IMG/VR virus record: IMGVR_UViG_3300025087_000641
Location: 41,405 to 105,404 of that record
Direction: 5' to 3' (one strand)
DNA length: 64,000 nucleotides
Source of the DNA: a virus
The notes under the pieces were generated by a model. That model saw only the letters and a list, made by a program, of their open reading frames with translations, ran no database searches and was not told the origin of the DNA. Numbering within the stretch: position 1 is the stretch's first letter; every line of letters starts with the position of its first letter. Shown in pieces: positions 1 to 64,000 of the stretch. The translations under genes and the position numbers were made by a program.

Positions 1-129
1 TTGGGAGCAATGCTCGGCACTATTCTAAAGATGCCCATTGAAATGCATGAGGCCATCAGATTCAAGAATTGCGGGTACGCCAATGTCAAGTTCATAAATG
101 GAAAGGCAAGGTTGATAACATTACAATGA
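1..129 (+). CDS. C-terminal fragment of an upstream gene, possibly histidine phosphatase family
   Basis: Open frame from position 1 (LGAMLGTILKMPIEMHEAIRFKNCGYANVKFINGKARLITLQ*). The F-x-NCG-x-x-x-V-x-F ending resembles phosphoglycerate-mutase-like C-termini. Truncated by the window edge. Confidence 0.4.
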   Translation: MGAMLGTILKMPIEMHEAIRFKNCGYANVKFINGKARLITLQ

Positions 130-248
130 AACGAATAAGAATGGTTTTTAGGGAACCATATGATATTGGCACAGTTCTAATAACTGCCACCTTCCTGATA
201 CTGCTAATTATTGCCGTGGTATTTAACAATTGTTGCTATATTCCATAA
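126..248 (+). CDS. Small single-TM protein (40 aa)
   Basis: MKRIRMVFREPYDIGTVLITATFLILLIIAVVFNNCCYIP; ATGA overlap with the upstream stop; below the ORF-track cutoff. Confidence 0.5.
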   Translation: MKRIRMVFREPYDIGTVLITATFLILLIIAVVFNNCCYIP

Positions 249-256
249 TCTAAGAA

Positions 257-1003
257 ATGAAACTCCCAGACCTCTATCTCAATGTAGACACCGTTCACGG
301 TCTTGGTCACAAGATGCGAACATGGGCAATTGCCGAGGAGTATCTGAGACAAGGTGGTGCTGTTCATTGGCAATGGGATAAACTGCCAGATGAGATGAGT
401 GTAACCATCTTTGATGGATACAACTATACCAACCATGACAGAGAGCGGTGGATGTCTGCGGGACATTTAGTGGTGACGCTGGATGACTTTGCGAGGGCAG
501 ATTTTACAACTCACATTCTAATCAACTACAATTATGGTGCTGAGAAATTGCCGTGTTTCAAGATGTCAGGGATGAAGATTCCGGGCATATCAATTTTTCT
601 TCTCGGAACTAAATACTTCCCGCTGAGAGAGGATTATAAAAAACTCACAAGCGTTGATGGGGGACATTCATTTGATACAGACTCGGTTGGCAGGCAAATG
701 CCTCCAGCGCAATTCGCAAAGAATATGGCAGAGGCCTCATATGTGCTATCTTCGGCAGGGGGGACAGTTTATGAAATCATGTATCTGTGCAAACCAATGC
801 TTCTGCGGAAGGCGAACAGTACACAAGGGGTAACATACAACAATGTCATCCGTGATGGGTTGGCACTTCCAGATACACAAGAGAACAGAGAGATGATGAA
901 AAATCCATATCATCGGGATAGATATGTGTCCTATTTGCAAGGGCTAGTTGACGGGAATGGCGCAAGTCGGATTGTGGAGGAAATAAGCCATGTGGTCGGG
1001 TAA
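257..1003 (+). CDS. PseG/SpsG-like nucleotide-sugar hydrolase (GT-B fold)
   Basis: HGLGHKMRTWAIAE, LLGTKYFPLREDY, SSAGGTVYE..KP and LVDGNGASRIVE motifs typical of PseG; shortened. Confidence 0.75.
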   Translation: MKLPDLYLNVDTVHGLGHKMRTWAIAEEYLRQGGAVHWQWDKLPDEMSVTIFDGYNYTNHDRERWMSAGHLVVTLDDFARADFTTHILINYNYGAEKLPCFKMSGMKIPGISIFLLGTKYFPLREDYKKLTSVDGGHSFDTDSVGRQMPPAQFAKNMAEASYVLSSAGGTVYEIMYLCKPMLLRKANSTQGVTYNNVIRDGLALPDTQENREMMKNPYHRDRYVSYLQGLVDGNGASRIVEEISHVVG

Positions 1004-1889
1004 AAAGGTCTTGGTTACTGGTGGTGCTGGTGTAATTGGCAGAGTCCTTGTCCAGAAACTAGAGGAGCGTGGTGCTAAAGTTGTCTCTATTGACCGCGAG
1101 CCTGCTAAATTTGAGAAGGCTACCCATTATACAGATAATGTCTTGGGGCACATGCTCACATGCGAGGAACAGCAAATAGTATTCCATCTGGCGGCATCAT
1201 TCGGCAGGACTGAAATAGAGCCACAATTCTTCAATGAGAATTTCTACAACAATGCTGGATTGACGCATACGCTCCTGTCTTGCGAGCATCATTGGGAGAA
1301 GTTCATATTTGCGTCGTCGTATTTAGTCTATGACCCATTACTCTATCTTTGGGACGACACCCATTTCCTTAAAGAGTCTGATAGAATTGCACCACGAAAC
1401 ATGGTTGGCGCGGCGAAGTATTATACCGAGAACGAGTTAGACTTTGTATGTCAAGATGAGAAGATGTCTGGAGTCTCTGCGCGTATCTTCCGGGTATATG
1501 GCAGAGGGGCAAAAGATATTATCTCAAGAGTCGTTCAGAAAGCATTGAGGGGTGAGACAATTGAGGTGTATGGCGAGAATGCCAGATTTGACTACATCTT
1601 TGCTGACGACGTGGCAGAGGGATTGATAAAACTTGCAGAGGTTGATTTCCCAACAACCGCTGTAAATCTCGGAACTGGCAAGGGAAAGAGTCTGTCGGAA
1701 GTCATTGCAGTTATCCGAGAGCATATACCAAATATGAAAGTTGAACATGCCGAGAAATTTGGACACCCCATAGAGAACAGCAGGGCAGATGTATCTCTTC
1801 TGAGAGAGTTGACGGGATGGACTCCGCCAACGCCACTAGAGGTCGGGATACGAAAGGTAATAGAGTATGAAAGAGAGAAAAGCAGTTGA
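990..1889 (+). CDS. NAD-dependent sugar epimerase/dehydratase
   Basis: VLVTGGAGVIG, FHLAA, FASS, RIFRVYG, DYIFADDVA, NLGTGKG. Confidence 0.9.
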   Translation: MWSGKKVLVTGGAGVIGRVLVQKLEERGAKVVSIDREPAKFEKATHYTDNVLGHMLTCEEQQIVFHLAASFGRTEIEPQFFNENFYNNAGLTHTLLSCEHHWEKFIFASSYLVYDPLLYLWDDTHFLKESDRIAPRNMVGAAKYYTENELDFVCQDEKMSGVSARIFRVYGRGAKDIISRVVQKALRGETIEVYGENARFDYIFADDVAEGLIKLAEVDFPTTAVNLGTGKGKSLSEVIAVIREHIPNMKVEHAEKFGHPIENSRADVSLLRELTGWTPPTPLEVGIRKVIEYEREKSS

Positions 1890-2211
1890 CAAAGTTAATA
1901 TGGGATTTACTTCTAGACTGGCATGGGGATTATTTTCAAGAATAGAGAGTCCGGGATTTGGCGCATGTGAACGATGTGGAATGTCATGGGCTATAGTTAA
2001 TGGACACGCCACTTATGTAGCAGGTGGTTTTGGAATATTCCCGCTATGCTTGGAATGCAAATTGGAATTATCGCCAGAGGAGCGATTGCCATATTATCTT
2101 GCTCTCTATAAACGTTGGCCTACAATGCAATCACATTATTCCATTGATGAACTTACACAAGCGGTTTTGAATGAGGTTGTAGATGAGCGAGAATTGGAAA
2201 GTTGTTCTTGA
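1867..2211 (+). CDS. Hypothetical protein with two CxxC motifs
   Basis: CERC...CLEC; overlaps both neighbours in the operon. Confidence 0.6.
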   Translation: MKERKAVDKVNMGFTSRLAWGLFSRIESPGFGACERCGMSWAIVNGHATYVAGGFGIFPLCLECKLELSPEERLPYYLALYKRWPTMQSHYSIDELTQAVLNEVVDERELESCS

Positions 2212-3106
2212 CCCACTCGGTTATTACCGACTCGACCCGATCCCGCAGGTAGCGGACTATTATCGAAAGGGATACCACGAGGCATCTGGCATGAATCGTG
2301 CGCCTGATATGCGCCGTGCCATTGACGGTGGTGCGGAATACGATAGAGAGAAGTTCTGGCTGTCCTCGACTCTGTGGAATGACATTTTAGAGATTGGGAT
2401 TCTATGCCTCCATCAATGGACAAAGGGGTATCACTTTCTGGATTACGGATGTGGAGTCGGTGATTTGTGCGTATACATGAGAGACTTCGGATGGGAAGTA
2501 GAGGGAGTGGAACCATCTGTGCTCGCATCAGGGATTGCCAAAAAGCACGGGGTGAATATTCACAAAGACCTGTCAACCGTCAAGGGATATGACATCATTT
2601 CTGCTATCAATGTCTTAGAGCATGTCCCCGATCCTCAAAAGACTATTTTAGAACTTAGGTCACATCTCACCGAAGGAGGTGTACTTGTTATTCAGACTCC
2701 GAATGACTTCTCGCCACTCCAGTCTGTTGTCAAAACAAAGGCAATGGGAAAGGATTATTGGGTTGCTTATCCAGACCATATCAACTACTTCAACTTCGAC
2801 TCTCTAACAAAGTTACTTGAGCATTGTGGTATGAGAGTCGTCTATCGGATGGCGACATTTCCTATGGAGTGGTTCGTACTCCTGGGTGACAATTACGTTC
2901 TCAATCGGGAGTTTGGCCCACGATGCCATAACAAGAGAATTGAGTTTGATTTATCCCTGCCAACTGAATACAGGCGCTCGCTCTATACTAAACTGGCAGA
3001 GATAGGATGGGGAAGGTCTTGCATATTGTTTGCAATAGACGCTAGTTACACAATGCCACAGATGAGACACGCTTTTGAGTGGATGAGAACAGAGGTCAAA
3101 GCGTGA
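2183..3106 (+). CDS. Class I SAM-dependent methyltransferase (glycan-cluster type)
   Basis: FLDYGCGVG, GVEPS, NVLEHVPDP, GGVLVIQTPN, HINYF. Confidence 0.88.
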   Translation: MSENWKVVLDPLGYYRLDPIPQVADYYRKGYHEASGMNRAPDMRRAIDGGAEYDREKFWLSSTLWNDILEIGILCLHQWTKGYHFLDYGCGVGDLCVYMRDFGWEVEGVEPSVLASGIAKKHGVNIHKDLSTVKGYDIISAINVLEHVPDPQKTILELRSHLTEGGVLVIQTPNDFSPLQSVVKTKAMGKDYWVAYPDHINYFNFDSLTKLLEHCGMRVVYRMATFPMEWFVLLGDNYVLNREFGPRCHNKRIEFDLSLPTEYRRSLYTKLAEIGWGRSCILFAIDASYTMPQMRHAFEWMRTEVKA

Positions 3107-3672
3107 AGGTCTTGTTTTTGGGCAACCCCAACTCGCCACTTGTGGAGTATCTTATTGGGACTGGTGAGAAAGTCATAGTCACATGGGACAAGATTGACCC
3201 ACAGACCATTGAAACCTATAAGCCAGATTTTCTTGTGAGTTATGGGTATCGCCACATCCTCCGCGAAAATGTGTTGAATATGTTGCCCGACAGGGCAGTG
3301 AATCTACATATCGCATTCCTCCCCTGGAATCGGGGTGCAGACCCGAACTTTTGGAGTTTCGCGGAGCATACGCCAAAGGGTGTTACAATTCATTATCTTG
3401 ACAAGGGTGTTGATACTGGTGACATCATAGCGCAGAGATGTGTTATGCCATTCCCCCATGACACATTCAAGACGAGTTACTATAGACTCCAATATGAAAT
3501 ACAAAAGTTATTCAAAGAGAACTGGGCAGAAATCAGAATTGGGGCATGTAATAGGAGCAAGCAGGGCAGACTTTGCACATTCCACCATTCAAAGGACAAG
3601 AATAGATTGATGCATATGCTGACAGATGGATGGGATACTCCTATATCTGTGTTTGACGGGTATGAAGAATGA
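3103..3672 (+). CDS. Sugar N-formyltransferase (Fmt-like)
   Basis: VSYGYRHIL, NLHIAFLPWNRGADP, GVTIHYLDKGVDTGDII; GTG start overlapping the upstream stop. Confidence 0.88.
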   Translation: MKVLFLGNPNSPLVEYLIGTGEKVIVTWDKIDPQTIETYKPDFLVSYGYRHILRENVLNMLPDRAVNLHIAFLPWNRGADPNFWSFAEHTPKGVTIHYLDKGVDTGDIIAQRCVMPFPHDTFKTSYYRLQYEIQKLFKENWAEIRIGACNRSKQGRLCTFHHSKDKNRLMHMLTDGWDTPISVFDGYEE

Positions 3673-4664
3673 ACGCGCTAAACATTCTTATAACCAGTGC
3701 CTCGCGCAAGGTGTCTCTTGTCAAGTCGTTTCAGCAGGCATTGAAGGAAGAGGGACTCGGCGGATTTGTTGTGGCGGCAGATTCCTCGCCAGACAGCGCC
3801 TCAATGCAGCTCGCGGATATGGGTGCAATTGTCCCGACACTTCCCAACAATGGAACAGATTACGAGTTCTTCAAAAGCATTGCTGAAATATGTATCCAGA
3901 TGGGGATAGGCCTCGTTGTTCCAACTAGGGATGGAGAATTGCCGTTCTTTTCTGAACACAAAGAATTCTTTGCCGAACAGGGTATATTTGTCGCCATACC
4001 AGACTCCGAGTGTGTAAGATTATGCCAAGATAAATTGGCATTCTGTGATTTCTGCGTTTCAAATAACTTCTCTGTGCCGCAGAAGATTGATGACGTAACG
4101 CGATTGCCAGTCTTTGTAAAAGCGCGAAATGGGCATGGTGGCAACTCTGCGGCGAGGGCTGATACACTGCCGGAATTATTTGCACTCAGGCGAAGATATG
4201 GGGAGTCCATAACCCAAGAGAATATCAATGCACCAGAGTACACTATTGATGTGTTCTCAGATTCTAACTCAAAGGTATTGAGTGTTGTGCCTCGCCAGCG
4301 CATCAAGATCATGGGTGGAGAGTCTTGGGTAGGCAGGACAGAGAAGAATGCCGACATCATGCGAGAGAGTCAAAGACTAGCAGAGGCATTGAAACTAAAG
4401 TATCACAGTGTTATCCAGTGCTTCTATGACAATGGGATTGTCAAATTCATTGAGGTCAATCCTCGCTTTGGAGGGGCAAGTAATTGCAGTTTTGTGGCGG
4501 GTGCTAATAGTCCTCGCTGGCTAGTTCAATTGGCAACTGGCAGAGATGTAACAGCGCCCCCAATTGGGGACTTTCTGGACAATTTGACGATGTTAAGGTA
4601 TAGTCAAGATACATTTGTTTATCCAGAGACGAACGATGAAACAAGACCCGAAAGGCCCGTTTGA
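3669..4664 (+). CDS. ATP-grasp ligase (CarB-like short form)
   Basis: ILITSASR, VPTRDGEL, DKL, PVFVKARNGHG, EYTID, IEVNPRFGG. Confidence 0.88.
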   Translation: MNALNILITSASRKVSLVKSFQQALKEEGLGGFVVAADSSPDSASMQLADMGAIVPTLPNNGTDYEFFKSIAEICIQMGIGLVVPTRDGELPFFSEHKEFFAEQGIFVAIPDSECVRLCQDKLAFCDFCVSNNFSVPQKIDDVTRLPVFVKARNGHGGNSAARADTLPELFALRRRYGESITQENINAPEYTIDVFSDSNSKVLSVVPRQRIKIMGGESWVGRTEKNADIMRESQRLAEALKLKYHSVIQCFYDNGIVKFIEVNPRFGGASNCSFVAGANSPRWLVQLATGRDVTAPPIGDFLDNLTMLRYSQDTFVYPETNDETRPERPV

Positions 4665-4770
4665 TAAATTGGAAGACGACATCAGGCTATCAATCATTGC
4701 GTATATCGCCAGACTCATTCTGCTTCTTATAGGTTTTTCAATCTTTGTGAGGTTGTTCCCGCCAAAATGA
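4636..4770 (+). CDS. Small single-TM protein (44 aa)
   Basis: MKQDPKGPFDKLEDDIRLSIIAYIARLILLLIGFSIFVRLFPPK; stop overlaps the gmhA ATG (ATGA). Confidence 0.5.
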   Translation: MKQDPKGPFDKLEDDIRLSIIAYIARLILLLIGFSIFVRLFPPK

Positions 4771-5336
4771 AACGTCAAAATATAATAGAGTCGTCGCTAA
4801 AAGACTCTGCAACAGCGATGCTCTCTCTAATTCCCATAGTTCCATTTTTAGACAAATTTGCACAATCGGTTATAGAGACGTTTGACTCCGGAAACAAGAT
4901 TATCGTCATTGGCAATGGCGGGAGTGCGGCGGACGCGCAACATTTTGCAACAGAGATGGTGGTGAGATATAAAAAAACTGGAATTGCGCTTCCCGCGATT
5001 GCACTGACGACTGATACAAGCATTCTGACAGCGACAGGAAACGACATCAACTTTGACCAGATATTTGCGAGGCAAGTTGAGGCGCTTGGCAGACGAGGCG
5101 ATATGCTGTTAGCGATAAGCACAAGCGGAAACTCGCGTAACATTCTGAGGGCAGTTGAGGTTGCAAAGAATCTGAGTCTGTTCTGTGTGGCATTGACTGG
5201 CAAAACTGGGGGGCGGTTATCGCAACTCTGCCACATGGTAATCAAAGTACCGCAGAATGCCACAAGTCGTATTCAAGAGGCGCATATTGCCATCTTACAT
5301 GCGGTATGCGAGGTGGTAGAAAGCCAGAAAAGATGA
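4767..5336 (+). CDS. gmhA: Phosphoheptose isomerase (SIS domain)
   Basis: GNGGSAADAQHFA, ALTTDTSILTA.GND, FARQVEALG, ISTSGNS, RIQEAHI. Confidence 0.92.
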   Translation: MKRQNIIESSLKDSATAMLSLIPIVPFLDKFAQSVIETFDSGNKIIVIGNGGSAADAQHFATEMVVRYKKTGIALPAIALTTDTSILTATGNDINFDQIFARQVEALGRRGDMLLAISTSGNSRNILRAVEVAKNLSLFCVALTGKTGGRLSQLCHMVIKVPQNATSRIQEAHIAILHAVCEVVESQKR

Positions 5337-5449
5337 GACGGATGCTGATTGAACTCATCATTTGGTTGATATTGGCGATTATCATAATTGTTGGCATTGG
5401 ACTCTTTGGTTGGGACACATGCGGCGGTCTGGTTTGGTGGTGCATATGA
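5333..5449 (+). CDS. Small single-TM protein (38 aa)
   Basis: MRRMLIELIIWLILAIIIIVGIGLFGWDTCGGLVWWCI; ATGA overlaps at both ends. Confidence 0.55.
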   Translation: MRRMLIELIIWLILAIIIIVGIGLFGWDTCGGLVWWCI

Positions 5450-6267
5450 GTCTCGGAATAATGCAGGGACGCCTTGTCCCACCAATAGATGGCAAACTAC
5501 AGGCATTCCCCACAAATGGGTGGAACAAAGAACTAGAGATATGTCGAGGATTGGACGTTGCATATATTGAGTGGATTTATGATGGCGAGGACTTATACTT
5601 TTTGCCAAATCCAATCTCAACATTTGAGGGTGCAAATGCGCTGAGTGGGATACAGTCTCCTCGTATCGCGTCTCTGTGTGCTGATTACTTTGTGAAAGCG
5701 CCACTGCTGAGAGTGCCAGGGAATATTCTAGAACAGAGAATAGCAAAACTCAGATGGCTGGTTTTTCAATGCAGTCTTGCAAATATTCCCACTCTTGTTC
5801 TCCCATTTGTGGACGATAACGCGATTCGCACACACGGCGAAATTGATGATGTCATTTGTATTCTCTATGAACTTTCTGGATTAATTGACGCCTGTAATGT
5901 CAGGATTGCGCTAGAAACAAATCTTGACGAATGTGATATGCAGACTCTTTCGCGTGAATTGGTAGATGTGTTTGTTGGAATAAATTACGACTCTGGAAAT
6001 AGTGCATCGCTTGGTTATGATGTTGAAAAAGAATGGAATATGTATGGACATCGCATTGTCAATGTCCACATCAAAGATAGAGTCCTAAAGGGTAGCAGTG
6101 TGCCACTTGGCGAGGGCAGTACCAATTTTGATACACTGGCAAAGATGCTGTCTAAATTCAATTATCGCGGCAATGTAGTCTTACAGGTGGCGCGGGGAGA
6201 GTCGGGCAAAGAAGTTGAGTGGTATCACAAGAACAGGAACTTCCTGCTTGACAAGGGCATCGGATGA
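5446..6267 (+). CDS. Sugar-phosphate isomerase/epimerase, xylose-isomerase-like TIM barrel (UlaE-like)
   Basis: GIMQGRL, IEWI, ALET, INYDSGN, VHIKDR, VPLGEGSTNF; start moved to MSLGIMQG. Confidence 0.85.
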   Translation: MSLGIMQGRLVPPIDGKLQAFPTNGWNKELEICRGLDVAYIEWIYDGEDLYFLPNPISTFEGANALSGIQSPRIASLCADYFVKAPLLRVPGNILEQRIAKLRWLVFQCSLANIPTLVLPFVDDNAIRTHGEIDDVICILYELSGLIDACNVRIALETNLDECDMQTLSRELVDVFVGINYDSGNSASLGYDVEKEWNMYGHRIVNVHIKDRVLKGSSVPLGEGSTNFDTLAKMLSKFNYRGNVVLQVARGESGKEVEWYHKNRNFLLDKGIG

Positions 6268-6392
6268 ATACATTTGGGGCAGACTTCATCATCGTCTTTG
6301 TAGCATTAGTGCTGGCATGTTCAATCGGCGCATTTGTGAAACTTGTCCATGATGTTGTAAAAGGCAATAATGATTCCGCAAAGTCGTCATAG
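6264..6392 (+). CDS. Small single-TM protein (42 aa)
   Basis: MNTFGADFIIVFVALVLACSIGAFVKLVHDVVKGNNDSAKSS; ATGA overlap with the upstream stop. Confidence 0.5.
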   Translation: MNTFGADFIIVFVALVLACSIGAFVKLVHDVVKGNNDSAKSS

Positions 6393-7452
6393 CATCACCC
6401 GCGAGGACATCAAATTTGTTGGCAAGGCTCTTGCTGGCGACTTTCTGACTCGCGGGCCATTGACACTTGAGTTTGAGGCAAAGATAGCCGAATTGTGTGG
6501 CAAGAAGTATTGTGTCACAATGGCAAATGGGACAGTCGCCCTCCATGCCGCGCTATTGGCCTGCAATGCGAAGCATGTAGTCTCTCCAACTCTGACATTC
6601 TCTGCTATCGCCAACGCTACACACTTCGCTGGTGCTAAACTCTATCTCACAGATGTAGACTCATATAAACTCCATGCCACAACGTACAGCCAACCCCTTC
6701 CCGCGAAAGGGCTTGTTTTCGTTCCGATGGACTACGCTGGTCTGCCTTATAATCTGGACTCTTCTGGATTGGGGGCTGGCTATACTACTGTCATCCGTGA
6801 TGCGTGCCACTCATTTGGGGCAACGATTAATGGAGAGTCGCATGTCAAGCGCGATGATATGGCCGTCTTTAGTTTTCATGCTATAAAGACAATATCATCT
6901 GGAGAGGGGGGATGTGTCGTAACCGATGGCGAAGAATACGCCACAGAACTTCGGAGAATACGGAACAACGGACTAGAGAATCATCAACAGCATCGGTTTG
7001 GATTGAACTACCACATGAGCGAAATTGAGGTAGCACTTGGATTATCGCAGTTGAAACGACTTGACAAGATATTGGAGAGACGAAGAGAACTGGCAAGTAA
7101 GTATATTGAGCATTGGGCAGGACAATACGACAGAATTACTTTGCCCGCCGACGATAATGGTCATGCCTATCATCTATTCGTTATCCGCCTTGCCGACTCT
7201 GTAAAAATAAAACGAGACACATTCCGAAGAGAACTTGCCGATATGGGCATTGGAACACAAGTCAACTATCGCCCCCTCCACAGACAACCCATTGTGGCGT
7301 CAGTAATTGACTCTGCGCTCACTGAGTTTCCGAACGCTGATTGGGCATGGGAACGAATGCTGAGTATCCCACTATACTATGGATTGACAGACAATGAACA
7401 GAAGGTGGTCATGAAAGCCATAGATAGACTGTTGGATAAACATGCCAAATAA
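6370..7452 (+). CDS. DegT/DnrJ PLP-dependent sugar aminotransferase (PseC-like)
   Basis: LTRGP..EFE, NGTVALH, DACHSFGA, FSFHAIKTISSGEGG, GLNYHMSEI, HAYHLFVI, LSIPLY. Confidence 0.92.
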   Translation: MIPQSRHSITREDIKFVGKALAGDFLTRGPLTLEFEAKIAELCGKKYCVTMANGTVALHAALLACNAKHVVSPTLTFSAIANATHFAGAKLYLTDVDSYKLHATTYSQPLPAKGLVFVPMDYAGLPYNLDSSGLGAGYTTVIRDACHSFGATINGESHVKRDDMAVFSFHAIKTISSGEGGCVVTDGEEYATELRRIRNNGLENHQQHRFGLNYHMSEIEVALGLSQLKRLDKILERRRELASKYIEHWAGQYDRITLPADDNGHAYHLFVIRLADSVKIKRDTFRRELADMGIGTQVNYRPLHRQPIVASVIDSALTEFPNADWAWERMLSIPLYYGLTDNEQKVVMKAIDRLLDKHAK

Positions 7453-8242
7453 TCTATTTGACCTCACTGGCAAGGTGGCGATCATAACTGGCGGGGCAGG
7501 ATTGCTTGGGCAACAGCACGCCGAGGCAATTGCGGCATTCGGCGGATGTCCGGTGATTCTGGACATTGATTATGATGCGGCCAGAAACATTATCAAGGAA
7601 ATCGGCGTGGGGTTTGCGTTTGAATGTAATGTGACGCGCCCCCAAGATATTTATGATACGTTGAATGAAACACTTACGCTACGCGGGCATGTGGATATTC
7701 TCATCAACAATCTCTCTTGTAATGCCAATGTTGAATCTTTGGGACAATATTCACGCCTTGAATTCTATCCATATTCACAATGGGCAAAGGACTTGGAACT
7801 CGGATTGGGAAGTGCATTCCTATGTAGTAAAATAATTGGCAGTCACATGGCAGACAAAGGCAAGGGGGTGATTGTCAACATCGCCTCAGACCTCTCCGTG
7901 ATAGCGCCAGATCAGAGGCTCTATCACAAAGAAGGACTTGCTGATGAGGAGCAGCCCAAAAAACCAATTTCTTATTCTGCAATAAAGCATGGTATTATTG
8001 GGTTAACTCGCTACCTTGCGACATATTGGGCGGGTAGAGTTAGGGTAAATGCCATAAGTCCTGGTGGAATATTTAATAATCAGCCAGATGATTTTGTGCG
8101 ACATATTAGCGACAGAATCCCAATGGGGCGCATGGCACGGGCAAATGAAATACAGGGAACATTGGTCTTTCTATGTTCTGATGCGTCATCATATATGACT
8201 GGGCAAAATATTATTGTGGATGGCGGAAGGAGTATTTGGTAA
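7442..8242 (+). CDS. SDR oxidoreductase (PtmA/flagellin-modification-like)
   Basis: TGGAGLLG, DILINN, YSAIK (YxxxK), RVNAISPGG, SSYMTGQNIIVDGG. Confidence 0.9.
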   Translation: MPNNLFDLTGKVAIITGGAGLLGQQHAEAIAAFGGCPVILDIDYDAARNIIKEIGVGFAFECNVTRPQDIYDTLNETLTLRGHVDILINNLSCNANVESLGQYSRLEFYPYSQWAKDLELGLGSAFLCSKIIGSHMADKGKGVIVNIASDLSVIAPDQRLYHKEGLADEEQPKKPISYSAIKHGIIGLTRYLATYWAGRVRVNAISPGGIFNNQPDDFVRHISDRIPMGRMARANEIQGTLVFLCSDASSYMTGQNIIVDGGRSIW

Positions 8243-8742
8243 TGAGGAAAATAGAATTATCAAGAGGATATACTTCTGACATTGATGATGAGGATTATGA
8301 ATGGGTATCCCAATACAAATGGAATGTTTCACTGTGTAACCATACCCAATATGCTTATAGATATTCTTACAAGCCGAATGGGACTGGGGCGAAGAAATAC
8401 ATGCACCGCGAGATAATGGAAAGATATAACGGGGCATTAGGGAGTGGTATGCAGATAGACCATATAAATCACGATGGACTGAACAACAGGAAAACAAATC
8501 TTAGGATATGTACCCAGTCCCAAAACAATTGGAACGGGAGGGGGATTTTGGAGGGAACCTCAAAATACAAGGGAGTATACTTTTACAAAAGTCGCGGGAA
8601 ATGGGTTGCACAAATGTGCCTTTTCGGGAAGCGCATTTTCATTGGTAGATTCGACAGCGAAATTGATGCGGCAAGAGCATATGACAGAGTAGCAAAAGAA
8701 AAGTATGGAGAATTTGCGAAACTGAACTTCCCGGAGGAATAA
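8236..8742 (+). CDS. HNH-AP2 homing endonuclease
   Basis: YMHREIM, IDHINHDGLNNRKTNLR (HNH); SKYKGV...W.A....IGRF..EIDAARAYD (AP2). Confidence 0.92.
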   Translation: MVMRKIELSRGYTSDIDDEDYEWVSQYKWNVSLCNHTQYAYRYSYKPNGTGAKKYMHREIMERYNGALGSGMQIDHINHDGLNNRKTNLRICTQSQNNWNGRGILEGTSKYKGVYFYKSRGKWVAQMCLFGKRIFIGRFDSEIDAARAYDRVAKEKYGEFAKLNFPEE

Positions 8743-9539
8743 TGACGATGGATTTATTGGCTTCTAATTTATTCTCCGTGGCGGGGAAGACAGCCCTTGT
8801 CACTGGGGCAAATGGTTATTTAGGACAAGTGGTGGCAGGAGTCCTTAAACAGAATGGTGCAAGTGTTATTGGGACTTATGCAACAAAAATCCCAACAGAT
8901 GGATTCTGTGATGAGTGGTATCTGATTGATTCAAATTCGCCATATCCAGACTTGGAAGAAAGATTGCGCGAAATTGAATCTAATAACCAAATAGATGTCC
9001 TTATCAACAACGCGCATCCCATGAAACGCGAGGCTGGATTCAATGTTGAGACAGACCAAATAGAACACTATTCACGGGCAGAATGGCAACAGAACATCAA
9101 TGGCGCTATTGGACTCCCGGCACTCACAACATCAATCATTGGGGCGGGGATGAAAGATAGAGGGCATGGTAGTATTATCAACATCAGTAGCATGTACGCC
9201 CTCGTTGCCCCCCATCCAAATTTGTACAAAGATACGCTATACATGAATCCGCCCGGATATGGGGCAAGCAAGGCGGCTCTACTTGAGTTTACTCGCTATG
9301 TGGCGGCATTCTGGGGACAGTATGGAGTGCGGTGTAATGCCCTGTGTCTTGGCCCATTCCCGAAATCAATTACACCAGAGATGCAAGAGTTCATCACGCG
9401 GTTGAACTCGCGCACTTGTCTTAATAGAACTGGCAGGGCAGGGGAGATAGCTGGAGCAATTCTATTTCTGGCGAGTGAGGCATCGTCATACATGACGGGC
9501 CATGCCCTAGTCCTCGATGCTGGATGGTGTGCCACATGA
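8742..9539 (+). CDS. SDR oxidoreductase (second paralogue)
   Basis: TGANGYLG, DVLINNA, YGASK, SSYMTGHALVLDAGW. Confidence 0.9.
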   Translation: MTMDLLASNLFSVAGKTALVTGANGYLGQVVAGVLKQNGASVIGTYATKIPTDGFCDEWYLIDSNSPYPDLEERLREIESNNQIDVLINNAHPMKREAGFNVETDQIEHYSRAEWQQNINGAIGLPALTTSIIGAGMKDRGHGSIINISSMYALVAPHPNLYKDTLYMNPPGYGASKAALLEFTRYVAAFWGQYGVRCNALCLGPFPKSITPEMQEFITRLNSRTCLNRTGRAGEIAGAILFLASEASSYMTGHALVLDAGWCAT

Positions 9540-9709
9540 CTTTTCCGAAGTCCCCCAATGTGCCATTTGTCCAATCGGTTATCTTTGTCATGTCTCATGT
9601 TGGCTATCCATATTGGGATGATGTGGTTTTGAATCCAACCAGTGCTAAGGCGCTTGGTCTAAAACTTATTGAATACGCAGGCGAATGGATAGAGGAAAAG
9701 CGTGACTAA
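9536..9709 (+). CDS. Small hypothetical protein
   Basis: ATGA-coupled to the SDR stop; fills the gap to the TylF gene. Confidence 0.5.
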   Translation: MTFPKSPNVPFVQSVIFVMSHVGYPYWDDVVLNPTSAKALGLKLIEYAGEWIEEKRD

Positions 9710-10559
9710 TCCCTGTGTCCATTGCAACGAGAATGAGTCAGACTTTGACACATACCTCTGCAAGAAATGTGCCGAGGACTTTCAGGTTACACCACAAACA
9801 ACGAGGGATTTCTATGGCTTTCTGGCTAGAACGGGAAGGTCGTATCTAACATCGTATTTGTCAAGGCCAGACCAAGAACAGGGGAAGCCTCACGATTATA
9901 TCTTTGCCGCGCCTGCCGCAAGTTTTCACCACGCTAGACGATTCAATTTCTTTACTCGCATGGCAGAACTTGTGCGAGGTGTTCCGGGGGACATTGTGGA
10001 GTGTGGCGTAGAACATGGGCAGACATTACTATATTGGCTATCCATTGCATTTGACGAATTGACGCCACGAAATGTATGGGGATTTGACTCTTTCGCCGGG
10101 CCAGAAACAGTTGGAGAGAAAGATAAGAATTCTAATGGCGACATATATCCGCCCCTTCCGAATGTCTATGCTAGGGCAACCGAGGGATTTATCAATCTCC
10201 TGAATGCCTATGGACTTCCTCGTATTTGGACGAACTCACATTTAGTCGTCATACCCGGCTTTTTCTCTGAGACTCTGAAAGATTATAGGGGCGAGAAGAT
10301 AGCGATTCTTCACCTTGACGCGAACTACTACGACAGTTACAAAACTTGTATGGAGATGCTGTGGCCGAAAGTGGCCCGTGGTGGAGTTGTAATTTTTGAT
10401 GAATACCAAAATCAAAATGATACTCTACACTTTGCTGGTGCAAAACGCGCAATAGACGAATATATGGAAACACTCAAGGATGACGGAACGACAATCACGA
10501 GGGACAAAATGTATGGCAAATTCTATTGCATCAAGGGAGGCATTCAATGGCGGATTTAG
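9702..10559 (+). CDS. TylF/MycF/NovP-family O-methyltransferase with N-terminal Cys-rich extension
   Basis: PGDIVECGV, WGFDSFAG, GFFSETL, IAILHLDANYYDS, GGVVIFDEY, GAKRAIDEY. Confidence 0.9.
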   Translation: MTNPCVHCNENESDFDTYLCKKCAEDFQVTPQTTRDFYGFLARTGRSYLTSYLSRPDQEQGKPHDYIFAAPAASFHHARRFNFFTRMAELVRGVPGDIVECGVEHGQTLLYWLSIAFDELTPRNVWGFDSFAGPETVGEKDKNSNGDIYPPLPNVYARATEGFINLLNAYGLPRIWTNSHLVVIPGFFSETLKDYRGEKIAILHLDANYYDSYKTCMEMLWPKVARGGVVIFDEYQNQNDTLHFAGAKRAIDEYMETLKDDGTTITRDKMYGKFYCIKGGIQWRI

Positions 10560-11431
10560 TTATCGGCGGTAGCCCAATTGGGGACGGACACCCAGTAATT
10601 TGTATAGGAGAGGAGGGTATAAATCATCAGGGCAATATAGATATTGCCAAGAAACTTGTTGATGTTTGTATTGAGGCAGGTTGCAATGCTGTCAAGATGC
10701 AATCTCGTACAGTTGATGTAGTTTATTCGGAAGAGGAACTTTCCAGGCCGAGAGAGTCGCCCTTTGGAACAACAAATGGAGACTTGAAACGCGGTCTTGA
10801 ATTGGGGAGGAAAGAATATGACGAATTTGATGCTTACTGCAAATCAAAGAGTATGACATGGCTTTCCTCATGTTGGGATGAAGCGTCTGTTGATTTTATT
10901 GCACAATACAACCCACCATGTTTCAAGATTGCCTCTGCCTGTATCACGGATGATAACCTGCTAAGACATCATCTACAATATCATAAGCCACTCATTATCA
11001 GTACGGGGATGACAACTTTGCGCCAAATTGACCATGCCATTGAAATTGTCGGGACTGACAATGTTGCCCTAATGCATTGCATTGGAGTTTATCCGGCTGA
11101 TCCGAGGACTCTAAACCTTCGTGTTATCCAAACACTGAAAGAGCGGTATAATGTTCCCGTTGGATGGAGCGGACATGAAGTAGGACTCGCTACAACCGTT
11201 GCGGCTGTGGCGATGGGTGCAAATCTTGTTGAGAGGCATGTCACATTGGATAGGGCAATGTTCGGCTCAGATCAGTCGGCCTCGGTAGAACCCCAGGGAT
11301 TGAAAAGACTTGTCAGGGATATTCGGGTTGTTGAAGATGCAATGGGGGATGGCGTAAAACGAGTATTGCCTGCCGAGTCTGTTGTGGCAAATAAGTTGCG
11401 CCGTGTTGACACTCTGAAACAGGAGGGGTGA
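10547..11431 (+). CDS. neuB: NeuB-family PEP-dependent ulosonic acid synthase, lacking the C-terminal SAF/AFP domain
   Basis: EEGINHQG, AVKMQ, FKIASA, ISTGM, MHCIGVYP, GWSGHE, ERHVTLDR..GSDQSAS. Confidence 0.9.
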   Translation: MADLVIGGSPIGDGHPVICIGEEGINHQGNIDIAKKLVDVCIEAGCNAVKMQSRTVDVVYSEEELSRPRESPFGTTNGDLKRGLELGRKEYDEFDAYCKSKSMTWLSSCWDEASVDFIAQYNPPCFKIASACITDDNLLRHHLQYHKPLIISTGMTTLRQIDHAIEIVGTDNVALMHCIGVYPADPRTLNLRVIQTLKERYNVPVGWSGHEVGLATTVAAVAMGANLVERHVTLDRAMFGSDQSASVEPQGLKRLVRDIRVVEDAMGDGVKRVLPAESVVANKLRRVDTLKQEG

Positions 11432-11865
11432 TGACTGGGCGACCAGATCTGACGTTTCAGATTTCCGAGAGTGACAATGAGGTTTATGATGTCATGCGGG
11501 ATTTGGCACAACGACTTGGCCTGACCGAGTTACGGACGAGTCCCATGACGATGGTGAGTTGGACTGCGCCCGCGCCAATTGTAGAAACTCCTCCACCATC
11601 CAATCCTCAACCATCTCGAAATGCCCCATACAAGTTGGCAACACGAGTGCCAACACGCATTCAGTTTGTTGGAGAAGTCAATTGCTGGGTTGCGCCAGAC
11701 CCAAATTCGCGCAAGTTGACTTTTACTGACAATCGGGAGGTGGACATCTTCGAGGAGAGAGATACCGAGTTGTTTGGAAAGTGGTGGTGCGTACTCCATA
11801 AAACATTGCCGAGTGGTGAACTGTTTGAATTATGGATTCCGGCTGCGTATTTTGTTCTGTTCTGA
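11428..11865 (+). CDS. Hypothetical protein with Pro-rich linker
   Basis: Coupled ORF within the operon; no recognised motif. Confidence 0.6.
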   Translation: MMTGRPDLTFQISESDNEVYDVMRDLAQRLGLTELRTSPMTMVSWTAPAPIVETPPPSNPQPSRNAPYKLATRVPTRIQFVGEVNCWVAPDPNSRKLTFTDNREVDIFEERDTELFGKWWCVLHKTLPSGELFELWIPAAYFVLF

Positions 11866-11869
11866 AAAG

Positions 11870-12394
11870 ATGATTAAGGTCGCAATATTCGATACCGATG
11901 GAGTTATGTCCGATGGCGCAGTAATCTACCTCGATGGTGGGGTGCGAGGCAGAGTCTTCAATGTCAGAGATGGACAAGGGATTACCAATCTAAAGCACGC
12001 CGAGGTATCTGTCTGGCTAGTCAGTGGCGAACAAGACTCTCATCTGTTTGACCGTTCCGAGAAGTTGGGCGTAGACCAATTGTTTGGATTGCCAGACAAA
12101 CGCAGAGTCCTAGAGGAACTTCCGCTTGACATAAACAACGACGAAATAGCATTCATGGGTGATGACATTGGGGACATTCCGCTGCTGATGATGGTGGGTA
12201 TGCCTGCGTGCCCACAGGACGCTCACCGTGACGTTGTGAACTGCGTTGTTAGTCTACGTGGGTTTGTCGCCACAAAAAATGGCGGCAAGGGGGCAGTACG
12301 AGAGTTCTGCGACTATATATTGACAAGAAACAGACTCGATACTGCCCCAGAGTATATGCGAGAGATTGGAGAGTTGAAAAACGCATTGGAATAG
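11870..12394 (+). CDS. KdsC/YrbI-like HAD phosphatase
   Basis: IFDTDGVMSDG, FNVRDGQGI, AFMGDDIGD, GGKGAVREF. Confidence 0.9.
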   Translation: MIKVAIFDTDGVMSDGAVIYLDGGVRGRVFNVRDGQGITNLKHAEVSVWLVSGEQDSHLFDRSEKLGVDQLFGLPDKRRVLEELPLDINNDEIAFMGDDIGDIPLLMMVGMPACPQDAHRDVVNCVVSLRGFVATKNGGKGAVREFCDYILTRNRLDTAPEYMREIGELKNALE

Positions 12395-12417
12395 TCAAGT
12401 TTGACTATTACTGTGTC

Positions 12418-13026
12418 TTATTGTCCCCAAGTGGAGTAGTTGCAAGAGAAAAATATTTGACCAGTAGTATTTCTGCGCTCCATCCTTAAACTTGCAAAAC
12501 AAGTACCGTGAATGCCGAGATCAAACATGGGCATTGTTTCACTTGTTGATGAAAATATGAAGTTTGCGATGGATGTTCCGCCATTTAGAAACACGGCGGA
12601 TGCTCCCCCATTAACCTGTGTTCCAGCAACAAAAATCTTGTATAGAAGCCCCGAGGAAACTGTTACGGTTTCTGTAGATGCTCCGCCCATTGCACAAGTG
12701 ACAGTTGACATTGCTGAGACATAGGCATGTCCTCTATCATCACCCCTCTGCGCCATTGCGTTGTTAGTCCCCATCGAGGATGCATTTGTGGTGAATGAAA
12801 AGACATTCATCACTCCAACTGGGGCATTGGTGACTGGACTTCCGGCCACATGGGTTCCGACCTGTAATGCTGCATGGATTTTTGAGGTCGCTCCAATTGT
12901 AGATGCGCCGATTCCGGCAAACAGGGCAAAGTCGGACTGCGAACTTGATATATTTATAGGGGCAAGCATTTTCGCCCCTCCAGCATCCTTCGGTGAAATA
13001 TCCGCCGTAGAATAATTTGTAGTCAT
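12418..13026 (-). CDS. Hypothetical virion-associated protein
   Basis: Ser/Thr/Gly/Ala-rich, beta-rich; last gene of the minus-strand structural arm; RBS AGGAG. Confidence 0.6.
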   Translation of the reverse strand: MTTNYSTADISPKDAGGAKMLAPINISSSQSDFALFAGIGASTIGATSKIHAALQVGTHVAGSPVTNAPVGVMNVFSFTTNASSMGTNNAMAQRGDDRGHAYVSAMSTVTCAMGGASTETVTVSSGLLYKIFVAGTQVNGGASAVFLNGGTSIANFIFSSTSETMPMFDLGIHGTCFASLRMERRNTTGQIFFSCNYSTWGQ

Positions 13027-13036
13027 GCGATTCTCC

Positions 13037-13178
13037 TTGACACAATTGTTCTAATGTGGTACAAATGTACTGTCTAGACGGTTGCTAGTCGGGTGTGATA
13101 TAATGAATCGAGAAGTCTTGTGCAAGGCAATCGTCTAGACAACAATTGCCACCCGCACAAGGCTTTTTGTTTAAGGAG
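13037..13178 (+). promoter_or_regulatory. Tandem promoters plus leader hairpin upstream of the NUMOD4-HNH gene
   Basis: TTGACA(13037)...TGGTACAAA; TGATATAAT(13096-13104); hairpin AAGTCTTGTGC/GCACAAGGCTT followed by Ts; 15-nt inverted repeat 13071-13085/13127-13141. Confidence 0.65.
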
Positions 13179-13184
13179 TCCAAA

Positions 13185-13706
13185 ATGGAAGAAGAAATAT
13201 GGAAGGATATTCCAAATTTCCCGCACTATCAGATTAGCAATCTTGGGCGCGTTCGTTCGTTTTTCGTCAGGGGGCAAAAACAGAAACCATGTGATACTCC
13301 GAGAATACTTGTTCCTGTTCATCGTGGCAAGGGATATTATGCGGTAAATCTTCATCGTGGAGATGATATGATTATGGTTAATATCCACCAAGCTGTTCTT
13401 ACTGCATTTGTCGGCCAATGTCCAGATGGACTTGAGGCGTGCCACAATAACAGTGTTCGCAATGACAACAGGCTTGAGAATCTTAGATGGGATACCCGTT
13501 CCAGCAACTTTCTTGACAAACGCGCAAATGGAACATCTCGCTGTGGCGAGGAAAATAATAGGGCCAAACTTAATACTGCCCAAGTTCTCGAAATACGAGA
13601 GAGGGCATTTCAGGGAGAATCGTTTGGGGTTCTCTCCGGGGATTATGGGATAAGTAATATCCATGTAAAGAGAATTGTAGAACGGGTTGTGTGGCAACAT
13701 ATCTAG
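13185..13706 (+). CDS. NUMOD4-HNH homing endonuclease, antisense to the structural operon
   Basis: EEIWKDIP..PHYQISNLGRVRS (NUMOD4); HQAVLTAFVG..CHNNSVRNDNRLENLRW (HNH); RBS AAGGAG. Confidence 0.9.
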   Translation: MEEEIWKDIPNFPHYQISNLGRVRSFFVRGQKQKPCDTPRILVPVHRGKGYYAVNLHRGDDMIMVNIHQAVLTAFVGQCPDGLEACHNNSVRNDNRLENLRWDTRSSNFLDKRANGTSRCGEENNRAKLNTAQVLEIRERAFQGESFGVLSGDYGISNIHVKRIVERVVWQHI

Positions 13707-13708
13707 CC

Positions 13709-13942
13709 CTATTTCTCCTTACTCAATGCTTGCGTCTCATCGTCCAGCCTCGCAAGATACTTTTCGCATTTTTCTAGGTCTGCTTGGATAGCATCAAGCA
13801 CTGATTTGTCCGTCCCAATGCTCTTGCTCACCCGGTAGCGCATTTGAAGTTGCCAGCGAGTGTTGATATACATACTGACTTCTTGTGAGAGAAGCACCAG
13901 TTTGGTTTGGTTATCAGGCTCTAAATCAAGAATGTTCGACAC
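13709..13942 (-). CDS. Small helical hypothetical protein (tail-fibre associated)
   Basis: Overlaps the end of the tail-fibre gene. Confidence 0.55.
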   Translation of the reverse strand: MSNILDLEPDNQTKLVLLSQEVSMYINTRWQLQMRYRVSKSIGTDKSVLDAIQADLEKCEKYLARLDDETQALSKEK

Positions 13943-16106
13943 TTTCGAGACTCCTAATTCTTTTGTGAAGTTCGATTAGATGGGTAAAAATTTCTTCTAT
14001 CTTCTCTAATGCAATATCGGCTCGATCAAAAATGCCAGACGGCTCATCTGTTATTCTCGGAAGTCGCATGTTCTCTTTGATGTATGATTCTATCTCATCC
14101 AGCGATAGGCGCTGATAGCCTTCCGCCCCACGGTTTGTGGCGTATCTATTAATGTGATCGGTTAGCCAATATTCAAGTGCATAGTCTGGATTCCCATATG
14201 CAGAATTATTTAAGTAAATATTTGTCGCCACATTGATAGTGCCACTACCCTTATCTCCGCCAGTAGGTGCGCCCATCTGTAGCCCAGCACCAGTAATGAC
14301 ATTGGAGTTGCTTGTGGAAATGTACATGGCATAATTTGTACTCCCACCCGGATGCGTGCCGATTAGCAATCCGACATTGGCTGTAGCAATCGTTGCCTCA
14401 GCCATCACCAACGCGGCATAAGTGGAAATTGTCCCAGAACCACTTACACTTGGCACGCCAATATTGATACCCGCTACCGCCAATCCAGTAAATGCACCTT
14501 TGGCGTAGGTGACATTCAACTGCAATCCACGTAAGGCATCACTGTTTGCAATGGCGGTCAATATCGTGCTTTCGTACAATCCTAGCGCCTGCCCGCCCGC
14601 GGCTGTCACACTCTGCGCCAATTCAATGCCGACAGGTGCGACCGTAGCCGCAGTCCCCAATAGTACCCGTCCGGCTTGTATCCACAGCGCCAACGGATTT
14701 GTGATAGTGGCATTTGTCCCTGCCACCGGAGCGCCAGTAATTGCTACTGTTGCCGCCGTTGTAATTGTACTCGTTCCAGTAAAAGCATAGGTTGGGGGTT
14801 CAAATATTACTGCTCTCTGTGTGGTCACATCCCCAGAGAGCCATTGAACAGTTCTACTTAGTGCGAAATAAATATCTGTCGCCTCTCCATTTGCCGTCAG
14901 GCTGGTATGTGCCCCGCCCAAAACATAAATCAAATTTTGATGTGTCCCGGAAATTGCTGGTTGCGAGATGTATACGAATCTCGAACTAACCATTGGGACT
15001 CCGATTCCGAATGTACTTCCGTTGAATTGAAATGTCGAGTTTCCTGTTATTGCGGACGATGCACTCCAATAGGCAACATGATTTGCCGTTCCCGTGCCTG
15101 TTACAGTACCCGTGCCAGCCGTATTTCCGGGAATCCACCTGCCACTTGAAAATATAAGCACTTGGTCTGTAACAGCCCCAGTTGTGTCTACATCTGCCAA
15201 TCCATTTAGAGTGTTATCGCCACTATCAGATGCAGAGGCAGACCCCACCATCATCAGGTCTGGCGGATTACCAGACAGACCCTCTAGTTGTTTGATTCTG
15301 TCCAACAAATGTAATGCGGGAGGACTTGGAAACAGCCTCGCGTCTCTCATATTGTCCACCACAGAAGACCAATCAACAACGGTAGTGGTGGATGCAAGTT
15401 TTACATAGCCAAGTGGTATCTCGTTCCCTGCCGGTGCTGGTACTGGCGTGAATAGGTCGTAGATAATCTCTTGTGTTCCTGTGGCATATGGGACTCCGGG
15501 ACGATAAACAAGAATATCTGCCTCTGGGTCTAGCCCAATGAGAACATATCGAATCTGTCCACTCGATGGCTTGAATTGAGTCAAGTCATCGGTTTGCGTG
15601 AATGGGAATCTCTGCCATGTGTCCCAGAAGTAAATGAATGACCTCACATTGGCAATCATTGACGATGGATAGGTTGGATAGACCAATCCCGGAAGGAATT
15701 GGAGAGGGTCTATGAATACCTCGTCGCCCCCATGCCATTCATGTTGCTGGTGGTGTGGGCCTACTATTGGGATAGTGCTTGCTGGAATATCTCCAAGTCC
15801 AGCATAGTGCATACTGATAATCTGTTCTTCTTGGTCAGACTCCCCGGGTTCGGGGAAGCCAATAAGAACTGGAAGATTATGAGATGGTTGAACAACACCA
15901 CGATTTAGAATCTGGAAATATCGAGTGCTACTTACATCATCTCTGGCAAAAACGTAATTGTCACGATTGGGAACAAAGAGATTAGACGTGGCAGTACCGC
16001 GCCCGTCACCGAGTACAGCAGAGCGTATCTGTTGAACTTGTTGGTATTGGGAGATGGTCTCTCTCCATCTCCGCCTAGCCTCAGCAAGAGTTGTCACGAT
16101 GACCAA
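13926..16106 (-). CDS. Tail fibre/spike with C-terminal S74-like intramolecular chaperone
   Basis: Gly/Thr-rich beta repeats; LADVDTTGAVTDQVLIFSSGRW fibre motif; C-terminal PDY..LSLDEIESYIKENMRLP..LEKIEE..IELHKRI coiled coil. Confidence 0.72.
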   Translation of the reverse strand: MVIVTTLAEARRRWRETISQYQQVQQIRSAVLGDGRGTATSNLFVPNRDNYVFARDDVSSTRYFQILNRGVVQPSHNLPVLIGFPEPGESDQEEQIISMHYAGLGDIPASTIPIVGPHHQQHEWHGGDEVFIDPLQFLPGLVYPTYPSSMIANVRSFIYFWDTWQRFPFTQTDDLTQFKPSSGQIRYVLIGLDPEADILVYRPGVPYATGTQEIIYDLFTPVPAPAGNEIPLGYVKLASTTTVVDWSSVVDNMRDARLFPSPPALHLLDRIKQLEGLSGNPPDLMMVGSASASDSGDNTLNGLADVDTTGAVTDQVLIFSSGRWIPGNTAGTGTVTGTGTANHVAYWSASSAITGNSTFQFNGSTFGIGVPMVSSRFVYISQPAISGTHQNLIYVLGGAHTSLTANGEATDIYFALSRTVQWLSGDVTTQRAVIFEPPTYAFTGTSTITTAATVAITGAPVAGTNATITNPLALWIQAGRVLLGTAATVAPVGIELAQSVTAAGGQALGLYESTILTAIANSDALRGLQLNVTYAKGAFTGLAVAGINIGVPSVSGSGTISTYAALVMAEATIATANVGLLIGTHPGGSTNYAMYISTSNSNVITGAGLQMGAPTGGDKGSGTINVATNIYLNNSAYGNPDYALEYWLTDHINRYATNRGAEGYQRLSLDEIESYIKENMRLPRITDEPSGIFDRADIALEKIEEIFTHLIELHKRIRSLESVEHS

Positions 16107-19063
16107 TCCACTTCCATGCGTTTGAGAGCATAGTCATTAACTGTCCCGCCAATATTCCCAAACACATTCTCAAAGTCTCCAGTCTTGTTCTGGAATGTAC
16201 TTCCGCCATCAGACGAATATCGTGGCGAGTCTGTCCCATAAACAATATAGAGTCTGTTGTAATTGTTTATCCACGTTTTGACATGGTATCCAAGAGTCAA
16301 TCCGGGATTGACAAGCACCCAAGTTGCGCCACCGTCAATGGTCTTGAACACGCTTTTCTCGTCAGATACATAGATAGTATTACCGTCTCCAGTTATATCC
16401 TTTCTGTTACTTCCGGGCGGTGAACTCTTGCTATATCTACTTGGCGTAATATTGCTCCAACTCGCCCCCTGATTTTCGGTTTTGAATACGCCTGTGGTTG
16501 TAGATACATAGATGATTTGGTCGTTGTCATTCCCGGAATAGGGTAGATATAGACTCACTGCATATCCAGAGGCGGCAGGGAAAGACAGGGAACTCCAAGA
16601 ACCTCCCCCATTAGAACTCATGTAGACATATGCGGTAGTGGCTGTTGACGAATTGCTACCCAAGAAGAAGAGATTGGATATACTGTGGTTGCTGTAAACA
16701 ACCTCGCCCTGACTATTGTAACTAACTGCAATAGTCGCCCAACTCCAAGTAGAACCATTGTTGGAAGTTACACCTATTTGTGGCGCGGCGGCGTTGTCCT
16801 GAACAAGAAGTGCCCAATATCCGCTTGACGCAATACTTGGCGAAAGAATCGGGATGGTTGGACTGGCAAGCGTTCCGCCAAATCCTGCCTCAATTTGTGC
16901 GCCAGTCAATACCCTCGTCCATATCGGTGTTGTCTGATTCAGACTCGTTGTTTTCCAAATGTTGCCCTTTGTGGTTGCTATCCATGAGACAGTGCTTAGA
17001 TTGTATGGGTCAAACACCAAGTCCGTAAATGCTTCAGAACTAAAGGTGATGTTGTTTGTAATGTTCTTCCACGATGGATTACTTGCCAAGAAGTTAGTAG
17101 TTCTTGCAACAATATCATTTGACCCAGATGGTGCTTGTGCGATAAGTGCCGCAATCTTTCCAGCAGCCCCACCGGGATTAGGCTCTCCAGGGGTTGGAGG
17201 TGTAATCAGTGGGGGGAAGTCAACCGAAGACCCGCCATGCCCATCAACAACCGACTCTGCGGTTATGTCAATCTCTGGCAATGCAGAGATTGGATTGTAT
17301 GAAACCCTCATCTCGTATGGGACAAGACTCTGGTTGTTCCAATTTAGGCCACGCATATTTGTTGCACCAGTTGGAGAGAGTGACATTGTAATGCGACTCT
17401 GCGGAACTGGGTCTAGGCGTAGATTCCCGGAAAGAGGAATGTTGACTCTCTTGTATGGATTGTTCCTCTTGGCTCTTAGATTCCCGGCCCATGTGATTGC
17501 CGTGTCTGTATCTGGCGCTGTGGCATTACGGGATATTTCCTGCCTGCCTCCAAAGTGTCCCGCCCGATGACTTGGAGAGACACCACCGATTGGTGTATAG
17601 ACTCCGGCGCGAATAGCATAGATGGTCTGTTGGGAATTCTCGTCAAAGTGCGGATGTTCAAGTACAACTGCGCCTCGTCTATCCCCAGCACCAATGTCTG
17701 CAATAATCGGCAGTGAGGCGCTTGCCCCAGTAACGTGACTGTCCAGACTTGCATAAATTGAGGATTGCATGTCTGATGCCAGAAGCCCAAGAACACCCTC
17801 ATAGTTATAGCGCAATTGTTCCCACAAGTTCCCCTGTGGCAATGAACGAAATGCAAGTTCGAGAGATGATGCCGAATCTCCCGCAAAGTTGAAGTCGGTA
17901 ACATTCCCAATGGTAGACCGATATTTGACGAGGGTTAGTGCCGCCTTGTCTATTGTCAATTGGGATGCCATAGTCCACGCTGATGCTGCAGACCCACCCT
18001 CCAAGAATATGTCATAGGCGTCTGTCATTGCCAAGACTCTATCTATCGTTGCGACTCTGAATGACACATTTCCGGTGAATGGTTCTATGCGAGTGGAATC
18101 GTCAACAATCCACCCGACAAAGACAATGTTGTTCCTCCCAAATGAGTTTCCGCCAAGAGACGATGCAATCCCATTGTAAGATGCTTTCTCAAATATGACT
18201 ATCTGCGCACCTTCCGGGAAATTGTCGGAAGTAGCCCCGCTATAGGCTTGTATCCTGCCATCATATCCACCACTATTGAGTCCGCCAGCGATTTCCTCAA
18301 TCATTACTCGCTGGGGTTGTGCGTTACTTGAATTGAATGCGAATGTCAGACGTTGCCCGATATGACTTGCACCGTTGGAATCCGTGACGGTGAGTGTGTG
18401 GTATCTCCCGCCTGACGATGCATTGGTATAAGTAATGACAATCGGATTCTGGGACGAACCAAGTTGGCTTGAAACAGTCTGTCCATTGGGGAAACTCCAC
18501 GACTGAGACGTAATGGATACTGCCCCAGTAAACGAATAACTCCTATCCCCAACATAACTTGCCGTACCGACTCCGCTGTCAAGCCATACCACGGCAGGCG
18601 GGCCGAGTAATGCTAATGGCCCAAAATTCCTTGTTTGTGCTGTGTATGGGTCTAGGTCTACCCACCACGCAGATGTAGCAGTATCATATGAGGGATGAAC
18701 AGACCAAGGTGCATACTCCTCAACTATTGTTGCAATAGCACCATTCCATCTCGTGATGCCACTACCGTATTCTCCAACATGGAGTAGACTTGCAGATGTT
18801 GGGGTTGCCCTAATCCTCATTTTCCCCTTGTCATATTGCCCAACATTTGTTCCGATTCTAACTGTCATTCCTTTTCGAGCATCAGAGAGATTGCCCTGCA
18901 AAGTATTGCTTGCAGTAATGGCACTCGCGGGAAAGTTGTCGGGAATGGCATTGACAGACCCCGCCCAAATTATGCGCGGTTGGGCGACGGCACAGTAATA
19001 TTCACTGCGCTGTGGATGCGCCCTAAAAATAGCCTTTTCGTTAGTCGTCAGTGCTATTCTCAT
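16094..19063 (-). CDS. Baseplate hub/central tail protein with C-terminal Asp-box (BNR) beta-propeller
   Basis: Two genes after the tape measure; Pro-rich hinge PPTPGEPNPG then SNNGSTW, SSNGGGSW, TENQGASW, TIDGGATW, SSDGGSTF repeats. Confidence 0.72.
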   Translation of the reverse strand: MRIALTTNEKAIFRAHPQRSEYYCAVAQPRIIWAGSVNAIPDNFPASAITASNTLQGNLSDARKGMTVRIGTNVGQYDKGKMRIRATPTSASLLHVGEYGSGITRWNGAIATIVEEYAPWSVHPSYDTATSAWWVDLDPYTAQTRNFGPLALLGPPAVVWLDSGVGTASYVGDRSYSFTGAVSITSQSWSFPNGQTVSSQLGSSQNPIVITYTNASSGGRYHTLTVTDSNGASHIGQRLTFAFNSSNAQPQRVMIEEIAGGLNSGGYDGRIQAYSGATSDNFPEGAQIVIFEKASYNGIASSLGGNSFGRNNIVFVGWIVDDSTRIEPFTGNVSFRVATIDRVLAMTDAYDIFLEGGSAASAWTMASQLTIDKAALTLVKYRSTIGNVTDFNFAGDSASSLELAFRSLPQGNLWEQLRYNYEGVLGLLASDMQSSIYASLDSHVTGASASLPIIADIGAGDRRGAVVLEHPHFDENSQQTIYAIRAGVYTPIGGVSPSHRAGHFGGRQEISRNATAPDTDTAITWAGNLRAKRNNPYKRVNIPLSGNLRLDPVPQSRITMSLSPTGATNMRGLNWNNQSLVPYEMRVSYNPISALPEIDITAESVVDGHGGSSVDFPPLITPPTPGEPNPGGAAGKIAALIAQAPSGSNDIVARTTNFLASNPSWKNITNNITFSSEAFTDLVFDPYNLSTVSWIATTKGNIWKTTSLNQTTPIWTRVLTGAQIEAGFGGTLASPTIPILSPSIASSGYWALLVQDNAAAPQIGVTSNNGSTWSWATIAVSYNSQGEVVYSNHSISNLFFLGSNSSTATTAYVYMSSNGGGSWSSLSFPAASGYAVSLYLPYSGNDNDQIIYVSTTTGVFKTENQGASWSNITPSRYSKSSPPGSNRKDITGDGNTIYVSDEKSVFKTIDGGATWVLVNPGLTLGYHVKTWINNYNRLYIVYGTDSPRYSSDGGSTFQNKTGDFENVFGNIGGTVNDYALKRMEVDWSS

Positions 19064-19202
19064 ATAACCCTATCGCCAAAATCTCATGTATGGGCCGAAT
19101 CCCATCTCTCCGAATCAATCCCTATTCTTCGGAAAATTCTCTACGATACATATGGATACAACTTCTCAGACATGGATGACTACGACTTGTCAAGGCTTCG
19201 CC

Positions 19203-19538
19203 CTAAGTAACTGCAATGCCATTGATTAGAGCAGACCACCTGCCAACATATCCAGCCTCGAATGTTGGTCTGCCAATTTGCAAGAAGATTCCAGCGTTAG
19301 AATACGAAACGAAAGAGCCAGTATCTAGTGATAGCAATTGAATAGATGTCAGACTCGCACCATTGAATGCCGCCCATTGTTGATATGAGGCATAAGTACA
19401 AGCATCAAATTCAAGTCTTGCTGACTTCGTGGCGGCATAGACTGGCCTACCCGTGTGGTCAGTCCCGAGAACAATGTCCTGCCACGACTGTTGATATGGT
19501 GCAAGGCTGGCTGTTTGACCATTGATGGTGTATGGCAC
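19203..19538 (-). CDS. Distal-tail-like protein
   Basis: Immediately follows the tape measure; RBS AGGAG; GTG start. Confidence 0.55.
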   Translation of the reverse strand: MPYTINGQTASLAPYQQSWQDIVLGTDHTGRPVYAATKSARLEFDACTYASYQQWAAFNGASLTSIQLLSLDTGSFVSYSNAGIFLQIGRPTFEAGYVGRWSALINGIAVT

Positions 19539-19546
19539 AGTATCTC

Positions 19547-22111
19547 CTATATCGCAATCACATCCACAACAGCATTCAGGGCTGCGTTCCGAACGGCAGA
19601 GGCAAGTATGCCATCCCCCTGAACGTTTAGAGTTACCATGATATTAGACCCAGTTCCACCAGCCATTAGCATTGGCTCTTGACCACCACCAGGGCCAGGG
19701 GCGGGATATGGGTTGTCCCCCAAGTCTGGAATTGGGGCGGGCGGGCCAGGTTCTTCGCCATATGGAATGGGGGGTGGATTCCCGCTAGGAGTACCGCCCC
19801 CTCCAGATTCAAGGTCGCCATAATATTGATTGATACCCATTCTTTCTTGCCAATACCGAATTAGATTTGTAATGCGTTGCTGATATTCAAGACTCTCTCT
19901 GCCTGAAACATTTGTTAGGAACAATTCAATATTTGCTTCTTCTTGGCGACGATACGCCTCTTGTTCGCCAATCTGTTCCTGTAACGCCTGTTGCAAATCC
20001 CGCTTTCGTCTTTCGTCTGCCCGCCGTGCGTCCTCTACCTCGCGGTCATATTGTCTCTGGATTTCGCGGCGTCTATTATCATACTCGTCGGCAATATCCT
20101 TGAGCCTGTCCTGCTTCTGGCGCTCGGCATCTTCCTCTTTCTGCTTGCGGTCTGCCTCGGCGTCTTTAAGTTCCTCGTTGCGGGCTAGTTCGGCCTCAAA
20201 CAATGCGCGGGCATCAAGGTCAATAAGCGCCTGAATTCTTGAGCGGGCATATTTGTCAAGTATCTTTTGAATACGTCTCTGGTATGCGGACTCGGCATCC
20301 TCTGAGTCCTTGTGTCTCTTCTCCTCGGCATCAGAGATTGCTTTATCCCGATCCTTCTGCGATTTCTCCTCAAGATCAGCCAAATCCCTGTCGCGCTTTG
20401 TGGCAGCATCAATCATGTCATCGGCCAACTCGCGCTCAGAGTCGAGGACATCCTGTTTGTATTTGTCCCTAAGTTCTTGAATTTTCTTGTCAACTTTTTC
20501 CCAAAGTTCAAGAGTCTTCTGTGCGGCCTGTTCAAATGCTACAGGCTTGAAAGCATCCTGAAGTTCTTTGAGTGTGATAATGCCATCTTTGCCCGCCACT
20601 TCTAGGGCGTCTCTGAATTTGAATATTGCCTCATCTGCTAATCCGAAAGCAACCCTAAGTTTATCCAGTGCCTCTGGGGTTAGAGTCCCAGCCTTCTCGT
20701 TGAACTCTATAGCCTTCTTTGCGGCCTCTTCAAATCCAAAATCTAGTGTTTTCCCAGATATGTCGTTAAGTTTTTCAAGCGCCTCGGTTATTGCGTTCTC
20801 GCGTTGTTCTTGAAATGCCAGTTGTTCATTGAGGGCTTCAATTGCCTCGCGTCTGTCATCTGTAGCCCTTATTCCGTTATATTCAGATTCGGAAAGAAGA
20901 TAATTTGACTGAACTAATGTCTCTATAGTATCAGTCCCGTCAGACATTACACTTACAAGATCGCCACTACTGTTTACGGCCAAGTTTTGTGATTTTGCAA
21001 CCCGCTCCAATTCTGCGCGATATTCTCCATAGGTCTTGGAACTTTTAGACATCTCGCTGGCATGTGTTTTTATTGCCGCATTGATGTCTATGTATCCAAA
21101 TAGAAGAATGTCAAGGGACTTTATGAGTGGCGAAACAGCATCACCAATATGTGTCTTTATCGCATTTGTAGCATCTGTAATATGTGTCTCAAATCGCTCA
21201 TAGGCATTTGCGGCATCGTCAACCAATCCGCCAGTATCTTTCAGGAGTTTATTCCCATCCTCAATAATGGCGTTTGTTAGTGCCTGTCGCTTCTCTGCCT
21301 CGGTTAGATCATCTGCCACTTTGCCAATTGACTTCCCATAATTGGCGTAGGCGGTTTCTCCATCAATGACAATACCAATATCGTCAAGGACGCGGGTAGA
21401 CAGACGCCCAATACCGAGGATGATACGTTCAAATGCGGCTTCTGTGTCAAGTCCGGCAGCACGTCCACGAATGGCGGCAATCTCAAGCAACTTCGCCATT
21501 GTGTCGGTATCTCTCGCCACTCCGAGGAGCATAGATCGGTTTGCCTGTGTAATGGCTTCGTTGGCAGAGATAGCACCGTGCGAGGCGGTTTTCATCTTCG
21601 CCACCGCCTCTTCCATATCAACGCCGTAACTCTGTGCTAATTTAGTGCCTGTCTCCCGCAGGCGGTCAATGGCCGCGCCCTCTTTTCCGAAGTCGTATGC
21701 GGATTTTATGGCAACAGCAAACGCGGTAAGAATTCCAGTCGCAATTAGAGCGTCTTGGGCAAGAGCGGCAAATGATTTGCCAAATTCCTCATTCTGCTTG
21801 ATCGCCCCCTCCATGCCTCCTTTTGCCCCAATCGTGGAGAGACGCCCGAGGAATGTTCGTTGTATATCGTTGAACTTCTGTTGTTGGTCTGCTAATTCCT
21901 TTTGGAGGAGTATCTGCTGCTTGATGTTGGCTTGTGAATTCTTGAAAGCCTCTGTTTCAGAAGACCGAAGTAAGGCATTTCTATTACGGAGAGACTCGTA
22001 TTGGGCGCGATTCAGGGCCTCAACTGAGGCTTTCGCCTCATCAAGCACTTTTTTCCCCGCGAACATCGCGTTAATTAGAATCTTGATTTCGTCGGATGCG
22101 CCTGTTGGCAT
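19547..22111 (-). CDS. Tape measure protein
   Basis: Long Ala-rich helical protein; GIGRLSTRVLDDIGI motif; charged coiled coil; follows the chaperones. Confidence 0.88.
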   Translation of the reverse strand: MPTGASDEIKILINAMFAGKKVLDEAKASVEALNRAQYESLRNRNALLRSSETEAFKNSQANIKQQILLQKELADQQQKFNDIQRTFLGRLSTIGAKGGMEGAIKQNEEFGKSFAALAQDALIATGILTAFAVAIKSAYDFGKEGAAIDRLRETGTKLAQSYGVDMEEAVAKMKTASHGAISANEAITQANRSMLLGVARDTDTMAKLLEIAAIRGRAAGLDTEAAFERIILGIGRLSTRVLDDIGIVIDGETAYANYGKSIGKVADDLTEAEKRQALTNAIIEDGNKLLKDTGGLVDDAANAYERFETHITDATNAIKTHIGDAVSPLIKSLDILLFGYIDINAAIKTHASEMSKSSKTYGEYRAELERVAKSQNLAVNSSGDLVSVMSDGTDTIETLVQSNYLLSESEYNGIRATDDRREAIEALNEQLAFQEQRENAITEALEKLNDISGKTLDFGFEEAAKKAIEFNEKAGTLTPEALDKLRVAFGLADEAIFKFRDALEVAGKDGIITLKELQDAFKPVAFEQAAQKTLELWEKVDKKIQELRDKYKQDVLDSERELADDMIDAATKRDRDLADLEEKSQKDRDKAISDAEEKRHKDSEDAESAYQRRIQKILDKYARSRIQALIDLDARALFEAELARNEELKDAEADRKQKEEDAERQKQDRLKDIADEYDNRRREIQRQYDREVEDARRADERRKRDLQQALQEQIGEQEAYRRQEEANIELFLTNVSGRESLEYQQRITNLIRYWQERMGINQYYGDLESGGGGTPSGNPPPIPYGEEPGPPAPIPDLGDNPYPAPGPGGGQEPMLMAGGTGSNIMVTLNVQGDGILASAVRNAALNAVVDVIAI

Positions 22112-22112
22112 A

Positions 22113-22448
22113 TTACTCTTTTGGCCTTTGCGGTAACTGGACTCTTACTTCAAGCGGATTGTTAGTCTTTGTTTCCCCGCCTTTTGCCCACCGCAATAGA
22201 CTTACCCCATTAGGATTGTTCTTTTCCCAATCACGCTTATTCTTGGCGTCGTGTTTGCCCTTTGCTGTATGATATACATTAAGGCATGTCCGAATATCCC
22301 TGACAACTCGTGGGTCTTGTGTGTCAAATCCAAGTTCGGATGGTGACATTCTAAGATGTTCGCAAATCAATCCGGCCTCAAGCAGTCGTGGCGGGGGGCA
22401 ACGACTCGGACTATCCACATAGTCTATTACCCCCCTTGCGAGTTTGGG
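22113..22448 (-). CDS. Tail assembly chaperone GT extension (reached by -1 frameshift)
   Basis: -1 frame from CCCAAAC reads KLARGVIDYVDSPSRCPPPRLL... open to 22113. Confidence 0.75.
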   Translation of the reverse strand, partial: PKLARGVIDYVDSPSRCPPPRLLEAGLICEHLRMSPSELGFDTQDPRVVRDIRTCLNVYHTAKGKHDAKNKRDWEKNNPNGVSLLRWAKGGETKTNNPLEVRVQLPQRPKE

Positions 22449-22762
22449 TCAGAGGCGTTGGTCTTTTCGTAGAGGTCGGTGATGCACTCCACAAGCCACG
22501 CCACAAGTTTTGGTGACGCCGGGAAAGTCTCGTAAGTCACGGGATTCGGAAGTCCAGAAATATCCCACAGTTTTACAAGCGGAATAGCAGCAGGCAGAAG
22601 TGCGGCATAGAACTCGTAAAGAGAGTCTGTTGACTCTTTGAGTTTCGTTGCCACCGATAGTGCTTTCTCCCATGCTACCAAAGCGGGAAACGAGAGATAG
22701 TCATTGTGGAAGGTTATCTTTCCCCTCCACCTATCAACATCACATGGATATTCAAGAGGCAT
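22427..22762 (-). CDS. Tail assembly chaperone G
   Basis: Upstream of the tape measure; ends DPNSQGG* with an in-frame slippery heptamer. Confidence 0.78.
   Translation of the reverse strand: MPLEYPCDVDRWRGKITFHNDYLSFPALVAWEKALSVATKLKESTDSLYEFYAALLPAAIPLVKLWDISGLPNPVTYETFPASPKLVAWLVECITDLYEKTNASDPNSQGG
22442..22448 (-). other. Programmed -1 frameshift site C CCA AAC
   Basis: X XXY YYZ heptamer in the correct phase (GAC CCA AAC), four codons before the stop. Confidence 0.82.
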
Positions 22763-22790
22763 TTGTCATCTTCTTTCTGTGGTGTTCGCC

Positions 22791-22952
22791 ACAAACAAAA
22801 ACGGGCAACGGCAGTCTTTTCGACTATTTTCCGTTGCCCGCGCTAAAGGCCGAGTCTATTATTCAGTTCCCATAAAAGTACCCAAGATAATGATAAGTGT
22901 GGACTATTTATGGGTTACATAACATTTTATACAAGTTTTCACAAAAGTCAAG
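22791..22952 (-). promoter_or_regulatory. Internal promoter and leader hairpin upstream of the chaperone gene
   Basis: Minus strand TTGACT-N16-TAAAAT; 10-bp stem CGGGCAACGG/CCGTTGCCCG (22802-22840) followed by TTTTTGTTT. Confidence 0.6.
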
Positions 22953-23301
22953 GGGAGATTTCAACCACTCCCGAAATTGTAATTTGTGTCGCAGACTTGC
23001 ACTTTCGGCACACAAACTCCATGTCTCCAGAGTCGTCTACAATCGTGTAAGGCAGGGCTAAATCACATATCCTCGCCAAACAGTCAAGATTCGAGCAACG
23101 GATAGGCTCTGGGGCGATTGGGGCGACGTAACGGGGCAATTTCACCCTGTAACTGACAATTGCCTCGTGGTGTATTGCTTTTGAGCACCGCTGGCACTTT
23201 ACGGACAGGTCTGGGGCATTTCCCTGCATAACCTGACACTCATGCCTGCTTTTGAATAGGAGGGCATTGCAGGTGTGGCGGACATCATTTCTGAAGACCA
23301 T
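22948..23301 (-). CDS. Tandem zinc-ribbon protein, Com-like
   Basis: HTCNALLF..VKCQRC and RCSNLDC..FVCRKCK. Confidence 0.55.
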   Translation of the reverse strand: MVFRNDVRHTCNALLFKSRHECQVMQGNAPDLSVKCQRCSKAIHHEAIVSYRVKLPRYVAPIAPEPIRCSNLDCLARICDLALPYTIVDDSGDMEFVCRKCKSATQITISGVVEISP

Positions 23302-23302
23302 T

Positions 23303-24385
23303 CTAATGCGTCAGTAGTCTAAGCCAGACAGACCAAATCCCAAGAAGGTCTGTAGTATCATCAAATGGAAGGGTCAGCATTACAAATGTTCCGGGGTTGT
23401 CATATTGTGCCCTAGTTCCAGACTCTAGGCGTGTGCCATATTTCAGATACAACAAAACGTGGTACTCCCACGGATTTGCCCCATACTTCTCTATAATCTC
23501 ATTGCGCTCATATTCATGTCCCGCCCAAAAGCGGTCACTCTTGCGTGAGGCCCGTTCATCAGATTCGGAGCGTAGAAACAGGTTGGCAAACAGATCATAT
23601 GCCCACACATCTTCGCGCAGTCTTGAGCGAAGTGACAGACGAGATAGATTTTCAAGCTCATACCAGAATGTTTTACACGCCAATTCGTCGCCGTAATTGC
23701 ACATTGCAGCTAATACTTCAAGCGTTGCAGCGCTGGTGTTACTTTCTAGTATCGCGGATTTCTCTCTCCATGTTTCTCCGTCTTGGGGATTTAGAAAGTT
23801 TCCCCCCTGAATATGAACCATTTCGTGGACGAAAACCTCAAGTATGTCTCGGCTGTCTTGCCATGCCGGATCATCAAAGTAGCGTGCATTTATCCAGACG
23901 ACACACATATTCCTACCAACGCTTGGGTCATACTCACAATTGGCACGTCCGCCAACCTGAAACGATGTATCCCCATCCCACGGACGAACAACAATGTAAT
24001 CTGGATATATGCCCTCTCCAACACGCTCTCTAAGATAATACGGAATAATGCGGGTTGCATAATCAACAAGCCATTTGCTGTTGGTATATATTCCCCAAGT
24101 CTCTTCTTGGTCATAGAATTGACTCCGGTTGTAATCTGCTACAACTGGAACTGGCTCACCCGCCTTCTGGTGTGCCACAACTGCTATCACTGCATCTCTG
24201 GCGATTTGAGGTATTTGTGTATTGTGCCATGCCCACACCTCAGTACCTACAGACCCCAATGATACAACAGTCACCACAAGAACAAGAATGCCCATCTTGA
24301 TTTGTGGCCTGAATTTTCGCCAGCCAGTTACTATTGGCTTCTTTGCTATTCGTTTCTTTGTGGTGGACTTTCTTTTTGCGGGCAT
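23303..24385 (-). CDS. Membrane-anchored HExxH zinc metalloprotease-like protein
   Basis: Basic N-terminus, TM GILVLVVTVVSLGSV, VFVHEMVHIQ, downstream E in LESNT. Confidence 0.62.
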   Translation of the reverse strand: MPAKRKSTTKKRIAKKPIVTGWRKFRPQIKMGILVLVVTVVSLGSVGTEVWAWHNTQIPQIARDAVIAVVAHQKAGEPVPVVADYNRSQFYDQEETWGIYTNSKWLVDYATRIIPYYLRERVGEGIYPDYIVVRPWDGDTSFQVGGRANCEYDPSVGRNMCVVWINARYFDDPAWQDSRDILEVFVHEMVHIQGGNFLNPQDGETWREKSAILESNTSAATLEVLAAMCNYGDELACKTFWYELENLSRLSLRSRLREDVWAYDLFANLFLRSESDERASRKSDRFWAGHEYERNEIIEKYGANPWEYHVLLYLKYGTRLESGTRAQYDNPGTFVMLTLPFDDTTDLLGIWSVWLRLLTH

Positions 24386-24435
24386 ATCATACTCCCCCTA
24401 AAAGGGTGATTTATATATTTGATTCTACCACGCCA

Positions 24436-24569
24436 TTGACACTATGTAAAGGTATGGTACAATTTGGTTGTCACCCACTATGCAAGATGGTATAATGTCT
24501 TTGCGACTCCTCTGCCACAAGCCTTGCGCTAGTGGGTGACACAGAGGAGTTGCTTTTATTTTCAGGAGT
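24436..24569 (+). promoter_or_regulatory. Tandem promoters plus terminator-like leader upstream of the DUF559 endonuclease
   Basis: TTGACA-N16-TACAAT (24436-24463); TTGTCA-N17-TATAAT (24468-24496); stem 24503-24514/24542-24553 followed by TTTTATTTT. Confidence 0.7.
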
Positions 24570-24573
24570 CATT

Positions 24574-25356
24574 ATGGCTAAAAGTTCTTTGGGTAAAAAG
24601 CGCGGTATTCACACTTGCAATGTGTGTGGCGTAAAATTTAAGAGATGGTGTGATGCGCCAATACTCTTGATATGTGAGGACTGTTATTTAATAACTATAC
24701 CATGTGAACAATGTGGAGAACCTGCAAGGAAATATACAAAAGTTGCTAGGCCAAGAAGATTCTGTGACAGCAAGTGCAGGCAGACATATATTGCTAGAAA
24801 GACAGCACAAACTAGGGGCGAAACAACAAGGCAAAAACACAAAACAGACCAAGTTTACCACGAAAAGATGTCTGCAATTTTAAGGTCTGTTCATCATCTT
24901 TCACAAACGAAAGAGAATTTTGAGGCAATATCTAAAAGTCTCAAGAAGAGATGGAAAAATAAAGATTATAGGGAATATATGTCGGCAATGTCGCGTCGGA
25001 TTTGGGAAGACAGGGATAAAATGCTGAATTCCGTAAAGTGGCATCCAACTAAAATGACAAATCTAGAAAGGAAAATTGATGAAATTATATCGGAATGGGG
25101 AATTACATATCACTTAAATTATATGGTCGGGAGATACTTTATAGATTTTGCATTCCCAGAACATATGATTGGCATAGAATGTGATGGGGAATATTGGCAT
25201 CGTAACACAAGGGAAAGAGAAGCCAAGCGTGATGCTTGGCTCTCATCTTGTGGTTGGACAATTATTAGACTCTCTGAAAACGAGATTGAAAATTGTCCCG
25301 TTTGGACACTTGCCACAAAGGTGGTTCCCCTTATAGAGAATTGTTCTAATCCCTAG
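24574..25356 (+). CDS. Zn-finger plus DUF559/Vsr-like endonuclease, antisense
   Basis: CxxC repeats; YFIDFAFPEHMIGIECDGEYWH, RDAWL..GWTIIRL. Confidence 0.85.
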   Translation: MAKSSLGKKRGIHTCNVCGVKFKRWCDAPILLICEDCYLITIPCEQCGEPARKYTKVARPRRFCDSKCRQTYIARKTAQTRGETTRQKHKTDQVYHEKMSAILRSVHHLSQTKENFEAISKSLKKRWKNKDYREYMSAMSRRIWEDRDKMLNSVKWHPTKMTNLERKIDEIISEWGITYHLNYMVGRYFIDFAFPEHMIGIECDGEYWHRNTREREAKRDAWLSSCGWTIIRLSENEIENCPVWTLATKVVPLIENCSNP

Positions 25357-26735
25357 AGTACCCCCGTGCCCAGACTCCTCCCCGGAACTCCACTAAGCAA
25401 CTGGAAACTGAATGGAAAGTTATCATTTCTAACAACTCGGTAATTCCCAGTCAGAACCCATGCACCATTGCTATCAGCAACACTCACATTTTCAATATAG
25501 GCAGGCACGGAAGCACTCAATTGCATATTGGAAGCACCGATTCGCCAGGGTGTAGAATATAACCAATGCATCTGAATCTCGCTGGCGTTCTTCCACTTCT
25601 GATACTCAAGTTCATTGTTTAACAGAAGGGTAATGTTGCCAGTATATTCAGTTGCACCGAAGAATGAACCCTGTGGGCCTTGCACGCCAGCAGCGGCACG
25701 ATAGTTGCGGTTGCCAGTTGAGATAGTCATGTCGCCGTTCTGCATCACATCCCACTGAGTCCCGTTGTCGCGTCTCACGCGCAATCCCCACGCGGGCCAG
25801 ATGCGAAGTGGGGATGGAGAATGGAGAGTCGTTTCCGCACTAGACCCAGTTGGTTCGCCCTCAAAGTCAGCGGTTACATTGAAGATACCATCAACTGCCT
25901 CGGAGTCGGCAGTAAGAGTTAGACTCTTTAGAACCATCCCCGTATGCATAAAGGAGAGGTTGGCAGATGCCTCGCCAGCAGTCGGGTTATTGAGTCTCTC
26001 GAATGCGAGAGTTGGCGCTGAGGAGTTGACCGTAAAAGTGTGCAACCAGTGTTTGATTGCAGAGACACTGACAACGCCCGTAGATGCTCCAGAGATAGAG
26101 ATACCAGAGGCCGCGATAGAAGACCATGCAGTTCTGGTATAGGCAACTACTGATTGGGCAGACCCAAACGAGATTTGTTCACTCGCGCCATTACCATACG
26201 AGTCGATGCCACTGATGGAGATAGTACCAGCGGGAATACCACCCGACAGTTGGATTTGTAGAATCTTTCCGCCCGATTCTGGTTGATTGTTGAGAACAAG
26301 GGCTTTTGGGTCTGCGTTTAGAGGTTCATTTCCCCGCAGAAGTTGTGGCGCTGATGCTTGCGGAATCATGTCCGTAGAAGCACCACCCATCGCCGCATAC
26401 AGAAGTACACCCAAGAAGTCGGGGATGACGGGTGCAGAGAATCCGCCCTCTGACCAAGTACGTCCCTGCACTGGCGGTTGCTGATTGATGCGCCTATCGC
26501 CTGCATGTCCAGCGGGAAAGATAGTTGCTCGTTGTTCTTGCAGGGAGGGCAAGTCATCGGTAATCATGTTGTGCCACATGCCCCCCTCCCACCATGCCTT
26601 TCCGAGGTGGGCCGCAAGTCCAGTGGCGTAAGCACCCGCACTCGGCGCAACACCACGATTCCACGCTGGTGTGGCGGCCTGATTCACCTCAACAGAAATT
26701 TTGAGTCCCTGATTAAAAGTTGAACTGATTGCCAT
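25353..26735 (-). CDS. Major tail tube protein with inserted beta domain
   Basis: Follows the tail terminator; HTFT..PTLAFER..G.VLKSLTLT..FNVTADFEG pattern of siphoviral tubes. Confidence 0.72.
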   Translation of the reverse strand: MAISSTFNQGLKISVEVNQAATPAWNRGVAPSAGAYATGLAAHLGKAWWEGGMWHNMITDDLPSLQEQRATIFPAGHAGDRRINQQPPVQGRTWSEGGFSAPVIPDFLGVLLYAAMGGASTDMIPQASAPQLLRGNEPLNADPKALVLNNQPESGGKILQIQLSGGIPAGTISISGIDSYGNGASEQISFGSAQSVVAYTRTAWSSIAASGISISGASTGVVSVSAIKHWLHTFTVNSSAPTLAFERLNNPTAGEASANLSFMHTGMVLKSLTLTADSEAVDGIFNVTADFEGEPTGSSAETTLHSPSPLRIWPAWGLRVRRDNGTQWDVMQNGDMTISTGNRNYRAAAGVQGPQGSFFGATEYTGNITLLLNNELEYQKWKNASEIQMHWLYSTPWRIGASNMQLSASVPAYIENVSVADSNGAWVLTGNYRVVRNDNFPFSFQLLSGVPGRSLGTGVL

Positions 26736-26808
26736 TTTTATCTCCCCGAATATCTTTACTCTATCACAAGATATTCAGAATGCAACACGAGTTTTGTTAA
26801 AAGAACAC

Positions 26809-26942
26809 TTGTACTATATCCCATTATATGGTAAAATTTGCTTGCTGAGGTAAGCCATAATACGGTATAATAGAATTCATCAATCGCCTGCATCGGCTTG
26901 CCTCAGCAACAAGACCGTATCGCGGGCGATTGTATTTGGAGG
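26809..26942 (+). promoter_or_regulatory. Tandem promoters plus leader hairpin upstream of the NUMOD3-HNH gene
   Basis: TTGTAC-N17-TAAAAT; TTGCTG-N18-TATAAT; stem 26881-26891/26922-26932 next to RBS GGAGG. Confidence 0.65.
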
Positions 26943-26946
26943 TTGT

Positions 26947-27930
26947 ATGCCAAGAAAAGGCCAGAAGATTACCAAAGAACATAGCCAAGCTATTGCCGAT
27001 GCTAATAGGCGTAGAATTTTCACCCCAGAAATGCGTGGGAATTACAGTAAAGCACAACAGGGCAAAACCCTTTCCGATGAGCATAAGAAGAAACTCAGCG
27101 ACTCTCTTTCTGGAGACAGAAATCCATTTTTTGGAAGAACACATAGCGAGGAGACTCGCAGAAAAATATCCGAGGGGAATAAGGGCAAGGTCGGCTACAA
27201 TCTTGGGAAACATCTCTCTGACAAAACGAAAGAAAAACTTAGACGGGTTCATCTTGGTAAGCCAAGTCCCATGAGGGGAAAGCGGATGTCGGAAGAATCT
27301 AGGGAGAAAATGAGAATGGCTTGGGGCAATCGGCGTATGCGTATGGCTGAGGCAAAGGATATTAGAAAGCGCCAAAGAATGAAAGATGCTTGGAAGTCCA
27401 GAAAGGATAAAATTGGCGGGAATGGAGTTCATCCCGAAACAAGGGAAAAGTTGAGCATCAGTAGAATGGGAACTGGCAATTCTTTTTACGGAAAGAAACA
27501 TTCCCCTGAAACAATAGAAAAAATGACAGGCCCAAACAATAGCCAGTGGAAGGGGGGACACGAAAGATATTATGGCCCGGAATGGACTAAAACACTGAGG
27601 GCAAAAATAAGAAGGCGTGATGGATACAAATGTATGATTAATCCATCCCATCTCATTTCTGGTCATTTTGGCGTTCCAGATGTTCATCACATTATTCCAT
27701 ATTTTGACGCTATTGATGCACAACTAGAGCGTCCACACCGTCACGAAAATCTTATATCGCTCTGTAGAAAATGTCATCGTCGGGCAGAGGCACACCCAAA
27801 TGTCTCTGTGCCACAACTCCAATCATTGCTTATTGAAAGATATAGTTATCAAAGGGAAAATATGTTATCTATGCCGATATACATTCAAACTGAAAAATCC
27901 ACCCAATCATGTCCGTGCCCGCAAATGTGA
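26947..27930 (+). CDS. NUMOD3-repeat HNH homing endonuclease, antisense
   Basis: Repeated HSEETRRKIS-like/NPFFG motifs; WKGG; RRRDGYKC; DVHHIIP..NLISLCRKCH. Confidence 0.9.
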   Translation: MPRKGQKITKEHSQAIADANRRRIFTPEMRGNYSKAQQGKTLSDEHKKKLSDSLSGDRNPFFGRTHSEETRRKISEGNKGKVGYNLGKHLSDKTKEKLRRVHLGKPSPMRGKRMSEESREKMRMAWGNRRMRMAEAKDIRKRQRMKDAWKSRKDKIGGNGVHPETREKLSISRMGTGNSFYGKKHSPETIEKMTGPNNSQWKGGHERYYGPEWTKTLRAKIRRRDGYKCMINPSHLISGHFGVPDVHHIIPYFDAIDAQLERPHRHENLISLCRKCHRRAEAHPNVSVPQLQSLLIERYSYQRENMLSMPIYIQTEKSTQSCPCPQM

Positions 27931-28333
27931 GCAAATTATTTCCATTTCCAACTCCATATTGCCCACCAGTCAGAAACACTTTCACCCCGCCAAGTTGTGA
28001 TAGCAAATTTGTTATCACCGTGGTATCCTGAAACTTCTCTCGCCACTTCTGCCCGAATGGAATAGCCGCATTCTCAATATATCTCAACTTTCCCCCTGCC
28101 GATTCTCTTGGAAGTACAAACAAAACGGAATTGAAGGTCATGGAATTCGCCCACACATTTGGGAATGCCCGTGGCGTAGCCCCAAATGATGGAATGAAAT
28201 GTATCACGGCAGGCAGGACATTGTTTAGCGAGTCTGGATTCTGTGCATATCCAAACGACGCCTTGACTCCATCAATAGATGCCTCTTGCGCTGCAATGAG
28301 GTTGATAGCATTTTCTTCGCGGAACGCTGGCAC
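27869..28333 (-). CDS. Tail terminator/completion protein
   Basis: Position between the head-tail adaptor and the tube; size and LPAVI..F pattern. Confidence 0.62.
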   Translation of the reverse strand: MPAFREENAINLIAAQEASIDGVKASFGYAQNPDSLNNVLPAVIHFIPSFGATPRAFPNVWANSMTFNSVLFVLPRESAGGKLRYIENAAIPFGQKWREKFQDTTVITNLLSQLGGVKVFLTGGQYGVGNGNNLLTFAGTDMIGWIFQFECISA

Positions 28334-28576
28334 TCACTTCACCAATAGTCCAACCAGATAGATGATAACAGAAGCGACAAATGGGCCGCCTACAAACATC
28401 AATATCTTGACAATGGTATCAACCCTCTTCTCCACGAGAACACTCTTGGTAACTAAGCCACCCTCCATATTTCCATTGCCATAGATGGTTTGTCTCATAC
28501 AATCCAATGTCTCTTTTACATCCTTGACATCTGAATGTAACTCTAGGAGTATTTCGTGATCGGTCAACTCACTCAT
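28334..28576 (-). CDS. Coiled-coil plus C-terminal TM protein (holin/XhlA-like)
   Basis: IYGNG..GLV motif then TM ILMFVGGPFVASVIIYLVGLL. Confidence 0.55.
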   Translation of the reverse strand: MSELTDHEILLELHSDVKDVKETLDCMRQTIYGNGNMEGGLVTKSVLVEKRVDTIVKILMFVGGPFVASVIIYLVGLLVK

Positions 28577-28582
28577 AACGCC

Positions 28583-29482
28583 TCACGGTATTACCTGATA
28601 TGTCGTTCTGACAAATCTATCAATCTTTTGTTTGATGTCTGTCGCAAGTCCCTGCGGAATCTCAATTGTCCCCAGTTGGACGAATGCCGTCTTGTTACTA
28701 TACGGGACATCTTTTTGCCCAAATAACCATCCCGTCAGTCGCCTCGTAGCCCATTCAATATCCGCCTCTGGCGCAAACCTAGCGATGCTTGCCCCGCTTC
28801 CATGATTGGCGGCAGTTGTGCCATTCATGTATCCATGTACTACTACCGAGGCGTTCCCGGATGTCCCACCACCCAATGCCTGAAAATATTCATCCCCTAT
28901 CTTCAAGAGGTCGCCAGGAGCGATTCTCGGATGTTCACCCCAGACATCACTTGCTCCCGCACCAACAGACCCCGCGCCCGCGAGTCCAAGAGTTGTCCCA
29001 CTTGCGGAGTAAGCATCATTGAGACTCGCACCTGTATCTACCCACGCATTTGCCCAATCCTCGTGATACCCCCAAGTGCCAGTAACCTCGTTTGCGCGCT
29101 GAACTGTCCCAGAGAAATTCAACACACTTCCCGAACTATCGTCAAGAACAATAGTATCGTATGGCGGCCTGTTCCAATTGTCGCCAGTTGACAACCACAT
29201 CACGCCACTGCCGACAGTACACGCCCCATTTTGTGTCGCAAGGGTTGTTAGTTCTAGCAAGTCGTCGTCAAGAGAAACCTTCCCAGAGTCCTTATAATTG
29301 TAGCGTCTCAACTCGTTACGCGGATAAAACTTGCGACGAGCATAACGATCTATTGAACGCGAAGCACGCCCAATGAAATTCATCAGTGTGGCGTCATCAG
29401 CAGTATTCCCGGACGCGGCGGCAGAATTTAGACCAAGATAGTCTCTAACTCTAGCCAAATTTGTATAAGTGTTGGTGGTCAT
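28583..29482 (-). CDS. Head-tail adaptor (gp6/gp15-like) with inserted domain
   Basis: YTNLARVRDYLG..DDATL..I.RASRSIDRY..R.F; VTGTWGY; ADIEWAT. Confidence 0.8.
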   Translation of the reverse strand: MTTNTYTNLARVRDYLGLNSAAASGNTADDATLMNFIGRASRSIDRYARRKFYPRNELRRYNYKDSGKVSLDDDLLELTTLATQNGACTVGSGVMWLSTGDNWNRPPYDTIVLDDSSGSVLNFSGTVQRANEVTGTWGYHEDWANAWVDTGASLNDAYSASGTTLGLAGAGSVGAGASDVWGEHPRIAPGDLLKIGDEYFQALGGGTSGNASVVVHGYMNGTTAANHGSGASIARFAPEADIEWATRRLTGWLFGQKDVPYSNKTAFVQLGTIEIPQGLATDIKQKIDRFVRTTYQVIP

Positions 29483-29499
29483 TTATCTTTTATGGAAAT

Positions 29500-30918
29500 C
29501 TAGTAGATTGTGACTATTGCTGTCGGGTCTATATTGGCTGATGCGGAATCCAGAAAATTGCAGTTGAAAAGTTGTACATTTGAGGCTGCTGATTGAGCCT
29601 GAAAAGAACTACCGCTACTTGTTAACTCAACGTGGAGTCCCATAATGGTTGTACGATTTGACCTATTAATAAGAATACCACCATTAGACGATGTTGAACT
29701 GGTATAAACTAATCCCCCAAGAATAGTCGTTGAATTTGGATATGGTACATCTCCTGCTGTAATTCGTATCCCGTGCTGACACTTTTCCGTATGAATGCCA
29801 TTAAGAACTATGCTATAGGCATATTGCGAAACATCAAATCCCTTATCACAGGTATCGGCAATACAACCATTATAAACTGCCCCAGCCTCATGTATTGCAA
29901 ATCCAATACCAGATGATCCGACGGGAGATGCACCCTGAACAATACAATTGTTATAGCGATTTGCCACCCCATAATTAATAAACCCAAATGATGGAGGCCG
30001 GAAAACGCGCACTTGTTCAAATACATTTTGGTTATTCCCAGTCTCTCCACGAACTCCTGTATCAGTTATCCCGTCAATATTTATATTCTCAAAGCGACAG
30101 AAGGCCATATCCTCAAAGTGAAGGCCATATTGTGCATTGGCAACGCCACGGATGGTCAAATTGCAAATCTCAATATTTCTCTGAATGCTAGTTAGTCCAA
30201 TGGGAATGCAAGGCGCGGACGATGCCAATGAAAAACTCAGGATTGTGGTTTCCTTGCCAGCCCCCGCAAGAATAATACTGGGATAGTCGGTATTCAACGG
30301 GAATGTTAATGATGATGTGATTCTATATGTTCCCGGAGGAATAGCAACGATACCACCATTCTCTGCCATATTGATGGCAAGTTGAATGGCGGCTGTATCA
30401 TCGGCGGCCCCATCGCCAATGGCCCCATAATCGGTAACATTATAGAAAAATGATCTTGTCATATTCCCTATTTCTTGATATTCAACATTGAATGTAAATT
30501 CCCATCCAACCCACGCAATACCATCATGCTCAATGTCTGTCCTATATTTTGCACTAGATAATTCTAGCAACAGAACTCTTGGCAAATCCCTTGATATTTC
30601 TGCGATAGTATTTCTGTCTTGAAACTTGTTTCTCCACCGTTCCCCAAATGGGATTGCCAAAGACTCTATCTTTGATAATTTCCCGCCGTATGCTTCTCTT
30701 GGGCAGACAAGCAAATAACTCGTGATTTCCGCAAAGTTTTTCCACTCATTGTTGAATGCTATTTGGCGACATAGGAAATGCGGCGATAGATGCAAAACTC
30801 CCGGAACATTTGGCTTACCGCCCGGATTCTGTGCCCCGAGATATGAGTAGTTGACACCCTGAATGCTTCTCTCGTGTGTCGCTATTTTATCAATGATGTC
30901 TATTTCACTGAATGACAT
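29500..30918 (-). CDS. Tail-terminator-like domain fused to a pectate-lyase-like beta-helix
   Basis: First ~150 aa align with 27869-28333; then YNVTDYGAIGDGAADDTAAIQLAI..IPPGTYRI and a parallel beta-helix. Confidence 0.8.
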   Translation of the reverse strand: MSFSEIDIIDKIATHERSIQGVNYSYLGAQNPGGKPNVPGVLHLSPHFLCRQIAFNNEWKNFAEITSYLLVCPREAYGGKLSKIESLAIPFGERWRNKFQDRNTIAEISRDLPRVLLLELSSAKYRTDIEHDGIAWVGWEFTFNVEYQEIGNMTRSFFYNVTDYGAIGDGAADDTAAIQLAINMAENGGIVAIPPGTYRITSSLTFPLNTDYPSIILAGAGKETTILSFSLASSAPCIPIGLTSIQRNIEICNLTIRGVANAQYGLHFEDMAFCRFENINIDGITDTGVRGETGNNQNVFEQVRVFRPPSFGFINYGVANRYNNCIVQGASPVGSSGIGFAIHEAGAVYNGCIADTCDKGFDVSQYAYSIVLNGIHTEKCQHGIRITAGDVPYPNSTTILGGLVYTSSTSSNGGILINRSNRTTIMGLHVELTSSGSSFQAQSAASNVQLFNCNFLDSASANIDPTAIVTIY

Positions 30919-30963
30919 ATATATGAATTACACAAAGAACTTATCCATCGCATGAATATCTTG

Positions 30964-31731
30964 TCAGATTGTAGCCATCTTAGCAACCTCGCTAGATGTA
31001 GCCGCACGATTGAGACAGAGCCAATGCATCAATGGGCCATCCCAGACAAGCGTGGGCGTAGTGATATTTGCACCGATAAGAGTCTGAGTAGCCGACAATG
31101 CCCCTGCCCAAGTGGCAAGTGTGGCAGACGTTCCTATAGAAGCACCATTGATATAGGCAGCAACAATATCTCCCGACACACTCCAAGTAATTGCAGTATG
31201 TAGCCAAGTCGTAACCGCAAAACTGGTTGTGGTGATTTGTTCTGAAACATTGTTGGCTTTGTAAATAAGGCTAAGTTGATTATTGGTCGCCGTTTTTTCA
31301 ATCAAAATAAGATTTTGAAGGTCAGTGCGAAGTTGCATTGCAAAATGACGCAACCCATCTGTCCATATTCCCGCTGCTGATACTCTTAGCCATCCGCCCA
31401 TTGTCCCCTCGGACGGATTGAACGCCGTTCTGAATCCCGCTGGCGGCTGCATGAAGTCATTTGCGCCGTCATACAGTGGGCAGGTCAGACCATCCCCGAT
31501 ACCTTCTTGTCCCAATGTTACGCCAGTATAGACTCCATTGTATCCATTGCCAGAATAATCCACTGCGACTGTTCCCGCCTCTTCGCTTCCGGGCCAATAG
31601 CCAATAAGCGAAGTTCCGAACATGGAAATGATTTTCTGGAGATGTGATTGGCGTGCAACGCCACCCCCAACGGATAGTTGTGATATTCCTCGCCTGATAC
31701 GCCACTCCTCACGGAATTGTCCGATTGGCAT
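30964..31731 (-). CDS. LamG/concanavalin-A-like lectin domain protein
   Basis: LIGYWP..E..G..AVDYSGNGYNG, WLHTAITW..AYING, NRAATSSEV. Confidence 0.85.
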   Translation of the reverse strand: MPIGQFREEWRIRRGISQLSVGGGVARQSHLQKIISMFGTSLIGYWPGSEEAGTVAVDYSGNGYNGVYTGVTLGQEGIGDGLTCPLYDGANDFMQPPAGFRTAFNPSEGTMGGWLRVSAAGIWTDGLRHFAMQLRTDLQNLILIEKTATNNQLSLIYKANNVSEQITTTSFAVTTWLHTAITWSVSGDIVAAYINGASIGTSATLATWAGALSATQTLIGANITTPTLVWDGPLMHWLCLNRAATSSEVAKMATI

Positions 31732-31749
31732 TAGTTCAATCCACCACTA

Positions 31750-32106
31750 CTAATACAGCGGCACTCTACGCCAGCAAACCCAGTTGTAACTTGCGTTGAA
31801 TGCGCTCGGCGCGTCTGTCCCATTCGCCCGCGCCACAACCAATAGACTTGCATTGCCGACTCTCTGTGGCGGCAAGTCAATTGTGCTGAGACTTGGATAT
31901 ATCTTGTAGCCTAGAGTCTGTGATACCTGCCCAGTTGGGCCAAGAAAAAACTCATTGGCACTGGCGCTAACTTGAATATGAACCACATCGTCATTATTCA
32001 GTAGCGATAGACCAGAGTATGTTCCGAAAAACGTCTGCACAGCACTTGAATTCGTGGCGTTTATACTTGCACTATAGAACTCGTATCGGGTGTCTCCATA
32101 ACTCAT
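31750..32106 (-). CDS. Virion accessory protein, paralogue of 36589-36930
   Basis: Shared GLSLLN..DVV..Q and DLPP.RVG.AS.L motifs; RBS AGGAG. Confidence 0.65.
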   Translation of the reverse strand: MSYGDTRYEFYSASINATNSSAVQTFFGTYSGLSLLNNDDVVHIQVSASANEFFLGPTGQVSQTLGYKIYPSLSTIDLPPQRVGNASLLVVARANGTDAPSAFNASYNWVCWRRVPLY

Positions 32107-32181
32107 CGTAAGACTCCTTACATTGCCAATTTCTTGTGAAAGATTATGGCAAAACATTTACACTGCATTATACAAATTTGA

Positions 32182-33165
32182 CTAATGCCTCGTTCTCCAG
32201 TTGCGAGATTGATGTCCAAGTTGTTCTCTCCAACGCAATCTCCTCAAAACAACTACCGTTCCAAGATTCGGCGCGGCGGGGAATATAATATCTACAACTT
32301 CCCATCCCTCATCGCTATCAATTGAATCTGGGAATATTGTCTGTATAATTTGTTGTAGTCCGCCCCACGCCTCATCACTCCCAAAACTTGACGGAGTGAT
32401 AATATAAATGACATTGGGGGATGGGAACCCCTCATTTGTCCCGATTGAACTTGGGAAGATAATATAGTTGACATTGGGTACTCCCCAAGCCTCGTTGCTC
32501 CCCGTTGTGTCTGGGAAGACAGTGTAGTTGAGTTGCGGGCTTCCGAATGCCTCATTGCTCCCAATAGAATTTGCAAGGAGAATGAAGTTGACTAATGGAC
32601 TCGGCCATCCCTCATCACCGCCCCAACTATCGGGAGAGATAGTCTGTGCGCCTGCACCCGCAACAGTCAAACTCCCCCATGCCTCATCGCTCCCAAATGA
32701 ATTTGGGAAGACGATGAAGTTTACTTGATGTGTTCCCCACGCCTCATTGCTACCGAATGAGCTTGGGGAAATAATCTGTATGACACTTGGCTGTGACCAT
32801 CCCTCATCGCTCCCAACCGAACTTGGGAGTATGTAGAACATCAGGGTTGATGTTCCGAATGCCTCATTACTGCCAATAGAACTTGGCAGGAGAATGAAGT
32901 TGACTTGTGGACTTTGCCAACCCTCATCGCTTCCAAAACTTCCGGGAGCGATGATATGTGCAATTATTAATGTGCCAAACGCCTCATTACTCCCAACCGA
33001 ACTTGGGAAGAGGGTGAAATTTAACTGACTTGTTCCCCATGCCTCATCACTCCCAATGCTACTGGGGGATATTGTTTGATCGCCAGTTGGTGCAACGGGT
33101 ACAACAGCATTGACATCTCGGTGTACCTGCCGTGGCGATAGTGGGCGATAGACCCAACGAGGCAT
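32182..33165 (-). CDS. Protein with 13 tandem ~20-aa repeats
   Basis: Consensus xPSS(I/F)GS(D/N)E(A/G)(W/F)GxPxVN(F/Y)II. Confidence 0.8.
   Translation of the reverse strand: MPRWVYRPLSPRQVHRDVNAVVPVAPTGDQTISPSSIGSDEAWGTSQLNFTLFPSSVGSNEAFGTLIIAHIIAPGSFGSDEGWQSPQVNFILLPSSIGSNEAFGTSTLMFYILPSSVGSDEGWSQPSVIQIISPSSFGSNEAWGTHQVNFIVFPNSFGSDEAWGSLTVAGAGAQTISPDSWGGDEGWPSPLVNFILLANSIGSNEAFGSPQLNYTVFPDTTGSNEAWGVPNVNYIIFPSSIGTNEGFPSPNVIYIITPSSFGSDEAWGGLQQIIQTIFPDSIDSDEGWEVVDIIFPAAPNLGTVVVLRRLRWREQLGHQSRNWRTRH
32290..33070 (-). repeat. Degenerate ~60-bp coding tandem repeat
   Basis: Recurring (g/c)cctcat(c/t)(g/a)ct(c/a)cc on the + strand at ~60-bp spacing. Confidence 0.8.
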
Positions 33166-33166
33166 G

Positions 33167-33637
33167 TCATGTCATCTCACGATAAATAATGTGTCCACTC
33201 CACGTATTAGCAGCAGGCGAGGCCGTAAATTGGAATGTGTAGAAATTCGTTGGCGCGAGAACTGGCCTCTCCTCTGGAACCGGCACATAAAGCAATCCAT
33301 TCAGAACATTGAAGTTCCAGCGCATAATAGATGCACCAAAAGACCCAGTGCCGGTTGCAATCCCAATGGCATTTGTAATAGATGTCCCTGCCAGCAATGT
33401 TCCCGGATCATTTGGATTCAGTGGGACTCTCTCTGCAACATTCGGCAGTGTAGAGTTAGTTGTCCTACGGGTCAGTTCAAGCGTTTCCATCTGGGAGGTT
33501 GTGCTATCCTCCTCCCCAATCTCTACGCGGAGGAGTTCAATAGCCGTGGCGGATGGAGTGGCTATTTGAATCCACGGCGTTAGCCCAATCCCAGAAGCGC
33601 TTTTGACAATATAAGAGTATGTTCTTCCAGTTGCCAT
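33167..33637 (-). CDS. Hypothetical virion protein (beta-rich)
   Basis: Coupled within the structural operon. Confidence 0.6.
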   Translation of the reverse strand: MATGRTYSYIVKSASGIGLTPWIQIATPSATAIELLRVEIGEEDSTTSQMETLELTRRTTNSTLPNVAERVPLNPNDPGTLLAGTSITNAIGIATGTGSFGASIMRWNFNVLNGLLYVPVPEERPVLAPTNFYTFQFTASPAANTWSGHIIYREMT

Positions 33638-33643
33638 ATTTGC

Positions 33644-35239
33644 CTACATTCTTGCAATGGTTGAGTAACTTGTTTTAAGAATACGAGATGCAGGAACGGG
33701 CGGGAATGTACTTGTTCCAGCAACCGTCCATGTGGCTATTAGGTCAGCCGCATTCGCCGCGTTATCTGTATAATCAGCCCAGTTCCACCAGGCCGAAACT
33801 GCCGCACTCCCATTTATGCATGTTACCCCGATGTCGCCCGAAAATCCTGCCCGATTGACAACAATCTGCATAGGCGTTACAAGTGATGGGCTAGTATGTG
33901 TGGTGGCATCTGCCCAACTATTGTCACTAACTGGACTTCCCGTGCGCGCATGATGGGCACTAATGCGGTGAACATCGGCATTGAGAAAGTCTGTCGGCGT
34001 ATCTATATTGAAAAAGTCCCATGCCAAAGTGTGTCCAGCATCAAAATCTGTTGACTGTTGCACGAGTGTAACAGTGGACGTGTTAATGGTTGCGCCTTGC
34101 GGAATGGCCGTCGAGCGCCAAATCCAACCACCATCCATGTTATTAATGGGTGTAGCCAAGTCACAGCCAATGTAGAAAGTTCCAAACGTTGCTTGAGACG
34201 GAAGAACCATCTCATCGTTATCCTCATTTGTAGAGCCACTCGCCCCGTCCTCGTTAGTCTCTGCAACCGTGAAAGTCGGGTCAAACACAATCGGCCCGGC
34301 GACCATTGAATTTAGGTCTGGTACGAGCGCACCGACAAGCAGATATGTATTACCGTCTGGGTCGCGCCAGACACGCTTGCGAAGCGTGCGCCAATCGCGG
34401 ACATTGGTATGCAGGCCGATTGTATAGGCTTGGCTGTAAGCCTGTGAAATCGGCAAGAATCCGAGCAACCGATTTAGCGAGTCTTCAATGCGGATGGATG
34501 TGCCATCGGAGTCATCAAAATCGCCAGTGATGTCTTGTTGAATTGCGCCCTTGACCCAACGCGAGATGTCGCTTGCGTCAAGTCTGAAAACAAATCCAAA
34601 GTATGTCTCATTAGCAGGCGTTGAGGGTGGTGCATTGGCAACAATCCACTCCCGCGCTGCCTGACTGACAACAATCTCCTCTTTCATGTCACGCCCCGCG
34701 ATACGCCAACGGATGTCAATGGGGCGCGTCGTTCCCCCTCCCAATGCCCAAATGCGATTCCATGTTGCCAATGCCGATAGTGGATATACGATTTGTGTTC
34801 CACTTGGGCCTATAGTTTTAGTTTGAGAAACCTGCGTTAGTCGTCCGCCTGTCCGCACATAGGCGGGCAATCCGCCAATATCCTGCCAATCGCGTGTCGG
34901 CCAATGTAGATAGCCAACACGAGTCAAGCGTGAGCGCAACCAATTCTGCCCACGTCGTCCACCAAACCCAACTACACCATCCAACCCCGCCAGCACGCCA
35001 CTTCCGGGAATACCGAGTGCATAATGCCATCCATTTTGCGTAACAAGCCATCCATCAAGTTGTGCATTGTTTATACGTGTTGGCAATGCCGCAATCTCGC
35101 CATCATATATTCCAGAATCAAGCGCGGTTTCATAATGCAGGCGCGCAATGCTGGCATGTGTGTGAAATAGTCCTGTTGCATCATCGCGCCATGTCTTTGA
35201 ACCTCTCCCCCGAAGAGTCTGTTGTTCAACCCACGCCAT
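33644..35239 (-). CDS. Virion accessory protein with possible DNRLRE/CBM-like C-terminal domain
   Basis: PIVFDPT junction followed by W..TAIPQGATINTSTVTL. Confidence 0.5.
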   Translation of the reverse strand: MAWVEQQTLRGRGSKTWRDDATGLFHTHASIARLHYETALDSGIYDGEIAALPTRINNAQLDGWLVTQNGWHYALGIPGSGVLAGLDGVVGFGGRRGQNWLRSRLTRVGYLHWPTRDWQDIGGLPAYVRTGGRLTQVSQTKTIGPSGTQIVYPLSALATWNRIWALGGGTTRPIDIRWRIAGRDMKEEIVVSQAAREWIVANAPPSTPANETYFGFVFRLDASDISRWVKGAIQQDITGDFDDSDGTSIRIEDSLNRLLGFLPISQAYSQAYTIGLHTNVRDWRTLRKRVWRDPDGNTYLLVGALVPDLNSMVAGPIVFDPTFTVAETNEDGASGSTNEDNDEMVLPSQATFGTFYIGCDLATPINNMDGGWIWRSTAIPQGATINTSTVTLVQQSTDFDAGHTLAWDFFNIDTPTDFLNADVHRISAHHARTGSPVSDNSWADATTHTSPSLVTPMQIVVNRAGFSGDIGVTCINGSAAVSAWWNWADYTDNAANAADLIATWTVAGTSTFPPVPASRILKTSYSTIARM

Positions 35240-35241
35240 GA

Positions 35242-35556
35242 CTATCGCCTATCAAAATACACCACGACTTGTTTCCACAACTTCTTTATTTGCCCCCCCA
35301 TGCCAATTACTGCCTCATCAGATTCAATGGACTCTGCCTCAACGATGATGGGCGCGGGGAGAGTGGGCGCTACGGCGTTTTCTATGGCCGCCTTAGCCTC
35401 TGCAATCCTTCGTTCTGCATCTGCTTCCACACTTCTTCGGTTACGCCACTGTTGAACAACTTTTATTTGGCCCTTCGTGGCGTAGAATTGGTCATACAAT
35501 TTCGCAGAATACAGATTCAATTCCTCAAGCGTCATTTCCTCAATGGGTTTATCCAT
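35242..35556 (-). CDS. Hypothetical coiled-coil protein
   Basis: Coupled ORF in the structural operon. Confidence 0.6.
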   Translation of the reverse strand: MDKPIEEMTLEELNLYSAKLYDQFYATKGQIKVVQQWRNRRSVEADAERRIAEAKAAIENAVAPTLPAPIIVEAESIESDEAVIGMGGQIKKLWKQVVVYFDRR

Positions 35557-35571
35557 ATCAATTCCCTTCTC

Positions 35572-36003
35572 TTAGAGCATGAAAATTCTGCTTGCCCCTG
35601 CCGACCATTGAACCGTGATGTCACCACCGTTGGGCGAGGCCGGAATCCCGGTTGCCGTGTCAATCCACCCAATGAGCCTAGCTGTGCTTGGTGATCCAGT
35701 GTCCTGATAGATAACAATAGCACCAATGGCTGAGTTGGCTACAGCAGATACGGCAGATGCAGTATGGTCGTCAGCATCAGCGACTCCAGATGCAACGGTC
35801 TTGCCACCCAATGCAGTTTCCGACATCCGTATTCTTGCGGAGTCTGGAATCTGAGTCAGGAATGTAATGTCAGTTACCGCATTATATCCGTTAGTGCCCC
35901 CAGCCCCTCTTGAGATGAAGACAAGTCTTATCGTGTCCGTATCCCAATCCAGAGTCCCGTCCAAGAAACCTTGTCTACCCGACATAAATAAGGTATTTGC
36001 CAT
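35572..36003 (-). CDS. Conserved phage structural protein
   Basis: DWDTDTI..GVADADD..IVIYQDTG..LIGWID..PNGGDITVQW motif set seen in many phage structural modules. Confidence 0.7.
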   Translation of the reverse strand: MANTLFMSGRQGFLDGTLDWDTDTIRLVFISRGAGGTNGYNAVTDITFLTQIPDSARIRMSETALGGKTVASGVADADDHTASAVSAVANSAIGAIVIYQDTGSPSTARLIGWIDTATGIPASPNGGDITVQWSAGASRIFML

Positions 36004-36038
36004 TGACTTTTACCTCGCTAGATGGTACAATAGACTTT

Positions 36039-36584
36039 ATGAAAAAGAAAAGATGCGCTGGAATCTGCAAAATGGATTTGCCACTTTCTGAATTCCACAA
36101 GAACAGGGCAAGACATGATGGGCTTGATACTCGTTGTAAGTCCTGTAGTAGAAAACGTCGAGTTATTGTTTACCATCAGAATCCGGAGAAAGAAAAAAAG
36201 AAATCTGATGATTACCGTCGTTCCCATCTTGAACAATATCGCAAGTATTCTAGGAAAAGATACAAAACAGATAAATGGCAAGAGTACATGCGTAAATATG
36301 TGGCACAATGGCTTAAGACTGATAAGGGCAAAAAGAGCAATCGGGCCAAGCGCCGTCGCCGTCGTGAAAAAGAATGTTCGGCAAGTGGGCAATGCACAGA
36401 TATACAACTCCAGGCCCGCATTAATTATTATGGGGGGAGATGCTGGATATGTGAAAAGCCCTATGAAGCTATTGACCATGTAAAACCAATCTCTAAAGGT
36501 GGAGCGGGTTATCCTGTAAATCTTCGGCCAATTTGTAGAAGTTGTAATTCAAAGAAGGGTGACACTTGGCCGTTTTCTCCATGA
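36039..36584 (+). CDS. HNH endonuclease, antisense; probably leaderless
   Basis: KRC..C..LPLSEFHKN..C; CWIC..IDHVKPISKGG..NLRPICRSCNSKKG; promoter TTGACT-N17-TACAAT (36003-36031) ends 7 nt before the ATG. Confidence 0.88.
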   Translation: MKKKRCAGICKMDLPLSEFHKNRARHDGLDTRCKSCSRKRRVIVYHQNPEKEKKKSDDYRRSHLEQYRKYSRKRYKTDKWQEYMRKYVAQWLKTDKGKKSNRAKRRRRREKECSASGQCTDIQLQARINYYGGRCWICEKPYEAIDHVKPISKGGAGYPVNLRPICRSCNSKKGDTWPFSP

Positions 36585-36588
36585 TTCA

Positions 36589-36930
36589 TTACTTATTTGT
36601 TCCCGCCCACTGAGTCCAAATAGTCCAGTAAAGAGTCGTATTTGTTCCTGCATCGCGGGTAAAATGCAACGTACTCGCGCTTCCGACTCTCATTGGGGGC
36701 AAGTCAAATACACTGCCTGCATCAGAGAGTCGCAAGCCAGTACCATTAGTTACCGTTGAATTCCACACCCTTGCATCTGCGCCCGTCGGTACAATCTGGA
36801 CAAACACTACGTCTTGTTGATTCAGAAGACTCAATCCACCATTCGCGCCGAACAATGAATGCGCTGTGGCGGCACTGGTAGCCGTAGACCCAGATGCGAA
36901 AAGTTCAAAGTAGACACCACCGTAAGCCAC
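36589..36930 (-). CDS. Virion accessory protein, paralogue of 31750-32106
   Basis: See paralogue; GTG start. Confidence 0.65.
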   Translation of the reverse strand: MAYGGVYFELFASGSTATSAATAHSLFGANGGLSLLNQQDVVFVQIVPTGADARVWNSTVTNGTGLRLSDAGSVFDLPPMRVGSASTLHFTRDAGTNTTLYWTIWTQWAGTNK

Positions 36931-36949
36931 TCAATTGCCTCTCAATCCA

Positions 36950-36991
36950 AAAGAAAAGGGCGGGCGGCTTGGGACGCCATACCCGCCCTTT
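36950..36991 (-). terminator. Intrinsic terminator
   Basis: 10-bp stem AAAGGGCGGG/CCCGCCCTTT followed by a T-rich tract on the minus strand. Confidence 0.65.
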
Positions 36992-37021
36992 CATTTCCCG
37001 TGATTTTTGACTAACCCCGAA

Positions 37022-37501
37022 TTACCCCGGTGCGCCAGTTGAAGAACTTGCCGCAGTCTTCCACACACTCCCAGAAGTGCCATCAGAGTCATTCCAGTAC
37101 ATAGCACTCATACTTCCATCAGAACGCAAGAAGATTGACCCCGGCGATGCAGCATGAGTCGGGATATTCCGGCCTGTACCAACAGTTGGGGCACGAGTCC
37201 CATCCGTGATCCTGAAAGTTCCAGCATCGTTGGTAGTAACATTCACATTCATAGATGCGCCAACGGCAAGCAAGATTGCACCACCCGCAACTTGAGTCTG
37301 TGAGGCTTGCCCGAAAGTCACGCCACCGCTGAAGTTCAGAAGACCAGAAGCCGCGATATTCGCGCCACTGGGTAGGCTTAGATTCGCACCAGAGGCGATA
37401 GTCAACAATCCGCCAGCATCAACATTGATACTTCCACCACTGGCAACAGTTAGAACGCTTGCACCCTGTTCGCGGATAAGACGCCCACTATACGTTGTCA
37501 T
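37022..37501 (-). CDS. Head fibre/decoration-like protein
   Basis: VASGGSINVDAGG repeats; PTHAASPGSIFLRSDG..YWN..W motif. Confidence 0.62.
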   Translation of the reverse strand: MTTYSGRLIREQGASVLTVASGGSINVDAGGLLTIASGANLSLPSGANIAASGLLNFSGGVTFGQASQTQVAGGAILLAVGASMNVNVTTNDAGTFRITDGTRAPTVGTGRNIPTHAASPGSIFLRSDGSMSAMYWNDSDGTSGSVWKTAASSSTGAPG

Positions 37502-37521
37502 TTGTTTAGTCTCCTATCCGC

Positions 37522-37950
37522 CTAGCCACCCAACACATCGCTGTAGACCGTGACAGCCTTACGAGTGTCTTGGGTAATCGGGACATTGCGTGCACCCTGC
37601 AACATGAAGAGGACTGCCCCTCCACCCTGCGTTGTTCCGTCAAGGTCACGCACCAATCTGTACCAAGTGGCCGAAGAGTCAAGCGTGAACGAGCGCACAT
37701 AAGTAATGCCTGAACCAGAAGCACCAGACTGGATTTCGGGGAACGATGCACCGAAACCTGCAAATGTGCCATTGCTTGTCCCAGACCGTTGTACGCTGAG
37801 GCTGATTCCGCCGTCAATACTTCCCGCAGAAAATATGACGGTTGCGAAATCATACCCAGCGAAGTTCGACGCCCCGGTTGACCCACTTCCGTTGGGCAGG
37901 CCGCTAACTGCTGTCCAGATTTTTATTGCTGAACCGTTTAGATTATCCAT
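37522..37950 (-). CDS. Capsid decoration protein paralogue 2
   Basis: Shares GSTGASNFAG, RSGTS.GTF..FGAS, VRS.TLDSSA.WY and RNVPI.Q..SDVLGG with 37959-38384. Confidence 0.7.
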   Translation of the reverse strand: MDNLNGSAIKIWTAVSGLPNGSGSTGASNFAGYDFATVIFSAGSIDGGISLSVQRSGTSNGTFAGFGASFPEIQSGASGSGITYVRSFTLDSSATWYRLVRDLDGTTQGGGAVLFMLQGARNVPITQDTRKAVTVYSDVLGG

Positions 37951-37958
37951 TTTGTCTC

Positions 37959-38384
37959 CTACCCACCGAGAACGTCAGAGAAGACAGTCGTATTGCCATT
38001 CTGTCCAATTGGGACGTTGCGCCCGTCTTTCAGAACAACCTCGATTGCCGTTGCGCCGGTAGACCCGCCGTTGCTGTTGTTGTACGAGATCATGTACCAG
38101 CACGCGCTAGAGTCTAGAGTCCATGAGCGCACACGAGTCCCCTTGAGAACTAGGTTATTGTAGGAAATGGATGCGCCGAAACTAGAGAACGTACCATCGC
38201 TTGTCCCACTACGCAACATCTCCACGATAAAGCCAGCAGCACTTGGCGCACTAGAACCAATCACAATCAGTTCGCCAGTTTCAAAACCGGCAAAGTTAGA
38301 TGCGCCAGTTGACCCAGCGTAGTTGACGTTTGTGGGACTAAGCGCGTTGATATACTGAATTACAGAACCATTGCCACCGCGCAT
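37959..38384 (-). CDS. Capsid decoration protein paralogue 1
   Basis: Directly after the major capsid gene. Confidence 0.7.
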   Translation of the reverse strand: MRGGNGSVIQYINALSPTNVNYAGSTGASNFAGFETGELIVIGSSAPSAAGFIVEMLRSGTSDGTFSSFGASISYNNLVLKGTRVRSWTLDSSACWYMISYNNSNGGSTGATAIEVVLKDGRNVPIGQNGNTTVFSDVLGG

Positions 38385-38399
38385 TTTCTTTTACTCCTG

Positions 38400-38425
38400 G
38401 GGGAGGGCTAGAAATAGCCCTCCCC
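38400..38425. other. Perfect 11-bp hairpin between the capsid and decoration genes
   Basis: GGGGAGGGCTA-GAAA-TAGCCCTCCCC; on the minus strand followed by an RBS, not a U tract. Confidence 0.6.
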
Positions 38426-38452
38426 ATCGGTTTCGTTAGTTATTTTCCACTA

Positions 38453-39940
38453 TTACGCGGAAATTTGGAGTGCGGCGAATGCCCACGGAGCGATAACCTG
38501 TCCACCCAACCGACGCCGAGCAAACAGAGCCACTTGGTTCTGTCCAGTAGTCGTGGTGTCCTCCACACGCTTCACGGTCATACCCACACGGTCAACGATG
38601 ATATATCCATCCCGCCAACTGCCAAAGATGTCCACATACGCATTGGCCGCGATAGCATCCATGTTCTCGGACTCGAAAGCCGCATATCCGAGAAGACTCT
38701 GGGGTTGGCCTGCTGTCAATCCAGCCGCCCAGATATACCGACCATCGCCATCCTTCAACTTGCGAGTATCCCGAAGAGTCGTGCGCGCCAGAACGTGAAC
38801 AGCATTGGCGCGATACTGTGCGGGCAAGGAGTACACAAGGTCAATGAACCCGTCAGCCGTCACCGCAGAGGCATTACCACTATTCACATCAGTTACGCCG
38901 GTAACAGGGGAGTTCTGCGCGCCGTTAGCACGATCACCCAACACACCGTAAGGCCGCCCAGCCCCAGTGCCAGTGAGAAATTGAGCATCCTCATCAACTG
39001 CCATCGCCTCAGCAAACAACCCACTCATAATTTCAAGCAGATTGAACGCAGAGTCTTCAAGCAGGTTCTGGGAGAGGTTAGTGCGGGCCATCACCGTATG
39101 CACGGGGATTCGCTTCATGCCAAAGGTCGGGTTGGTTTCAGCAACCGAGGCATTGGCAGGGGTTTCGTCAACCCACGTCACACGCACAGCCGAGGTGTAG
39201 ACATTGTTCCCGCCTTCCAGAGTCGGCCACTCAACGGCATCCCGCGTGGTCGTCACAACACGCGCACGCCCGCGAACCACCGTCACACCCATCAACCGCT
39301 TGATGATTTCAGTGCGATAGTCCTCTGGCACAAGGAACCCGCCGAGGTCGTTGGAGGCCTCTTCAAGAGTAGCCTTGATTTCGCCAACAGTGCGCCCAGC
39401 ATCAATTTCCGCCTTAATCATATCGGGGCGGAGAATGATATTCTTCGCAGAGGCGTGCAATAGCGCCGACTCGGTCGCACTCAGGCGATTCTCGCCAAAG
39501 CGAACATACTTCACAAACGCACCCATCTGATCGTGGCGTGCTTGATTGTAGTTGAACTTCGAGCCGTAGAGGTCGCTGATAACCGCTTTCGTGGCTGCAT
39601 CAGTTTCGCCATACTTGAGGGTCACAAACGATTTCAGACCATCACCCTCGCCCTCGGCATTAGTTCCGTCCTCGAAAGGGGGACGAACAGGCTCTTTCGC
39701 CTTCGCCTCAAGTTCTGCGTTCTTCTTCTCAAGGTCTGCAACTTTGGTTTCCTGCGCGGTCTTCTCTTCGTCCGCACGGGCTTCAATTTGCGCCTTGAGG
39801 GTTTCGGCTTGCACCTTCAATTTCTTGGCCTCTTCCTGCTTGGCCTTAGCCTCATCGAACTTGCTTTCACCGATGAGTTTTTCCGCATCGTCCAAGAGCG
39901 CCTTAATGGATGCGCGGAGAGCTTCGAGTTTTTCCTTCAT
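38453..39940 (-). CDS. Major capsid protein, HK97 fold, with N-terminal coiled-coil delta domain
   Basis: GGFLVPEDY..EII, WVDE, S.NLLEDSAFNL, EDAQFLTGTG..P.G, LKDGDGRYIW, LLGY, RRLGG. Confidence 0.95.
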   Translation of the reverse strand: MKEKLEALRASIKALLDDAEKLIGESKFDEAKAKQEEAKKLKVQAETLKAQIEARADEEKTAQETKVADLEKKNAELEAKAKEPVRPPFEDGTNAEGEGDGLKSFVTLKYGETDAATKAVISDLYGSKFNYNQARHDQMGAFVKYVRFGENRLSATESALLHASAKNIILRPDMIKAEIDAGRTVGEIKATLEEASNDLGGFLVPEDYRTEIIKRLMGVTVVRGRARVVTTTRDAVEWPTLEGGNNVYTSAVRVTWVDETPANASVAETNPTFGMKRIPVHTVMARTNLSQNLLEDSAFNLLEIMSGLFAEAMAVDEDAQFLTGTGAGRPYGVLGDRANGAQNSPVTGVTDVNSGNASAVTADGFIDLVYSLPAQYRANAVHVLARTTLRDTRKLKDGDGRYIWAAGLTAGQPQSLLGYAAFESENMDAIAANAYVDIFGSWRDGYIIVDRVGMTVKRVEDTTTTGQNQVALFARRRLGGQVIAPWAFAALQISA

Positions 39941-39956
39941 TTTCTCACTCCCTGAT

Positions 39957-41309
39957 TTAGACTAATTCCATTTCCAGTCTGGTTTGTTCGACTTCCGCTA
40001 AGAGTCGGGCTTTCTCGGCCCCTTGACCCACATCGGTGTCTTGGACGCCAAACTTCTTTAACACACACTCAAAGTCGGTACACCCGACTTCTTGATACGC
40101 TGTTTTTAGAACATTCACAGATTGCAACCTGTGTTCAGCAGGTGTCACCGTGCCAGTTATCTCAACTACCGGCCAGCGTGCTATCCTTCCGTTGTCCTCA
40201 ACCCTGCGAGACACTGGGAAGGTTTGCGTTGATGTCTTGAGGCGCTTTTCGGCTATGAGTTTCTTGACGCCACCCTCAACGAGTTTCTTGACATGCTCGG
40301 CATAATCTTTGGCCTTTTTCAGTTGAACTTCATACCACAGTCCAACATCATCCTTGACTAATGTATCTACTATGCCAACCACGGTCGTCTTGATAGTCTC
40401 ATCTAGGCCATGATGATAAAGATATGGCAACTTGCCTACCGCATCAAAGATTGTGGTCAATTCCTCTGTGTCTTTATCAAAAAATTCACCCGTGAGGTCT
40501 TTTCTGCTTTCATCTCCCCACAGAACTGCATACCCGCCGATTCTGTCCTCGCCTAAAGCCTTGACAGACAAATCAATGTCTTTGTTCATCATTTCGTGAT
40601 ACACCTCCATGTCTGCATCGTCCCCCATATCCTCGGGTGGCGTATCATCTGGGATGTATTCAATCTTGACTTTATTGGGTTCGCCTAAAGTAATCTCGTA
40701 TGTCTCGGCATCAATGCTGTATGAAACCTGATAGAGTCCTACTGGTGCTTTGATAATGGCAAAGTCAACAAATACATCTATCGGACAATAGGGCATGTCA
40801 TATTCGTCATCTGCCCCAGTTGCTTCCATCATCTTGTCCTTGACAGACTGACGAACTTTTTGCTCTAGGTCAAAGAGTGAGATGGTTTTCTTTGCGCCCT
40901 CTTTGCTTTCCGGCCATTTCAAGCCTGCCTTTTTATAAAGGCGTTTCAGTTTTGAAAGAGCCTCCTCTTTCCCCGGCCCCGCATATTTGTTTCCACGATA
41001 CCCAACCGTCAATGCGGCATGGGCAGCCCCGAGGAGGCGGGGGGAGAGTTTTCCATCTTTGTAAACTGGTAAGTGCTGTTTGCCATCTTCCTCAACTACA
41101 AGGAATTCTCTGTCTGGACGCTTTGTTGCCTTTATCTCTTCGCCAAAAAATTCAAAGGACTTGCCCTCTGCGGAATACAAAGCACGCATTTGGGCCATAG
41201 CCTTATCATGCGTAGGGTGGCATCCGTGGGACTTTCCCATCGGCTTACCATCATCCCCTTCTTTGTACACGCAATATTCTTTGTCTTTCTTGGCTATGAT
41301 GTATGGCAA
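39957..41309 (-). CDS. Prohead protease-like protein with long N-terminal extension
   Basis: GYAVLWG..DLTGEFF, YHHG, DDVGLWYE, WPVVEITGTVTPAE; directly upstream of the capsid gene; probable TTG start. Confidence 0.75.
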   Translation of the reverse strand: MPYIIAKKDKEYCVYKEGDDGKPMGKSHGCHPTHDKAMAQMRALYSAEGKSFEFFGEEIKATKRPDREFLVVEEDGKQHLPVYKDGKLSPRLLGAAHAALTVGYRGNKYAGPGKEEALSKLKRLYKKAGLKWPESKEGAKKTISLFDLEQKVRQSVKDKMMEATGADDEYDMPYCPIDVFVDFAIIKAPVGLYQVSYSIDAETYEITLGEPNKVKIEYIPDDTPPEDMGDDADMEVYHEMMNKDIDLSVKALGEDRIGGYAVLWGDESRKDLTGEFFDKDTEELTTIFDAVGKLPYLYHHGLDETIKTTVVGIVDTLVKDDVGLWYEVQLKKAKDYAEHVKKLVEGGVKKLIAEKRLKTSTQTFPVSRRVEDNGRIARWPVVEITGTVTPAEHRLQSVNVLKTAYQEVGCTDFECVLKKFGVQDTDVGQGAEKARLLAEVEQTRLEMELV

Positions 41310-41566
41310 CTTTGTATTCCGAGTTAAATGAAAACGCCCCACACTGATGCCGATGGCATACAATTGGGGCGCGAACGAATGTCGCAGGTTATTCGGTTAT
41401 GTCAATCAACTTACGACTTTATCACATATTTCCTGTTTGTCAAGGGGAGGATGCCACCACAAATTACTTGCACTTATTGGAATGTGCAGTTATTTTGTTA
41501 CATGGGTAATGCGAGGTATTAGTCAAATTTGTACAGTATGTCTCGGAAAGATAATTAGCGAAATCG

Positions 41567-41812
41567 CTAATTTAGTTTTCTCTTTATCTTGCCTCGTGCC
41601 TGTTTGTCTATGTTAATCCCACTTTGTTCTGCTGTTCTTGCGCGATTCCACCCCTGTTCTGCAAACTCCTCCAATTTCACAATTTCAAGGAGTTCTGCAT
41701 AATCCTCTCCGTTAGGCTTGCCCTTATAAATCTCTTCCCACTCATCATCAACCCGCTTAAGTTCGTCTCTCCAGCGATGCATGTTCATTGTTGTGCCTCT
41801 TTCACAAATCAA
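41567..41812 (-). CDS. Hypothetical protein
   Basis: Coupled ORF. Confidence 0.5.
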   Translation of the reverse strand: MICERGTTMNMHRWRDELKRVDDEWEEIYKGKPNGEDYAELLEIVKLEEFAEQGWNRARTAEQSGINIDKQARGKIKRKLN

Positions 41813-42023
41813 GATTGTTGTTATTCATATCTAATTCAACCGGCGGTAACACGTCAATATATACAACTCCAATGTGCTTTGCTAAACGTCCGGTTTGTAT
41901 ATTTCTATACAATATTCTGGTTCCATCACATCTTCTGCAAGTGCCATAATAATCCCATGCCCATTCCATCCCGGAAGAACACCAGCAAAATACTGTTTCC
42001 CAATTCTTATTCTCTTCTTCCAC
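41802..42023 (-). CDS. Hypothetical Cys-rich protein
   Basis: CWC..G / CRRCDG. Confidence 0.55.
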   Translation of the reverse strand: MEEENKNWETVFCWCSSGMEWAWDYYGTCRRCDGTRILYRNIQTGRLAKHIGVVYIDVLPPVELDMNNNNLDL

Positions 42024-42025
42024 GC

Positions 42026-42934
42026 TTATGCCTCTTTCACAAAATAGTATTTCCCGTTGAATGGATCACGCATTCTGCGAACATACTTGTCTGCCATGTA
42101 TTCATCTATCGCCTTACGTGCTCCCGGAAAATAATAATTCTCGAAACTATTTGCATATTCGTCAACGGCTATTACGCCACCAGCTGAAACTTTCGGATAG
42201 AATGCCTCAAGGCACAATTTGTAACTATCATGTAGATCACAGTCTAAATGGAGTAGTGCAATCTTGTCTCCCGTATAGAGTCCGAGACATTTATCAAACC
42301 ACCCCTGAATGAGTGTAACATGAGTAGCCATCCATGCCTTTGGAATACCGAACCAGCCGAATGTATCTCGTAACATCCTTAGTGGACTCACACCCATTCT
42401 TTCTTCGGAATAGGTGTCGCCCTTGACAGTTGCACGAGGGCTATCATCCTCTTTTGTTGGTGCAGGCCATCCCTCAAAAGAATCAATTCCCCAGAGTCGC
42501 CTAGTGGGTTGCTCAACGCTAGTAATAGCAGATATATGGAGTAATGATTCGCCCCATCCGACGCCACATTCAACTATATCGCCCTCAATGTCTTTGACCG
42601 AATTCATGAGTCTGTGGAAGTACATAAACTTTGTCGTTGGCACAAATCCGAGAAGGGGAGCGATTGAAATTGCGTGTAATTGTTCCCACTTCTCAACGGG
42701 CCTTGATTCATAATTCCGAATCTTATCGCCAAGCGTGTCAAGCAAGGCATATCCAATCTTGAGAATGACTGGATATGACAATTTGTATGCCATCTCATCA
42801 AAAATCTCAAATTTCTCGGCACACTTCTTCCCGAATTCACCGAATAGTTTTGGCTCCTCACCACAAACGACACATCGGTTTGCATCTTCAGTGAGTACGG
42901 GAGACCTAATGTCAACGCTTTTCCACCCGTTCAT
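42026..42934 (-). CDS. TylF/MycF-family O-methyltransferase (second copy)
   Basis: EGDIVECGVGWG, WGIDSFEG, GWFDK, IALLHLDCDLHDS, GGVIAVDEY. Confidence 0.9.
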   Translation of the reverse strand: MNGWKSVDIRSPVLTEDANRCVVCGEEPKLFGEFGKKCAEKFEIFDEMAYKLSYPVILKIGYALLDTLGDKIRNYESRPVEKWEQLHAISIAPLLGFVPTTKFMYFHRLMNSVKDIEGDIVECGVGWGESLLHISAITSVEQPTRRLWGIDSFEGWPAPTKEDDSPRATVKGDTYSEERMGVSPLRMLRDTFGWFGIPKAWMATHVTLIQGWFDKCLGLYTGDKIALLHLDCDLHDSYKLCLEAFYPKVSAGGVIAVDEYANSFENYYFPGARKAIDEYMADKYVRRMRDPFNGKYYFVKEA

Positions 42935-42954
42935 ATTCTCGGTTTCTTCGGGAA

Positions 42955-44274
42955 TTACAATGGCAATCTTTCTGGCAAGTCAGCATAAATCCATCTTGAC
43001 TTATCATAGAATGCCTCGTATTCCTCCACCAATCCACCCGCCCGGCATTTGGTCTTGAGATAATGCTGTCTTTCTGGCACATCGGAAATACGAGTCTGGA
43101 ATGATTGGTCTGCCGAATGTCTTACCGCGCCACTCCCGTATGGGCCAGGAACAATATGGCGAGGATTCTTCTGGTATGCCATCGCCTCAGCATTGCTCAT
43201 CTGGAAATTGCCATGCAGACTCTTCTTTGTGGTATGTGCCATTTCCTCGCAGTCTGCCGAGAATGCGCCGAGGGCATACTTCAAATCCCTCTTGGAGTCC
43301 ATGTCCTCTGGGCCAATATAGTCAATAATCAATAGGTCAGGGTCGTCCCACGAAATCACATTCCGTATCTGATTGAAATATTTCCAACTGTAGACTCTCC
43401 CATAAGCATCTAACGCCTCAACCCACCCCTGATAGATGAATTGGCGAACTTTCTCATCGTGCCATGCGCCAATAGCATTTCCAGTGGAATCGTAGATGGT
43501 AATTGGACTTCCATGTTCATCTAGCATTGCTGGTTGCGCCCTACAGACTCCAGAATTGACCTCGTTGAGTGTTAAATGAGTCAATCCAAGCAAGAGTCGT
43601 GAGGCAACTTGCTGTTGATTCTCCTTTGAGATAAATGTCACTCGGTGCTGTTGCTCTACAGCATCACAGCCAAGAGAATATCCCGTCGTCGTCTTGCCGC
43701 GCCCCGACTCCCCAATCCAGACAGTCCACCATCCCGCCCGATGTCCGCCACCGTCTCCAGCATTGCCCTCGGTCATCTTATTGAAGAATTTTAGTTTGCT
43801 TCTGAAAAGAACAGGTGGAACTATTGGCCCGCGATGGGCGGATGGGCGAGGATCATATGCCTTTGCGTGAATGGTGAGTGATTGCAACCTCTGTGCGAAT
43901 ACTGGCAACCACTGCGAGATTTCTTTATCTTTGTCGCTACGCAACTCCAATGCACGTCTTACAAGTTTGTCAACCTCGCCTTGAAGATAATGGTCACGAA
44001 CTCTTTTGACTACATCCTCTGGTGGAACATCTCCTGTCCCATTTAAACTAAAAATGGACTTGACAGATTCGGAATCCTGTAATTTCCCAGATGCTCTCAC
44101 CATCAGCGCCAAGAGATTGATTTTTTTCTTCTCTCTCAGCAACCCAACTGCGGCATCGTAAAGCACTCGCGCATCATTGTCTGGAATACCATCCGACTTC
44201 AATCCGAGATGCAATAGAGTCTCGGTATAGTTGTGCGATATGCTCGTGATGACCGCCTTGCTGATGTCGTCCAT
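42955..44274 (-). CDS. DnaB/RecA-family (SF4-like) helicase
   Basis: Walker A GESGRGKTT, FISKE, Walker B LLIIDY, GSGAVRHSAD, KCR. Confidence 0.78.
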   Translation of the reverse strand: MDDISKAVITSISHNYTETLLHLGLKSDGIPDNDARVLYDAAVGLLREKKKINLLALMVRASGKLQDSESVKSIFSLNGTGDVPPEDVVKRVRDHYLQGEVDKLVRRALELRSDKDKEISQWLPVFAQRLQSLTIHAKAYDPRPSAHRGPIVPPVLFRSKLKFFNKMTEGNAGDGGGHRAGWWTVWIGESGRGKTTTGYSLGCDAVEQQHRVTFISKENQQQVASRLLLGLTHLTLNEVNSGVCRAQPAMLDEHGSPITIYDSTGNAIGAWHDEKVRQFIYQGWVEALDAYGRVYSWKYFNQIRNVISWDDPDLLIIDYIGPEDMDSKRDLKYALGAFSADCEEMAHTTKKSLHGNFQMSNAEAMAYQKNPRHIVPGPYGSGAVRHSADQSFQTRISDVPERQHYLKTKCRAGGLVEEYEAFYDKSRWIYADLPERLPL

Positions 44275-44276
44275 AT

Positions 44277-44708
44277 TTAGAATTCCATTTGTTGAATGAC
44301 TTTCGCGGGGACTGTTGGAACGACAACCATTGTAACAGGTTCTTCTGGATATGCAACCCGTCCCGTGTCTTTTTCCCATTCTTTAACCTCCGCGAGGTTC
44401 CAATGTGGCGGAGGTGTGTTCAGATAACTCAGATATTGTTCATAATACGGCGGATGTCCCCACATGACAACGTACATTGACTCTACTTTTCCACCGGAAT
44501 AGTCAAATTTGCACAAACGTAGTGCTTGGATTGTCGCCCAAACAATATCTGGGTCTAGTGGCTTGTCGCCGTTCTTTGGATTACAGAGTCTTTTTGCTTC
44601 TGCGGCATAGCGACGAAAAAGGCGTTGGTCACTGAAATCGGAATGGCCCAACACCTCCGTATAGAATCTTAGTGCAAGTCTAGTTACTGGCCCTACTTTG
44701 CGAGGCAT
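44277..44708 (-). CDS. Hypothetical protein, possible helicase loader/initiator
   Basis: Directly upstream of the helicase; role inferred from position only. Confidence 0.55.
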   Translation of the reverse strand: MPRKVGPVTRLALRFYTEVLGHSDFSDQRLFRRYAAEAKRLCNPKNGDKPLDPDIVWATIQALRLCKFDYSGGKVESMYVVMWGHPPYYEQYLSYLNTPPPHWNLAEVKEWEKDTGRVAYPEEPVTMVVVPTVPAKVIQQMEF

Positions 44709-44866
44709 ATTACATCTTTATCTAATCTGGTTGAAAGGATATTGAGAATGGACGAAATGTTACAAGCCACCAGCCAAGCCAAATATATTTGCAAATCTCA
44801 TTCATTCCCCAATGAAAGTACAGGGGGACTGTCCACCAATAATTATGGGTGATTTTCATTGATATA

Positions 44867-45064
44867 TTAGTCCTCATCCTTCCAGAACGGAAGATTCGGG
44901 TCGTACCATTCATCCCCTATAGAATTGTACTTCTTTGGAACAGTTACACCTATGTCCCAATGTTCTATGGGAGTCTTTGGCTTGCTGTTTGAGATGCGAC
45001 GACTTATAGTTTCATCCCATACAATCGCCACAACAACACATACAAGAAGGAGCCAGCCAATCAT
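44867..45064 (-). CDS. Small membrane protein
   Basis: N-terminal TM MIGWLLLVCVVVAIVW. Confidence 0.5.
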   Translation of the reverse strand: MIGWLLLVCVVVAIVWDETISRRISNSKPKTPIEHWDIGVTVPKKYNSIGDEWYDPNLPFWKDED

Positions 45065-45166
45065 GTCTGTTGCCTAAAATGTTCAGAAACAACAATTTCC
45101 CCGCATTTGTATAACCCGTCCTTGCTATCAGATATTGCAACCAGTTTTGGCCTGTTGGTTGAATTG

Positions 45167-45367
45167 TTAATCTCTGTAAGTATAAGCATTCTTATCGCCC
45201 AATACTGTCTGTAATTGTGCCACTGCTAATTTTGCGCGTCTCAATTCGTTTATCAGAACATCTCGTTCTTTTGACTCTGGAATCTTGTCAACCTTTAGTA
45301 AGGCGCGGAAGATGTCTTGGCGTATCTTATTGGCAGTATCAATCTCGGCGCTTTTTGGCTTTGCCAT
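45167..45367 (-). CDS. Hypothetical protein
   Basis: Start MAKPKSAE. Confidence 0.5.
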   Translation of the reverse strand: MAKPKSAEIDTANKIRQDIFRALLKVDKIPESKERDVLINELRRAKLAVAQLQTVLGDKNAYTYRD

Positions 45368-45599
45368 TTTGTGTCTTTCTAATAACAAGAAGCCTATTTC
45401 CGTTTTTACCAGCAACTCTAATCAATTCCCATTTACCAGTTCTTGCAAGTTGTTCTCCACGCCTTCTTGCCGTATTCCATCCACAATCCCATTGTGCCAT
45501 CAACTGGCAAAGTGTAATGTCGCTTGACAACTGTGGTGGCAATACGTCCAAGTCGGCCCCCATCTCAGATATAATATCTTCAATGGTCAGTTCTGTCAT
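45339..45599 (-). CDS. Hypothetical, possibly winged-HTH
   Basis: TLCQLMAQWDCGWNTARRR helix-turn-helix-like. Confidence 0.5.
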   Translation of the reverse strand: MTELTIEDIISEMGADLDVLPPQLSSDITLCQLMAQWDCGWNTARRRGEQLARTGKWELIRVAGKNGNRLLVIRKTQNGKAKKRRD

Positions 45600-46453
45600 T
45601 TGAACTCAGCAACGGAACTCTGCGAAATTGGAAGTATCATAAACTCGAATCCCGTTACCTCTCCATCGTCAATGTCAACGATTAGTCCGCCAACATCTGC
45701 GATGTCCTCATGGCTAACGACTCTGTGGGCATATTCCGTTTTCCATTGCCAGGCTGGAGTGATAAACGAATGGCAGGTATGTCCATAATCATTACAGGTT
45801 TCATGTACCTTGTGGTGAATGTGACTTCTAACCAGCACATCGGGCAGTTTTGTGTCTACACCCTTTCCCCTAGACACTAGGCCATCAAGTACAATCGTGC
45901 GTGTATATGACCTCAATTCGTTACCGTAAGTCCATATTCTCCTTCCAGAACTTGGGCCGTGATGGGCTATATTCATCTCCACGCCATAGACATTTAGCAT
46001 GAGATGATACATGCTCCGAGTACCAACCATCTGTCCGTTAACCCTGTTGGATTTCAACTTCTGTGCTATTGATTCATCGCCTGTTCCAGATGGTTGAACA
46101 TGGGCGGGTGTTCCCCTAACCACATAGGTCGCATTTGCTTTTTCTGTGTGCCTGACAAAAATATCTGTTGCGACTCTTGCTTGGTCAAATAGGGATTTTG
46201 ACCATATCTGATTTGTGGCATGATGGTCTCCGTCAATCAGGTCGCCATTGAAAACAAGAATTGTCTTTCTTGACTTCGCTCGCCGCCACACAGAGGGCCA
46301 GAATTCCCTTTCCCAGAATTTCCATGCCTCTTTCTGGAGTCTGTTTGGCGTATATTCTCCTCCGTCATCCAGATACACTACTGGAGGGCACAACCCAACC
46401 GTCGAACCTACATGATGGTCTGAGGTTACGACGACCTGCGCTGATTTTTTCAC
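45596..46453 (-). CDS. Calcineurin-like metallophosphoesterase
   Basis: SDHHVGS, NGDLIDG, RGT.AH, AHH, RSHIH. Confidence 0.82.
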   Translation of the reverse strand: MKKSAQVVVTSDHHVGSTVGLCPPVVYLDDGGEYTPNRLQKEAWKFWEREFWPSVWRRAKSRKTILVFNGDLIDGDHHATNQIWSKSLFDQARVATDIFVRHTEKANATYVVRGTPAHVQPSGTGDESIAQKLKSNRVNGQMVGTRSMYHLMLNVYGVEMNIAHHGPSSGRRIWTYGNELRSYTRTIVLDGLVSRGKGVDTKLPDVLVRSHIHHKVHETCNDYGHTCHSFITPAWQWKTEYAHRVVSHEDIADVGGLIVDIDDGEVTGFEFMILPISQSSVAEFK

Positions 46454-46726
46454 TTATAAAAGTTCCCGACCAGGTATCCTCATCAGCCCAAGTTCATCCA
46501 ATGATAGAACACTGGTATGGTACTGCTTATCGTGACGTTCCTCAACTACAAGACATTCCCCAATTACGGAGAAAATCTTTCTATGACAGTGTTTACATTC
46601 AACCCGACTACCCCCAGATGGGACTATGGTTGCCATATACCCGACTGTTTGAAACAACTTCTCCGCCAGAGAAGCAGCCCCCGACTCCTTCTGTGGCGGA
46701 GAGATGATAGATGCCGAAGATAGCAT
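46454..46726 (-). CDS. Zn-ribbon hypothetical protein
   Basis: VECKHCHRKIF..RH..H. Confidence 0.55.
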   Translation of the reverse strand: MLSSASIISPPQKESGAASLAEKLFQTVGYMATIVPSGGSRVECKHCHRKIFSVIGECLVVEERHDKQYHTSVLSLDELGLMRIPGRELL

Positions 46727-46938
46727 TATTGTCCTTTAGGCATAAATCGCTGTTGGATGACACTCCGTAATCTGACTTGCAATGCAGCGGCTTTTGCCTC
46801 TGGTACTTGCTCAAGATTGATGTCATTGTGCTCAAAAAGGTCAACAAGTGATTCTATCTCGGAATACGAGAGCGGTCTTTTCACAATCCACTTTATTGCC
46901 GCCACAATTGCAAACAGAACATCTAATACGTCGCTCAT
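46726..46938 (-). CDS. Hypothetical protein
   Basis: RBS GGAG; coupled. Confidence 0.55.
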   Translation of the reverse strand: MSDVLDVLFAIVAAIKWIVKRPLSYSEIESLVDLFEHNDINLEQVPEAKAAALQVRLRSVIQQRFMPKGQ

Positions 46939-46978
46939 TTTCTTGTATATTCTCCGTTAGGTCAATAGTTACAGGGTA

Positions 46979-47209
46979 CTAATGACATAATGTAATGTCT
47001 GGTGTGTCTTTGTCTTCTGGTGTTATGACTTTCAATTCAATGTCTCCGGCGAATACAACGCCTTTTACGCCAAGCGGACGAAAGACTTCATCCAGTATAT
47101 GTTGCAACTCAAAAATTTCCATATGCGATACATCTTCTCTAACAATAACGGCAAGAACATCGCCATTCTTTAGCTGCAACTTATCTATTTCTATCTTTTC
47201 AATTTCCAT
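46979..47209 (-). CDS. Hypothetical protein
   Basis: KLQLKNGDVLAV..; coupled to the gp10-like gene. Confidence 0.6.
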   Translation of the reverse strand: MEIEKIEIDKLQLKNGDVLAVIVREDVSHMEIFELQHILDEVFRPLGVKGVVFAGDIELKVITPEDKDTPDITLCH

Positions 47210-47683
47210 TTAGAACCCCGCAATCCTTAGAACTTTCTCAACGCCACTTCTGAATATCTGGACTACTCCTTGCTCTACGTCATTCTTAATCCTTTCTATG
47301 TTGCGCCAATTACGCATTTTGTGGAACCATGTCTGCTTTACAACACCATGAACCCACGGCGCATAACTCGCCTTGTTCTCTACAACACCTTGAACGCCAT
47401 CACCCCTTTCACTAACCATCCTATCCCACCGCAGATTCAGTTGTTCGCTTTCTCCGCGATTATACTTCTCATATTGAGTACCCCTGCCTCGGATGTAGTA
47501 GGGCGGAGGAGGAGCATTGGCTTCTGTTTCGTCAGGATAGACAGCCGCATTCGTCGCCACATATTTAGTGGCGTCGTGCATTCCTCCAAGCATAGCAGTT
47601 TTGCGAATCAAATCACCTGCCATTTTCAACCTCTTGGCGAGTTGGTCTGCCCCATCAATCTTGATGTCAATGACTACTGGCAT
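47210..47683 (-). CDS. HK97 gp10-like neck protein
   Basis: IKIDGADQLAKRL; VENKASYAPWVHG. Confidence 0.65.
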   Translation of the reverse strand: MPVVIDIKIDGADQLAKRLKMAGDLIRKTAMLGGMHDATKYVATNAAVYPDETEANAPPPPYYIRGRGTQYEKYNRGESEQLNLRWDRMVSERGDGVQGVVENKASYAPWVHGVVKQTWFHKMRNWRNIERIKNDVEQGVVQIFRSGVEKVLRIAGF

Positions 47684-47696
47684 GTTAATCTCTATG

Positions 47697-47822
47697 TTGC
47701 ATAATATCACAATTTATTGTAAAATCAATGTGGGCTTGAGATGTCTTGCTAACATCTGACAAATCCGAAACCTGTATCGGAAGCCCCGTTATCCCCAACA
47801 GGCCATCATTAACAGGAATGGC
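47697..47822 (+). promoter_or_regulatory. Promoter plus structured leader of the second DUF559 endonuclease
   Basis: TTGCAT-N17-TAAAAT; three-way junction and RBS-covering hairpin (see findings). Confidence 0.55.
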
Positions 47823-47825
47823 GAA

Positions 47826-48809
47826 ATGTCTTATCATGTCCCTAATACAACAATAATCTGTGAACAGTGCGGAAAAGAATTTTCATACTATAAGGTTGCA
47901 TCTGTAAAGATGCGACATTTCTGTAGTTGTGAATGTCATGGCATTTCAATAAGAAGGGGATGGTCAAAAAAGGCTTGTGCCATATGCGGAAATGAATATA
48001 TTTCAAAGAATTCAGACAAAAAGTATTGCAGAAGAACCGCATGTAGTATCGGATGTGCCATAAAATTAGCACGACTAGAGAATAAGGAAAAAATCAACGA
48101 GAAACTATTTTGGAATGAGGCTAGAAAGTCATTTCTTGTTGAAAATTATGCCCTTCTTGGGAAAAAATTATGTGCCGAGAAACTGGGATGTTCTGAAAAA
48201 GCCATAGGTGCACAAGTGCATAGGCTTGGATTGAGTCTTCCGCTAGATATTGCCCAAAAGAATAGAGCAGATGCACTTCGTGAACACCGAAGGGTAAACG
48301 GCCACCCAATGAAAAATCCAGAGATTGCAAGGCGAGGCCGCGAAACATGGCTCAAAAATGTCGGTGAGGTTGGACAAGAGGCTGAAAGGCAAAGACTCAT
48401 AAAAATGTCCAGAGAAATTAGATTGAAAAAATCCTCAAAACTTCAAGAGTCCGTCAGGGATAAACTGCTCACCATAGGATTGGATTTTGAATATGAATTC
48501 ATATTGAATGGGAATTTCATTGTTGATTTTGCATTCCCCAGTAAGAAATTTATTGTACAGATTGATGGATGTTACTGGCATGGGCATTCCTGTAGAAACA
48601 AAGAATTGACAAGTGGTCAAATTTCACAAATCAAGCGGGACGCCTCACAAGATAAATATTGCGAGGTATGTGGATGGATGGTTTTGAGAATATTTGAGTG
48701 TGAGATACACAGGGATTGGACATCATGTCTGGACAAAATATTTTCATGCTTGGGAAAGCCAGCACCTACACCCACTCTGGCACTTAAAATCCCCCGGAAC
48801 GCGCTGTGA
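47826..48809 (+). CDS. Zn-finger plus DUF559/Vsr-like endonuclease, antisense
   Basis: CEQCGKEF, FCSCEC; FIVDFAFPSKKFIVQIDGCYWHGH; GWMVLRIFE. Confidence 0.85.
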   Translation: MSYHVPNTTIICEQCGKEFSYYKVASVKMRHFCSCECHGISIRRGWSKKACAICGNEYISKNSDKKYCRRTACSIGCAIKLARLENKEKINEKLFWNEARKSFLVENYALLGKKLCAEKLGCSEKAIGAQVHRLGLSLPLDIAQKNRADALREHRRVNGHPMKNPEIARRGRETWLKNVGEVGQEAERQRLIKMSREIRLKKSSKLQESVRDKLLTIGLDFEYEFILNGNFIVDFAFPSKKFIVQIDGCYWHGHSCRNKELTSGQISQIKRDASQDKYCEVCGWMVLRIFECEIHRDWTSCLDKIFSCLGKPAPTPTLALKIPRNAL

Positions 48810-51053
48810 TGTTGCGCTAAGATATTCAGAAAACGATTCATATAATCTTCCCGCCTCATCGTGGTATATTGGACAGTCCGTACAATGTTGTGCCTGTGGG
48901 TCAAGGAATGCCTTGATGGGCTTATTATTTTCTTTTGCATCTAGCCCAACACCCCAATTGTAAAGGTTCCAGTATTCCGTTGCATAGGATTCTACCCTAG
49001 ATTCTACCGTGAATAAAACCGCCCTTAATGTTTCCTCGCCCGCGCCCGAAGAGATAGCAAGTAGAATGTCTGGATCATCAAATGCCCTCTGTAATTTGGT
49101 AGCAATGGCAGGAATAAGACTGGTGGCAAGATAGGTTTCATTGCTTCTAAGTGCCTCTGCCAACTTGTCTACCAATTCTGGCGATTGCCCATTATTGCCA
49201 ACTGCAATGTCAATTGCGTTCGGCAGAGTTTTTCTGCCAAGCGCAATCAATAGAACTAATAGAATGGCGAGTCTTTCATCTGTAATGCGTTTACGACTTT
49301 CTGCATCTTTGGCATCTGCAAGACTTTTAGCAGTTTCATCCGTCCAATCCTCATAGGTCTCGGCTAATTCCCCCTGATAGGCATTTGTCGCTATAGTTTG
49401 CTTGTTTTTTCTACCCCTCCCGCCCCCGCGAGTATCCGAGAGTTTTGTGTTCTCAAACACTGTCTTGATTTCCGTTTCAGTCTTGTCACACTCCAGTAAT
49501 CCGCCACGAATGGCATGATAGAGTCTTGGGGGCAGGACTTCGCTTTTGAATGAGTACAGACCGGGATTGCGCCCAGCAACAGACTCTTTTGTGGCAACCT
49601 TCCGCCAACGATTTAGTTCTGTGCGTATGCCCTCGTCAATGGCGGCTTGTGGCAATTCGGGTATATCCTTTGCCGCATCTGACAATTGATTGACTGGCGC
49701 ATCAGATTCCGACATCGCCGCATTGGGTGAAGGGAGGCGTCTTGGTGATTTCGGATCGTTCCCCCCCTTGCCCCCCGGCGCAGTTCCCACAACAGAAAGT
49801 CCTTTTAGCGCAGAAACATAGGCAGGATCAGTCGCTAGTGGAACTGGCAAATTTCCAATCTCGTCATCCTCATACGGGGGTAACATCAAGTCCTGCCGCG
49901 CCTCATTGAACTTCTTGACTCGCCAGTAGACATTCCTCTCTTGCACGTTCAATGCACGGTCTTGTGTTCGGATGTCATCGAACTCATAAACCAAATCCTC
50001 GCCATAGAATCTGTGAAGTGCCTGTACGGAGATTTGTCCAGCAACGAGTCTGTGAGTCGGGTGGATAATGGTGTCTTGGAACATGCGGTATCTCTGCCTA
50101 AGTTCCGACTCTGTCTGCTTGCCATGTAATTCGTATCCTAGGAACACCACATCAATCTCGTCGCGGGTGAACTCTCTCTGCCCAATCAACTCCATTTCTT
50201 TTTGGGTGAGTCCAAGTGTGGTTGCCTTGACATCACCCGCCCGCGTGATAATTACCTTCTGTTCCTCCTCGAAGTCGTGGCGAATCTGTGCGCTTAGGGA
50301 TATGAAATCCCGTTCCCCCGTTTCTTCTGGTAGCGATATGATGCTTCTCGGCATACCTCTACCAGAGACATATGTATCTCTCTGAAACTTTCCTGTTCCG
50401 ATTTCGGTTTCCATTGCCAACAATGCGGCATTGAGGGGGACTTCGCCATCCAATAGAGTGAATGGATTGGGAAACTGAAAATGCACAACATATTCTGGGA
50501 GAATAATCTTGCTTTGTCCTGACAGCGTGGTGTATTGGTATCCACGAAGCATCTTCTCCTTGTCTGGAATGGGCTTGACTCTATCTGCCGGAATGGGCCA
50601 GATTTCAACAATCTCTTTCGCATTCCCCGCCGCTGGTGCTAAGAACCAATAGGCATTACCCTTCAATTGCATCCACTTGATAGTGTAAATCCACAGGAAC
50701 GACAAATCCATCTTGTCGTTTGGCTTACGCAAAAGCAATTCAAATGGATGGTTCTTTATACTGTTGAGTTGTTCACCTTCTATTCGTTTGACTTCGCCAT
50801 TTGCAGAGGAGAATGTATTGGCAAAGAGTCTGATGTCCGAGTATATCCAACTGACAGTAACCGCAATTCTGCGCTTTTGGTCATCTGCCAATTTGGTAAA
50901 CGGGTCGCCGTCTGATACGTTTGACAGGAACATTGATACAAGTTGCCTGTCCTGTGTATCTAGTTGCTGAGTCTTCCATGTGTTTGCAGCGAAAGCCGCC
51001 CGCTGGATACCCCACTGCACTAATCCATCTATCAACCCAAGTTTTTTAGCCAT
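48744..51053 (-). CDS. Portal protein with C-terminal MuF-like head-morphogenesis domain
   Basis: HPFELLLRKPN, LKGNAYW, EIWPIPADRV, VVHF..PNP, NEAR..L.LPP; C-terminal HCTDCP..CQSGCRC. Confidence 0.88.
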   Translation of the reverse strand: MAKKLGLIDGLVQWGIQRAAFAANTWKTQQLDTQDRQLVSMFLSNVSDGDPFTKLADDQKRRIAVTVSWIYSDIRLFANTFSSANGEVKRIEGEQLNSIKNHPFELLLRKPNDKMDLSFLWIYTIKWMQLKGNAYWFLAPAAGNAKEIVEIWPIPADRVKPIPDKEKMLRGYQYTTLSGQSKIILPEYVVHFQFPNPFTLLDGEVPLNAALLAMETEIGTGKFQRDTYVSGRGMPRSIISLPEETGERDFISLSAQIRHDFEEEQKVIITRAGDVKATTLGLTQKEMELIGQREFTRDEIDVVFLGYELHGKQTESELRQRYRMFQDTIIHPTHRLVAGQISVQALHRFYGEDLVYEFDDIRTQDRALNVQERNVYWRVKKFNEARQDLMLPPYEDDEIGNLPVPLATDPAYVSALKGLSVVGTAPGGKGGNDPKSPRRLPSPNAAMSESDAPVNQLSDAAKDIPELPQAAIDEGIRTELNRWRKVATKESVAGRNPGLYSFKSEVLPPRLYHAIRGGLLECDKTETEIKTVFENTKLSDTRGGGRGRKNKQTIATNAYQGELAETYEDWTDETAKSLADAKDAESRKRITDERLAILLVLLIALGRKTLPNAIDIAVGNNGQSPELVDKLAEALRSNETYLATSLIPAIATKLQRAFDDPDILLAISSGAGEETLRAVLFTVESRVESYATEYWNLYNWGVGLDAKENNKPIKAFLDPQAQHCTDCPIYHDEAGRLYESFSEYLSATSQRVPGDFKCQSGCRCWLSQA

Positions 51054-51125
51054 TCCTCGTTGCCCCTTTGCTATTCCTCATAGCCTATCGGGTATTTGTA
51101 CAAATTTGACTAATCCAGTGTCTTT

Positions 51126-51376
51126 CTAGGGAAGTCCATAGTCTTTCTTGTATTTCTCATTCTTTCTCATACATTCATCGCAGACAACATTCTCATTGTC
51201 CGACTCTCTTACAACCCCCATATTCCAACCATGCGATAGAACCCAGAAGTACCCATGCTTGATTCCAGTCCGTGTACTGTTTCGTGGCATCTGTCGCACA
51301 CCACGGAAACACTTTTCAGTTTGTGGTGGTTGCCATAGTCTCTAAAGCCATCTGGGATATTGCTTTTGTGGCTCAT
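51126..51376 (-). pseudogene. Small Zn-binding gene apparently split by a frameshift
   Basis: MSHK..VCDRC..TSGFY..IWG stops early; the adjacent frame continues VVRESDNENVVCDECM..YGLP; junction at or before a G5 run. Confidence 0.4.
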
Positions 51377-52788
51377 ACAAACTCCAGCATGGCAATCCGA
51401 CTACTGCGGATTGACGGGATCAAATAGCGAGTTGTGTCTGCATAATGGAAGGCGTTTTTGTTGTAAATCTCGTCTGTGGGATTGCCGGAATTGTCGTACT
51501 TGCGCCGATACAACAGCATATCGTTTTGGATTCCGGGCAAATCGTCAAAGAAGAACAAGTTGTTCTGTTTGATGTGTGAGTAGACAATGTTGATTCCCAA
51601 CCAGACATCTGCAATCTTTGGCAGTTTCACGGATAGTCCGCCGTCTCTAAATTCTTGTCGCCATTGACCCTCTGCCTTTGCGCCTCCCCAACACAGAGGA
51701 AGCATGTTTTCAGATTCCACCATTGCCTCAACGTGCTCTTTCGCGCTTCTTCCGCCCGCCTTGTATTCCCGATAGCAATACAGTTTTCTACTCCTTGGAT
51801 CTTCTGCCCAGAATGTCGCCACAGTGTTGACAGCGCCAAAGTCCAATCCCATGTATCTCTGCCATGTGGCGTCTATCTCAAATCTTGGAATGAAATGTAA
51901 ATCCTCATTGAGGCAGTCGTAGATCATGTGGCGAGGCCGACTGATTCTGCCTCGGTAGAACATATTGAACAAGTCATCTGGGAGTTTTTCTTTGGCGTCG
52001 TTCCACTCCTCAATTGAGAATTCTGGATTGACAATTGAATCGTACTGAATTAGCGTGCAATCCTCTTTCTCGCTTTCTGTAATGTCTATCTCCGCCCCAT
52101 TAGGCATTGACTCTGTTCTAGTAATGCCGGTTTTGATTACGGGGTCTATCAGTTCACTTTTCAGCCAGCCCAAATTATAAAGTGTCGTGGAAATTAGTTT
52201 CCTGCCGCGATTGAGGGCCAACCGACGATTGATAGCGCGATATGCCTCTAGTGGGAATTCATCCTGTCCCGCCTCATCCAAACATGCCGCTTTTGCAGTT
52301 GCGCTTTCAAGACCTCCCAGAGATTGGGCAGACCTCAGAATGATACGTCCCCACATTGTATCTGTGGACTTCTCTGCCCAATACTCGCCAGTCTTTGGGT
52401 CTTTCAGTTCTATTATTTTGTCGCCCGCCCAAAACCTGCCCCATCCAAGAATATCCTCAAAGACCTTGAGAACTTCCGGCAAGAACTTCAACTTGAATAG
52501 GTCAAACGATGAGGTTACAGCAATATAGTCGCCAGTACCTTTTAGTTGTATTTCGCGCTTAAGCCACCACGGTAGCCACGAGGTCTTCCCAGATTGACTC
52601 CCGGCTGAGAGTACAATGGTTCGTCGCGTACTATCATATCCAACCGATTGAGCAAGATGAAATGGTACGGGCTTTCCGTCTTTACCAATGATGTGTCTAT
52701 CGGGCCAGTCTACTTGCTTGATTTTAGACTTGGCACGGGCTTGTTCTAACCTATCCAGTATTGCTCTGTTCTGTAGTTGCTCCAACAT
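51373..52788 (-). CDS. Terminase large subunit
   Basis: AGSQSGKT Walker A, ACLDEAG Walker B, MGLDFG RNase H-like nuclease, HYADTTRY. Confidence 0.92.
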   Translation of the reverse strand: MLEQLQNRAILDRLEQARAKSKIKQVDWPDRHIIGKDGKPVPFHLAQSVGYDSTRRTIVLSAGSQSGKTSWLPWWLKREIQLKGTGDYIAVTSSFDLFKLKFLPEVLKVFEDILGWGRFWAGDKIIELKDPKTGEYWAEKSTDTMWGRIILRSAQSLGGLESATAKAACLDEAGQDEFPLEAYRAINRRLALNRGRKLISTTLYNLGWLKSELIDPVIKTGITRTESMPNGAEIDITESEKEDCTLIQYDSIVNPEFSIEEWNDAKEKLPDDLFNMFYRGRISRPRHMIYDCLNEDLHFIPRFEIDATWQRYMGLDFGAVNTVATFWAEDPRSRKLYCYREYKAGGRSAKEHVEAMVESENMLPLCWGGAKAEGQWRQEFRDGGLSVKLPKIADVWLGINIVYSHIKQNNLFFFDDLPGIQNDMLLYRRKYDNSGNPTDEIYNKNAFHYADTTRYLIPSIRSSRIAMLEFV

Positions 52789-53302
52789 CGGTTGGGGTAA
52801 GTTCCTTGAATTCCCCCTCTATGAGTTCTTCTTGTGGTGCTTCTATCATCTTCGCCACTTCGGAGTAAAGTTCTTTTGGCAATGCCTCTTCTAGTGCCTC
52901 TTGTGTAATCTCGCCACGCCGAAGCATTCCGAGGGCAACCACTCTCCAGTCTTTGTCGTAATTGTGAATCTCCTTGCGCTCACTCCACCTGTCTGGGAAA
53001 CGACGCGCAAGGAACTTGAGTCCTATCTCCGCGTCATCCATTGATTTGGCGCGGATGTTTTCAACTATCTCAACTTCACAGGCAGCCTCCGCCTCCCGAA
53101 TTTGGTCAATGAATGCAATGAGTTCGGGGGGCGGAGGTTCTGGATTGAGTCTATCCTTGTATTCTGCCCACTTCACCCATTTTGCATAGGTGGAGGGATG
53201 AATACCAACCGCACGGCAAGCCACTCTGATGTGGTTGCCGTTGCGGATGAATTCCAGCAGAGTAGATTGTGTTTTTGGGTCTGCCCAGAGAGGTTCAATC
53301 AC
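52751..53302 (-). CDS. Terminase small subunit-like protein
   Basis: IRNGN...ACRAVGIHPSTY..W HTH; LARRFPDRW; overlaps terL. Confidence 0.75.
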   Translation of the reverse strand: MIEPLWADPKTQSTLLEFIRNGNHIRVACRAVGIHPSTYAKWVKWAEYKDRLNPEPPPPELIAFIDQIREAEAACEVEIVENIRAKSMDDAEIGLKFLARRFPDRWSERKEIHNYDKDWRVVALGMLRRGEITQEALEEALPKELYSEVAKMIEAPQEELIEGEFKELTPTDVGATTEQSNTG

Positions 53303-53306
53303 TCAA

Positions 53307-53531
53307 TTACTTGAATAGCCCAAAACGCTTGCCCAATCCATGCACACCAGATGTGCCTAGCCACGCCAGAATTGCCGCATAGATAGCCGCCAGCAATGCA
53401 TCATTGGTCGGAATGTCGCCAAGCAATCTGGCAATGTAGAGTCCTAAAATTGTGGTCGCTAGAACCACAGTCTTTTGACTCACAAGAAGATTCTTGAGCC
53501 ATTCCAAGAGAAGTTTTAGATAATCAGACAT
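53307..53531 (-). CDS. Holin-like two-TM protein
   Basis: Two hydrophobic segments and a basic C-terminus. Confidence 0.55.
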   Translation of the reverse strand: MSDYLKLLLEWLKNLLVSQKTVVLATTILGLYIARLLGDIPTNDALLAAIYAAILAWLGTSGVHGLGKRFGLFK

Positions 53532-53649
53532 TTGTTTTCTCCATTCTAGTGAATTGTTGTTATGTCCAGTTATTCTATTCGCTTTTTATGAAAAGTCAAG
53601 GGATGAATCTGATACTTGACAACACCACGAAAATGCTGTATATAGATAA

Positions 53650-53740
53650 AGTGTCTGTTGTGGCGGTAGATGTGTCAGCGTACTTGCAACGCCACAACTC
53701 CTCCTCTCTGGGCGACTCTGAATGAGTCGCCCGCTTTATT
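53650..53740 (+). ncRNA. Putative ~90-nt small RNA
   Basis: Promoter TTGACA-N17-TATATA (53616-53644); hairpin GTTGTGGCG/CGCCACAAC; single-stranded CTCCTCCT; terminator GGGCGACTC/GAGTCGCCC. Confidence 0.55.
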
Positions 53741-53794
53741 GTCTAGTACCGTTTTCCTATTGCGCCGTGTACAAATTTGTATAAAATAATAGTC

Positions 53795-54167
53795 GCTGGC
53801 TTGGCTTGAAAGAGTCTTTGCCGGTGTGTCTGTGAGAGAACGCGAGGAGAGTCCGTCTACATAAGACGTAAGTAGCAGGCGGTGGAACCGTAGCGAAATG
53901 TGAGGCTTGCTCGTTGGCCGGAGTAATGCGCCCTGAAAGGCGTCAAAACGGCGTCGGCATCGCAAGACTCAGTGACTCGGCTCTGAATGTGGTCACGCTA
54001 GAAATAGATGTTTCCACCACAGACAAAATTGTAATGGGCGAGTACAAAGGCGTGGAGCCTGTGTGTCAGGGCGCGAAAACCACTCATCCATTGCAACAAA
54101 ATTGAAGTCATACGGGAAGTGGATTGTCTGTTGGACTGTACAGATTGGCAAAATTGAATGAGCCAGC
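53795..54167 (+). ncRNA. Putative large pseudoknotted non-coding RNA (~375 nt)
   Basis: Own promoter, closing helix GCTGGCTT/GAGCCAGC, more than 10 helices including three long-range pairings; no convincing ORF. Confidence 0.7.
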
Positions 54168-54296
54168 AGTATCCTGGGCAGAAGTACAGACATGCAATTC
54201 TGCGATACCCGTCAACCCCATGTTGTGTGAGGCTGGACTATGGAGTTTTCTGAGCATGGCAGAAGACTCCACCATATATAAGAGAGGATAATCAGA

Positions 54297-54710
54297 ATGG
54301 CAGCAGGACTCCAAATCTCAGTAGACCAAAGCCTCGTTGAGCCAATTGTTCGGGCAGAAATTGAATCTGCTATTGTCTCGCAACTCAACAATGTCCCAGA
54401 CCTCGTATCCAAACTTGTGCAAGCGGCAATGGCCGACAAGGTAGACGAACGGGGAAATAAGGGAAGATATGACAGCGATAATAAGTATTTGTTCATTGAT
54501 GTGCTTTGTCGTAATGCAATCCAGTCTGCCGCAAAAGAGGCGATGACAAAGTATATTGCCGAACACTCCACAGAACTCCAAGACGAAATCCGAAAGCAGA
54601 TTGAAAAACAGAAGTCAGGACTTGCAAAAGTCTTTGTAGAATCTCTTGTTGGCTCAATCAAGACGGCTTGGCGATTTAGCGTTGATATTCGCCTTCCAGG
54701 ACAGGAATAG
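54297..54710 (+). CDS. Hypothetical helical protein
   Basis: RBS GAGG; 137 aa. Confidence 0.7.
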   Translation: MAAGLQISVDQSLVEPIVRAEIESAIVSQLNNVPDLVSKLVQAAMADKVDERGNKGRYDSDNKYLFIDVLCRNAIQSAAKEAMTKYIAEHSTELQDEIRKQIEKQKSGLAKVFVESLVGSIKTAWRFSVDIRLPGQE

Positions 54711-55013
54711 TGGCACAGACAGAAGAAACCTTACAAACTGAATGCGCGGCGGGTGGCATGGAAATAGTCCGCCTTAATCGGTCACATCTGGACGACCCGC
54801 CCGCACAGTGGCCCGCAAGACGTGAAGCCTGCGCGTTCAACGGAGTCATGCTCCGGGGATGTCGCTCGCCGTCCGCGCGGCGGCGGGTCATGCTGTGGGC
54901 AAGGCGTCGTCTGTGGCGACTTGACGTAGATACAAACGTGAAACGGCCCACGACCCCGGCGGGCGCGGAACCGCCGGTACTTTGCCAACCCGGACAAGAA
55001 TAATGGCACAGAC
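54696..55013 (+). other. GC-rich structured insert flanked by 25-bp imperfect direct repeats
   Basis: CCAGGACAGGAATAGTGGCACAGAC (54696-54720) and CCCGGACAAGAATAATGGCACAGAC (54989-55013), 22/25 identical. Confidence 0.65.
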
Positions 55014-55326
55014 TCTTGAAACAAAGAAGGCACTATTGCGCGACAAATATCTGTGCCTGTGGTGCTTATGGCGTTTAGATAGGCAAAGAAATGTATTTCA
55101 ACCAGTTCAGAACTATCATCCAAAACTTGGCGGGGGACACCACTTGCTTCGCAGAAACAGAGTTGATGACGCAAGGGCAATATGTGGGTTGTGTGCCGAA
55201 CACCACTACAATGTTGAGAATGCACACGGCGAACCAACGAAAGACCAGTTGATTGACCTCATGTACGAAGTCTACGGCTATAACTTGAGAGAGTTGTGGC
55301 CGCAATTCATAAAACCGAAAGGATAA
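55003..55326 (+). CDS. Small HNH-like nuclease
   Basis: RDKYLCLWC..GHHLLRR..ICGLCAEHH. Confidence 0.6.
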   Translation: MAQTLETKKALLRDKYLCLWCLWRLDRQRNVFQPVQNYHPKLGGGHHLLRRNRVDDARAICGLCAEHHYNVENAHGEPTKDQLIDLMYEVYGYNLRELWPQFIKPKG

Positions 55327-55330
55327 CAGA

Positions 55331-55552
55331 ATGGCAAGCAAGAAGGCAAAGCGACAGTTCCCCAAGACTATCTATTTGGACTGGGCAGAGGGAACACAAG
55401 ATGAAGACGACTATTTCAACACCTATGAAGACGTGAATGAAATGGTGAATGCTCTGGATGATGAAACCCTTGCGACTGAGGTAATTGCTGTTTATGAACT
55501 GAAATATGTCGCAACGGTTGAGAAAAAGATTGTTTTGATTCCAAAGAAGTGA
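55331..55552 (+). CDS. Hypothetical protein
   Basis: RBS AGGA; coupled series. Confidence 0.6.
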   Translation: MASKKAKRQFPKTIYLDWAEGTQDEDDYFNTYEDVNEMVNALDDETLATEVIAVYELKYVATVEKKIVLIPKK

Positions 55553-55825
55553 ATGAATCAGTATCGCCGTGGCGCAAGAGTCGAAAGGTTACTCAGAAAG
55601 AAACTTGAATCTGAGGGATATTACGTTGTGAGGTCTGCTGGCAGCAAGGGAGCGGTTGATCTCGTGGCGTGGAATGAGAATGATTATCTTGCCATTCAAG
55701 TGGCATTAATTGGCGTAAAAACCAAGCGCGATTTTGAAAGACTCTGTTCTATATCTACTGGCCCATACATGACTCGCTGTATGTACGAATACGACAGGGG
55801 AGAATGGAAGGTGACATGCGTATGA
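55553..55825 (+). CDS. Hjc-like Holliday junction resolvase
   Basis: G.R.ER..L...[18 protein letters not shown]. Confidence 0.75.
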
Positions 55826-55934
55826 ATGATTTTGTCAATGCGCTCCCGCAAGTCATTCTTGGAACTGTGTACTCCTGCTTACTTATCCTCGCCTTGCTTG
55901 CGGCACAAGAGATTCTAGAGAGGATGAGATTGAA

Positions 55935-56132
55935 ATGACAAGAGTTCAATACAAGAATTGGAAGTCTGAAATTGCATGGCTGAGACGAGAGGCAAAGAAA
56001 TGCCTCGATTTACAGAGAATCCATGCCTCATATAGAAACCTGGATGCCGCCCGCGACTTTGAGGCGTTGCACAAATCCTTATTGGCTCGCGCTGATTCTC
56101 TTGAAGTTGCCAAGGGCGCAGTTCAACAGTGA
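55935..56132 (+). CDS. Hypothetical protein
   Basis: Coupled ORF. Confidence 0.5.
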   Translation: MTRVQYKNWKSEIAWLRREAKKCLDLQRIHASYRNLDAARDFEALHKSLLARADSLEVAKGAVQQ

Positions 56133-56416
56133 CCATGCTCTATCTGTGTAAGCAGTGTTCTAAAGCATGGTGGGTAACGCTACAAGAGAAGGACTTGTAT
56201 CATATTGTCGGAACAAGTCCAGAAGTCTACAATGGGGTGGTTGAGAAAACTGACATTGCCAGCATCGTTGAGTTCGTCACTCGTGGTGTAACCCCCACAG
56301 AAGTCATCCCCATATCCGAATATCAAGAGTTTGAAGTTGCATCCTCTCGCCCAATCTGTCCTGCTTGCGCTGGTGATCTAACCGAAACATATGTCGCCAA
56401 CATCTACCCAAACTGA
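56129..56416 (+). CDS. Zn-ribbon hypothetical protein
   Basis: CKQC...CPAC. Confidence 0.55.
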   Translation: MTMLYLCKQCSKAWWVTLQEKDLYHIVGTSPEVYNGVVEKTDIASIVEFVTRGVTPTEVIPISEYQEFEVASSRPICPACAGDLTETYVANIYPN

Positions 56417-56420
56417 AAAA

Positions 56421-56687
56421 ATGAATTACAATCTCTATCCACAACTCCCGAAGCCAAGTGCAACATTGTGCTCTTTCGGCACTCTCGCAATTGACAACAA
56501 TGTGGCATATTTCTTCACGCATAATGGCAAAGTCCTCCACGCCTCATTATCCAAGCCGGATGTCATATTCATAAATCCAGACGGTATTATGCTAAAAGGA
56601 TATGAGTCTGATGGATTTGACAAGACGGGCAGGGAGAAGTTCAAGTACCAGGAATGGTTCTGTAGATATTCACATGGAGAGGAATGA
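56421..56687 (+). CDS. Hypothetical protein
   Basis: Coupled ORF; start MNYNLYP. Confidence 0.55.
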   Translation: MNYNLYPQLPKPSATLCSFGTLAIDNNVAYFFTHNGKVLHASLSKPDVIFINPDGIMLKGYESDGFDKTGREKFKYQEWFCRYSHGEE

Positions 56688-56854
56688 CGAAATCTCTGCC
56701 CTTATGCGAGAGATAGCCGAATATAGAGTAAGACGCCAGATATATCGCCACACACGCGATGTGGGGTCTGACGATATGCTAGGCCATTACGTCTACGAAA
56801 ACAAGAAGAAGATGCTTGCCGAGCAGGGGAAAGTTCTGATGGATTTGAAGAAAT

Positions 56855-57070
56855 CTATCTCAAAAAGGGTGTTCGTCTTGCATAGAATGCAGGGGGTTTT
56901 GATACCTTCTTACCGCGAGTTTTTTTGCATTCCGCAATGTGCTGTTCATAATAGAATTCCGTAATTCTCCTCCCGCAATATTCGCAAGTATAGCAACATG
57001 CCATGACATGAAGAATGTCTTTATTAATGTGGCATTGACAGCGGCAGTATTCCCAGTCACGGATTGTCAT
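56855..57070 (-). CDS. Cys/His-rich small protein
   Basis: CRCQCH..H..ACC..CEYC. Confidence 0.5.
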   Translation of the reverse strand: MTIRDWEYCRCQCHINKDILHVMACCYTCEYCGRRITEFYYEQHIAECKKTRGKKVSKPPAFYARRTPFLR

Positions 57071-57258
57071 TAGAGTATTCCAAGAATCTCGTCAAATTCA
57101 CCCTGTTCATCCTCTGTTTCTTCGGGAGTGGCATTAATCCACCAGTTATGCTCACCACTGCGGATAATAAATCCAATGCCCTCTCCCTCATATGCCTCAA
57201 CCACTGCGTCATCTGGAACGAGATTTAGGAGTTCTTTTAATTTCCTTACTGTAATCAT
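57070..57258 (-). CDS. Hypothetical protein
   Basis: MITVRKLKELL..PDDA.V motif common in phages. Confidence 0.6.
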   Translation of the reverse strand: MITVRKLKELLNLVPDDAVVEAYEGEGIGFIIRSGEHNWWINATPEETEDEQGEFDEILGIL

Positions 57259-57446
57259 TTATAATCTTCCTCTCGTCTTATTGGTTGCATTGCCCATTTT
57301 CTATTATCCGGGCACAGATGCATCCAAAACCCGCCATTCATCTGTTCGCCACATCTTGGGCACTTATCGCTACGTGGCGGAAAATCATTCCCCATACTCG
57401 CCCATTCCTCCCAGAAAGTCCATGATGGTTTATCCAGTTTATCCAT
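57255..57446 (-). CDS. Hypothetical protein
   Basis: CPRC..HLC; coupled. Confidence 0.5.
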   Translation of the reverse strand: MDKLDKPSWTFWEEWASMGNDFPPRSDKCPRCGEQMNGGFWMHLCPDNRKWAMQPIRREEDYK

Positions 57447-57925
57447 TAGAGTCTTCCCCCCATTGCCTCGTCAAGTTTGTCAAGTCCGTAGTGTGAGGCA
57501 TCGGCAAGAACTAAACCAACAAAGGCCCACCACCAGAGCAACGGCCAATCTATGTGAACAATATTGATGACCAATTTAAGTGGTGTGGCGACAATAAAGT
57601 ATAGCGCCGATAAATATAAGACCCGCAGAACAGTAGAAATGATGGGGGCATGGGAGAGGATGCCTCTGTGCCTACATATTTTTCGGTAGGGCATCCAAGC
57701 ACAATCCCACGCCATTTCTAACGCCACGCCGATATACCTTCTTATGATGTAATCGGAAATATTCCCACCATCAACGTCCTGATCTGGGCCACATAGAATA
57801 CCTGTCATCGCACCAATGGCGACTCCCGCTATCCCCTCAGTCCCCATCTGCAATAAAAACATTGTTGTACTGCCAGAGACGGCCACGGCAATATTTGCAA
57901 TACTGTGTATTTTGCCAGACGGCAT
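57446..57925 (-). CDS. DUF2227-like metal-binding membrane protein
   Basis: MPSGKIH, PDQD, W.PY....HRG.LSH.P...T.LR.LYL, H..LD. Confidence 0.78.
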   Translation of the reverse strand: MPSGKIHSIANIAVAVSGSTTMFLLQMGTEGIAGVAIGAMTGILCGPDQDVDGGNISDYIIRRYIGVALEMAWDCAWMPYRKICRHRGILSHAPIISTVLRVLYLSALYFIVATPLKLVINIVHIDWPLLWWWAFVGLVLADASHYGLDKLDEAMGGRL

Positions 57926-58438
57926 TTAGAGAGTCGGCGGAATATAGTTTTTGATGTCTTTCAATTTCTTGCATAACTCAAGAACATAATCACGATTCCC
58001 GTTCAGGTGATGTCCCCCAGAAACGGCAATGACAAGTTCGCGCCAAATCTCATAATCTCTTTGTTTCTTTGACCGGAGAGGATATTTATCAAAGAGAGGC
58101 ATTAAAATATGGCGACATGCCCCAATATCTTCACAGGCCCATTGTATTTGGGGATTCTGATTGGGATAATTCTTTCGTGTATGTCCAGCACGTCTGTGGG
58201 CAACCCCACAATGCAATATATCCATCACACTGTAAACAAGTTTTGAATCATCATCTCTAACACACACCGCAAGCCTACAAGTTATACCCAACCCTGTGTG
58301 GAGTCTATCTGGGCGGGGATGTGTATCCACCCTGGACGTGAAACAGCCCTCGCCGTCAATCCACCCCGCAAACCAATTACACCAATCCGAATCAATATTT
58401 AGATCAATGTCAAATGCTGACTGTTGCAGAATATTCAT
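57926..58438 (-). CDS. Single-motif LAGLIDADG homing endonuclease
   Basis: WFAGWIDGEGCF; PLFDKYPLRSKKQRDYEIW; ATGA-coupled start. Confidence 0.88.
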   Translation of the reverse strand: MNILQQSAFDIDLNIDSDWCNWFAGWIDGEGCFTSRVDTHPRPDRLHTGLGITCRLAVCVRDDDSKLVYSVMDILHCGVAHRRAGHTRKNYPNQNPQIQWACEDIGACRHILMPLFDKYPLRSKKQRDYEIWRELVIAVSGGHHLNGNRDYVLELCKKLKDIKNYIPPTL

Positions 58439-58689
58439 GTCTGATTCAACTTCTGTTGACACTCCTTGCAGATATTCCTTTCGTGTTTTGGCCCCCGGAT
58501 AAACCATTCACTGCAATTTAGGCAAATATATGCACCATCAAGGACAATACCAAGTGCGTTGCGGGTTGGGTCAAGATTTAGAATCGAAAACTGTCCCCCC
58601 AATTCCTGCCAGCGGGAAATCGTGCTTTTCAGTATTGCCAGAATTACTTGTGGGTCTGGTACTTCTCTTTGTTTTCTTGCGCGTGACAT
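58435..58689 (-). CDS. Hypothetical Zn-binding protein
   Basis: CLNC..CKEC. Confidence 0.5.
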   Translation of the reverse strand: MSRARKQREVPDPQVILAILKSTISRWQELGGQFSILNLDPTRNALGIVLDGAYICLNCSEWFIRGPKHERNICKECQQKLNQT

Positions 58690-58861
58690 TTATATTGTAA
58701 GCCTCTAATCTTTCTTTAGGTAACTTTTCTATTCGCCCACCGCGCATATAGAGCCTGGCACTACCCGAACCACTACGATAGTGCCAGTATCTCCCGTGGT
58801 GAGTTATTTCAGTTCTCCAATTACTTCTGACCCTCTCTATTTGTGGCGTGGCATCTGCCAT
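58571..58861 (-). CDS. Hypothetical basic protein
   Basis: Coupled to the upstream membrane protein. Confidence 0.45.
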   Translation of the reverse strand: MADATPQIERVRSNWRTEITHHGRYWHYRSGSGSARLYMRGGRIEKLPKERLEAYNINVTRKKTKRSTRPTSNSGNTEKHDFPLAGIGGTVFDSKS

Positions 58862-59460
58862 TAACCCCGCGATAAAGGGACAGGGGTTTTATCCTCCTCG
58901 GTTTCCGGCGGGATAACCTCGCGCTTATACTTGCCTTGCCCATCAGTCCGAGGCTTTGTCACTGTGGGCAGAACCGGCATTTCTTGTGGGAATGACATTG
59001 CGGGACGAGTCTGAATCCTTGCTGGCACTATTCGGTCACGGTTCTGGAAGATGTCAGGGATGCCATCATTGTCCTTGTCAAAGTATTTAACAAGGCCAAG
59101 AATCAGGACTGAACCAGTGGTTGCCATCGGAACAAGGGCCAAAGATACAATCCGCAACCAGTTCGGCATTTGTTCTTGGATTCCCAATCCGTAGAATCGC
59201 TGAATGACCTGAGACATTGCAGACATGGCCGCAAACACGAAAGTCCCAACAAGGGCCGCGTGGCGTTGATTTCCAACAACCTTACCACCAAGATAGATCG
59301 TAAATGCCAACGCCCCGTCAATAGCACTTGCCGCAAGTGCCGCGATAAACCACGGGTCAGACTGTTCAAAAACAGAGAACGTATGGAACCATGCAGCCGC
59401 AGCCGCCACAACGTAAGTGAACCAGAAGAGGAATTTGACGAACCCGTTTTGATTTTTCAT
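58861..59460 (-). CDS. Four-TM membrane protein
   Basis: Four hydrophobic helices, then DKDNDGIPD and a Pro-rich tail. Confidence 0.7.
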   Translation of the reverse strand: MKNQNGFVKFLFWFTYVVAAAAAWFHTFSVFEQSDPWFIAALAASAIDGALAFTIYLGGKVVGNQRHAALVGTFVFAAMSAMSQVIQRFYGLGIQEQMPNWLRIVSLALVPMATTGSVLILGLVKYFDKDNDGIPDIFQNRDRIVPARIQTRPAMSFPQEMPVLPTVTKPRTDGQGKYKREVIPPETEEDKTPVPLSRG

Positions 59461-59633
59461 TTCTTATCTCCAAATCCAAGATGGTCATACCAACTTGGCA
59501 AAAATATGCGGACTAACTCTTCAATGATTTGAGTCCTCGGCTTCTTTGTCTTTGTGGTGGCTTCCTCCAATTTCTCGCGAACATCGTCATCAAGTGATAG
59601 ATTTGTCTGTTTTCTGTCTATTTTCTTCTTCAT
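59457..59633 (-). CDS. Ribbon-helix-helix (CopG-like) regulator
   Basis: MKKKIDRKQTNLSLDDDVREKLEEATTKTKKPRTQIIEELVR; 58 aa, not in the ORF track; sits at the divergence point. Confidence 0.72.
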   Translation of the reverse strand: MKKKIDRKQTNLSLDDDVREKLEEATTKTKKPRTQIIEELVRIFLPSWYDHLGFGDKK

Positions 59634-60021
59634 GGCGTTATGTTATACTCCGTGTAGTACGTTTTGTCAAGTGGCAATAATGGGACTAAATTCCCACTGT
59701 ACTTTGTGAGGAATTGACTATAATAACAGTTGCACACCAAAAGACTATGGCGCAGGTCAATCTGCCCGAGGAGTGTGGAATGGAGCACCTGTCCCTATGA
59801 GCGTTCAGGATGACCACACTTAGCCCACGAGCGTTGGTGTGCAAATTTGTATAATGCTGTGTCTAATTCGCGGAGGACAAAATGGGAATGCAATTTGATG
59901 TCACAGAACACGTTTTTGAGAACAGGCTCGAATCTGTAATCTTCTATGACGGTAAATGGGATTATAGCAACTTGCGTAAAATCCACAACGGTATTATGCT
60001 TAGTGGCGGGAGGACACCACA

Positions 60022-60237
60022 ATGCTATCAGAACAACAAATTATTGAATTGGCAGAGGGATATGTTTGTCCACTCGGAAAACGCCCAACTACGCCATATG
60101 AAATCAATGAGGCAAAGAGGTATGCCGAGTTTGCAAGAATTGTTTTGAGAATACAGGCGGACAAAGATGCTCCGCCGATATGTTCCGAATGCGGATTCGC
60201 ACACTTTCCCGGACAAAATACTTGTTGCGACAAGTAG
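60022..60237 (+). CDS. Hypothetical protein
   Basis: RBS GGAGG. Confidence 0.55.
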   Translation: MLSEQQIIELAEGYVCPLGKRPTTPYEINEAKRYAEFARIVLRIQADKDAPPICSECGFAHFPGQNTCCDK

Positions 60238-60252
60238 TTTTTCTGTGACACA

Positions 60253-60468
60253 ATGCCAAAGGTATTTTGTTCAACATGCATAGGCGCGGCATGTGATTTC
60301 TGTGTCTGGTTTGACTACAACGGAGACGATGAGGGAACATACATTGGGAATGGATGGTGCAGAAAACATCTCAGAGAGACAGACCCCGGATGGGAATGTG
60401 ACGACTTTCATTGCAGAAATGCAGATAGGGAGACGGAACAAAATGACAAAGATAATCAACCCCATTGA
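60253..60468 (+). CDS. Cys-rich small protein
   Basis: CSTC..CDFC..GWC..CDDFHC. Confidence 0.6.
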   Translation: MPKVFCSTCIGAACDFCVWFDYNGDDEGTYIGNGWCRKHLRETDPGWECDDFHCRNADRETEQNDKDNQPH

Positions 60469-60840
60469 AGAAATCTGCGAGAATGCTGGAATGACACCGT
60501 TTGACTTCTTGGCGGAGTTTTATGAATGGCTCAATGCCTCGCCAATCAGTTACAAAGACGCCATTGAATTGTGTGCGTTCTTGGCTAAACAACATTCACC
60601 ACTGCCCTGGCAGGAAGAGTCGGTGGTGTCATTCTTTGAGGTGTAGTATGGACGATATTTCTTCCCCTCGCCCACTCCGAAGTATTCTCTCTGGACTCTA
60701 TCCCATGTCAGAGGTGGAGGACTACTGTATGAAATGCAATCACCTCACCGCACATACAAAAGTAAGGCTTCCAGATAGAACAGCATGGATATGCGAGACC
60801 TGTGATGAGGTGCATACCAGCAAAGAGCCAGAGGATTAAC

Positions 60841-61080
60841 ATGGAACAGCCAACACCCGATGACATTAATGAATATGCCCACGCTAATGGTTGGGCTGAG
60901 GTGTGGCGATCTTGGCGAGATACTATGCTACAACAGGGTCGCAATGTTGACAACGCCTATATGAAATTTGAAACATTGCCACAGCGAGATAGATTACTGG
61001 ATACCCAAATTGCGTATGATGTAATCAATGACTTTTTGGCTTGGTATTATTCGCACGGAACAACAAGGGCACAGCATTAG
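60841..61080 (+). CDS. Hypothetical protein
   Basis: RBS GAGG; start MEQPTP. Confidence 0.55.
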   Translation: MEQPTPDDINEYAHANGWAEVWRSWRDTMLQQGRNVDNAYMKFETLPQRDRLLDTQIAYDVINDFLAWYYSHGTTRAQH

Positions 61081-61093
61081 TCAAATTTGCACA
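61078..61093 (+). promoter_or_regulatory. Representative copy of the dispersed 16-bp motif TAGTCAAATTTG(T/C)A(C/T)A
   Basis: Abuts the sigma-factor RBS; other copies listed in findings. Confidence 0.7.
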
Positions 61094-61106
61094 GGGGGAA
61101 ACCTCA

Positions 61107-61742
61107 ATGAAGCGTCACACAAGGAGCAATGAAGAGTGGATACGACTACTCAATCTGTGGGACGATGACGCCACGCAAGAATTGAGGGAGTTGCTGTTAG
61201 GTTCTGCTGTGGTGTATCTCTCGCAAAGACTTCCAGAATGGACAGCAACAGAGAGGCGTAGGCTGGCAGAGGATATGGCACAAGAGGCAACAATGCTAGT
61301 CCTAAAAACCCTCTCTAGGTTTCATGGGGATTCAAAATTCACAACCTGGGCATACTCTTTTGTTATAAACCTATGTGCCTCTGAGGTGCGCTGCCACAGA
61401 AACAAAACGCATGTCAGAATTGATACACACAAAGACCCGATGCAGTACCTTTCTGGTATTCTAGGGGGGCGCAGACCTGTTGATGCAGAAAACATGGCAG
61501 AGAGACGAGACATTTTGGCAATCGTCTCTGGTATCATTGAGGGGCTACCAGAACGCCAGAGAATAGCAGTGGTCAATGTCTGCCTGCGGGGACTATCCAC
61601 TGATGTTGTTGCGGAATCTCTTGGACTCAATCGCAACGCATTCTACAAACTCATGCACGATGCCAGAGTCACAATTCTGGCAAAACTAAAGAGTGTTCAT
61701 TGCCTGACGTTGAGCGACATCTACGCAACATTTGAGGAGTGA
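61107..61742 (+). CDS. ECF-type sigma-70 factor
   Basis: AEDMAQEA..L.RFHGDSKFTTWAY (region 2); LPERQR..GLS...VAESLG..N..YKL.HDAR (region 4). Confidence 0.9.
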   Translation: MKRHTRSNEEWIRLLNLWDDDATQELRELLLGSAVVYLSQRLPEWTATERRRLAEDMAQEATMLVLKTLSRFHGDSKFTTWAYSFVINLCASEVRCHRNKTHVRIDTHKDPMQYLSGILGGRRPVDAENMAERRDILAIVSGIIEGLPERQRIAVVNVCLRGLSTDVVAESLGLNRNAFYKLMHDARVTILAKLKSVHCLTLSDIYATFEE

Positions 61743-61745
61743 CAC

Positions 61746-61931
61746 ATGGTAAAAACAAAATATGTAAATGCAAAGACGGCTGGTACTTGCATGTCGTGTT
61801 CACAGGAACATGGCAAAGTATTTGAGATATATATTGGCGATGGTTCAATGGGAATAGTTGTTAGACTATGCTCGTCCTGTATGGATATTGTATTCCATCA
61901 GTGCAAATCAAAATCAATTCCGAGGATATAA
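61746..61931 (+). CDS. Small Zn-binding protein
   Basis: CMSC..RLCSSC. Confidence 0.55.
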   Translation: MVKTKYVNAKTAGTCMSCSQEHGKVFEIYIGDGSMGIVVRLCSSCMDIVFHQCKSKSIPRI

Positions 61932-62031
61932 TCAATGAGCCTATTTGAATTTCCGGCAAGCACTTTGGGGTAATCACAATACTCATTTGTGTTCTGGCAG
62001 TCATTATTCTGGCATTTGTGGTGAGGTAAAC

Positions 62032-62256
62032 ATGGTATTCGGAATGCTATGGTACAACGATGACAAAAAGACGACATTCGAGCGCAAGGTGACAGATGCG
62101 GCGAAGTATTACGCTGACAAGTATGGACATCCTGCCAATCGTTGTCATGTTAACCCTGCCATGCTAGTGCAGAACATTGAGAGAGTTGGTGATATTGTGA
62201 TTGTGCCAGACGGGAATGTTATGAAAAATCACTTCTGGATTGGCACGGAGAAGTAG
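62032..62256 (+). CDS. Small conserved protein of a family I associate with Chloroflexota
   Basis: GMLW..DD....KV..AA.YY..KYG..C.VNP..HFWIG; recalled family, not database-checked. Confidence 0.65.
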   Translation: MVFGMLWYNDDKKTTFERKVTDAAKYYADKYGHPANRCHVNPAMLVQNIERVGDIVIVPDGNVMKNHFWIGTEK

Positions 62257-62398
62257 ACAGGAGACAAATATGAGAACCCTAAGACACCTGAGATGGCTTG
62301 CAAGAAATTGGGCATTCACACACCTCCCATTATGCCCAGACTGTTATTTGCCAGAATGCTGGCCGTTCAATCACAAACTGTGTATCCCGTTCTAAGAT

Positions 62399-63334
62399 AT
62401 GTCATCTATACCTGTCGAGTTTCTGGCATTGGGACTAGATGGCGTGAAGTTCTATGAGAAACGCCACAATGAGTTTCATGGCCCATGTGTGTTTTGTGGT
62501 GGCGGGGACAGATTCCGAATTCACACAGACCGCCCCTTCCCACACTGGAATTGGGAATGTCGGAAATGTGGCAGGAAGGGATGGGCAGACCAATTGAATC
62601 CAAGACTCCGAGAAGAACTAACGCCAGAACTTCGCACCGAGTATGCCAGAAAACAACAAGAGTCTGATATTGCCAAAAGGAATGCACAAGCAAAGGCTCT
62701 CGCCACATACCAGAGAAGTAGAATCTGGGAGAAATACCACAAGAACTTGACACCGAAACACCGCGAATGGTGGCGTTCTCAGGGCATACCAGACTATTAT
62801 CAAGATTTCTGGAAACTGGGATATGTGCCACATTTAGTAGTTGGAAGTGGAGAATCGTCTGTTACCAGAGATGCATACACAATACCCAAGTTCGGTTTCG
62901 GATGGCGACCAACAAATATGGACTATCGGATCATTGACCCGCCAGAGAAAGTTGGCAAGTATCGTCCGATAAAAGGCTTGCCCGCCACGCCATTTATCTC
63001 TACGCCAGAAGGCAGAACTGACAGAATTGCAATTGTTGAGGGCGCTAAAAAGGCAATGGTGCTACATGCCAGAAATATTATGCCTGACTATACCTGCATT
63101 TTTGGCATTCCGGGAGATACCTCGTGGTGTGGACTTGAGACAAAAGCCAGAAAGTATCAGAGAGTATGGATTATACTTGACCCTGGCGCGGAGAAGTTTG
63201 CCCACAGACTCGCCACTGCAATTGGCAAACATGCCATTGTGGTAGAATTGCCAGACAAGCCAGACGATATGGTTCTGGCAGGTGCTACTAGGGAAACATT
63301 TTTGGCATTGATGCGAAAGGCAGAAAAGTCGTAA
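62399..63334 (+). CDS. DNA primase (Zn-binding domain plus TOPRIM)
   Basis: EFHGPCVFCGGGDRF..W.CRKC; IVEGAKKA; ILDPG; KPDD. Confidence 0.85.
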   Translation: MSSIPVEFLALGLDGVKFYEKRHNEFHGPCVFCGGGDRFRIHTDRPFPHWNWECRKCGRKGWADQLNPRLREELTPELRTEYARKQQESDIAKRNAQAKALATYQRSRIWEKYHKNLTPKHREWWRSQGIPDYYQDFWKLGYVPHLVVGSGESSVTRDAYTIPKFGFGWRPTNMDYRIIDPPEKVGKYRPIKGLPATPFISTPEGRTDRIAIVEGAKKAMVLHARNIMPDYTCIFGIPGDTSWCGLETKARKYQRVWIILDPGAEKFAHRLATAIGKHAIVVELPDKPDDMVLAGATRETFLALMRKAEKS

Positions 63335-63690
63335 TCGTGTGGAAATCAAGACCAGAAGAATATTGGATTAACTTTCTGGCAAGCGCCACAATGAAACGCT
63401 GTGCATTAGTCAAATTTGAACAGCGCATCCCGCCACGTTGGTATAAACTTAGTCGTGGTGGATTCTGGCATATCGGTGCAATAAGTTGCCACAATGCCAT
63501 GTGTGCCAGAAAGAAAGGTTGGAAAGTCAAGATAATGAGCGTATGGTATGCGTCCAAAGAAACTGCGGGGAACAACGATGAAAGGGTCTGTGAGCACAAA
63601 GACGCGCAAACGCCACAGCAAGTGCAACCACAGTTATGGGGAGATGTGGTGTCTTGATGCCACAAGAACAAGGATTGCCAGAATCGGGGT

Positions 63691-63912
63691 GTGCTGGAAA
63701 TGTCAGAAAGTAAAGTAGTCATCTCCTCGCTTTCCAGTGGTGTTTACCACAAACAAAAAGTCATCAAACTTCTGGCAGGACAGACTCTCTATGTAGCAGA
63801 ATGTGGCAGTGCGAAGTATTGGGGTTGTTCATCTGTGCCAGAAGAGTATTGCCAGAAACACAGTATGCGACCATGCCAGAAATGCTATTACGGATACAAC
63901 TATAATGCCTAG
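63691..63912 (+). CDS. Small Cys/His protein
   Basis: VYH..ECG..PCQKC. Confidence 0.5.
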   Translation: MLEMSESKVVISSLSSGVYHKQKVIKLLAGQTLYVAECGSAKYWGCSSVPEEYCQKHSMRPCQKCYYGYNYNA

Positions 63913-63916
63913 AGGG

Positions 63917-64000
63917 GTCTATCCGAGAACTAGTGGCTTTTGCCAGAAGATGCAACAGATCGCCACAGAAGCGACAAGACCCACTAGTTCTCGGATAGAC
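63917..64000. repeat. Perfect 20-bp inverted repeat
   Basis: GTCTATCCGAGAACTAGTGG (63917-63936) / CCACTAGTTCTCGGATAGAC (63981-64000); may extend beyond the window. Confidence 0.85.

Follow-up and report, generated by a model that had tools for sequence, protein, structure and literature searches.

A gene cluster with a putative pathway for two sialic-acid-like sugars in the genome of an uncultured tailed phage

Mycobacteriophages are reported to glycosylate their capsid and tail-tube subunits with transferases of their own (Freeman 2023, as cited in PMC12619734). In Tannerella forsythia, Tanf_01245, of which BFO_1060 is the orthologue in strain 92A2, is needed for the terminal pseudaminic acid (Pse) derivative on the O-glycan (PMC5420450). 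PseJ completes the route to Pse5Ac7Fo, which is tolerated by PseF (PMC11040635). A search of the accessible phage literature yielded no published description of a complete pathway of this kind. The uncultured tailed phage described here, a single 105,404-bp contig (IMG/VR record IMGVR_UViG_3300025087_000641), devotes about one quarter of its genome to soluble enzymes that should synthesise, modify, activate and transfer two sialic-acid-like sugars of a bacterial kind. We see an even chance that this reading is right and that the sugars are put onto a protein in the cytoplasm, most likely one of the virion.

The glycosylation region encodes soluble cytoplasmic enzymes and extends over some 32 kb (about 21.9-53.8 kb of G000:C1), and the window, the 64,000-nucleotide stretch analysed (contig positions 41,405 to 105,404), carries its downstream half; positions below are those of the window unless the contig is named. 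Between 257 and 12394 there are 17 closely packed ORFs, all on the + strand, with most starts overlapping the previous stop and the largest gaps being about 100 nt. Gene classes were checked with Pfam and NCBIfam, and the small ORFs also with PHROGs (Table 1); all 13 enzyme classes proposed in a first-pass annotation were borne out, each at its proposed position. For the KdsC-like gene, the most likely start codon is ATG 11870 rather than TTG 11774, and its DxDG and GDxxxD motifs are intact downstream of this ATG. The HNH-AP2 gene is a selfish insert that separates the SDR1 and SDR2 genes, and a copy with 46% identity is present elsewhere in the related phage G001.

Table 1. Features at the start of the window, with the matches on which their classes rest.
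Feature	Position	Strand	Evidence and remarks
3' end of histidine-phosphatase (His_Phos_1) gene	1..129	+	full gene G000:C1:40955-41533; PF00300, E = 5e-52; absent from G001
PseG-like minimal GT-B, candidate UDP-sugar hydrolase	257..1003	+	TIGR03590, E = 3e-13, partial match
Extended-SDR NAD-dependent epimerase/dehydratase	990..1889	+	PF01370, E = 9e-29; tailoring step or second branch; absent from G001
Small ORF, 114 aa, Cys-rich	1867..2211	+	no Pfam, PHROGs or NCBIfam match
Class I SAM methyltransferase (Methyltransf_23)	2183..3106	+	PF13489, E = 1e-27; absent from G001
PseJ-type sugar N-formyltransferase	3079..3672	+	Pfam/NCBIfam class match, 8e-19; orthologue in G001 core cluster
ATP-grasp ligase	3669..4664	+	PRK12767, 2e-70, 237 bits; absent from G001
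GmhA-like SIS sugar-phosphate isomerase, second module	4767..5336	+	SIS match, 3e-57; TIGR00441 193 bits (cut-off 209)
Xylose-isomerase-like TIM-barrel sugar(-phosphate) isomerase/epimerase, second module	5362..6267	+	PF01261, E = 4e-12
PseC-type PLP aminotransferase, core module	6370..7452	+	PF01041, E = 1e-75
SDR1, PtmA-like short-chain dehydrogenase, second module	7442..8242	+	PRK09186 164 bits; FlagModPtmA 103 bits
HNH-AP2 homing endonuclease	8236..8742	+	PF13392, E = 8e-13; PF00847, E = 4e-10
SDR2, short-chain dehydrogenase, second module	8742..9539	+	PF13561, E = 2e-29
Small ORF, 61 aa	9524..9709	+	no family match
TylF-family O-methyltransferase, tailoring	9702..10559	+	PF05711, E = 3e-23
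NeuB2, ulosonic-acid synthase without C-terminal SAF domain, second module	10526..11431	+	PF03102, E = 2e-74
ORF, 145 aa	11428..11865	+	no family match
KdsC / Kdn-9-P-phosphatase-like HAD phosphatase, second module	11870..12394	+	KdsC-like HAD match, 9e-31; ORF listed from TTG 11774

The glyco-cluster belongs to the phage. The record is one contig whose bases 1-126 are repeated at 105257-105382 as a circular assembly overlap, with only a 22-nt inverted artefact beyond it. Phage genes flank the cluster on both sides, the - strand genes from 12418 on being virion genes (tape measure, tail-spike-like, major capsid, portal and terminase), and homing endonucleases and a TnpB gene are scattered within it. 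Between the cluster and the remainder of the genome, codon use correlates at r = 0.92, compared with 0.945 for random halves of that remainder, and neither a tyrosine nor a serine recombinase or integrase was found in the phage genome. The alternative is that the cluster is bacterial chromosome beside a prophage, or a mis-assembly, and hence no phage trait. IMG/VR labels the record as linear, CheckV estimates its completeness at 85%, and the enzymes are of bacterial type, with NeuB2 64% identical to a Chloroflexus gene; nevertheless, this alternative is already contradicted by the observations above and by G001 (99,998 bp, CheckV 99%), whose genome carries this cluster at the corresponding position, and we regard the alternative as barely credible. 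Phage residency, as the first-pass annotation had proposed, therefore stands, and the junction at ~12.4 kb, where it had envisaged a possible host flank, has the same layout in G001, with the glyco-cluster followed by convergent tail genes.

ORFs common to G001 number 49 of 173. Its cluster holds, in the same order, two NulO-transferase-like genes, GT2, GT4, PseB, PD40, PseC, cytidylyltransferase, PseJ, PseG-like and two NeuB genes, the PseG-like and PseC orthologues being 35% and 41% identical, respectively. In a third lineage (L013-L016) the transferase block is accompanied by PseB, PseC, cytidylyltransferase and NeuB1 and adjoins the portal gene. Parts of the core module and four transferase-like genes thus recur in two further phage lineages.

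The genes had been read initially as a single converging pathway, with missing enzymes possibly lying upstream. The latter was correct, and PseB, a PseF-like cytidylyltransferase, a GNAT, a second NeuB (NeuB1), GT2, GT4 and two BFO_1060-like GT-B proteins are encoded 0.1-19 kb upstream. Instead of one pathway, however, the genes make up two modules, for which we infer the exact products and the enzyme order. The core module, comprising PseB, PseC, the PseJ-type formyltransferase, the PseG-like protein, NeuB1 and the PseF-like cytidylyltransferase, should yield a CMP-7-N-formyl-pseudaminic-type acid. Starting from host UDP-GlcNAc, PseB (4,6-dehydratase/5-epimerase) and PseC (4-aminotransferase) would take the first steps, the PseJ-type enzyme would formylate the amine made by PseC (for which the GNAT may give an acetyl alternative in this phage), the PseG-like hydrolase would remove UDP, NeuB1 would join the sugar to PEP, and the cytidylyltransferase would form CMP-5-acetamido-7-formamido-pseudaminic-type acid.

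The best solved match of the formyltransferase is PseJ (6CI4/6CI2; E = 1e-54, full length), and this close homologue bears out and sharpens the pseudaminic-type chemistry suggested earlier. A family profile of the PseG-like protein finds C. jejuni PseG (3HBM, E = 6e-7) as its best solved match; the GxGH motif is invariant and lines up in this match, and the AF2 model (pLDDT 78) has a MurG/PseG-like GT-B fold. The top match of the aminotransferase is TIGR03588 PseC, LegC reaching 143 bits. Every Pse enzyme scores under its NCBIfam equivalog cut-off (PseB 333 versus 407, PseC 275 versus 423 bits, PseF 101 versus 206, and PseG 50 versus 154), so a particular stereochemistry of the product cannot be guaranteed. 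The two NeuB proteins have no SAF domain and are not specifically PseI-like, as each gets a better score from the NeuB model than from the PseI model. There is only one cytidylyltransferase for the two putative acids.

The second module (NeuB2, the KdsC-like phosphatase, the GmhA-like isomerase, the TIM barrel and the two SDRs) is an imported cassette of bacterial origin. NeuB2, which covers only positions 2-275 of the 329 in the NeuB profile, shares up to 64% identity with NeuB genes from Chloroflexota, Nitrospirota and other bacteria, as against only 24% with the phage's own NeuB1 and 36% with the second NeuB of G001. We surveyed the neighbourhoods of NeuB2 relatives (48-64% identity) at 80 bacterial loci and found KdsC at 54, a cytidylyltransferase at 36, SDR1 at 27, GmhA at 22 and the TIM barrel at 14 of them; the whole set is present in several, and the cassette recurs across many bacterial phyla. 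The GmhA-like homologues (35-57% identity) are no more than 10 kb away from the NeuB2-type genes, SDR1 is up to 58% identical (median 51%) to its counterparts, and SDR2 shares 42-46% identity with a further SDR gene adjoining SDR1 at L036, L037 and L056. The TIM barrel also sits beside a NeuB2-type gene in a viral locus, L004. The KdsC-like protein scores 106.9 bits on TIGR01670 (cut-off 106.95) and 98 bits on the KDN-9-P phosphatase model. In the manner of a Kdn/Kdo-style route, the isomerase, the TIM-barrel enzyme and the two SDRs would shape a sugar phosphate, the SAF-less NeuB2 would use it and PEP to form a phosphorylated ulosonic acid, and the phosphatase would free the sugar.

Tailoring of one or both sugars would fall to the methyltransferase, the ATP-grasp ligase, TylF and the extra epimerase. 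The SAM methyltransferase may N- or O-methylate the sugar or its acyl group, and the ATP-grasp protein, with matches to PRK12767.1-4, a PylC-like N domain and ATPgrasp_Ter and a solved match to 2PN1 (E = 6e-27), is a candidate aminoacyl/acyl ligase for a sugar amine. The top NCBIfam matches of the epimerase are generic (heptose epimerase 66 bits and GalE 62 bits, both far under cut-off), and TylF adjoins the cassette in just one of the 80 bacterial loci.

One GT-B protein, of 441 aa, gives a full-length match to the BFO_1060 model (E = 1e-36). The other, of 416 aa, is a paralogue of the first (hhalign 95%), and both keep the invariant EG and HP motifs and resemble the T. forsythia pseudaminic/legionaminic-acid transferase. 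GT2 and GT4 would assemble a short glycan, which these two BFO_1060/Tanf_01245-type paralogues would cap with the CMP-activated acids. It is possible, albeit rather unlikely, that the 416-aa protein is no transferase but a NeuC/LegG-like hydrolysing 2-epimerase that feeds the second NeuB a 2-acetamido-mannose-type sugar, in which case the conserved core would have a neuraminic- or legionaminic-type acid as a product alongside the pseudaminic one. Its best structural matches are NeuC and UDP-GlcNAc 2-epimerases (Foldseek E = 6e-15, TM 0.6-0.68; VIA Z = 26.2), although TagF is about as close (Z = 23.2, with lower rmsd); its profile matches epimerases as well (E = 5e-8), although the best sequence-profile match is TarL (E = 2e-10). 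Pfam Epimerase_2 is matched below threshold, with PF02350 precomputed on many homologues, whereas NCBIfam gives BFO_1060 and 'surface carbohydrate biosynthesis' models only, those for NeuC and epimerases never reaching E = 0.001. An epimerase would account for the two NeuB genes in both this phage and G001, but paralogy with the clearer BFO_1060-type protein and the HP motif, as in sialyltransferases and the Tannerella enzymes, argue for a transferase.

Our preferred acceptor is a protein of the phage, which probably belongs to the virion. In agreement with action in the cytoplasm, no membrane segments are predicted in any pathway enzyme or transferase, no Wzx/Wzy-type polytopic protein was recognised in the region, and no Maf domain was found. 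The Ser/Thr-rich structural proteins invoked in the first-pass annotation are there to a mild degree (22-25% S+T in small head-proximal proteins versus a genome mean of 13%), but they have no low-complexity tracts and make a weak argument for virion glycosylation; the capsid protein also lacks the Ser/Thr-rich C-terminal tail of the glycosylated mycobacteriophage subunits. DNA, another acceptor suggested at that stage, is unlikely. The sugars would then be put on bases against restriction, as in phages with glucosylated or arabinosylated hydroxymethylcytosine; phage glycosyltransferases acting in DNA hypermodification are well known (bioRxiv 10.1101/2023.12.21.572611), and a DNA N6/N4 methylase gene lies between GT2 and GT4. 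However, nonulosonic acids are not mentioned in that work, the transferases are like glycan-capping enzymes and unlike DNA glucosyltransferases, and the genome was found to have no thymidylate-synthase-like hydroxymethylase, Tet/JBP dioxygenase or C5 methylase, so there would be no hydroxymethyl base to glycosylate; we consider this reading very improbable.

Remodelling of the host surface is a serious rival to a virion protein, if the less probable. At the cytoplasmic face, soluble transferases would attach the acids made by the phage to an undecaprenyl-linked glycan of the host, and host flippases and ligases would display it, which would block superinfection or keep progeny from sticking to debris. 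Possible glycans are an O-antigen, a teichoic-acid-like polymer, and an S-layer or general O-glycan. Among relatives of the two GT-B proteins, Tanf_01245/BFO_1060 are the only ones studied, and they help to assemble an exported O-glycan; the T. forsythia transferase acts on a glycan that is exported later and not directly on protein, which fits host-surface remodelling equally. The TagF/TarL-like fold also speaks for this rival, the membrane-anchored PD40 protein conserved inside the cluster points to the envelope, and prophage EpaA/EpaB, which remodel Acinetobacter capsule Pse (PMC12053666), offer a precedent. GT2 has weak GtrB-like PHROG matches but lacks the membrane anchor of GtrB, and a 12-TM GT-C/GT87-like protein, which likewise points to the envelope, is encoded elsewhere in the genome (G000:C1:1592-2728), but its gene is 20 kb off and absent from G001. 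Lysogenic conversion is unlikely because there is no integrase, more than 25 genes would be a large investment for a lytic cycle, and no flippase, polymerase or ligase was recognised in the cluster. The placement of the third lineage's block within its head module likewise argues against surface remodelling.

The sugar-enzyme cluster consists of 17 tightly spaced plus-strand ORFs at window positions 257-12394, most of whose starts overlap the preceding stop. Comparison with Pfam and NCBIfam bears out all of the enzyme classes listed there by the first-pass annotation: a PseG-like protein, an NAD-dependent epimerase/dehydratase, a SAM methyltransferase, a formyltransferase, an ATP-grasp ligase, a GmhA-like SIS isomerase, a xylose-isomerase-like TIM-barrel protein, a PseC-type aminotransferase, two short-chain dehydrogenases (SDR1 and SDR2), a TylF-type O-methyltransferase, a NeuB-family synthase (NeuB2) and a KdsC-type HAD phosphatase. 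Three small ORFs in this interval have no family match. The KdsC-like gene most likely starts at the ATG at 11870, because HAD motif I (DxDG) follows directly. From 12418 onward, the minus strand encodes virion components (tape measure, pectate-lyase-like tail spike, major capsid, portal, large terminase). The enzymes expected to lie upstream of the window are indeed there, namely two GT-B proteins, GT2 and GT4 glycosyltransferases, PseB, a cytidylyltransferase, a GNAT protein and another synthase, NeuB1. Promoter and terminator scans of the cluster gave only background-level results. An Mgm101/Rad52-like annealing protein is encoded just upstream of the region, and the DUF5131 protein, which has a weak match to 'radical SAM mobile pair protein A', is absent from the corresponding cluster of the relative G001, described below.

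Coordinates of features in and around the glycosylation region (G000:C1 is the complete virus record; L002 and L003 are stretches of it; L020 is the G001 cluster)
Feature	Coordinates	Remark
378-aa membrane protein	G000:C1:1592-2728	adjoins RtcB RNA ligase
Mgm101/Rad52-like annealing protein	L002:1-1308	
441-aa GT-B protein	G000:C1:22562-23887	
416-aa GT-B protein	G000:C1:26348-27598	
GT2	G000:C1:28389-29642	
DNA N6/N4 methylase	G000:C1:29943-30767	between GT2 and GT4
GT4	G000:C1:31428-32558	
PseB	G000:C1:33454-34470	
DUF5131 (phage Gp37/Gp68) protein	G000:C1:34495-35301	directly after PseB
PD40 protein	G000:C1:35511-36050	membrane-anchored
PseF-like cytidylyltransferase	G000:C1:36504-37214	
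TnpB	G000:C1:37247-38431	directly after cytidylyltransferase gene
GNAT	G000:C1:38564-39046	
LAGLIDADG endonuclease	G000:C1:39024-39851	L003:1024-1851
NeuB1	G000:C1:39817-40731	second NeuB
Histidine phosphatase	G000:C1:40955-41533	
Formyltransferase	window 3079-3672	
PseC	window 6370-7452	
HNH-AP2 endonuclease	window 8236-8742	separates SDR1 and SDR2 genes
NeuB2	window 10526-11431	
159-, 142- and 141-aa proteins	window 37022-38384	minus strand
Major capsid protein	window 38453-39940	minus strand
GIY-YIG and HNH endonucleases of G001	L020:1792-2601 and L020:5743-6906	

The window forms the final 64 kb of one virus record of 105,404 bp, and bases 1-126 of that record are found again at 105257-105382, within the contig end (window 63853-64000; G000:C1:105257-105404); the contig therefore closes as a circle of about 105.26 kb. 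The sole departure from this end repeat is in the last 22 nt, which repeat bases 62-81 in inverted orientation; this is probably an artefact of assembly, and it masks circularity from end-repeat detectors. IMG/VR labels the record as linear, with a CheckV completeness estimate of 85%. The genome contains no tyrosine or serine recombinase, the GC content of the cluster matches that of the rest of the genome, and codon use correlates between the two at r = 0.92, random halves of the rest giving 0.945. A true relative is G001, a 99,998-bp IMG/VR contig (CheckV 99%) with 49 of 173 ORFs in common and 55%, 50% and 58% identity in capsid, portal and terminase, respectively; its glycosylation cluster likewise converges on tail genes. 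The circular overlap, the lack of a recombinase, the matching codon use and the G001 layout all uphold the view that the cluster is phage-resident, and do not fit host chromosome flanking a prophage.

The system looks rare in sequenced phages. A search of GenBank phages found no nucleotide relatives, and a portal-based IMG/VR search returned two short contigs only. Capsid relatives are distant phages of gut Firmicutes, 33-37% identical across a portion of the protein; neither they nor the NeuB2 relatives, with their spread over many phyla, pointed to a particular host. Profile scans with the 416-aa and 441-aa GT-B families recovered only about six contigs, single-protein pattern searches with the same families gave no matches, and among 50,697 deposited phage records only 3 have NeuB homologues, of which two are clearly viral. 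A literature search, whose coverage leaves most subscription journals outside, found no phage-encoded de novo nonulosonate pathway; it did find prophage enzymes that edit pseudaminic acid (Pse), as well as numerous phages able to bind or cleave this sugar. The enzyme families are all known, and it is the phage setting and the combination that are new.

Selfish elements are scattered through the cluster, namely the HNH-AP2, LAGLIDADG and TnpB genes. With the GIY-YIG and HNH enzymes of the G001 cluster, four classes of homing endonuclease are represented, and the presence of different classes at different sites in the two clusters suggests that this region was invaded repeatedly, each time independently. 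TnpB is of the IS605 type, with OrfB_IS605 and Cas12f-like TNB domains; the cytidylyltransferase gene beside it looks intact, its product covering the whole PseF profile.

The first-pass annotation treated the enzymes as one near-complete pathway. The enzymes stand, but comparison with G001 and with L013-L016, four short contigs of a third phage lineage, divides them into two modules, a core and a cassette. The G001 core comprises two GT-B proteins flanking a 206-aa protein, together with GT2, GT4, PseB, PD40, PseC, cytidylyltransferase, formyltransferase, PseG-like and NeuB1 genes. In L013-L016 the transferase block comes with PseB, PseC, cytidylyltransferase and NeuB1 in that order, with PseB covered in two of the four contigs and the other three genes in L016 only. 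The formyltransferase and PseG-like protein were seen in G001 only, and PD40 was not seen in L013-L016. The occurrence of core parts and the transferase block in two other phage lineages, at about 30-55% protein identity, argues for selection rather than for passing passenger genes. The PD40 (TolB-like) repeat protein is 179 aa long with an N-terminal membrane anchor, and in G001 as in this phage its gene is conserved at a position flanked by PseB and PseC.

Judged from its sequence relationships, the core most likely produces a CMP-5-acetamido-7-formamido-pseudaminic-type acid, which would be made from host UDP-GlcNAc. It has candidates for the same six enzyme classes as the formyl variant of the CMP-pseudaminic acid pathway (PseB, PseC, PseJ in place of PseH, PseG, PseI and PseF, yielding Pse5Ac7Fo), although here the pathway is phage-borne, broken up by homing endonucleases and a TnpB gene, and composed of divergent members that all fall below equivalog cut-offs. 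PseB (PF02719, E = 1e-77) has TIGR03589 as its top model at 333 bits (equivalog cut-off 407), ahead of FnlA at 206 and LegB at 66; PseC scores highest on TIGR03588, at 275 bits (cut-off 423), with LegC at 143; and the cytidylyltransferase (PF02348, E = 1e-19) has PseF, TIGR03584, on top at 101 bits (cut-off 206) over profile positions 1-219 of 222. The formyltransferase matches a solved PseJ over its full length (E = 1e-54, 188 bits). PseJ is known to complete the route to Pse5Ac7Fo, which PseF accepts (PMC11040635). The GNAT protein is not specifically PseH-like, its top solved match being a spermidine acetyltransferase at E = 2e-4.

The PseG-like protein scores 50 bits on TIGR03590 (cut-off 154) and at 248 aa is about 35 residues shorter than PseG. 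Its family profile ranks Campylobacter jejuni PseG (3HBM) first (E = 6e-7), with GxGH aligned and invariant. AF2 predicts for it a small GT-B fold resembling MurG and PseG; in a fold search, where GT-B proteins came up, PseG stood only at rank 20. For NeuB1, the NeuB model gives 178 bits and the PseI model 158, neither reaching its cut-off, with a solved PseI in seventh place; that it is not specifically PseI-like and has no SAF domain are the weak points of the pseudaminic reading. Neither HMM scores nor solved structures assign NeuB1 or NeuB2 to the Pse, Leg or Neu class; that NeuB1 belongs to the conserved core speaks for its acting as the PseI.

The second module consists of the GmhA-like, TIM-barrel, SDR1, SDR2, NeuB2 and KdsC-like genes, all absent from G001 except for a divergent second NeuB, to which NeuB2 is 36% identical (24% to NeuB1). 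The relatives of NeuB2, at up to 64% identity, come from Chloroflexota, Nitrospirota, Planctomycetota, Myxococcota, Acidobacteriota, Melainabacteria and CPR bacteria. We checked 80 bacterial loci containing NeuB2 relatives for homologues of the phage genes and found KdsC in 54, a cytidylyltransferase in 36, SDR1 in 27 (up to 58% identity), GmhA in 22 and the TIM-barrel gene in 14, with the complete set in several. A Chloroflexus locus, for example, reads TagF-like, cytidylyltransferase, cytidylyltransferase-HAD fusion, NeuB2, TIM, GFO/IDH oxidoreductase, SDR1, GmhA, second NeuB, KpsS-like and GT2. This linkage, together with the absence of the genes from G001, indicates that the phage imported a widespread bacterial cassette, of which we found no characterised example. 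The cassette in a Terracidiphilus (Acidobacteriota) locus (L056:11457-13277) also includes a thiamine-diphosphate enzyme that has no counterpart in the phage.

The cassette would run through a phosphorylated intermediate in the style of Kdo or Kdn synthesis. We infer that NeuB2 acts on a phosphorylated sugar, because it lacks a SAF domain and is linked to a phosphatase. The KdsC-like enzyme scores 106.9 bits on TIGR01670 (cut-off 106.95), has intact DxDG and GDxxxD motifs and also matches the KDN-9-P phosphatase model. The shared logic with the Kdo route (KdsD, KdsA, KdsC, KdsB) and the Kdn route of Bacteroides thetaiotaomicron (Kdn-9-P synthase and phosphatase) is a sugar-phosphate isomerase, a synthase that condenses with PEP, a HAD phosphatase of the KdsC family and a cytidylyltransferase, although in the phage the synthase is a SAF-less NeuB rather than KdsA, the isomerase is GmhA-like, and a TIM-barrel enzyme and two SDRs are added. 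We had considered the GmhA-like gene as an analogue of PtmF paired with PtmA, and dropped this since PtmF is a 326-aa oxidoreductase in the published list, not a SIS-domain isomerase. G001 has none of the Methyltransf_23 protein, ATP-grasp ligase, TylF, extra epimerase, GNAT and histidine phosphatase, which are also rare in the bacterial loci; they look like tailoring enzymes that this phage has picked up.

The candidates for attaching the products are the two GT-B proteins. The 441-aa protein matches NF046086 (BFO_1060 family) at E = 1e-36 over positions 2-364 of 365, with 127 bits (cut-off 200), and TIGR04396 ('surface carbohydrate biosynthesis') with 105 bits (cut-off 125); a language-model look-up returned the same two families and TagF-like enzymes. 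Tanf_01245, whose orthologue in strain 92A2 is BFO_1060, is needed for the terminal pseudaminic-acid derivative on the Tannerella forsythia O-glycan, the functional evidence for Tanf_01245, TFUB4_00887 and BFO_1060 being genetic only (PMC5420450). The phage 441-aa protein resembles these transferases in its length, end-to-end model match, TagB/TagF-like GT-B fold, HP motif and position beside a Pse pathway; it differs in scoring below the model cut-off and in having a paralogue. Its 416-aa paralogue (hhalign 95%) scores 49 bits on NF046086. Using the sialyltransferase motif definitions of PMC5420450, HP is invariant in both paralogue families (KPHPxE, HPFE), and D/E-D/E-G is partly kept (EPEG, QEG), with an EG motif in both; neither protein has a PHROGs family match. 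The model of the 416-aa protein (pLDDT 93) aligns with NeuC-type hydrolysing epimerases at Z = 26 and with TagF, TarL and capsule polymerases at Z = 22-23; neither Foldseek nor VIA-align separates a transferase from a NeuC-type epimerase. Because it is equally close to epimerases and TagF-type enzymes, we keep as an alternative, though as less likely than not, that it is a NeuC-type epimerase.

Three acceptors had been proposed for the phage-made sugar: the virion, the host surface and DNA. DNA glycosylation is unlikely, because searches of the genome turned up no thymidylate-synthase-like, Tet/JBP or C5-methylase gene to supply a hydroxymethyl base. None of the enzymes or transferases has a predicted membrane segment, the region contains no flippase, polymerase or ligase that we could recognise, and no protein in the genome matches Maf (MptE-like, PF01973) at E = 0.1 or better, which does not fit a Maf-type, flagellin-style route. 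The evidence separating a phage protein from a host lipid-linked glycan is indirect. For a virion or other phage protein, which we rate at a little under an even chance, speak the retention of the system in apparently lytic phages and its position adjoining the portal gene in L013-L016. Mycobacteriophages reportedly draw on sugar donors of the host and modify C-terminal tails rich in Ser and Thr on their capsid and tail-tube subunits, whereas in the present phage the acidic donors would be self-made and the capsid protein shows no tail of that kind, so the likeness is a working analogy and not membership. Virion glycosylation in these phages is a precedent (Freeman et al. 2023, cited in PMC12619734). 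There as here, soluble glycosyltransferases of the phage itself are encoded near virion genes, and a cytoplasmic protein target is plausible. We found no Ser/Thr-rich low-complexity tracts as glycosylation sites. Just downstream of the capsid gene are three small Gly-rich proteins of 159, 142 and 141 aa with 22-25% Ser+Thr, two of them clear paralogues and all three with counterparts in G001; a short stretch rich in Ser and Thr closes only the 159-aa protein. All three may serve in head decoration and as acceptors of the sugar, and their location also speaks for the virion reading. Further candidate acceptors are the capsid protein itself and a 460-aa protein at window 25353-26735.

Placement of the sugars on a host lipid-linked glycan, and hence remodelling of the host surface, appears less likely to us, although the Tannerella enzymes cap an exported glycan, the membrane-anchored PD40 protein is conserved in the cluster, and the genome encodes a GT-C-like protein with 12 transmembrane segments. 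There is also a precedent in EpaA/EpaB of an Acinetobacter baumannii prophage, a cytidylyltransferase-reductase fusion and an SDR that edit capsule Pse (PMC12053666). Both systems are phage-borne enzymes acting on pseudaminic acid; EpaA/EpaB are two genes of temperate phages editing a host-made sugar, whereas here there is a full de novo pathway with transferases and no integrase. The GT-C-like protein, of 378 aa with about 10-12 predicted membrane segments, has no match in Pfam, PHROGs or G001; a language-model look-up returned GT-C/GT87-type membrane glycosyltransferases, and the protein could conceivably connect the sugars with the host envelope.

Nonulosonic acids shape the recognition of bacterial surfaces by immune systems, lectins and phages. 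A more far-reaching reading, which we consider less likely than not, is that a lytic phage lineage coats its own particle, probably on the small head-surface proteins, with self-made acidic nine-carbon sugars, namely formyl-pseudaminic acid and a methylated and/or aminoacylated ulosonic acid from the bacterial cassette, capped by a transferase family that is not in PHROGs. If true, this would be the first report of a bacteriophage whose virion is coated with sialic-acid-like sugars. Phage-made and phage-attached sugars could mask, charge or stabilise the virion, or remodel the host surface, and would add to the known abilities of phages. Going by its gene content, the phage may also be a compact source of soluble enzymes for making CMP-Pse5Ac7Fo and derivatives tailored from it, and it offers a handle on a multi-phylum bacterial cassette (SAF-less NeuB, KdsC, GmhA, TIM, SDR).

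The major capsid protein begins with an N-terminal coiled-coil of ~100 aa rich in Lys, Glu and Ala. This segment resembles a fused scaffold, and database relatives align only from about residue 180.

Follow-up and report, generated by a model that had tools for sequence, protein, structure and literature searches.

Homing endonucleases have to be expressed at levels that allow their spread yet spare their carrier. The 105-kb genome of an uncultured phage, of which a stretch of 64,000 nucleotides (the window) is analyzed here, raises the question of what is achieved by a leader of one layout that stands before three nuclease genes whose proteins show no relatedness to one another in protein comparison. 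All three genes lie on the + strand, antisense within a block of tail genes, and their neighbors are - strand tail genes (tape measure, tail tube, adaptor). According to domain annotation, they encode a NUMOD4 + HNH_3 endonuclease (13185..13706; its leader is element 1), a DUF559/MTES_1575 (Vsr-like) endonuclease (24574..25356; element 2), and an HNH endonuclease with four NUMOD3 motifs (26947..27930; element 3). The nuclease domains and the placement between tail genes were confirmed, and the three genes have a lower GC content. Two further + strand nuclease genes of the same late block are without the leader.

Each leader occupies 138-148 nt and runs in the order promoter P1, promoter P2, GC-stemmed hairpin, U-rich tail, Shine-Dalgarno sequence (SD), and ATG; the succession of P1, P2, and a hairpin next to the RBS is the one that the original prediction had described for these three genes. 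The promoters are sigma70-like, with -35 and -10 hexamers spaced 16-18 bp apart and occurring twice on one strand. In element 1, P1 (13037..13065, +) reads TTGACA-17-TACAAA with a TG extension and a predicted start at ~13072, and P2 (13096..13104, +) is an extended -10 motif, TGaTATAAT, with a predicted start at ~13111, at the base of the hairpin. Element 2 carries TTGACA-16-TACAAT with TG as P1 (24436..24463, +; start ~24470) and TTGTCA-17-TATAAT with TG as P2 (24468..24496, +; start ~24503, the first base of the hairpin), while in element 3 we find TTGTAC-17-TAAAAT with TG, read from the sequence, as P1 (26809..26837, +; start ~26844) and TTGCTG-18-TATAAT as P2 (26842..26871, +; start ~26878). 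Genome-wide, four of the seven best sigma70-like sites are located at nuclease genes. The weak points are the -10 of P1 in element 1 (TACAAA), which departs from consensus in lacking the final T, and the two promoters of element 3, both imperfect and with weak -35 hexamers. By eye, P1 and P2 of elements 2 and 3 resemble tandem duplicates.

The hairpin that follows P2 is more stable than random expectation in every element (z -2.7 to -4.1) and, judged by its parts, has the anatomy of an intrinsic (Rho-independent) terminator, with stems of 8-12 bp that contain 5-7 G-C pairs each and a U-rich tract directly after them. Folding places the putative terminator of element 1 at 13110..13172 (+; outer stem 13117-23 with 13155-61, U-tail 13164-72, then SD 13173-78), that of element 2 at 24503..24562 (+; a 12-bp outer stem of 24503-14 with 24542-53, U-tail 24554-62, then SD 24563-68), and that of element 3 at 26881..26937 (+; outer stem 26881-91 with 26922-32, U-rich tail 26930-37, then SD 26938-42). 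The tails directly after the GC stems are TTTTGTTT, TTTTATTT, and TTGTATTT, with T contents of 7/8, 7/8, and 6/8, the last being weak, and the 26-36 nt within the hairpins exceed what is usual for intrinsic terminators. A distance of 5-11 nt separates the hairpin from the SD, which stays single-stranded when the P2 RNAs are folded to minimum energy, so that an RBS mask of the I-TevI type, which had been offered as an analog, does not apply. On the - strand we read no T-run after the hairpins, and late transcription would thus pass through them. The U-rich stretch before the SD can alternatively be a translation enhancer. Other long leader hairpins in the genome (e.g., G000 8841-8931 and 16393-16494) have no terminator tails.

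The feature that connects the promoters to the hairpin is a pair of complementary arms. Arm A overlaps the -35 region and spacer of P2 in all three elements, and its complement, A', lies inside the hairpin, 38-49 bp away. In element 1, arm A (13071..13085, +), at the 5' end of the predicted P1 transcript, pairs with A' at 13127-41 through 14 Watson-Crick pairs and one G.U; in element 2, arm A (24469..24486, +), which includes the P2 -35 hexamer TTGTCA, pairs with 24523-41 through 12 bp, a 1-base bulge, and 6 bp including one U.G; and in element 3, arm A (26842..26856, +), which starts with the P2 -35 hexamer TTGCTG, pairs with 26895-909 through 14 Watson-Crick pairs and one U.G. These coordinates and this complementarity are exactly as originally claimed. 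The arms were out of column register in a MAFFT alignment of the three leaders, and shuffle tests were used for the pair statistics instead: none of 5000 dinucleotide shuffles reached the observed A:A' score in any of the three elements. Among natural controls, namely 79 analyzable sites from a scan of IMG/VR with a generic tandem-promoter pattern, one reached the A:A' score, with a different geometry. The second, non-nested pair that had been described for two of the elements is also present, significantly in element 3 (arm B, ATACGGT, 26860..26866, +, complementary to 26914-26920; p ~4e-4) and marginally in element 1 (arm B, CGGGTG, 13090..13095, +, complementary to 13150-13155; p ~0.05), where arm B in a nested fold also pairs with the 5' arm of the terminator. 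Element 2 has no B:B' pair. As proposed, the arms differ between elements, each set being specific to its own leader with no further copies in the genome or flanks.

Predicted transcript starts coincide with these structures in all three elements, P1 starting at the first bases of arm A and P2 at the base of the hairpin. For the P2 RNA, the hairpin is the sole predicted fold (-24 to -29 kcal/mol), and the computation agrees with the earlier proposal of a short hairpin RNA in that P2, hairpin, and U-tail together have the anatomy of a ~60-nt RNA gene. The nascent P1 RNA is predicted to behave differently. When it is folded under constraints up to the 3' arm of the terminator, p(A:A') is 0.97-0.998 and p(terminator) is <=0.03, and in a growth series A:A' is the minimum-energy fold from the synthesis of A' until past the U-run. 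The two helices cross, with 0-13 nt between A' and the terminator 3' arm, and full-length leaders are nearly bistable (p(A:A') 0.18-0.57). Folding thus gives each P1 RNA two mutually exclusive predicted structures of which the antiterminator forms first, as in a terminator/antiterminator pair, and favors the suggestion that P1 transcripts refold and read through, with A:A' predicted to escape the terminator.

The reading we prefer, which we hold at about even chances, is that each leader acts as a transcription attenuator in which the firing promoter decides the outcome; it is supported by the recurrence of one layout and spacing in three leaders before unrelated genes. From the anatomy, the statistics, and the predicted folds we infer promoter activity, termination, read-through, and an effect in trans as follows. 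Transcripts from P2 would start at the hairpin base, fold only as the terminator, and mostly end as a ~60-nt RNA. Transcripts from P1 would start with arm A, which would pair with A' once A' is made, and the resulting helix of 15-18 bp would topologically exclude the terminator stem, giving read-through and a nuclease mRNA with a free SD. Because they are only 33-39 bp apart, P1 and P2 would compete for polymerase, and P2 would therefore be a sink that holds nuclease expression low. Such low expression would suit a gene that runs opposite to the late tail-gene operon. Since it carries A', the P2 RNA may in addition pair with arm A while a P1 transcript is being made and bring termination back, providing feedback per cassette. 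For the one genome in which it is known, sequence and folding indicate that the hairpin probably throttles nuclease output. Much more tentatively, each leader may be a portable, barcoded self-regulation cassette, in which the P2 product is an anti-antiterminator for the P1 transcripts of its own cassette only and the nuclease is shut off as phage genome copies and small RNA accumulate, a same-strand analog of plasmid copy-control attenuation.

Feedback in trans could also be the main function, in the manner of P4 CI or P1 C4. On this view, the loop of the terminated hairpin RNA made from P2 would bind P1 transcripts of its own cassette at arm A (and B), forcing termination or other silencing, and A:A' would be mainly intermolecular. 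The combination of P2, hairpin, and U-tail does resemble a small-RNA gene, the arms are unique to each cassette, and P4 CI acts in this way on the same strand (PMC4825925). Opening the P2 RNA to pair with arm A in trans is thermodynamically allowed, the heteroduplex being favored by -3.9 to -6.3 kcal/mol after the cost of opening the hairpin; in elements 1 and 3 the apical loop includes 9-10 nt of A', and binding at two sites accounts for the interleaved B:B' pairs better than simple nesting does. However, this energy gain is modest, intramolecular pairing is kinetically favored and already accounts for the anatomy, and element 2 exposes seeds of only 5-6 nt and is without B:B'. Membership in the C4/CI family, whose RNAs had been named as analogs, also finds no support in Rfam: there was no C4 (RF01695) match at the gathering score across the window, nor a match to C4 or any other family for the three leaders at E up to 10, the sub-threshold hits being miRNA-precursor models that merely reflect long hairpins. 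We regard trans feedback as the main function as rather unlikely. The other role considered for the RNA at the outset, as a nuclease-bound RNA, draws no support from the analysis.

A similarly low probability attaches to the possibility that the leader governs the fate of the mRNA, not termination, in which case a 5'-terminal stem (A:A' for P1, the hairpin for P2) would guard the nuclease mRNA from 5'-end-dependent decay or be an RNase III site, and the U-rich stretch would be a translation enhancer. The predicted starts of both promoters are 0-3 nt from a stem, and a 5'-terminal stem fits a role in mRNA stability equally well; the absence of terminator tails from the genome's other long leader hairpins points the same way, as does the hairpin of seg43(25) just upstream of a free RBS (PMC2988022). 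Left unexplained, however, are why arm A targets the interior of the P2 hairpin over other partners and why 6-7 U in 8 nt directly follow all three GC stems.

Far less probable is that A and A' act as DNA, whether as operator half-sites for the nuclease or a repressor (I-TevI-like autorepression), as inversion sites around P2, or as relics of a mobile element. Arm A does cover the P2 -35 region and spacer in each element, and I-TevI represses its own promoter (PMC2988022), but a separation of 38-49 bp between half-sites is more than a dimer could span and less than looping or inversion would require, and palindromic sites of one geometry would have to serve three proteins that are not related. 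Further, the arms coincide with predicted transcript 5' ends, and every imperfectly matched pair in A:A' is a G.U on the transcribed strand. This last point has limited force: the wobbles were originally taken to point to RNA pairing, but G.U versus A.C is too weak to decide the strand, and the + and - strands differ little in fold energy other than in the P1 fold of element 1. An inversion switch was rejected on the geometry of the repeats, and the operator or homing-site idea on the lack of any other copy of the arms in the genome. Finally, chance or a functionless by-product of promoter duplication is very unlikely despite the tandem-duplicate look of P1/P2 in elements 2 and 3, because shuffles, natural controls, and genome-wide scans make chance negligible and duplication yields direct, not inverted, repeats.

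The full architecture occurs three times in the 105-kb genome, always at these three nuclease genes, whereas 1.12 Mb of DNA from other phages has no more than one, doubtful, occurrence. It was found at none of the 79 tandem-promoter sites from the generic pattern in IMG/VR, and a family-specific promoter pattern gave a single match there (L183), which is unrelated. Searches for close homologs in GenBank phages (megablast, tblastn), IMG/VR (with the individual nucleases, the tail tube, and a protein alignment as queries), JGI metagenomes, and GTDB genomes returned matches at most ~40% identical, with unrelated leaders; three relatives of the DUF559 nuclease in ENA assemblies have 79%, 71%, and 64% identity at the protein level. 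Several distant NUMOD4-HNH relatives have a long hairpin and a U-run just 5' of the ATG, and none of these has the second-layer complement.

A close parallel to the proposed attenuator is found in plasmid rep genes, where pT181, pIP501, and pAMbeta1 sense copy number by transcription attenuation driven by an antisense RNA. In those systems, as predicted here, pairing of an upstream pre-emptor blocks a terminator just before the RBS, and a small RNA acting on the pre-emptor would restore termination. Unlike in the plasmids, the candidate regulator is encoded on the same strand, comes from the second of two tandem promoters, and is itself a terminated hairpin; promoter use alone could decide the outcome, and we see no counter-transcript unit on the opposite strand.

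To our knowledge, the described controls of homing endonucleases come almost entirely from T-even phages and consist of RBS masks, internal terminators, and autorepression. Examples include the leader hairpins with nested late promoter of I-TevI/II/III, segB, and Aeh1 mobE, the terminators inside mobE and segF, and the seg43(25) hairpin (PMC2988022). The leaders studied here are like these in having two promoters, transcripts with different 5' ends, and structure before a gene for a homing endonuclease, here a candidate one, and in a purpose, here a proposed one, of limiting nuclease expression. In T4, however, the outer transcript is RBS-masked and the inner one translated, whereas here it is the outer one from which nuclease is predicted to be made. 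In addition, the hairpin of these leaders never includes the SD, as that of a translational mask would, it has a U-tail, and the promoters are of the host sigma70 type rather than late.

The CI and C4 RNAs have no promoter of their own but arise by processing of a longer transcript, and they control lysogeny genes, not nucleases. What the leaders share with P4 CI and P1/P7 C4 is a same-strand RNA, here a predicted one, complementary to a nearby sequence of its own transcript (A' versus A) and, in the proposed model, an element-specific, immunity-like control; they differ from C4 in sequence and structure. In P4, the same-strand CI small RNA (seqA/seqB/seqC) causes premature termination, and in the Gifsy-1 prophage IsrK yields a terminated short and a read-through isoform from one locus, the short acting on the long (PMC4825925). 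Our predicted isoforms are likewise a short terminated and a long read-through RNA from one locus, but IsrK has a single promoter and its short RNA activates translation, whereas each of our leaders has two promoters and termination is the step predicted to be affected.

We know of no description of same-strand, copy-control-like attenuation for homing endonucleases. If the proposed mechanism is true, an attenuator that works by promoter choice, carries element-specific arms, and recurs before three unrelated nucleases would be a new control logic, and the control module would travel or evolve independently of the nuclease gene. Such leaders would also offer compact orthogonal promoter-terminator-antiterminator parts of ~140 nt each.

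The three nuclease genes that start at 13185, 24574 and 26947 on the + strand are each preceded by a leader in which a sigma70-like outer promoter (P1), a sigma70-like inner promoter (P2), a long hairpin with a U-rich stretch behind it, a strong Shine-Dalgarno (SD) sequence and the ATG follow in the same order. From the -35 hexamer of P1 through to the start codon, each leader measures 138-148 nt. On checking, the coordinates and sequences that the original prediction reports for these leaders all proved correct, and its claim that architecture is kept while sequences differ holds: the three align nearly without gaps (z 4.3-6.2 against shuffles), the common columns are functional landmarks, and the arms are completely different. 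Three different arm sequences form the same pairing; such covariation-type evidence as there is comes from within this set of three leaders. The P2 -10 hexamer is a perfect TATAAT throughout. Both promoters are near consensus in the second leader; the first has a P1 -10 of TACAAA and an extended -10 P2, and the third has weak -35 hexamers in both. As read from the sequence, P1 and P2 of the second and third leaders are alike, as in tandem duplicates.

With transcription starts set 7 nt past each -10 hexamer, predicted P1 transcripts begin in every leader on the first 2-3 bases of an arm, A, which in addition supplies the -35 region and spacer of P2; its complement, A', lies inside the hairpin, whose base is 0-3 nt downstream of the predicted P2 starts. 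In the three leaders the sequences behind the GC stems are TTTTGTTT, TTTTATTT and TTGTATTT. The SD lies outside the hairpin, 1-5 nt after the U-tail and 5-11 nt beyond the stem. In the first and second leaders the P2 -10 reads TATAATG, and its ATG opens ORFs of 11 and 14 codons (13103-13138 and 24495-24539) that are contained only in P1 transcripts, span the 5' half of the hairpin into A' and have no SD; the third leader has ATA at this place.

The genes themselves encode NUMOD4 and HNH_3 domains (13185-13706), a DUF559/MTES_1575 domain (24574-25356) and four NUMOD3 motifs with an HNH domain (26947-27930). BLASTP among their proteins found no mutual relatedness, and the GC content of each gene region is below that of its flanks. 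They sit within a - strand structural block (tape measure, tail tube, head-tail adaptor and tail spike) that extends from 12418 to ~55000. The leader is not universal, being missing from two other + strand nuclease genes of the block. The endonuclease VII/HNH-like gene at 36039-36584 is served by one promoter (TTGACT-17-TACAAT with TG; promoter and gene together span 36003-36584), with no second promoter and no hairpin, and its mRNA would be leaderless, as the end of the -10 is 7 nt from the ATG. The DUF559-like gene at 47826-48809, antisense between - strand genes, encodes 327 aa with zinc-finger repeats and a DUF559-like domain 28% identical to that of the 24574 gene; it is without tandem promoters, hairpin or clear SD. 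The IMG/VR virus record is 105 kb long (completeness estimate 85%; the window is its bases 41405-105404). Among GenBank phages, megablast with the leader region and tblastn with the tail-tube protein gave no match, and by these searches a near relative is absent from that collection.

In RNAs that start at P2, the hairpin is the sole predicted fold (-24 to -29 kcal/mol, z -2.7 to -4.1). When the termination decision was modelled by cutting the P1-start RNA at the terminator 3' arm, A:A' was the minimum-energy fold, occupying 97-99.8% of the ensemble and leaving the terminator stem at most 3%. In a growth series A:A' was the minimum-energy fold in all three leaders from the transcription of A' until past the U-run; full-length leaders are nearly bistable. 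The A:A' helix crosses the terminator helix, with 0-13 nt from A' to the terminator 3' arm, a geometry from which we infer that simple pseudoknot coexistence is impossible. In the first leader, the terminator 5' arm has a further partner in the segment directly downstream of A. The second, non-nested pair proposed for the first and third leaders (13090/13150 and 26860/26914) is significant in the third and marginal in the first; it is absent from the second. These interleaved pairs are unaccounted for by the nested model.

Sequence and modelled folds suggest a scheme in which P2 would give a terminated RNA of ~60 nt and P1 a read-through mRNA, because the 5' arm of the P1 transcript would pre-empt the terminator. 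As P1 and P2 are only 33-39 bp apart, the promoters must exclude each other, and polymerase that starts at P2 would be lost to a dead-end product. On the - strand, the sequence shows no T-run behind the hairpin, so late transcription would not be blocked. A further possibility is that the P2 RNA acts in trans on arm A: the modelled duplex is favoured by a net 3.9-6.3 kcal/mol, and in the first and third leaders 9-10 nt of A' lie in the apical loop. The genome holds no further copies of the arms, so any trans effect would be cassette-specific.

An alternative is that the leaders form 5'-terminal stems that stabilise the mRNA or are processed by RNase III. This would explain the start-site geometry, but neither the U-tails nor the choice of the P2 hairpin interior as the target of A would follow from it. 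That A and A' are DNA operators is unlikely, given a repeat spacing of 38-49 bp, three unrelated proteins and the coincidence of the arms with transcript ends. Chance, finally, is excluded on statistical grounds. When the sequence lying between the two -10 hexamers was compared with the 75-80 nt downstream of P2, the best antiparallel match (A:A') scored 12-13.5, against shuffle means of 5.4-5.8, and 0/5000 shuffles reach the observed value in each element. Tandem promoters of this kind in IMG/VR served as a natural control: 79 sites were analysable, one of which reached the A:A' score. This site (L168:6755-6845), upstream of a small gene, has tandem sigma70 promoters and a perfect 15-nt palindrome; its geometry differs in that the palindrome brackets the second -10 hexamer and the hairpin is absent, and it looks like a classic operator unrelated to the leaders studied here.

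Inverted repeats this strong with 20-75 nt loops occur nine times in the 105-kb genome, and three of the nine are the leaders. Two further strong inverted repeats lie at 63917-64000 (28-nt arms, extending to the contig end) and 53084-53139 (GC-rich 17-nt arms, 22-nt loop). The full architecture (A:A' interleaved with a GC stem that has its 3' arm downstream of A' and a T-rich tail behind that arm) is confined in this genome to the three leaders, each of them on the + strand; in other phage loci, 1.12 Mb in total, the same search gave one doubtful AT-rich match. Of the seven sites in the 105-kb genome that best fit the sigma70 consensus, four are promoters of nuclease genes (P1 of the first leader, P1 and P2 of the second, and the 36039 gene's promoter), and another is a - strand promoter back-to-back with P1 of the second leader. 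The phage's own genes are mostly without such sites. This good - strand promoter (TTTACA-17-TAGAAT with TG; 24422-24450) is directed into the downstream late gene 23303-24385 and may compensate for the insertion. The leader observation is real and highly non-random.

Very long leader hairpins also occur in the early region of the same genome, upstream of the window (genome coordinates 16326-16500 and 8841-8931). The former follows a TTGACA-16-TACAAT promoter and has 32-nt arms, with the SD within the 3' arm directly before an ATG at 16495; the latter has 26-nt arms with many + strand G.U pairs and precedes an RBS. CGCCACA is present in the loops of several early-region leader hairpins. Distant NUMOD4-HNH genes of unrelated IMG/VR phages (L009-L014 and L017) likewise have a long hairpin and U-run upstream (of position 1501, or of 1108/1476) that stop a few bases short of the ATG; in L011 and L013 a Bacteroidetes-type promoter motif precedes a conserved leader common to both.

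Plasmid rep genes are controlled by pre-emptor/terminator attenuation, to which, by analogy, the logic of the three leaders appears closest. In T-even homing-endonuclease leaders, hairpins hide the RBS of long transcripts and a nested late promoter frees it; mobE and segF also carry terminators within them, and I-TevI is autorepressed (PMC2988022). Here, in contrast, the SD is never masked, the hairpin is terminator-like, it is the outer transcript that is predicted to be productive, and the promoters are of host type. The leaders also resemble the same-strand regulatory RNAs P4 CI and IsrK, the latter with short and long isoforms (PMC4825925). The suggested kinship with C4-type antisense RNAs was not supported: no Rfam family, C4 (RF01695) included, matches any of the three. 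Computation on this one genome indicates that the function of the leaders is most likely promoter-dependent attenuation, with possible small-RNA feedback, in which diversion of polymerase at P2 would lead to low expression of a gene facing the late operon.
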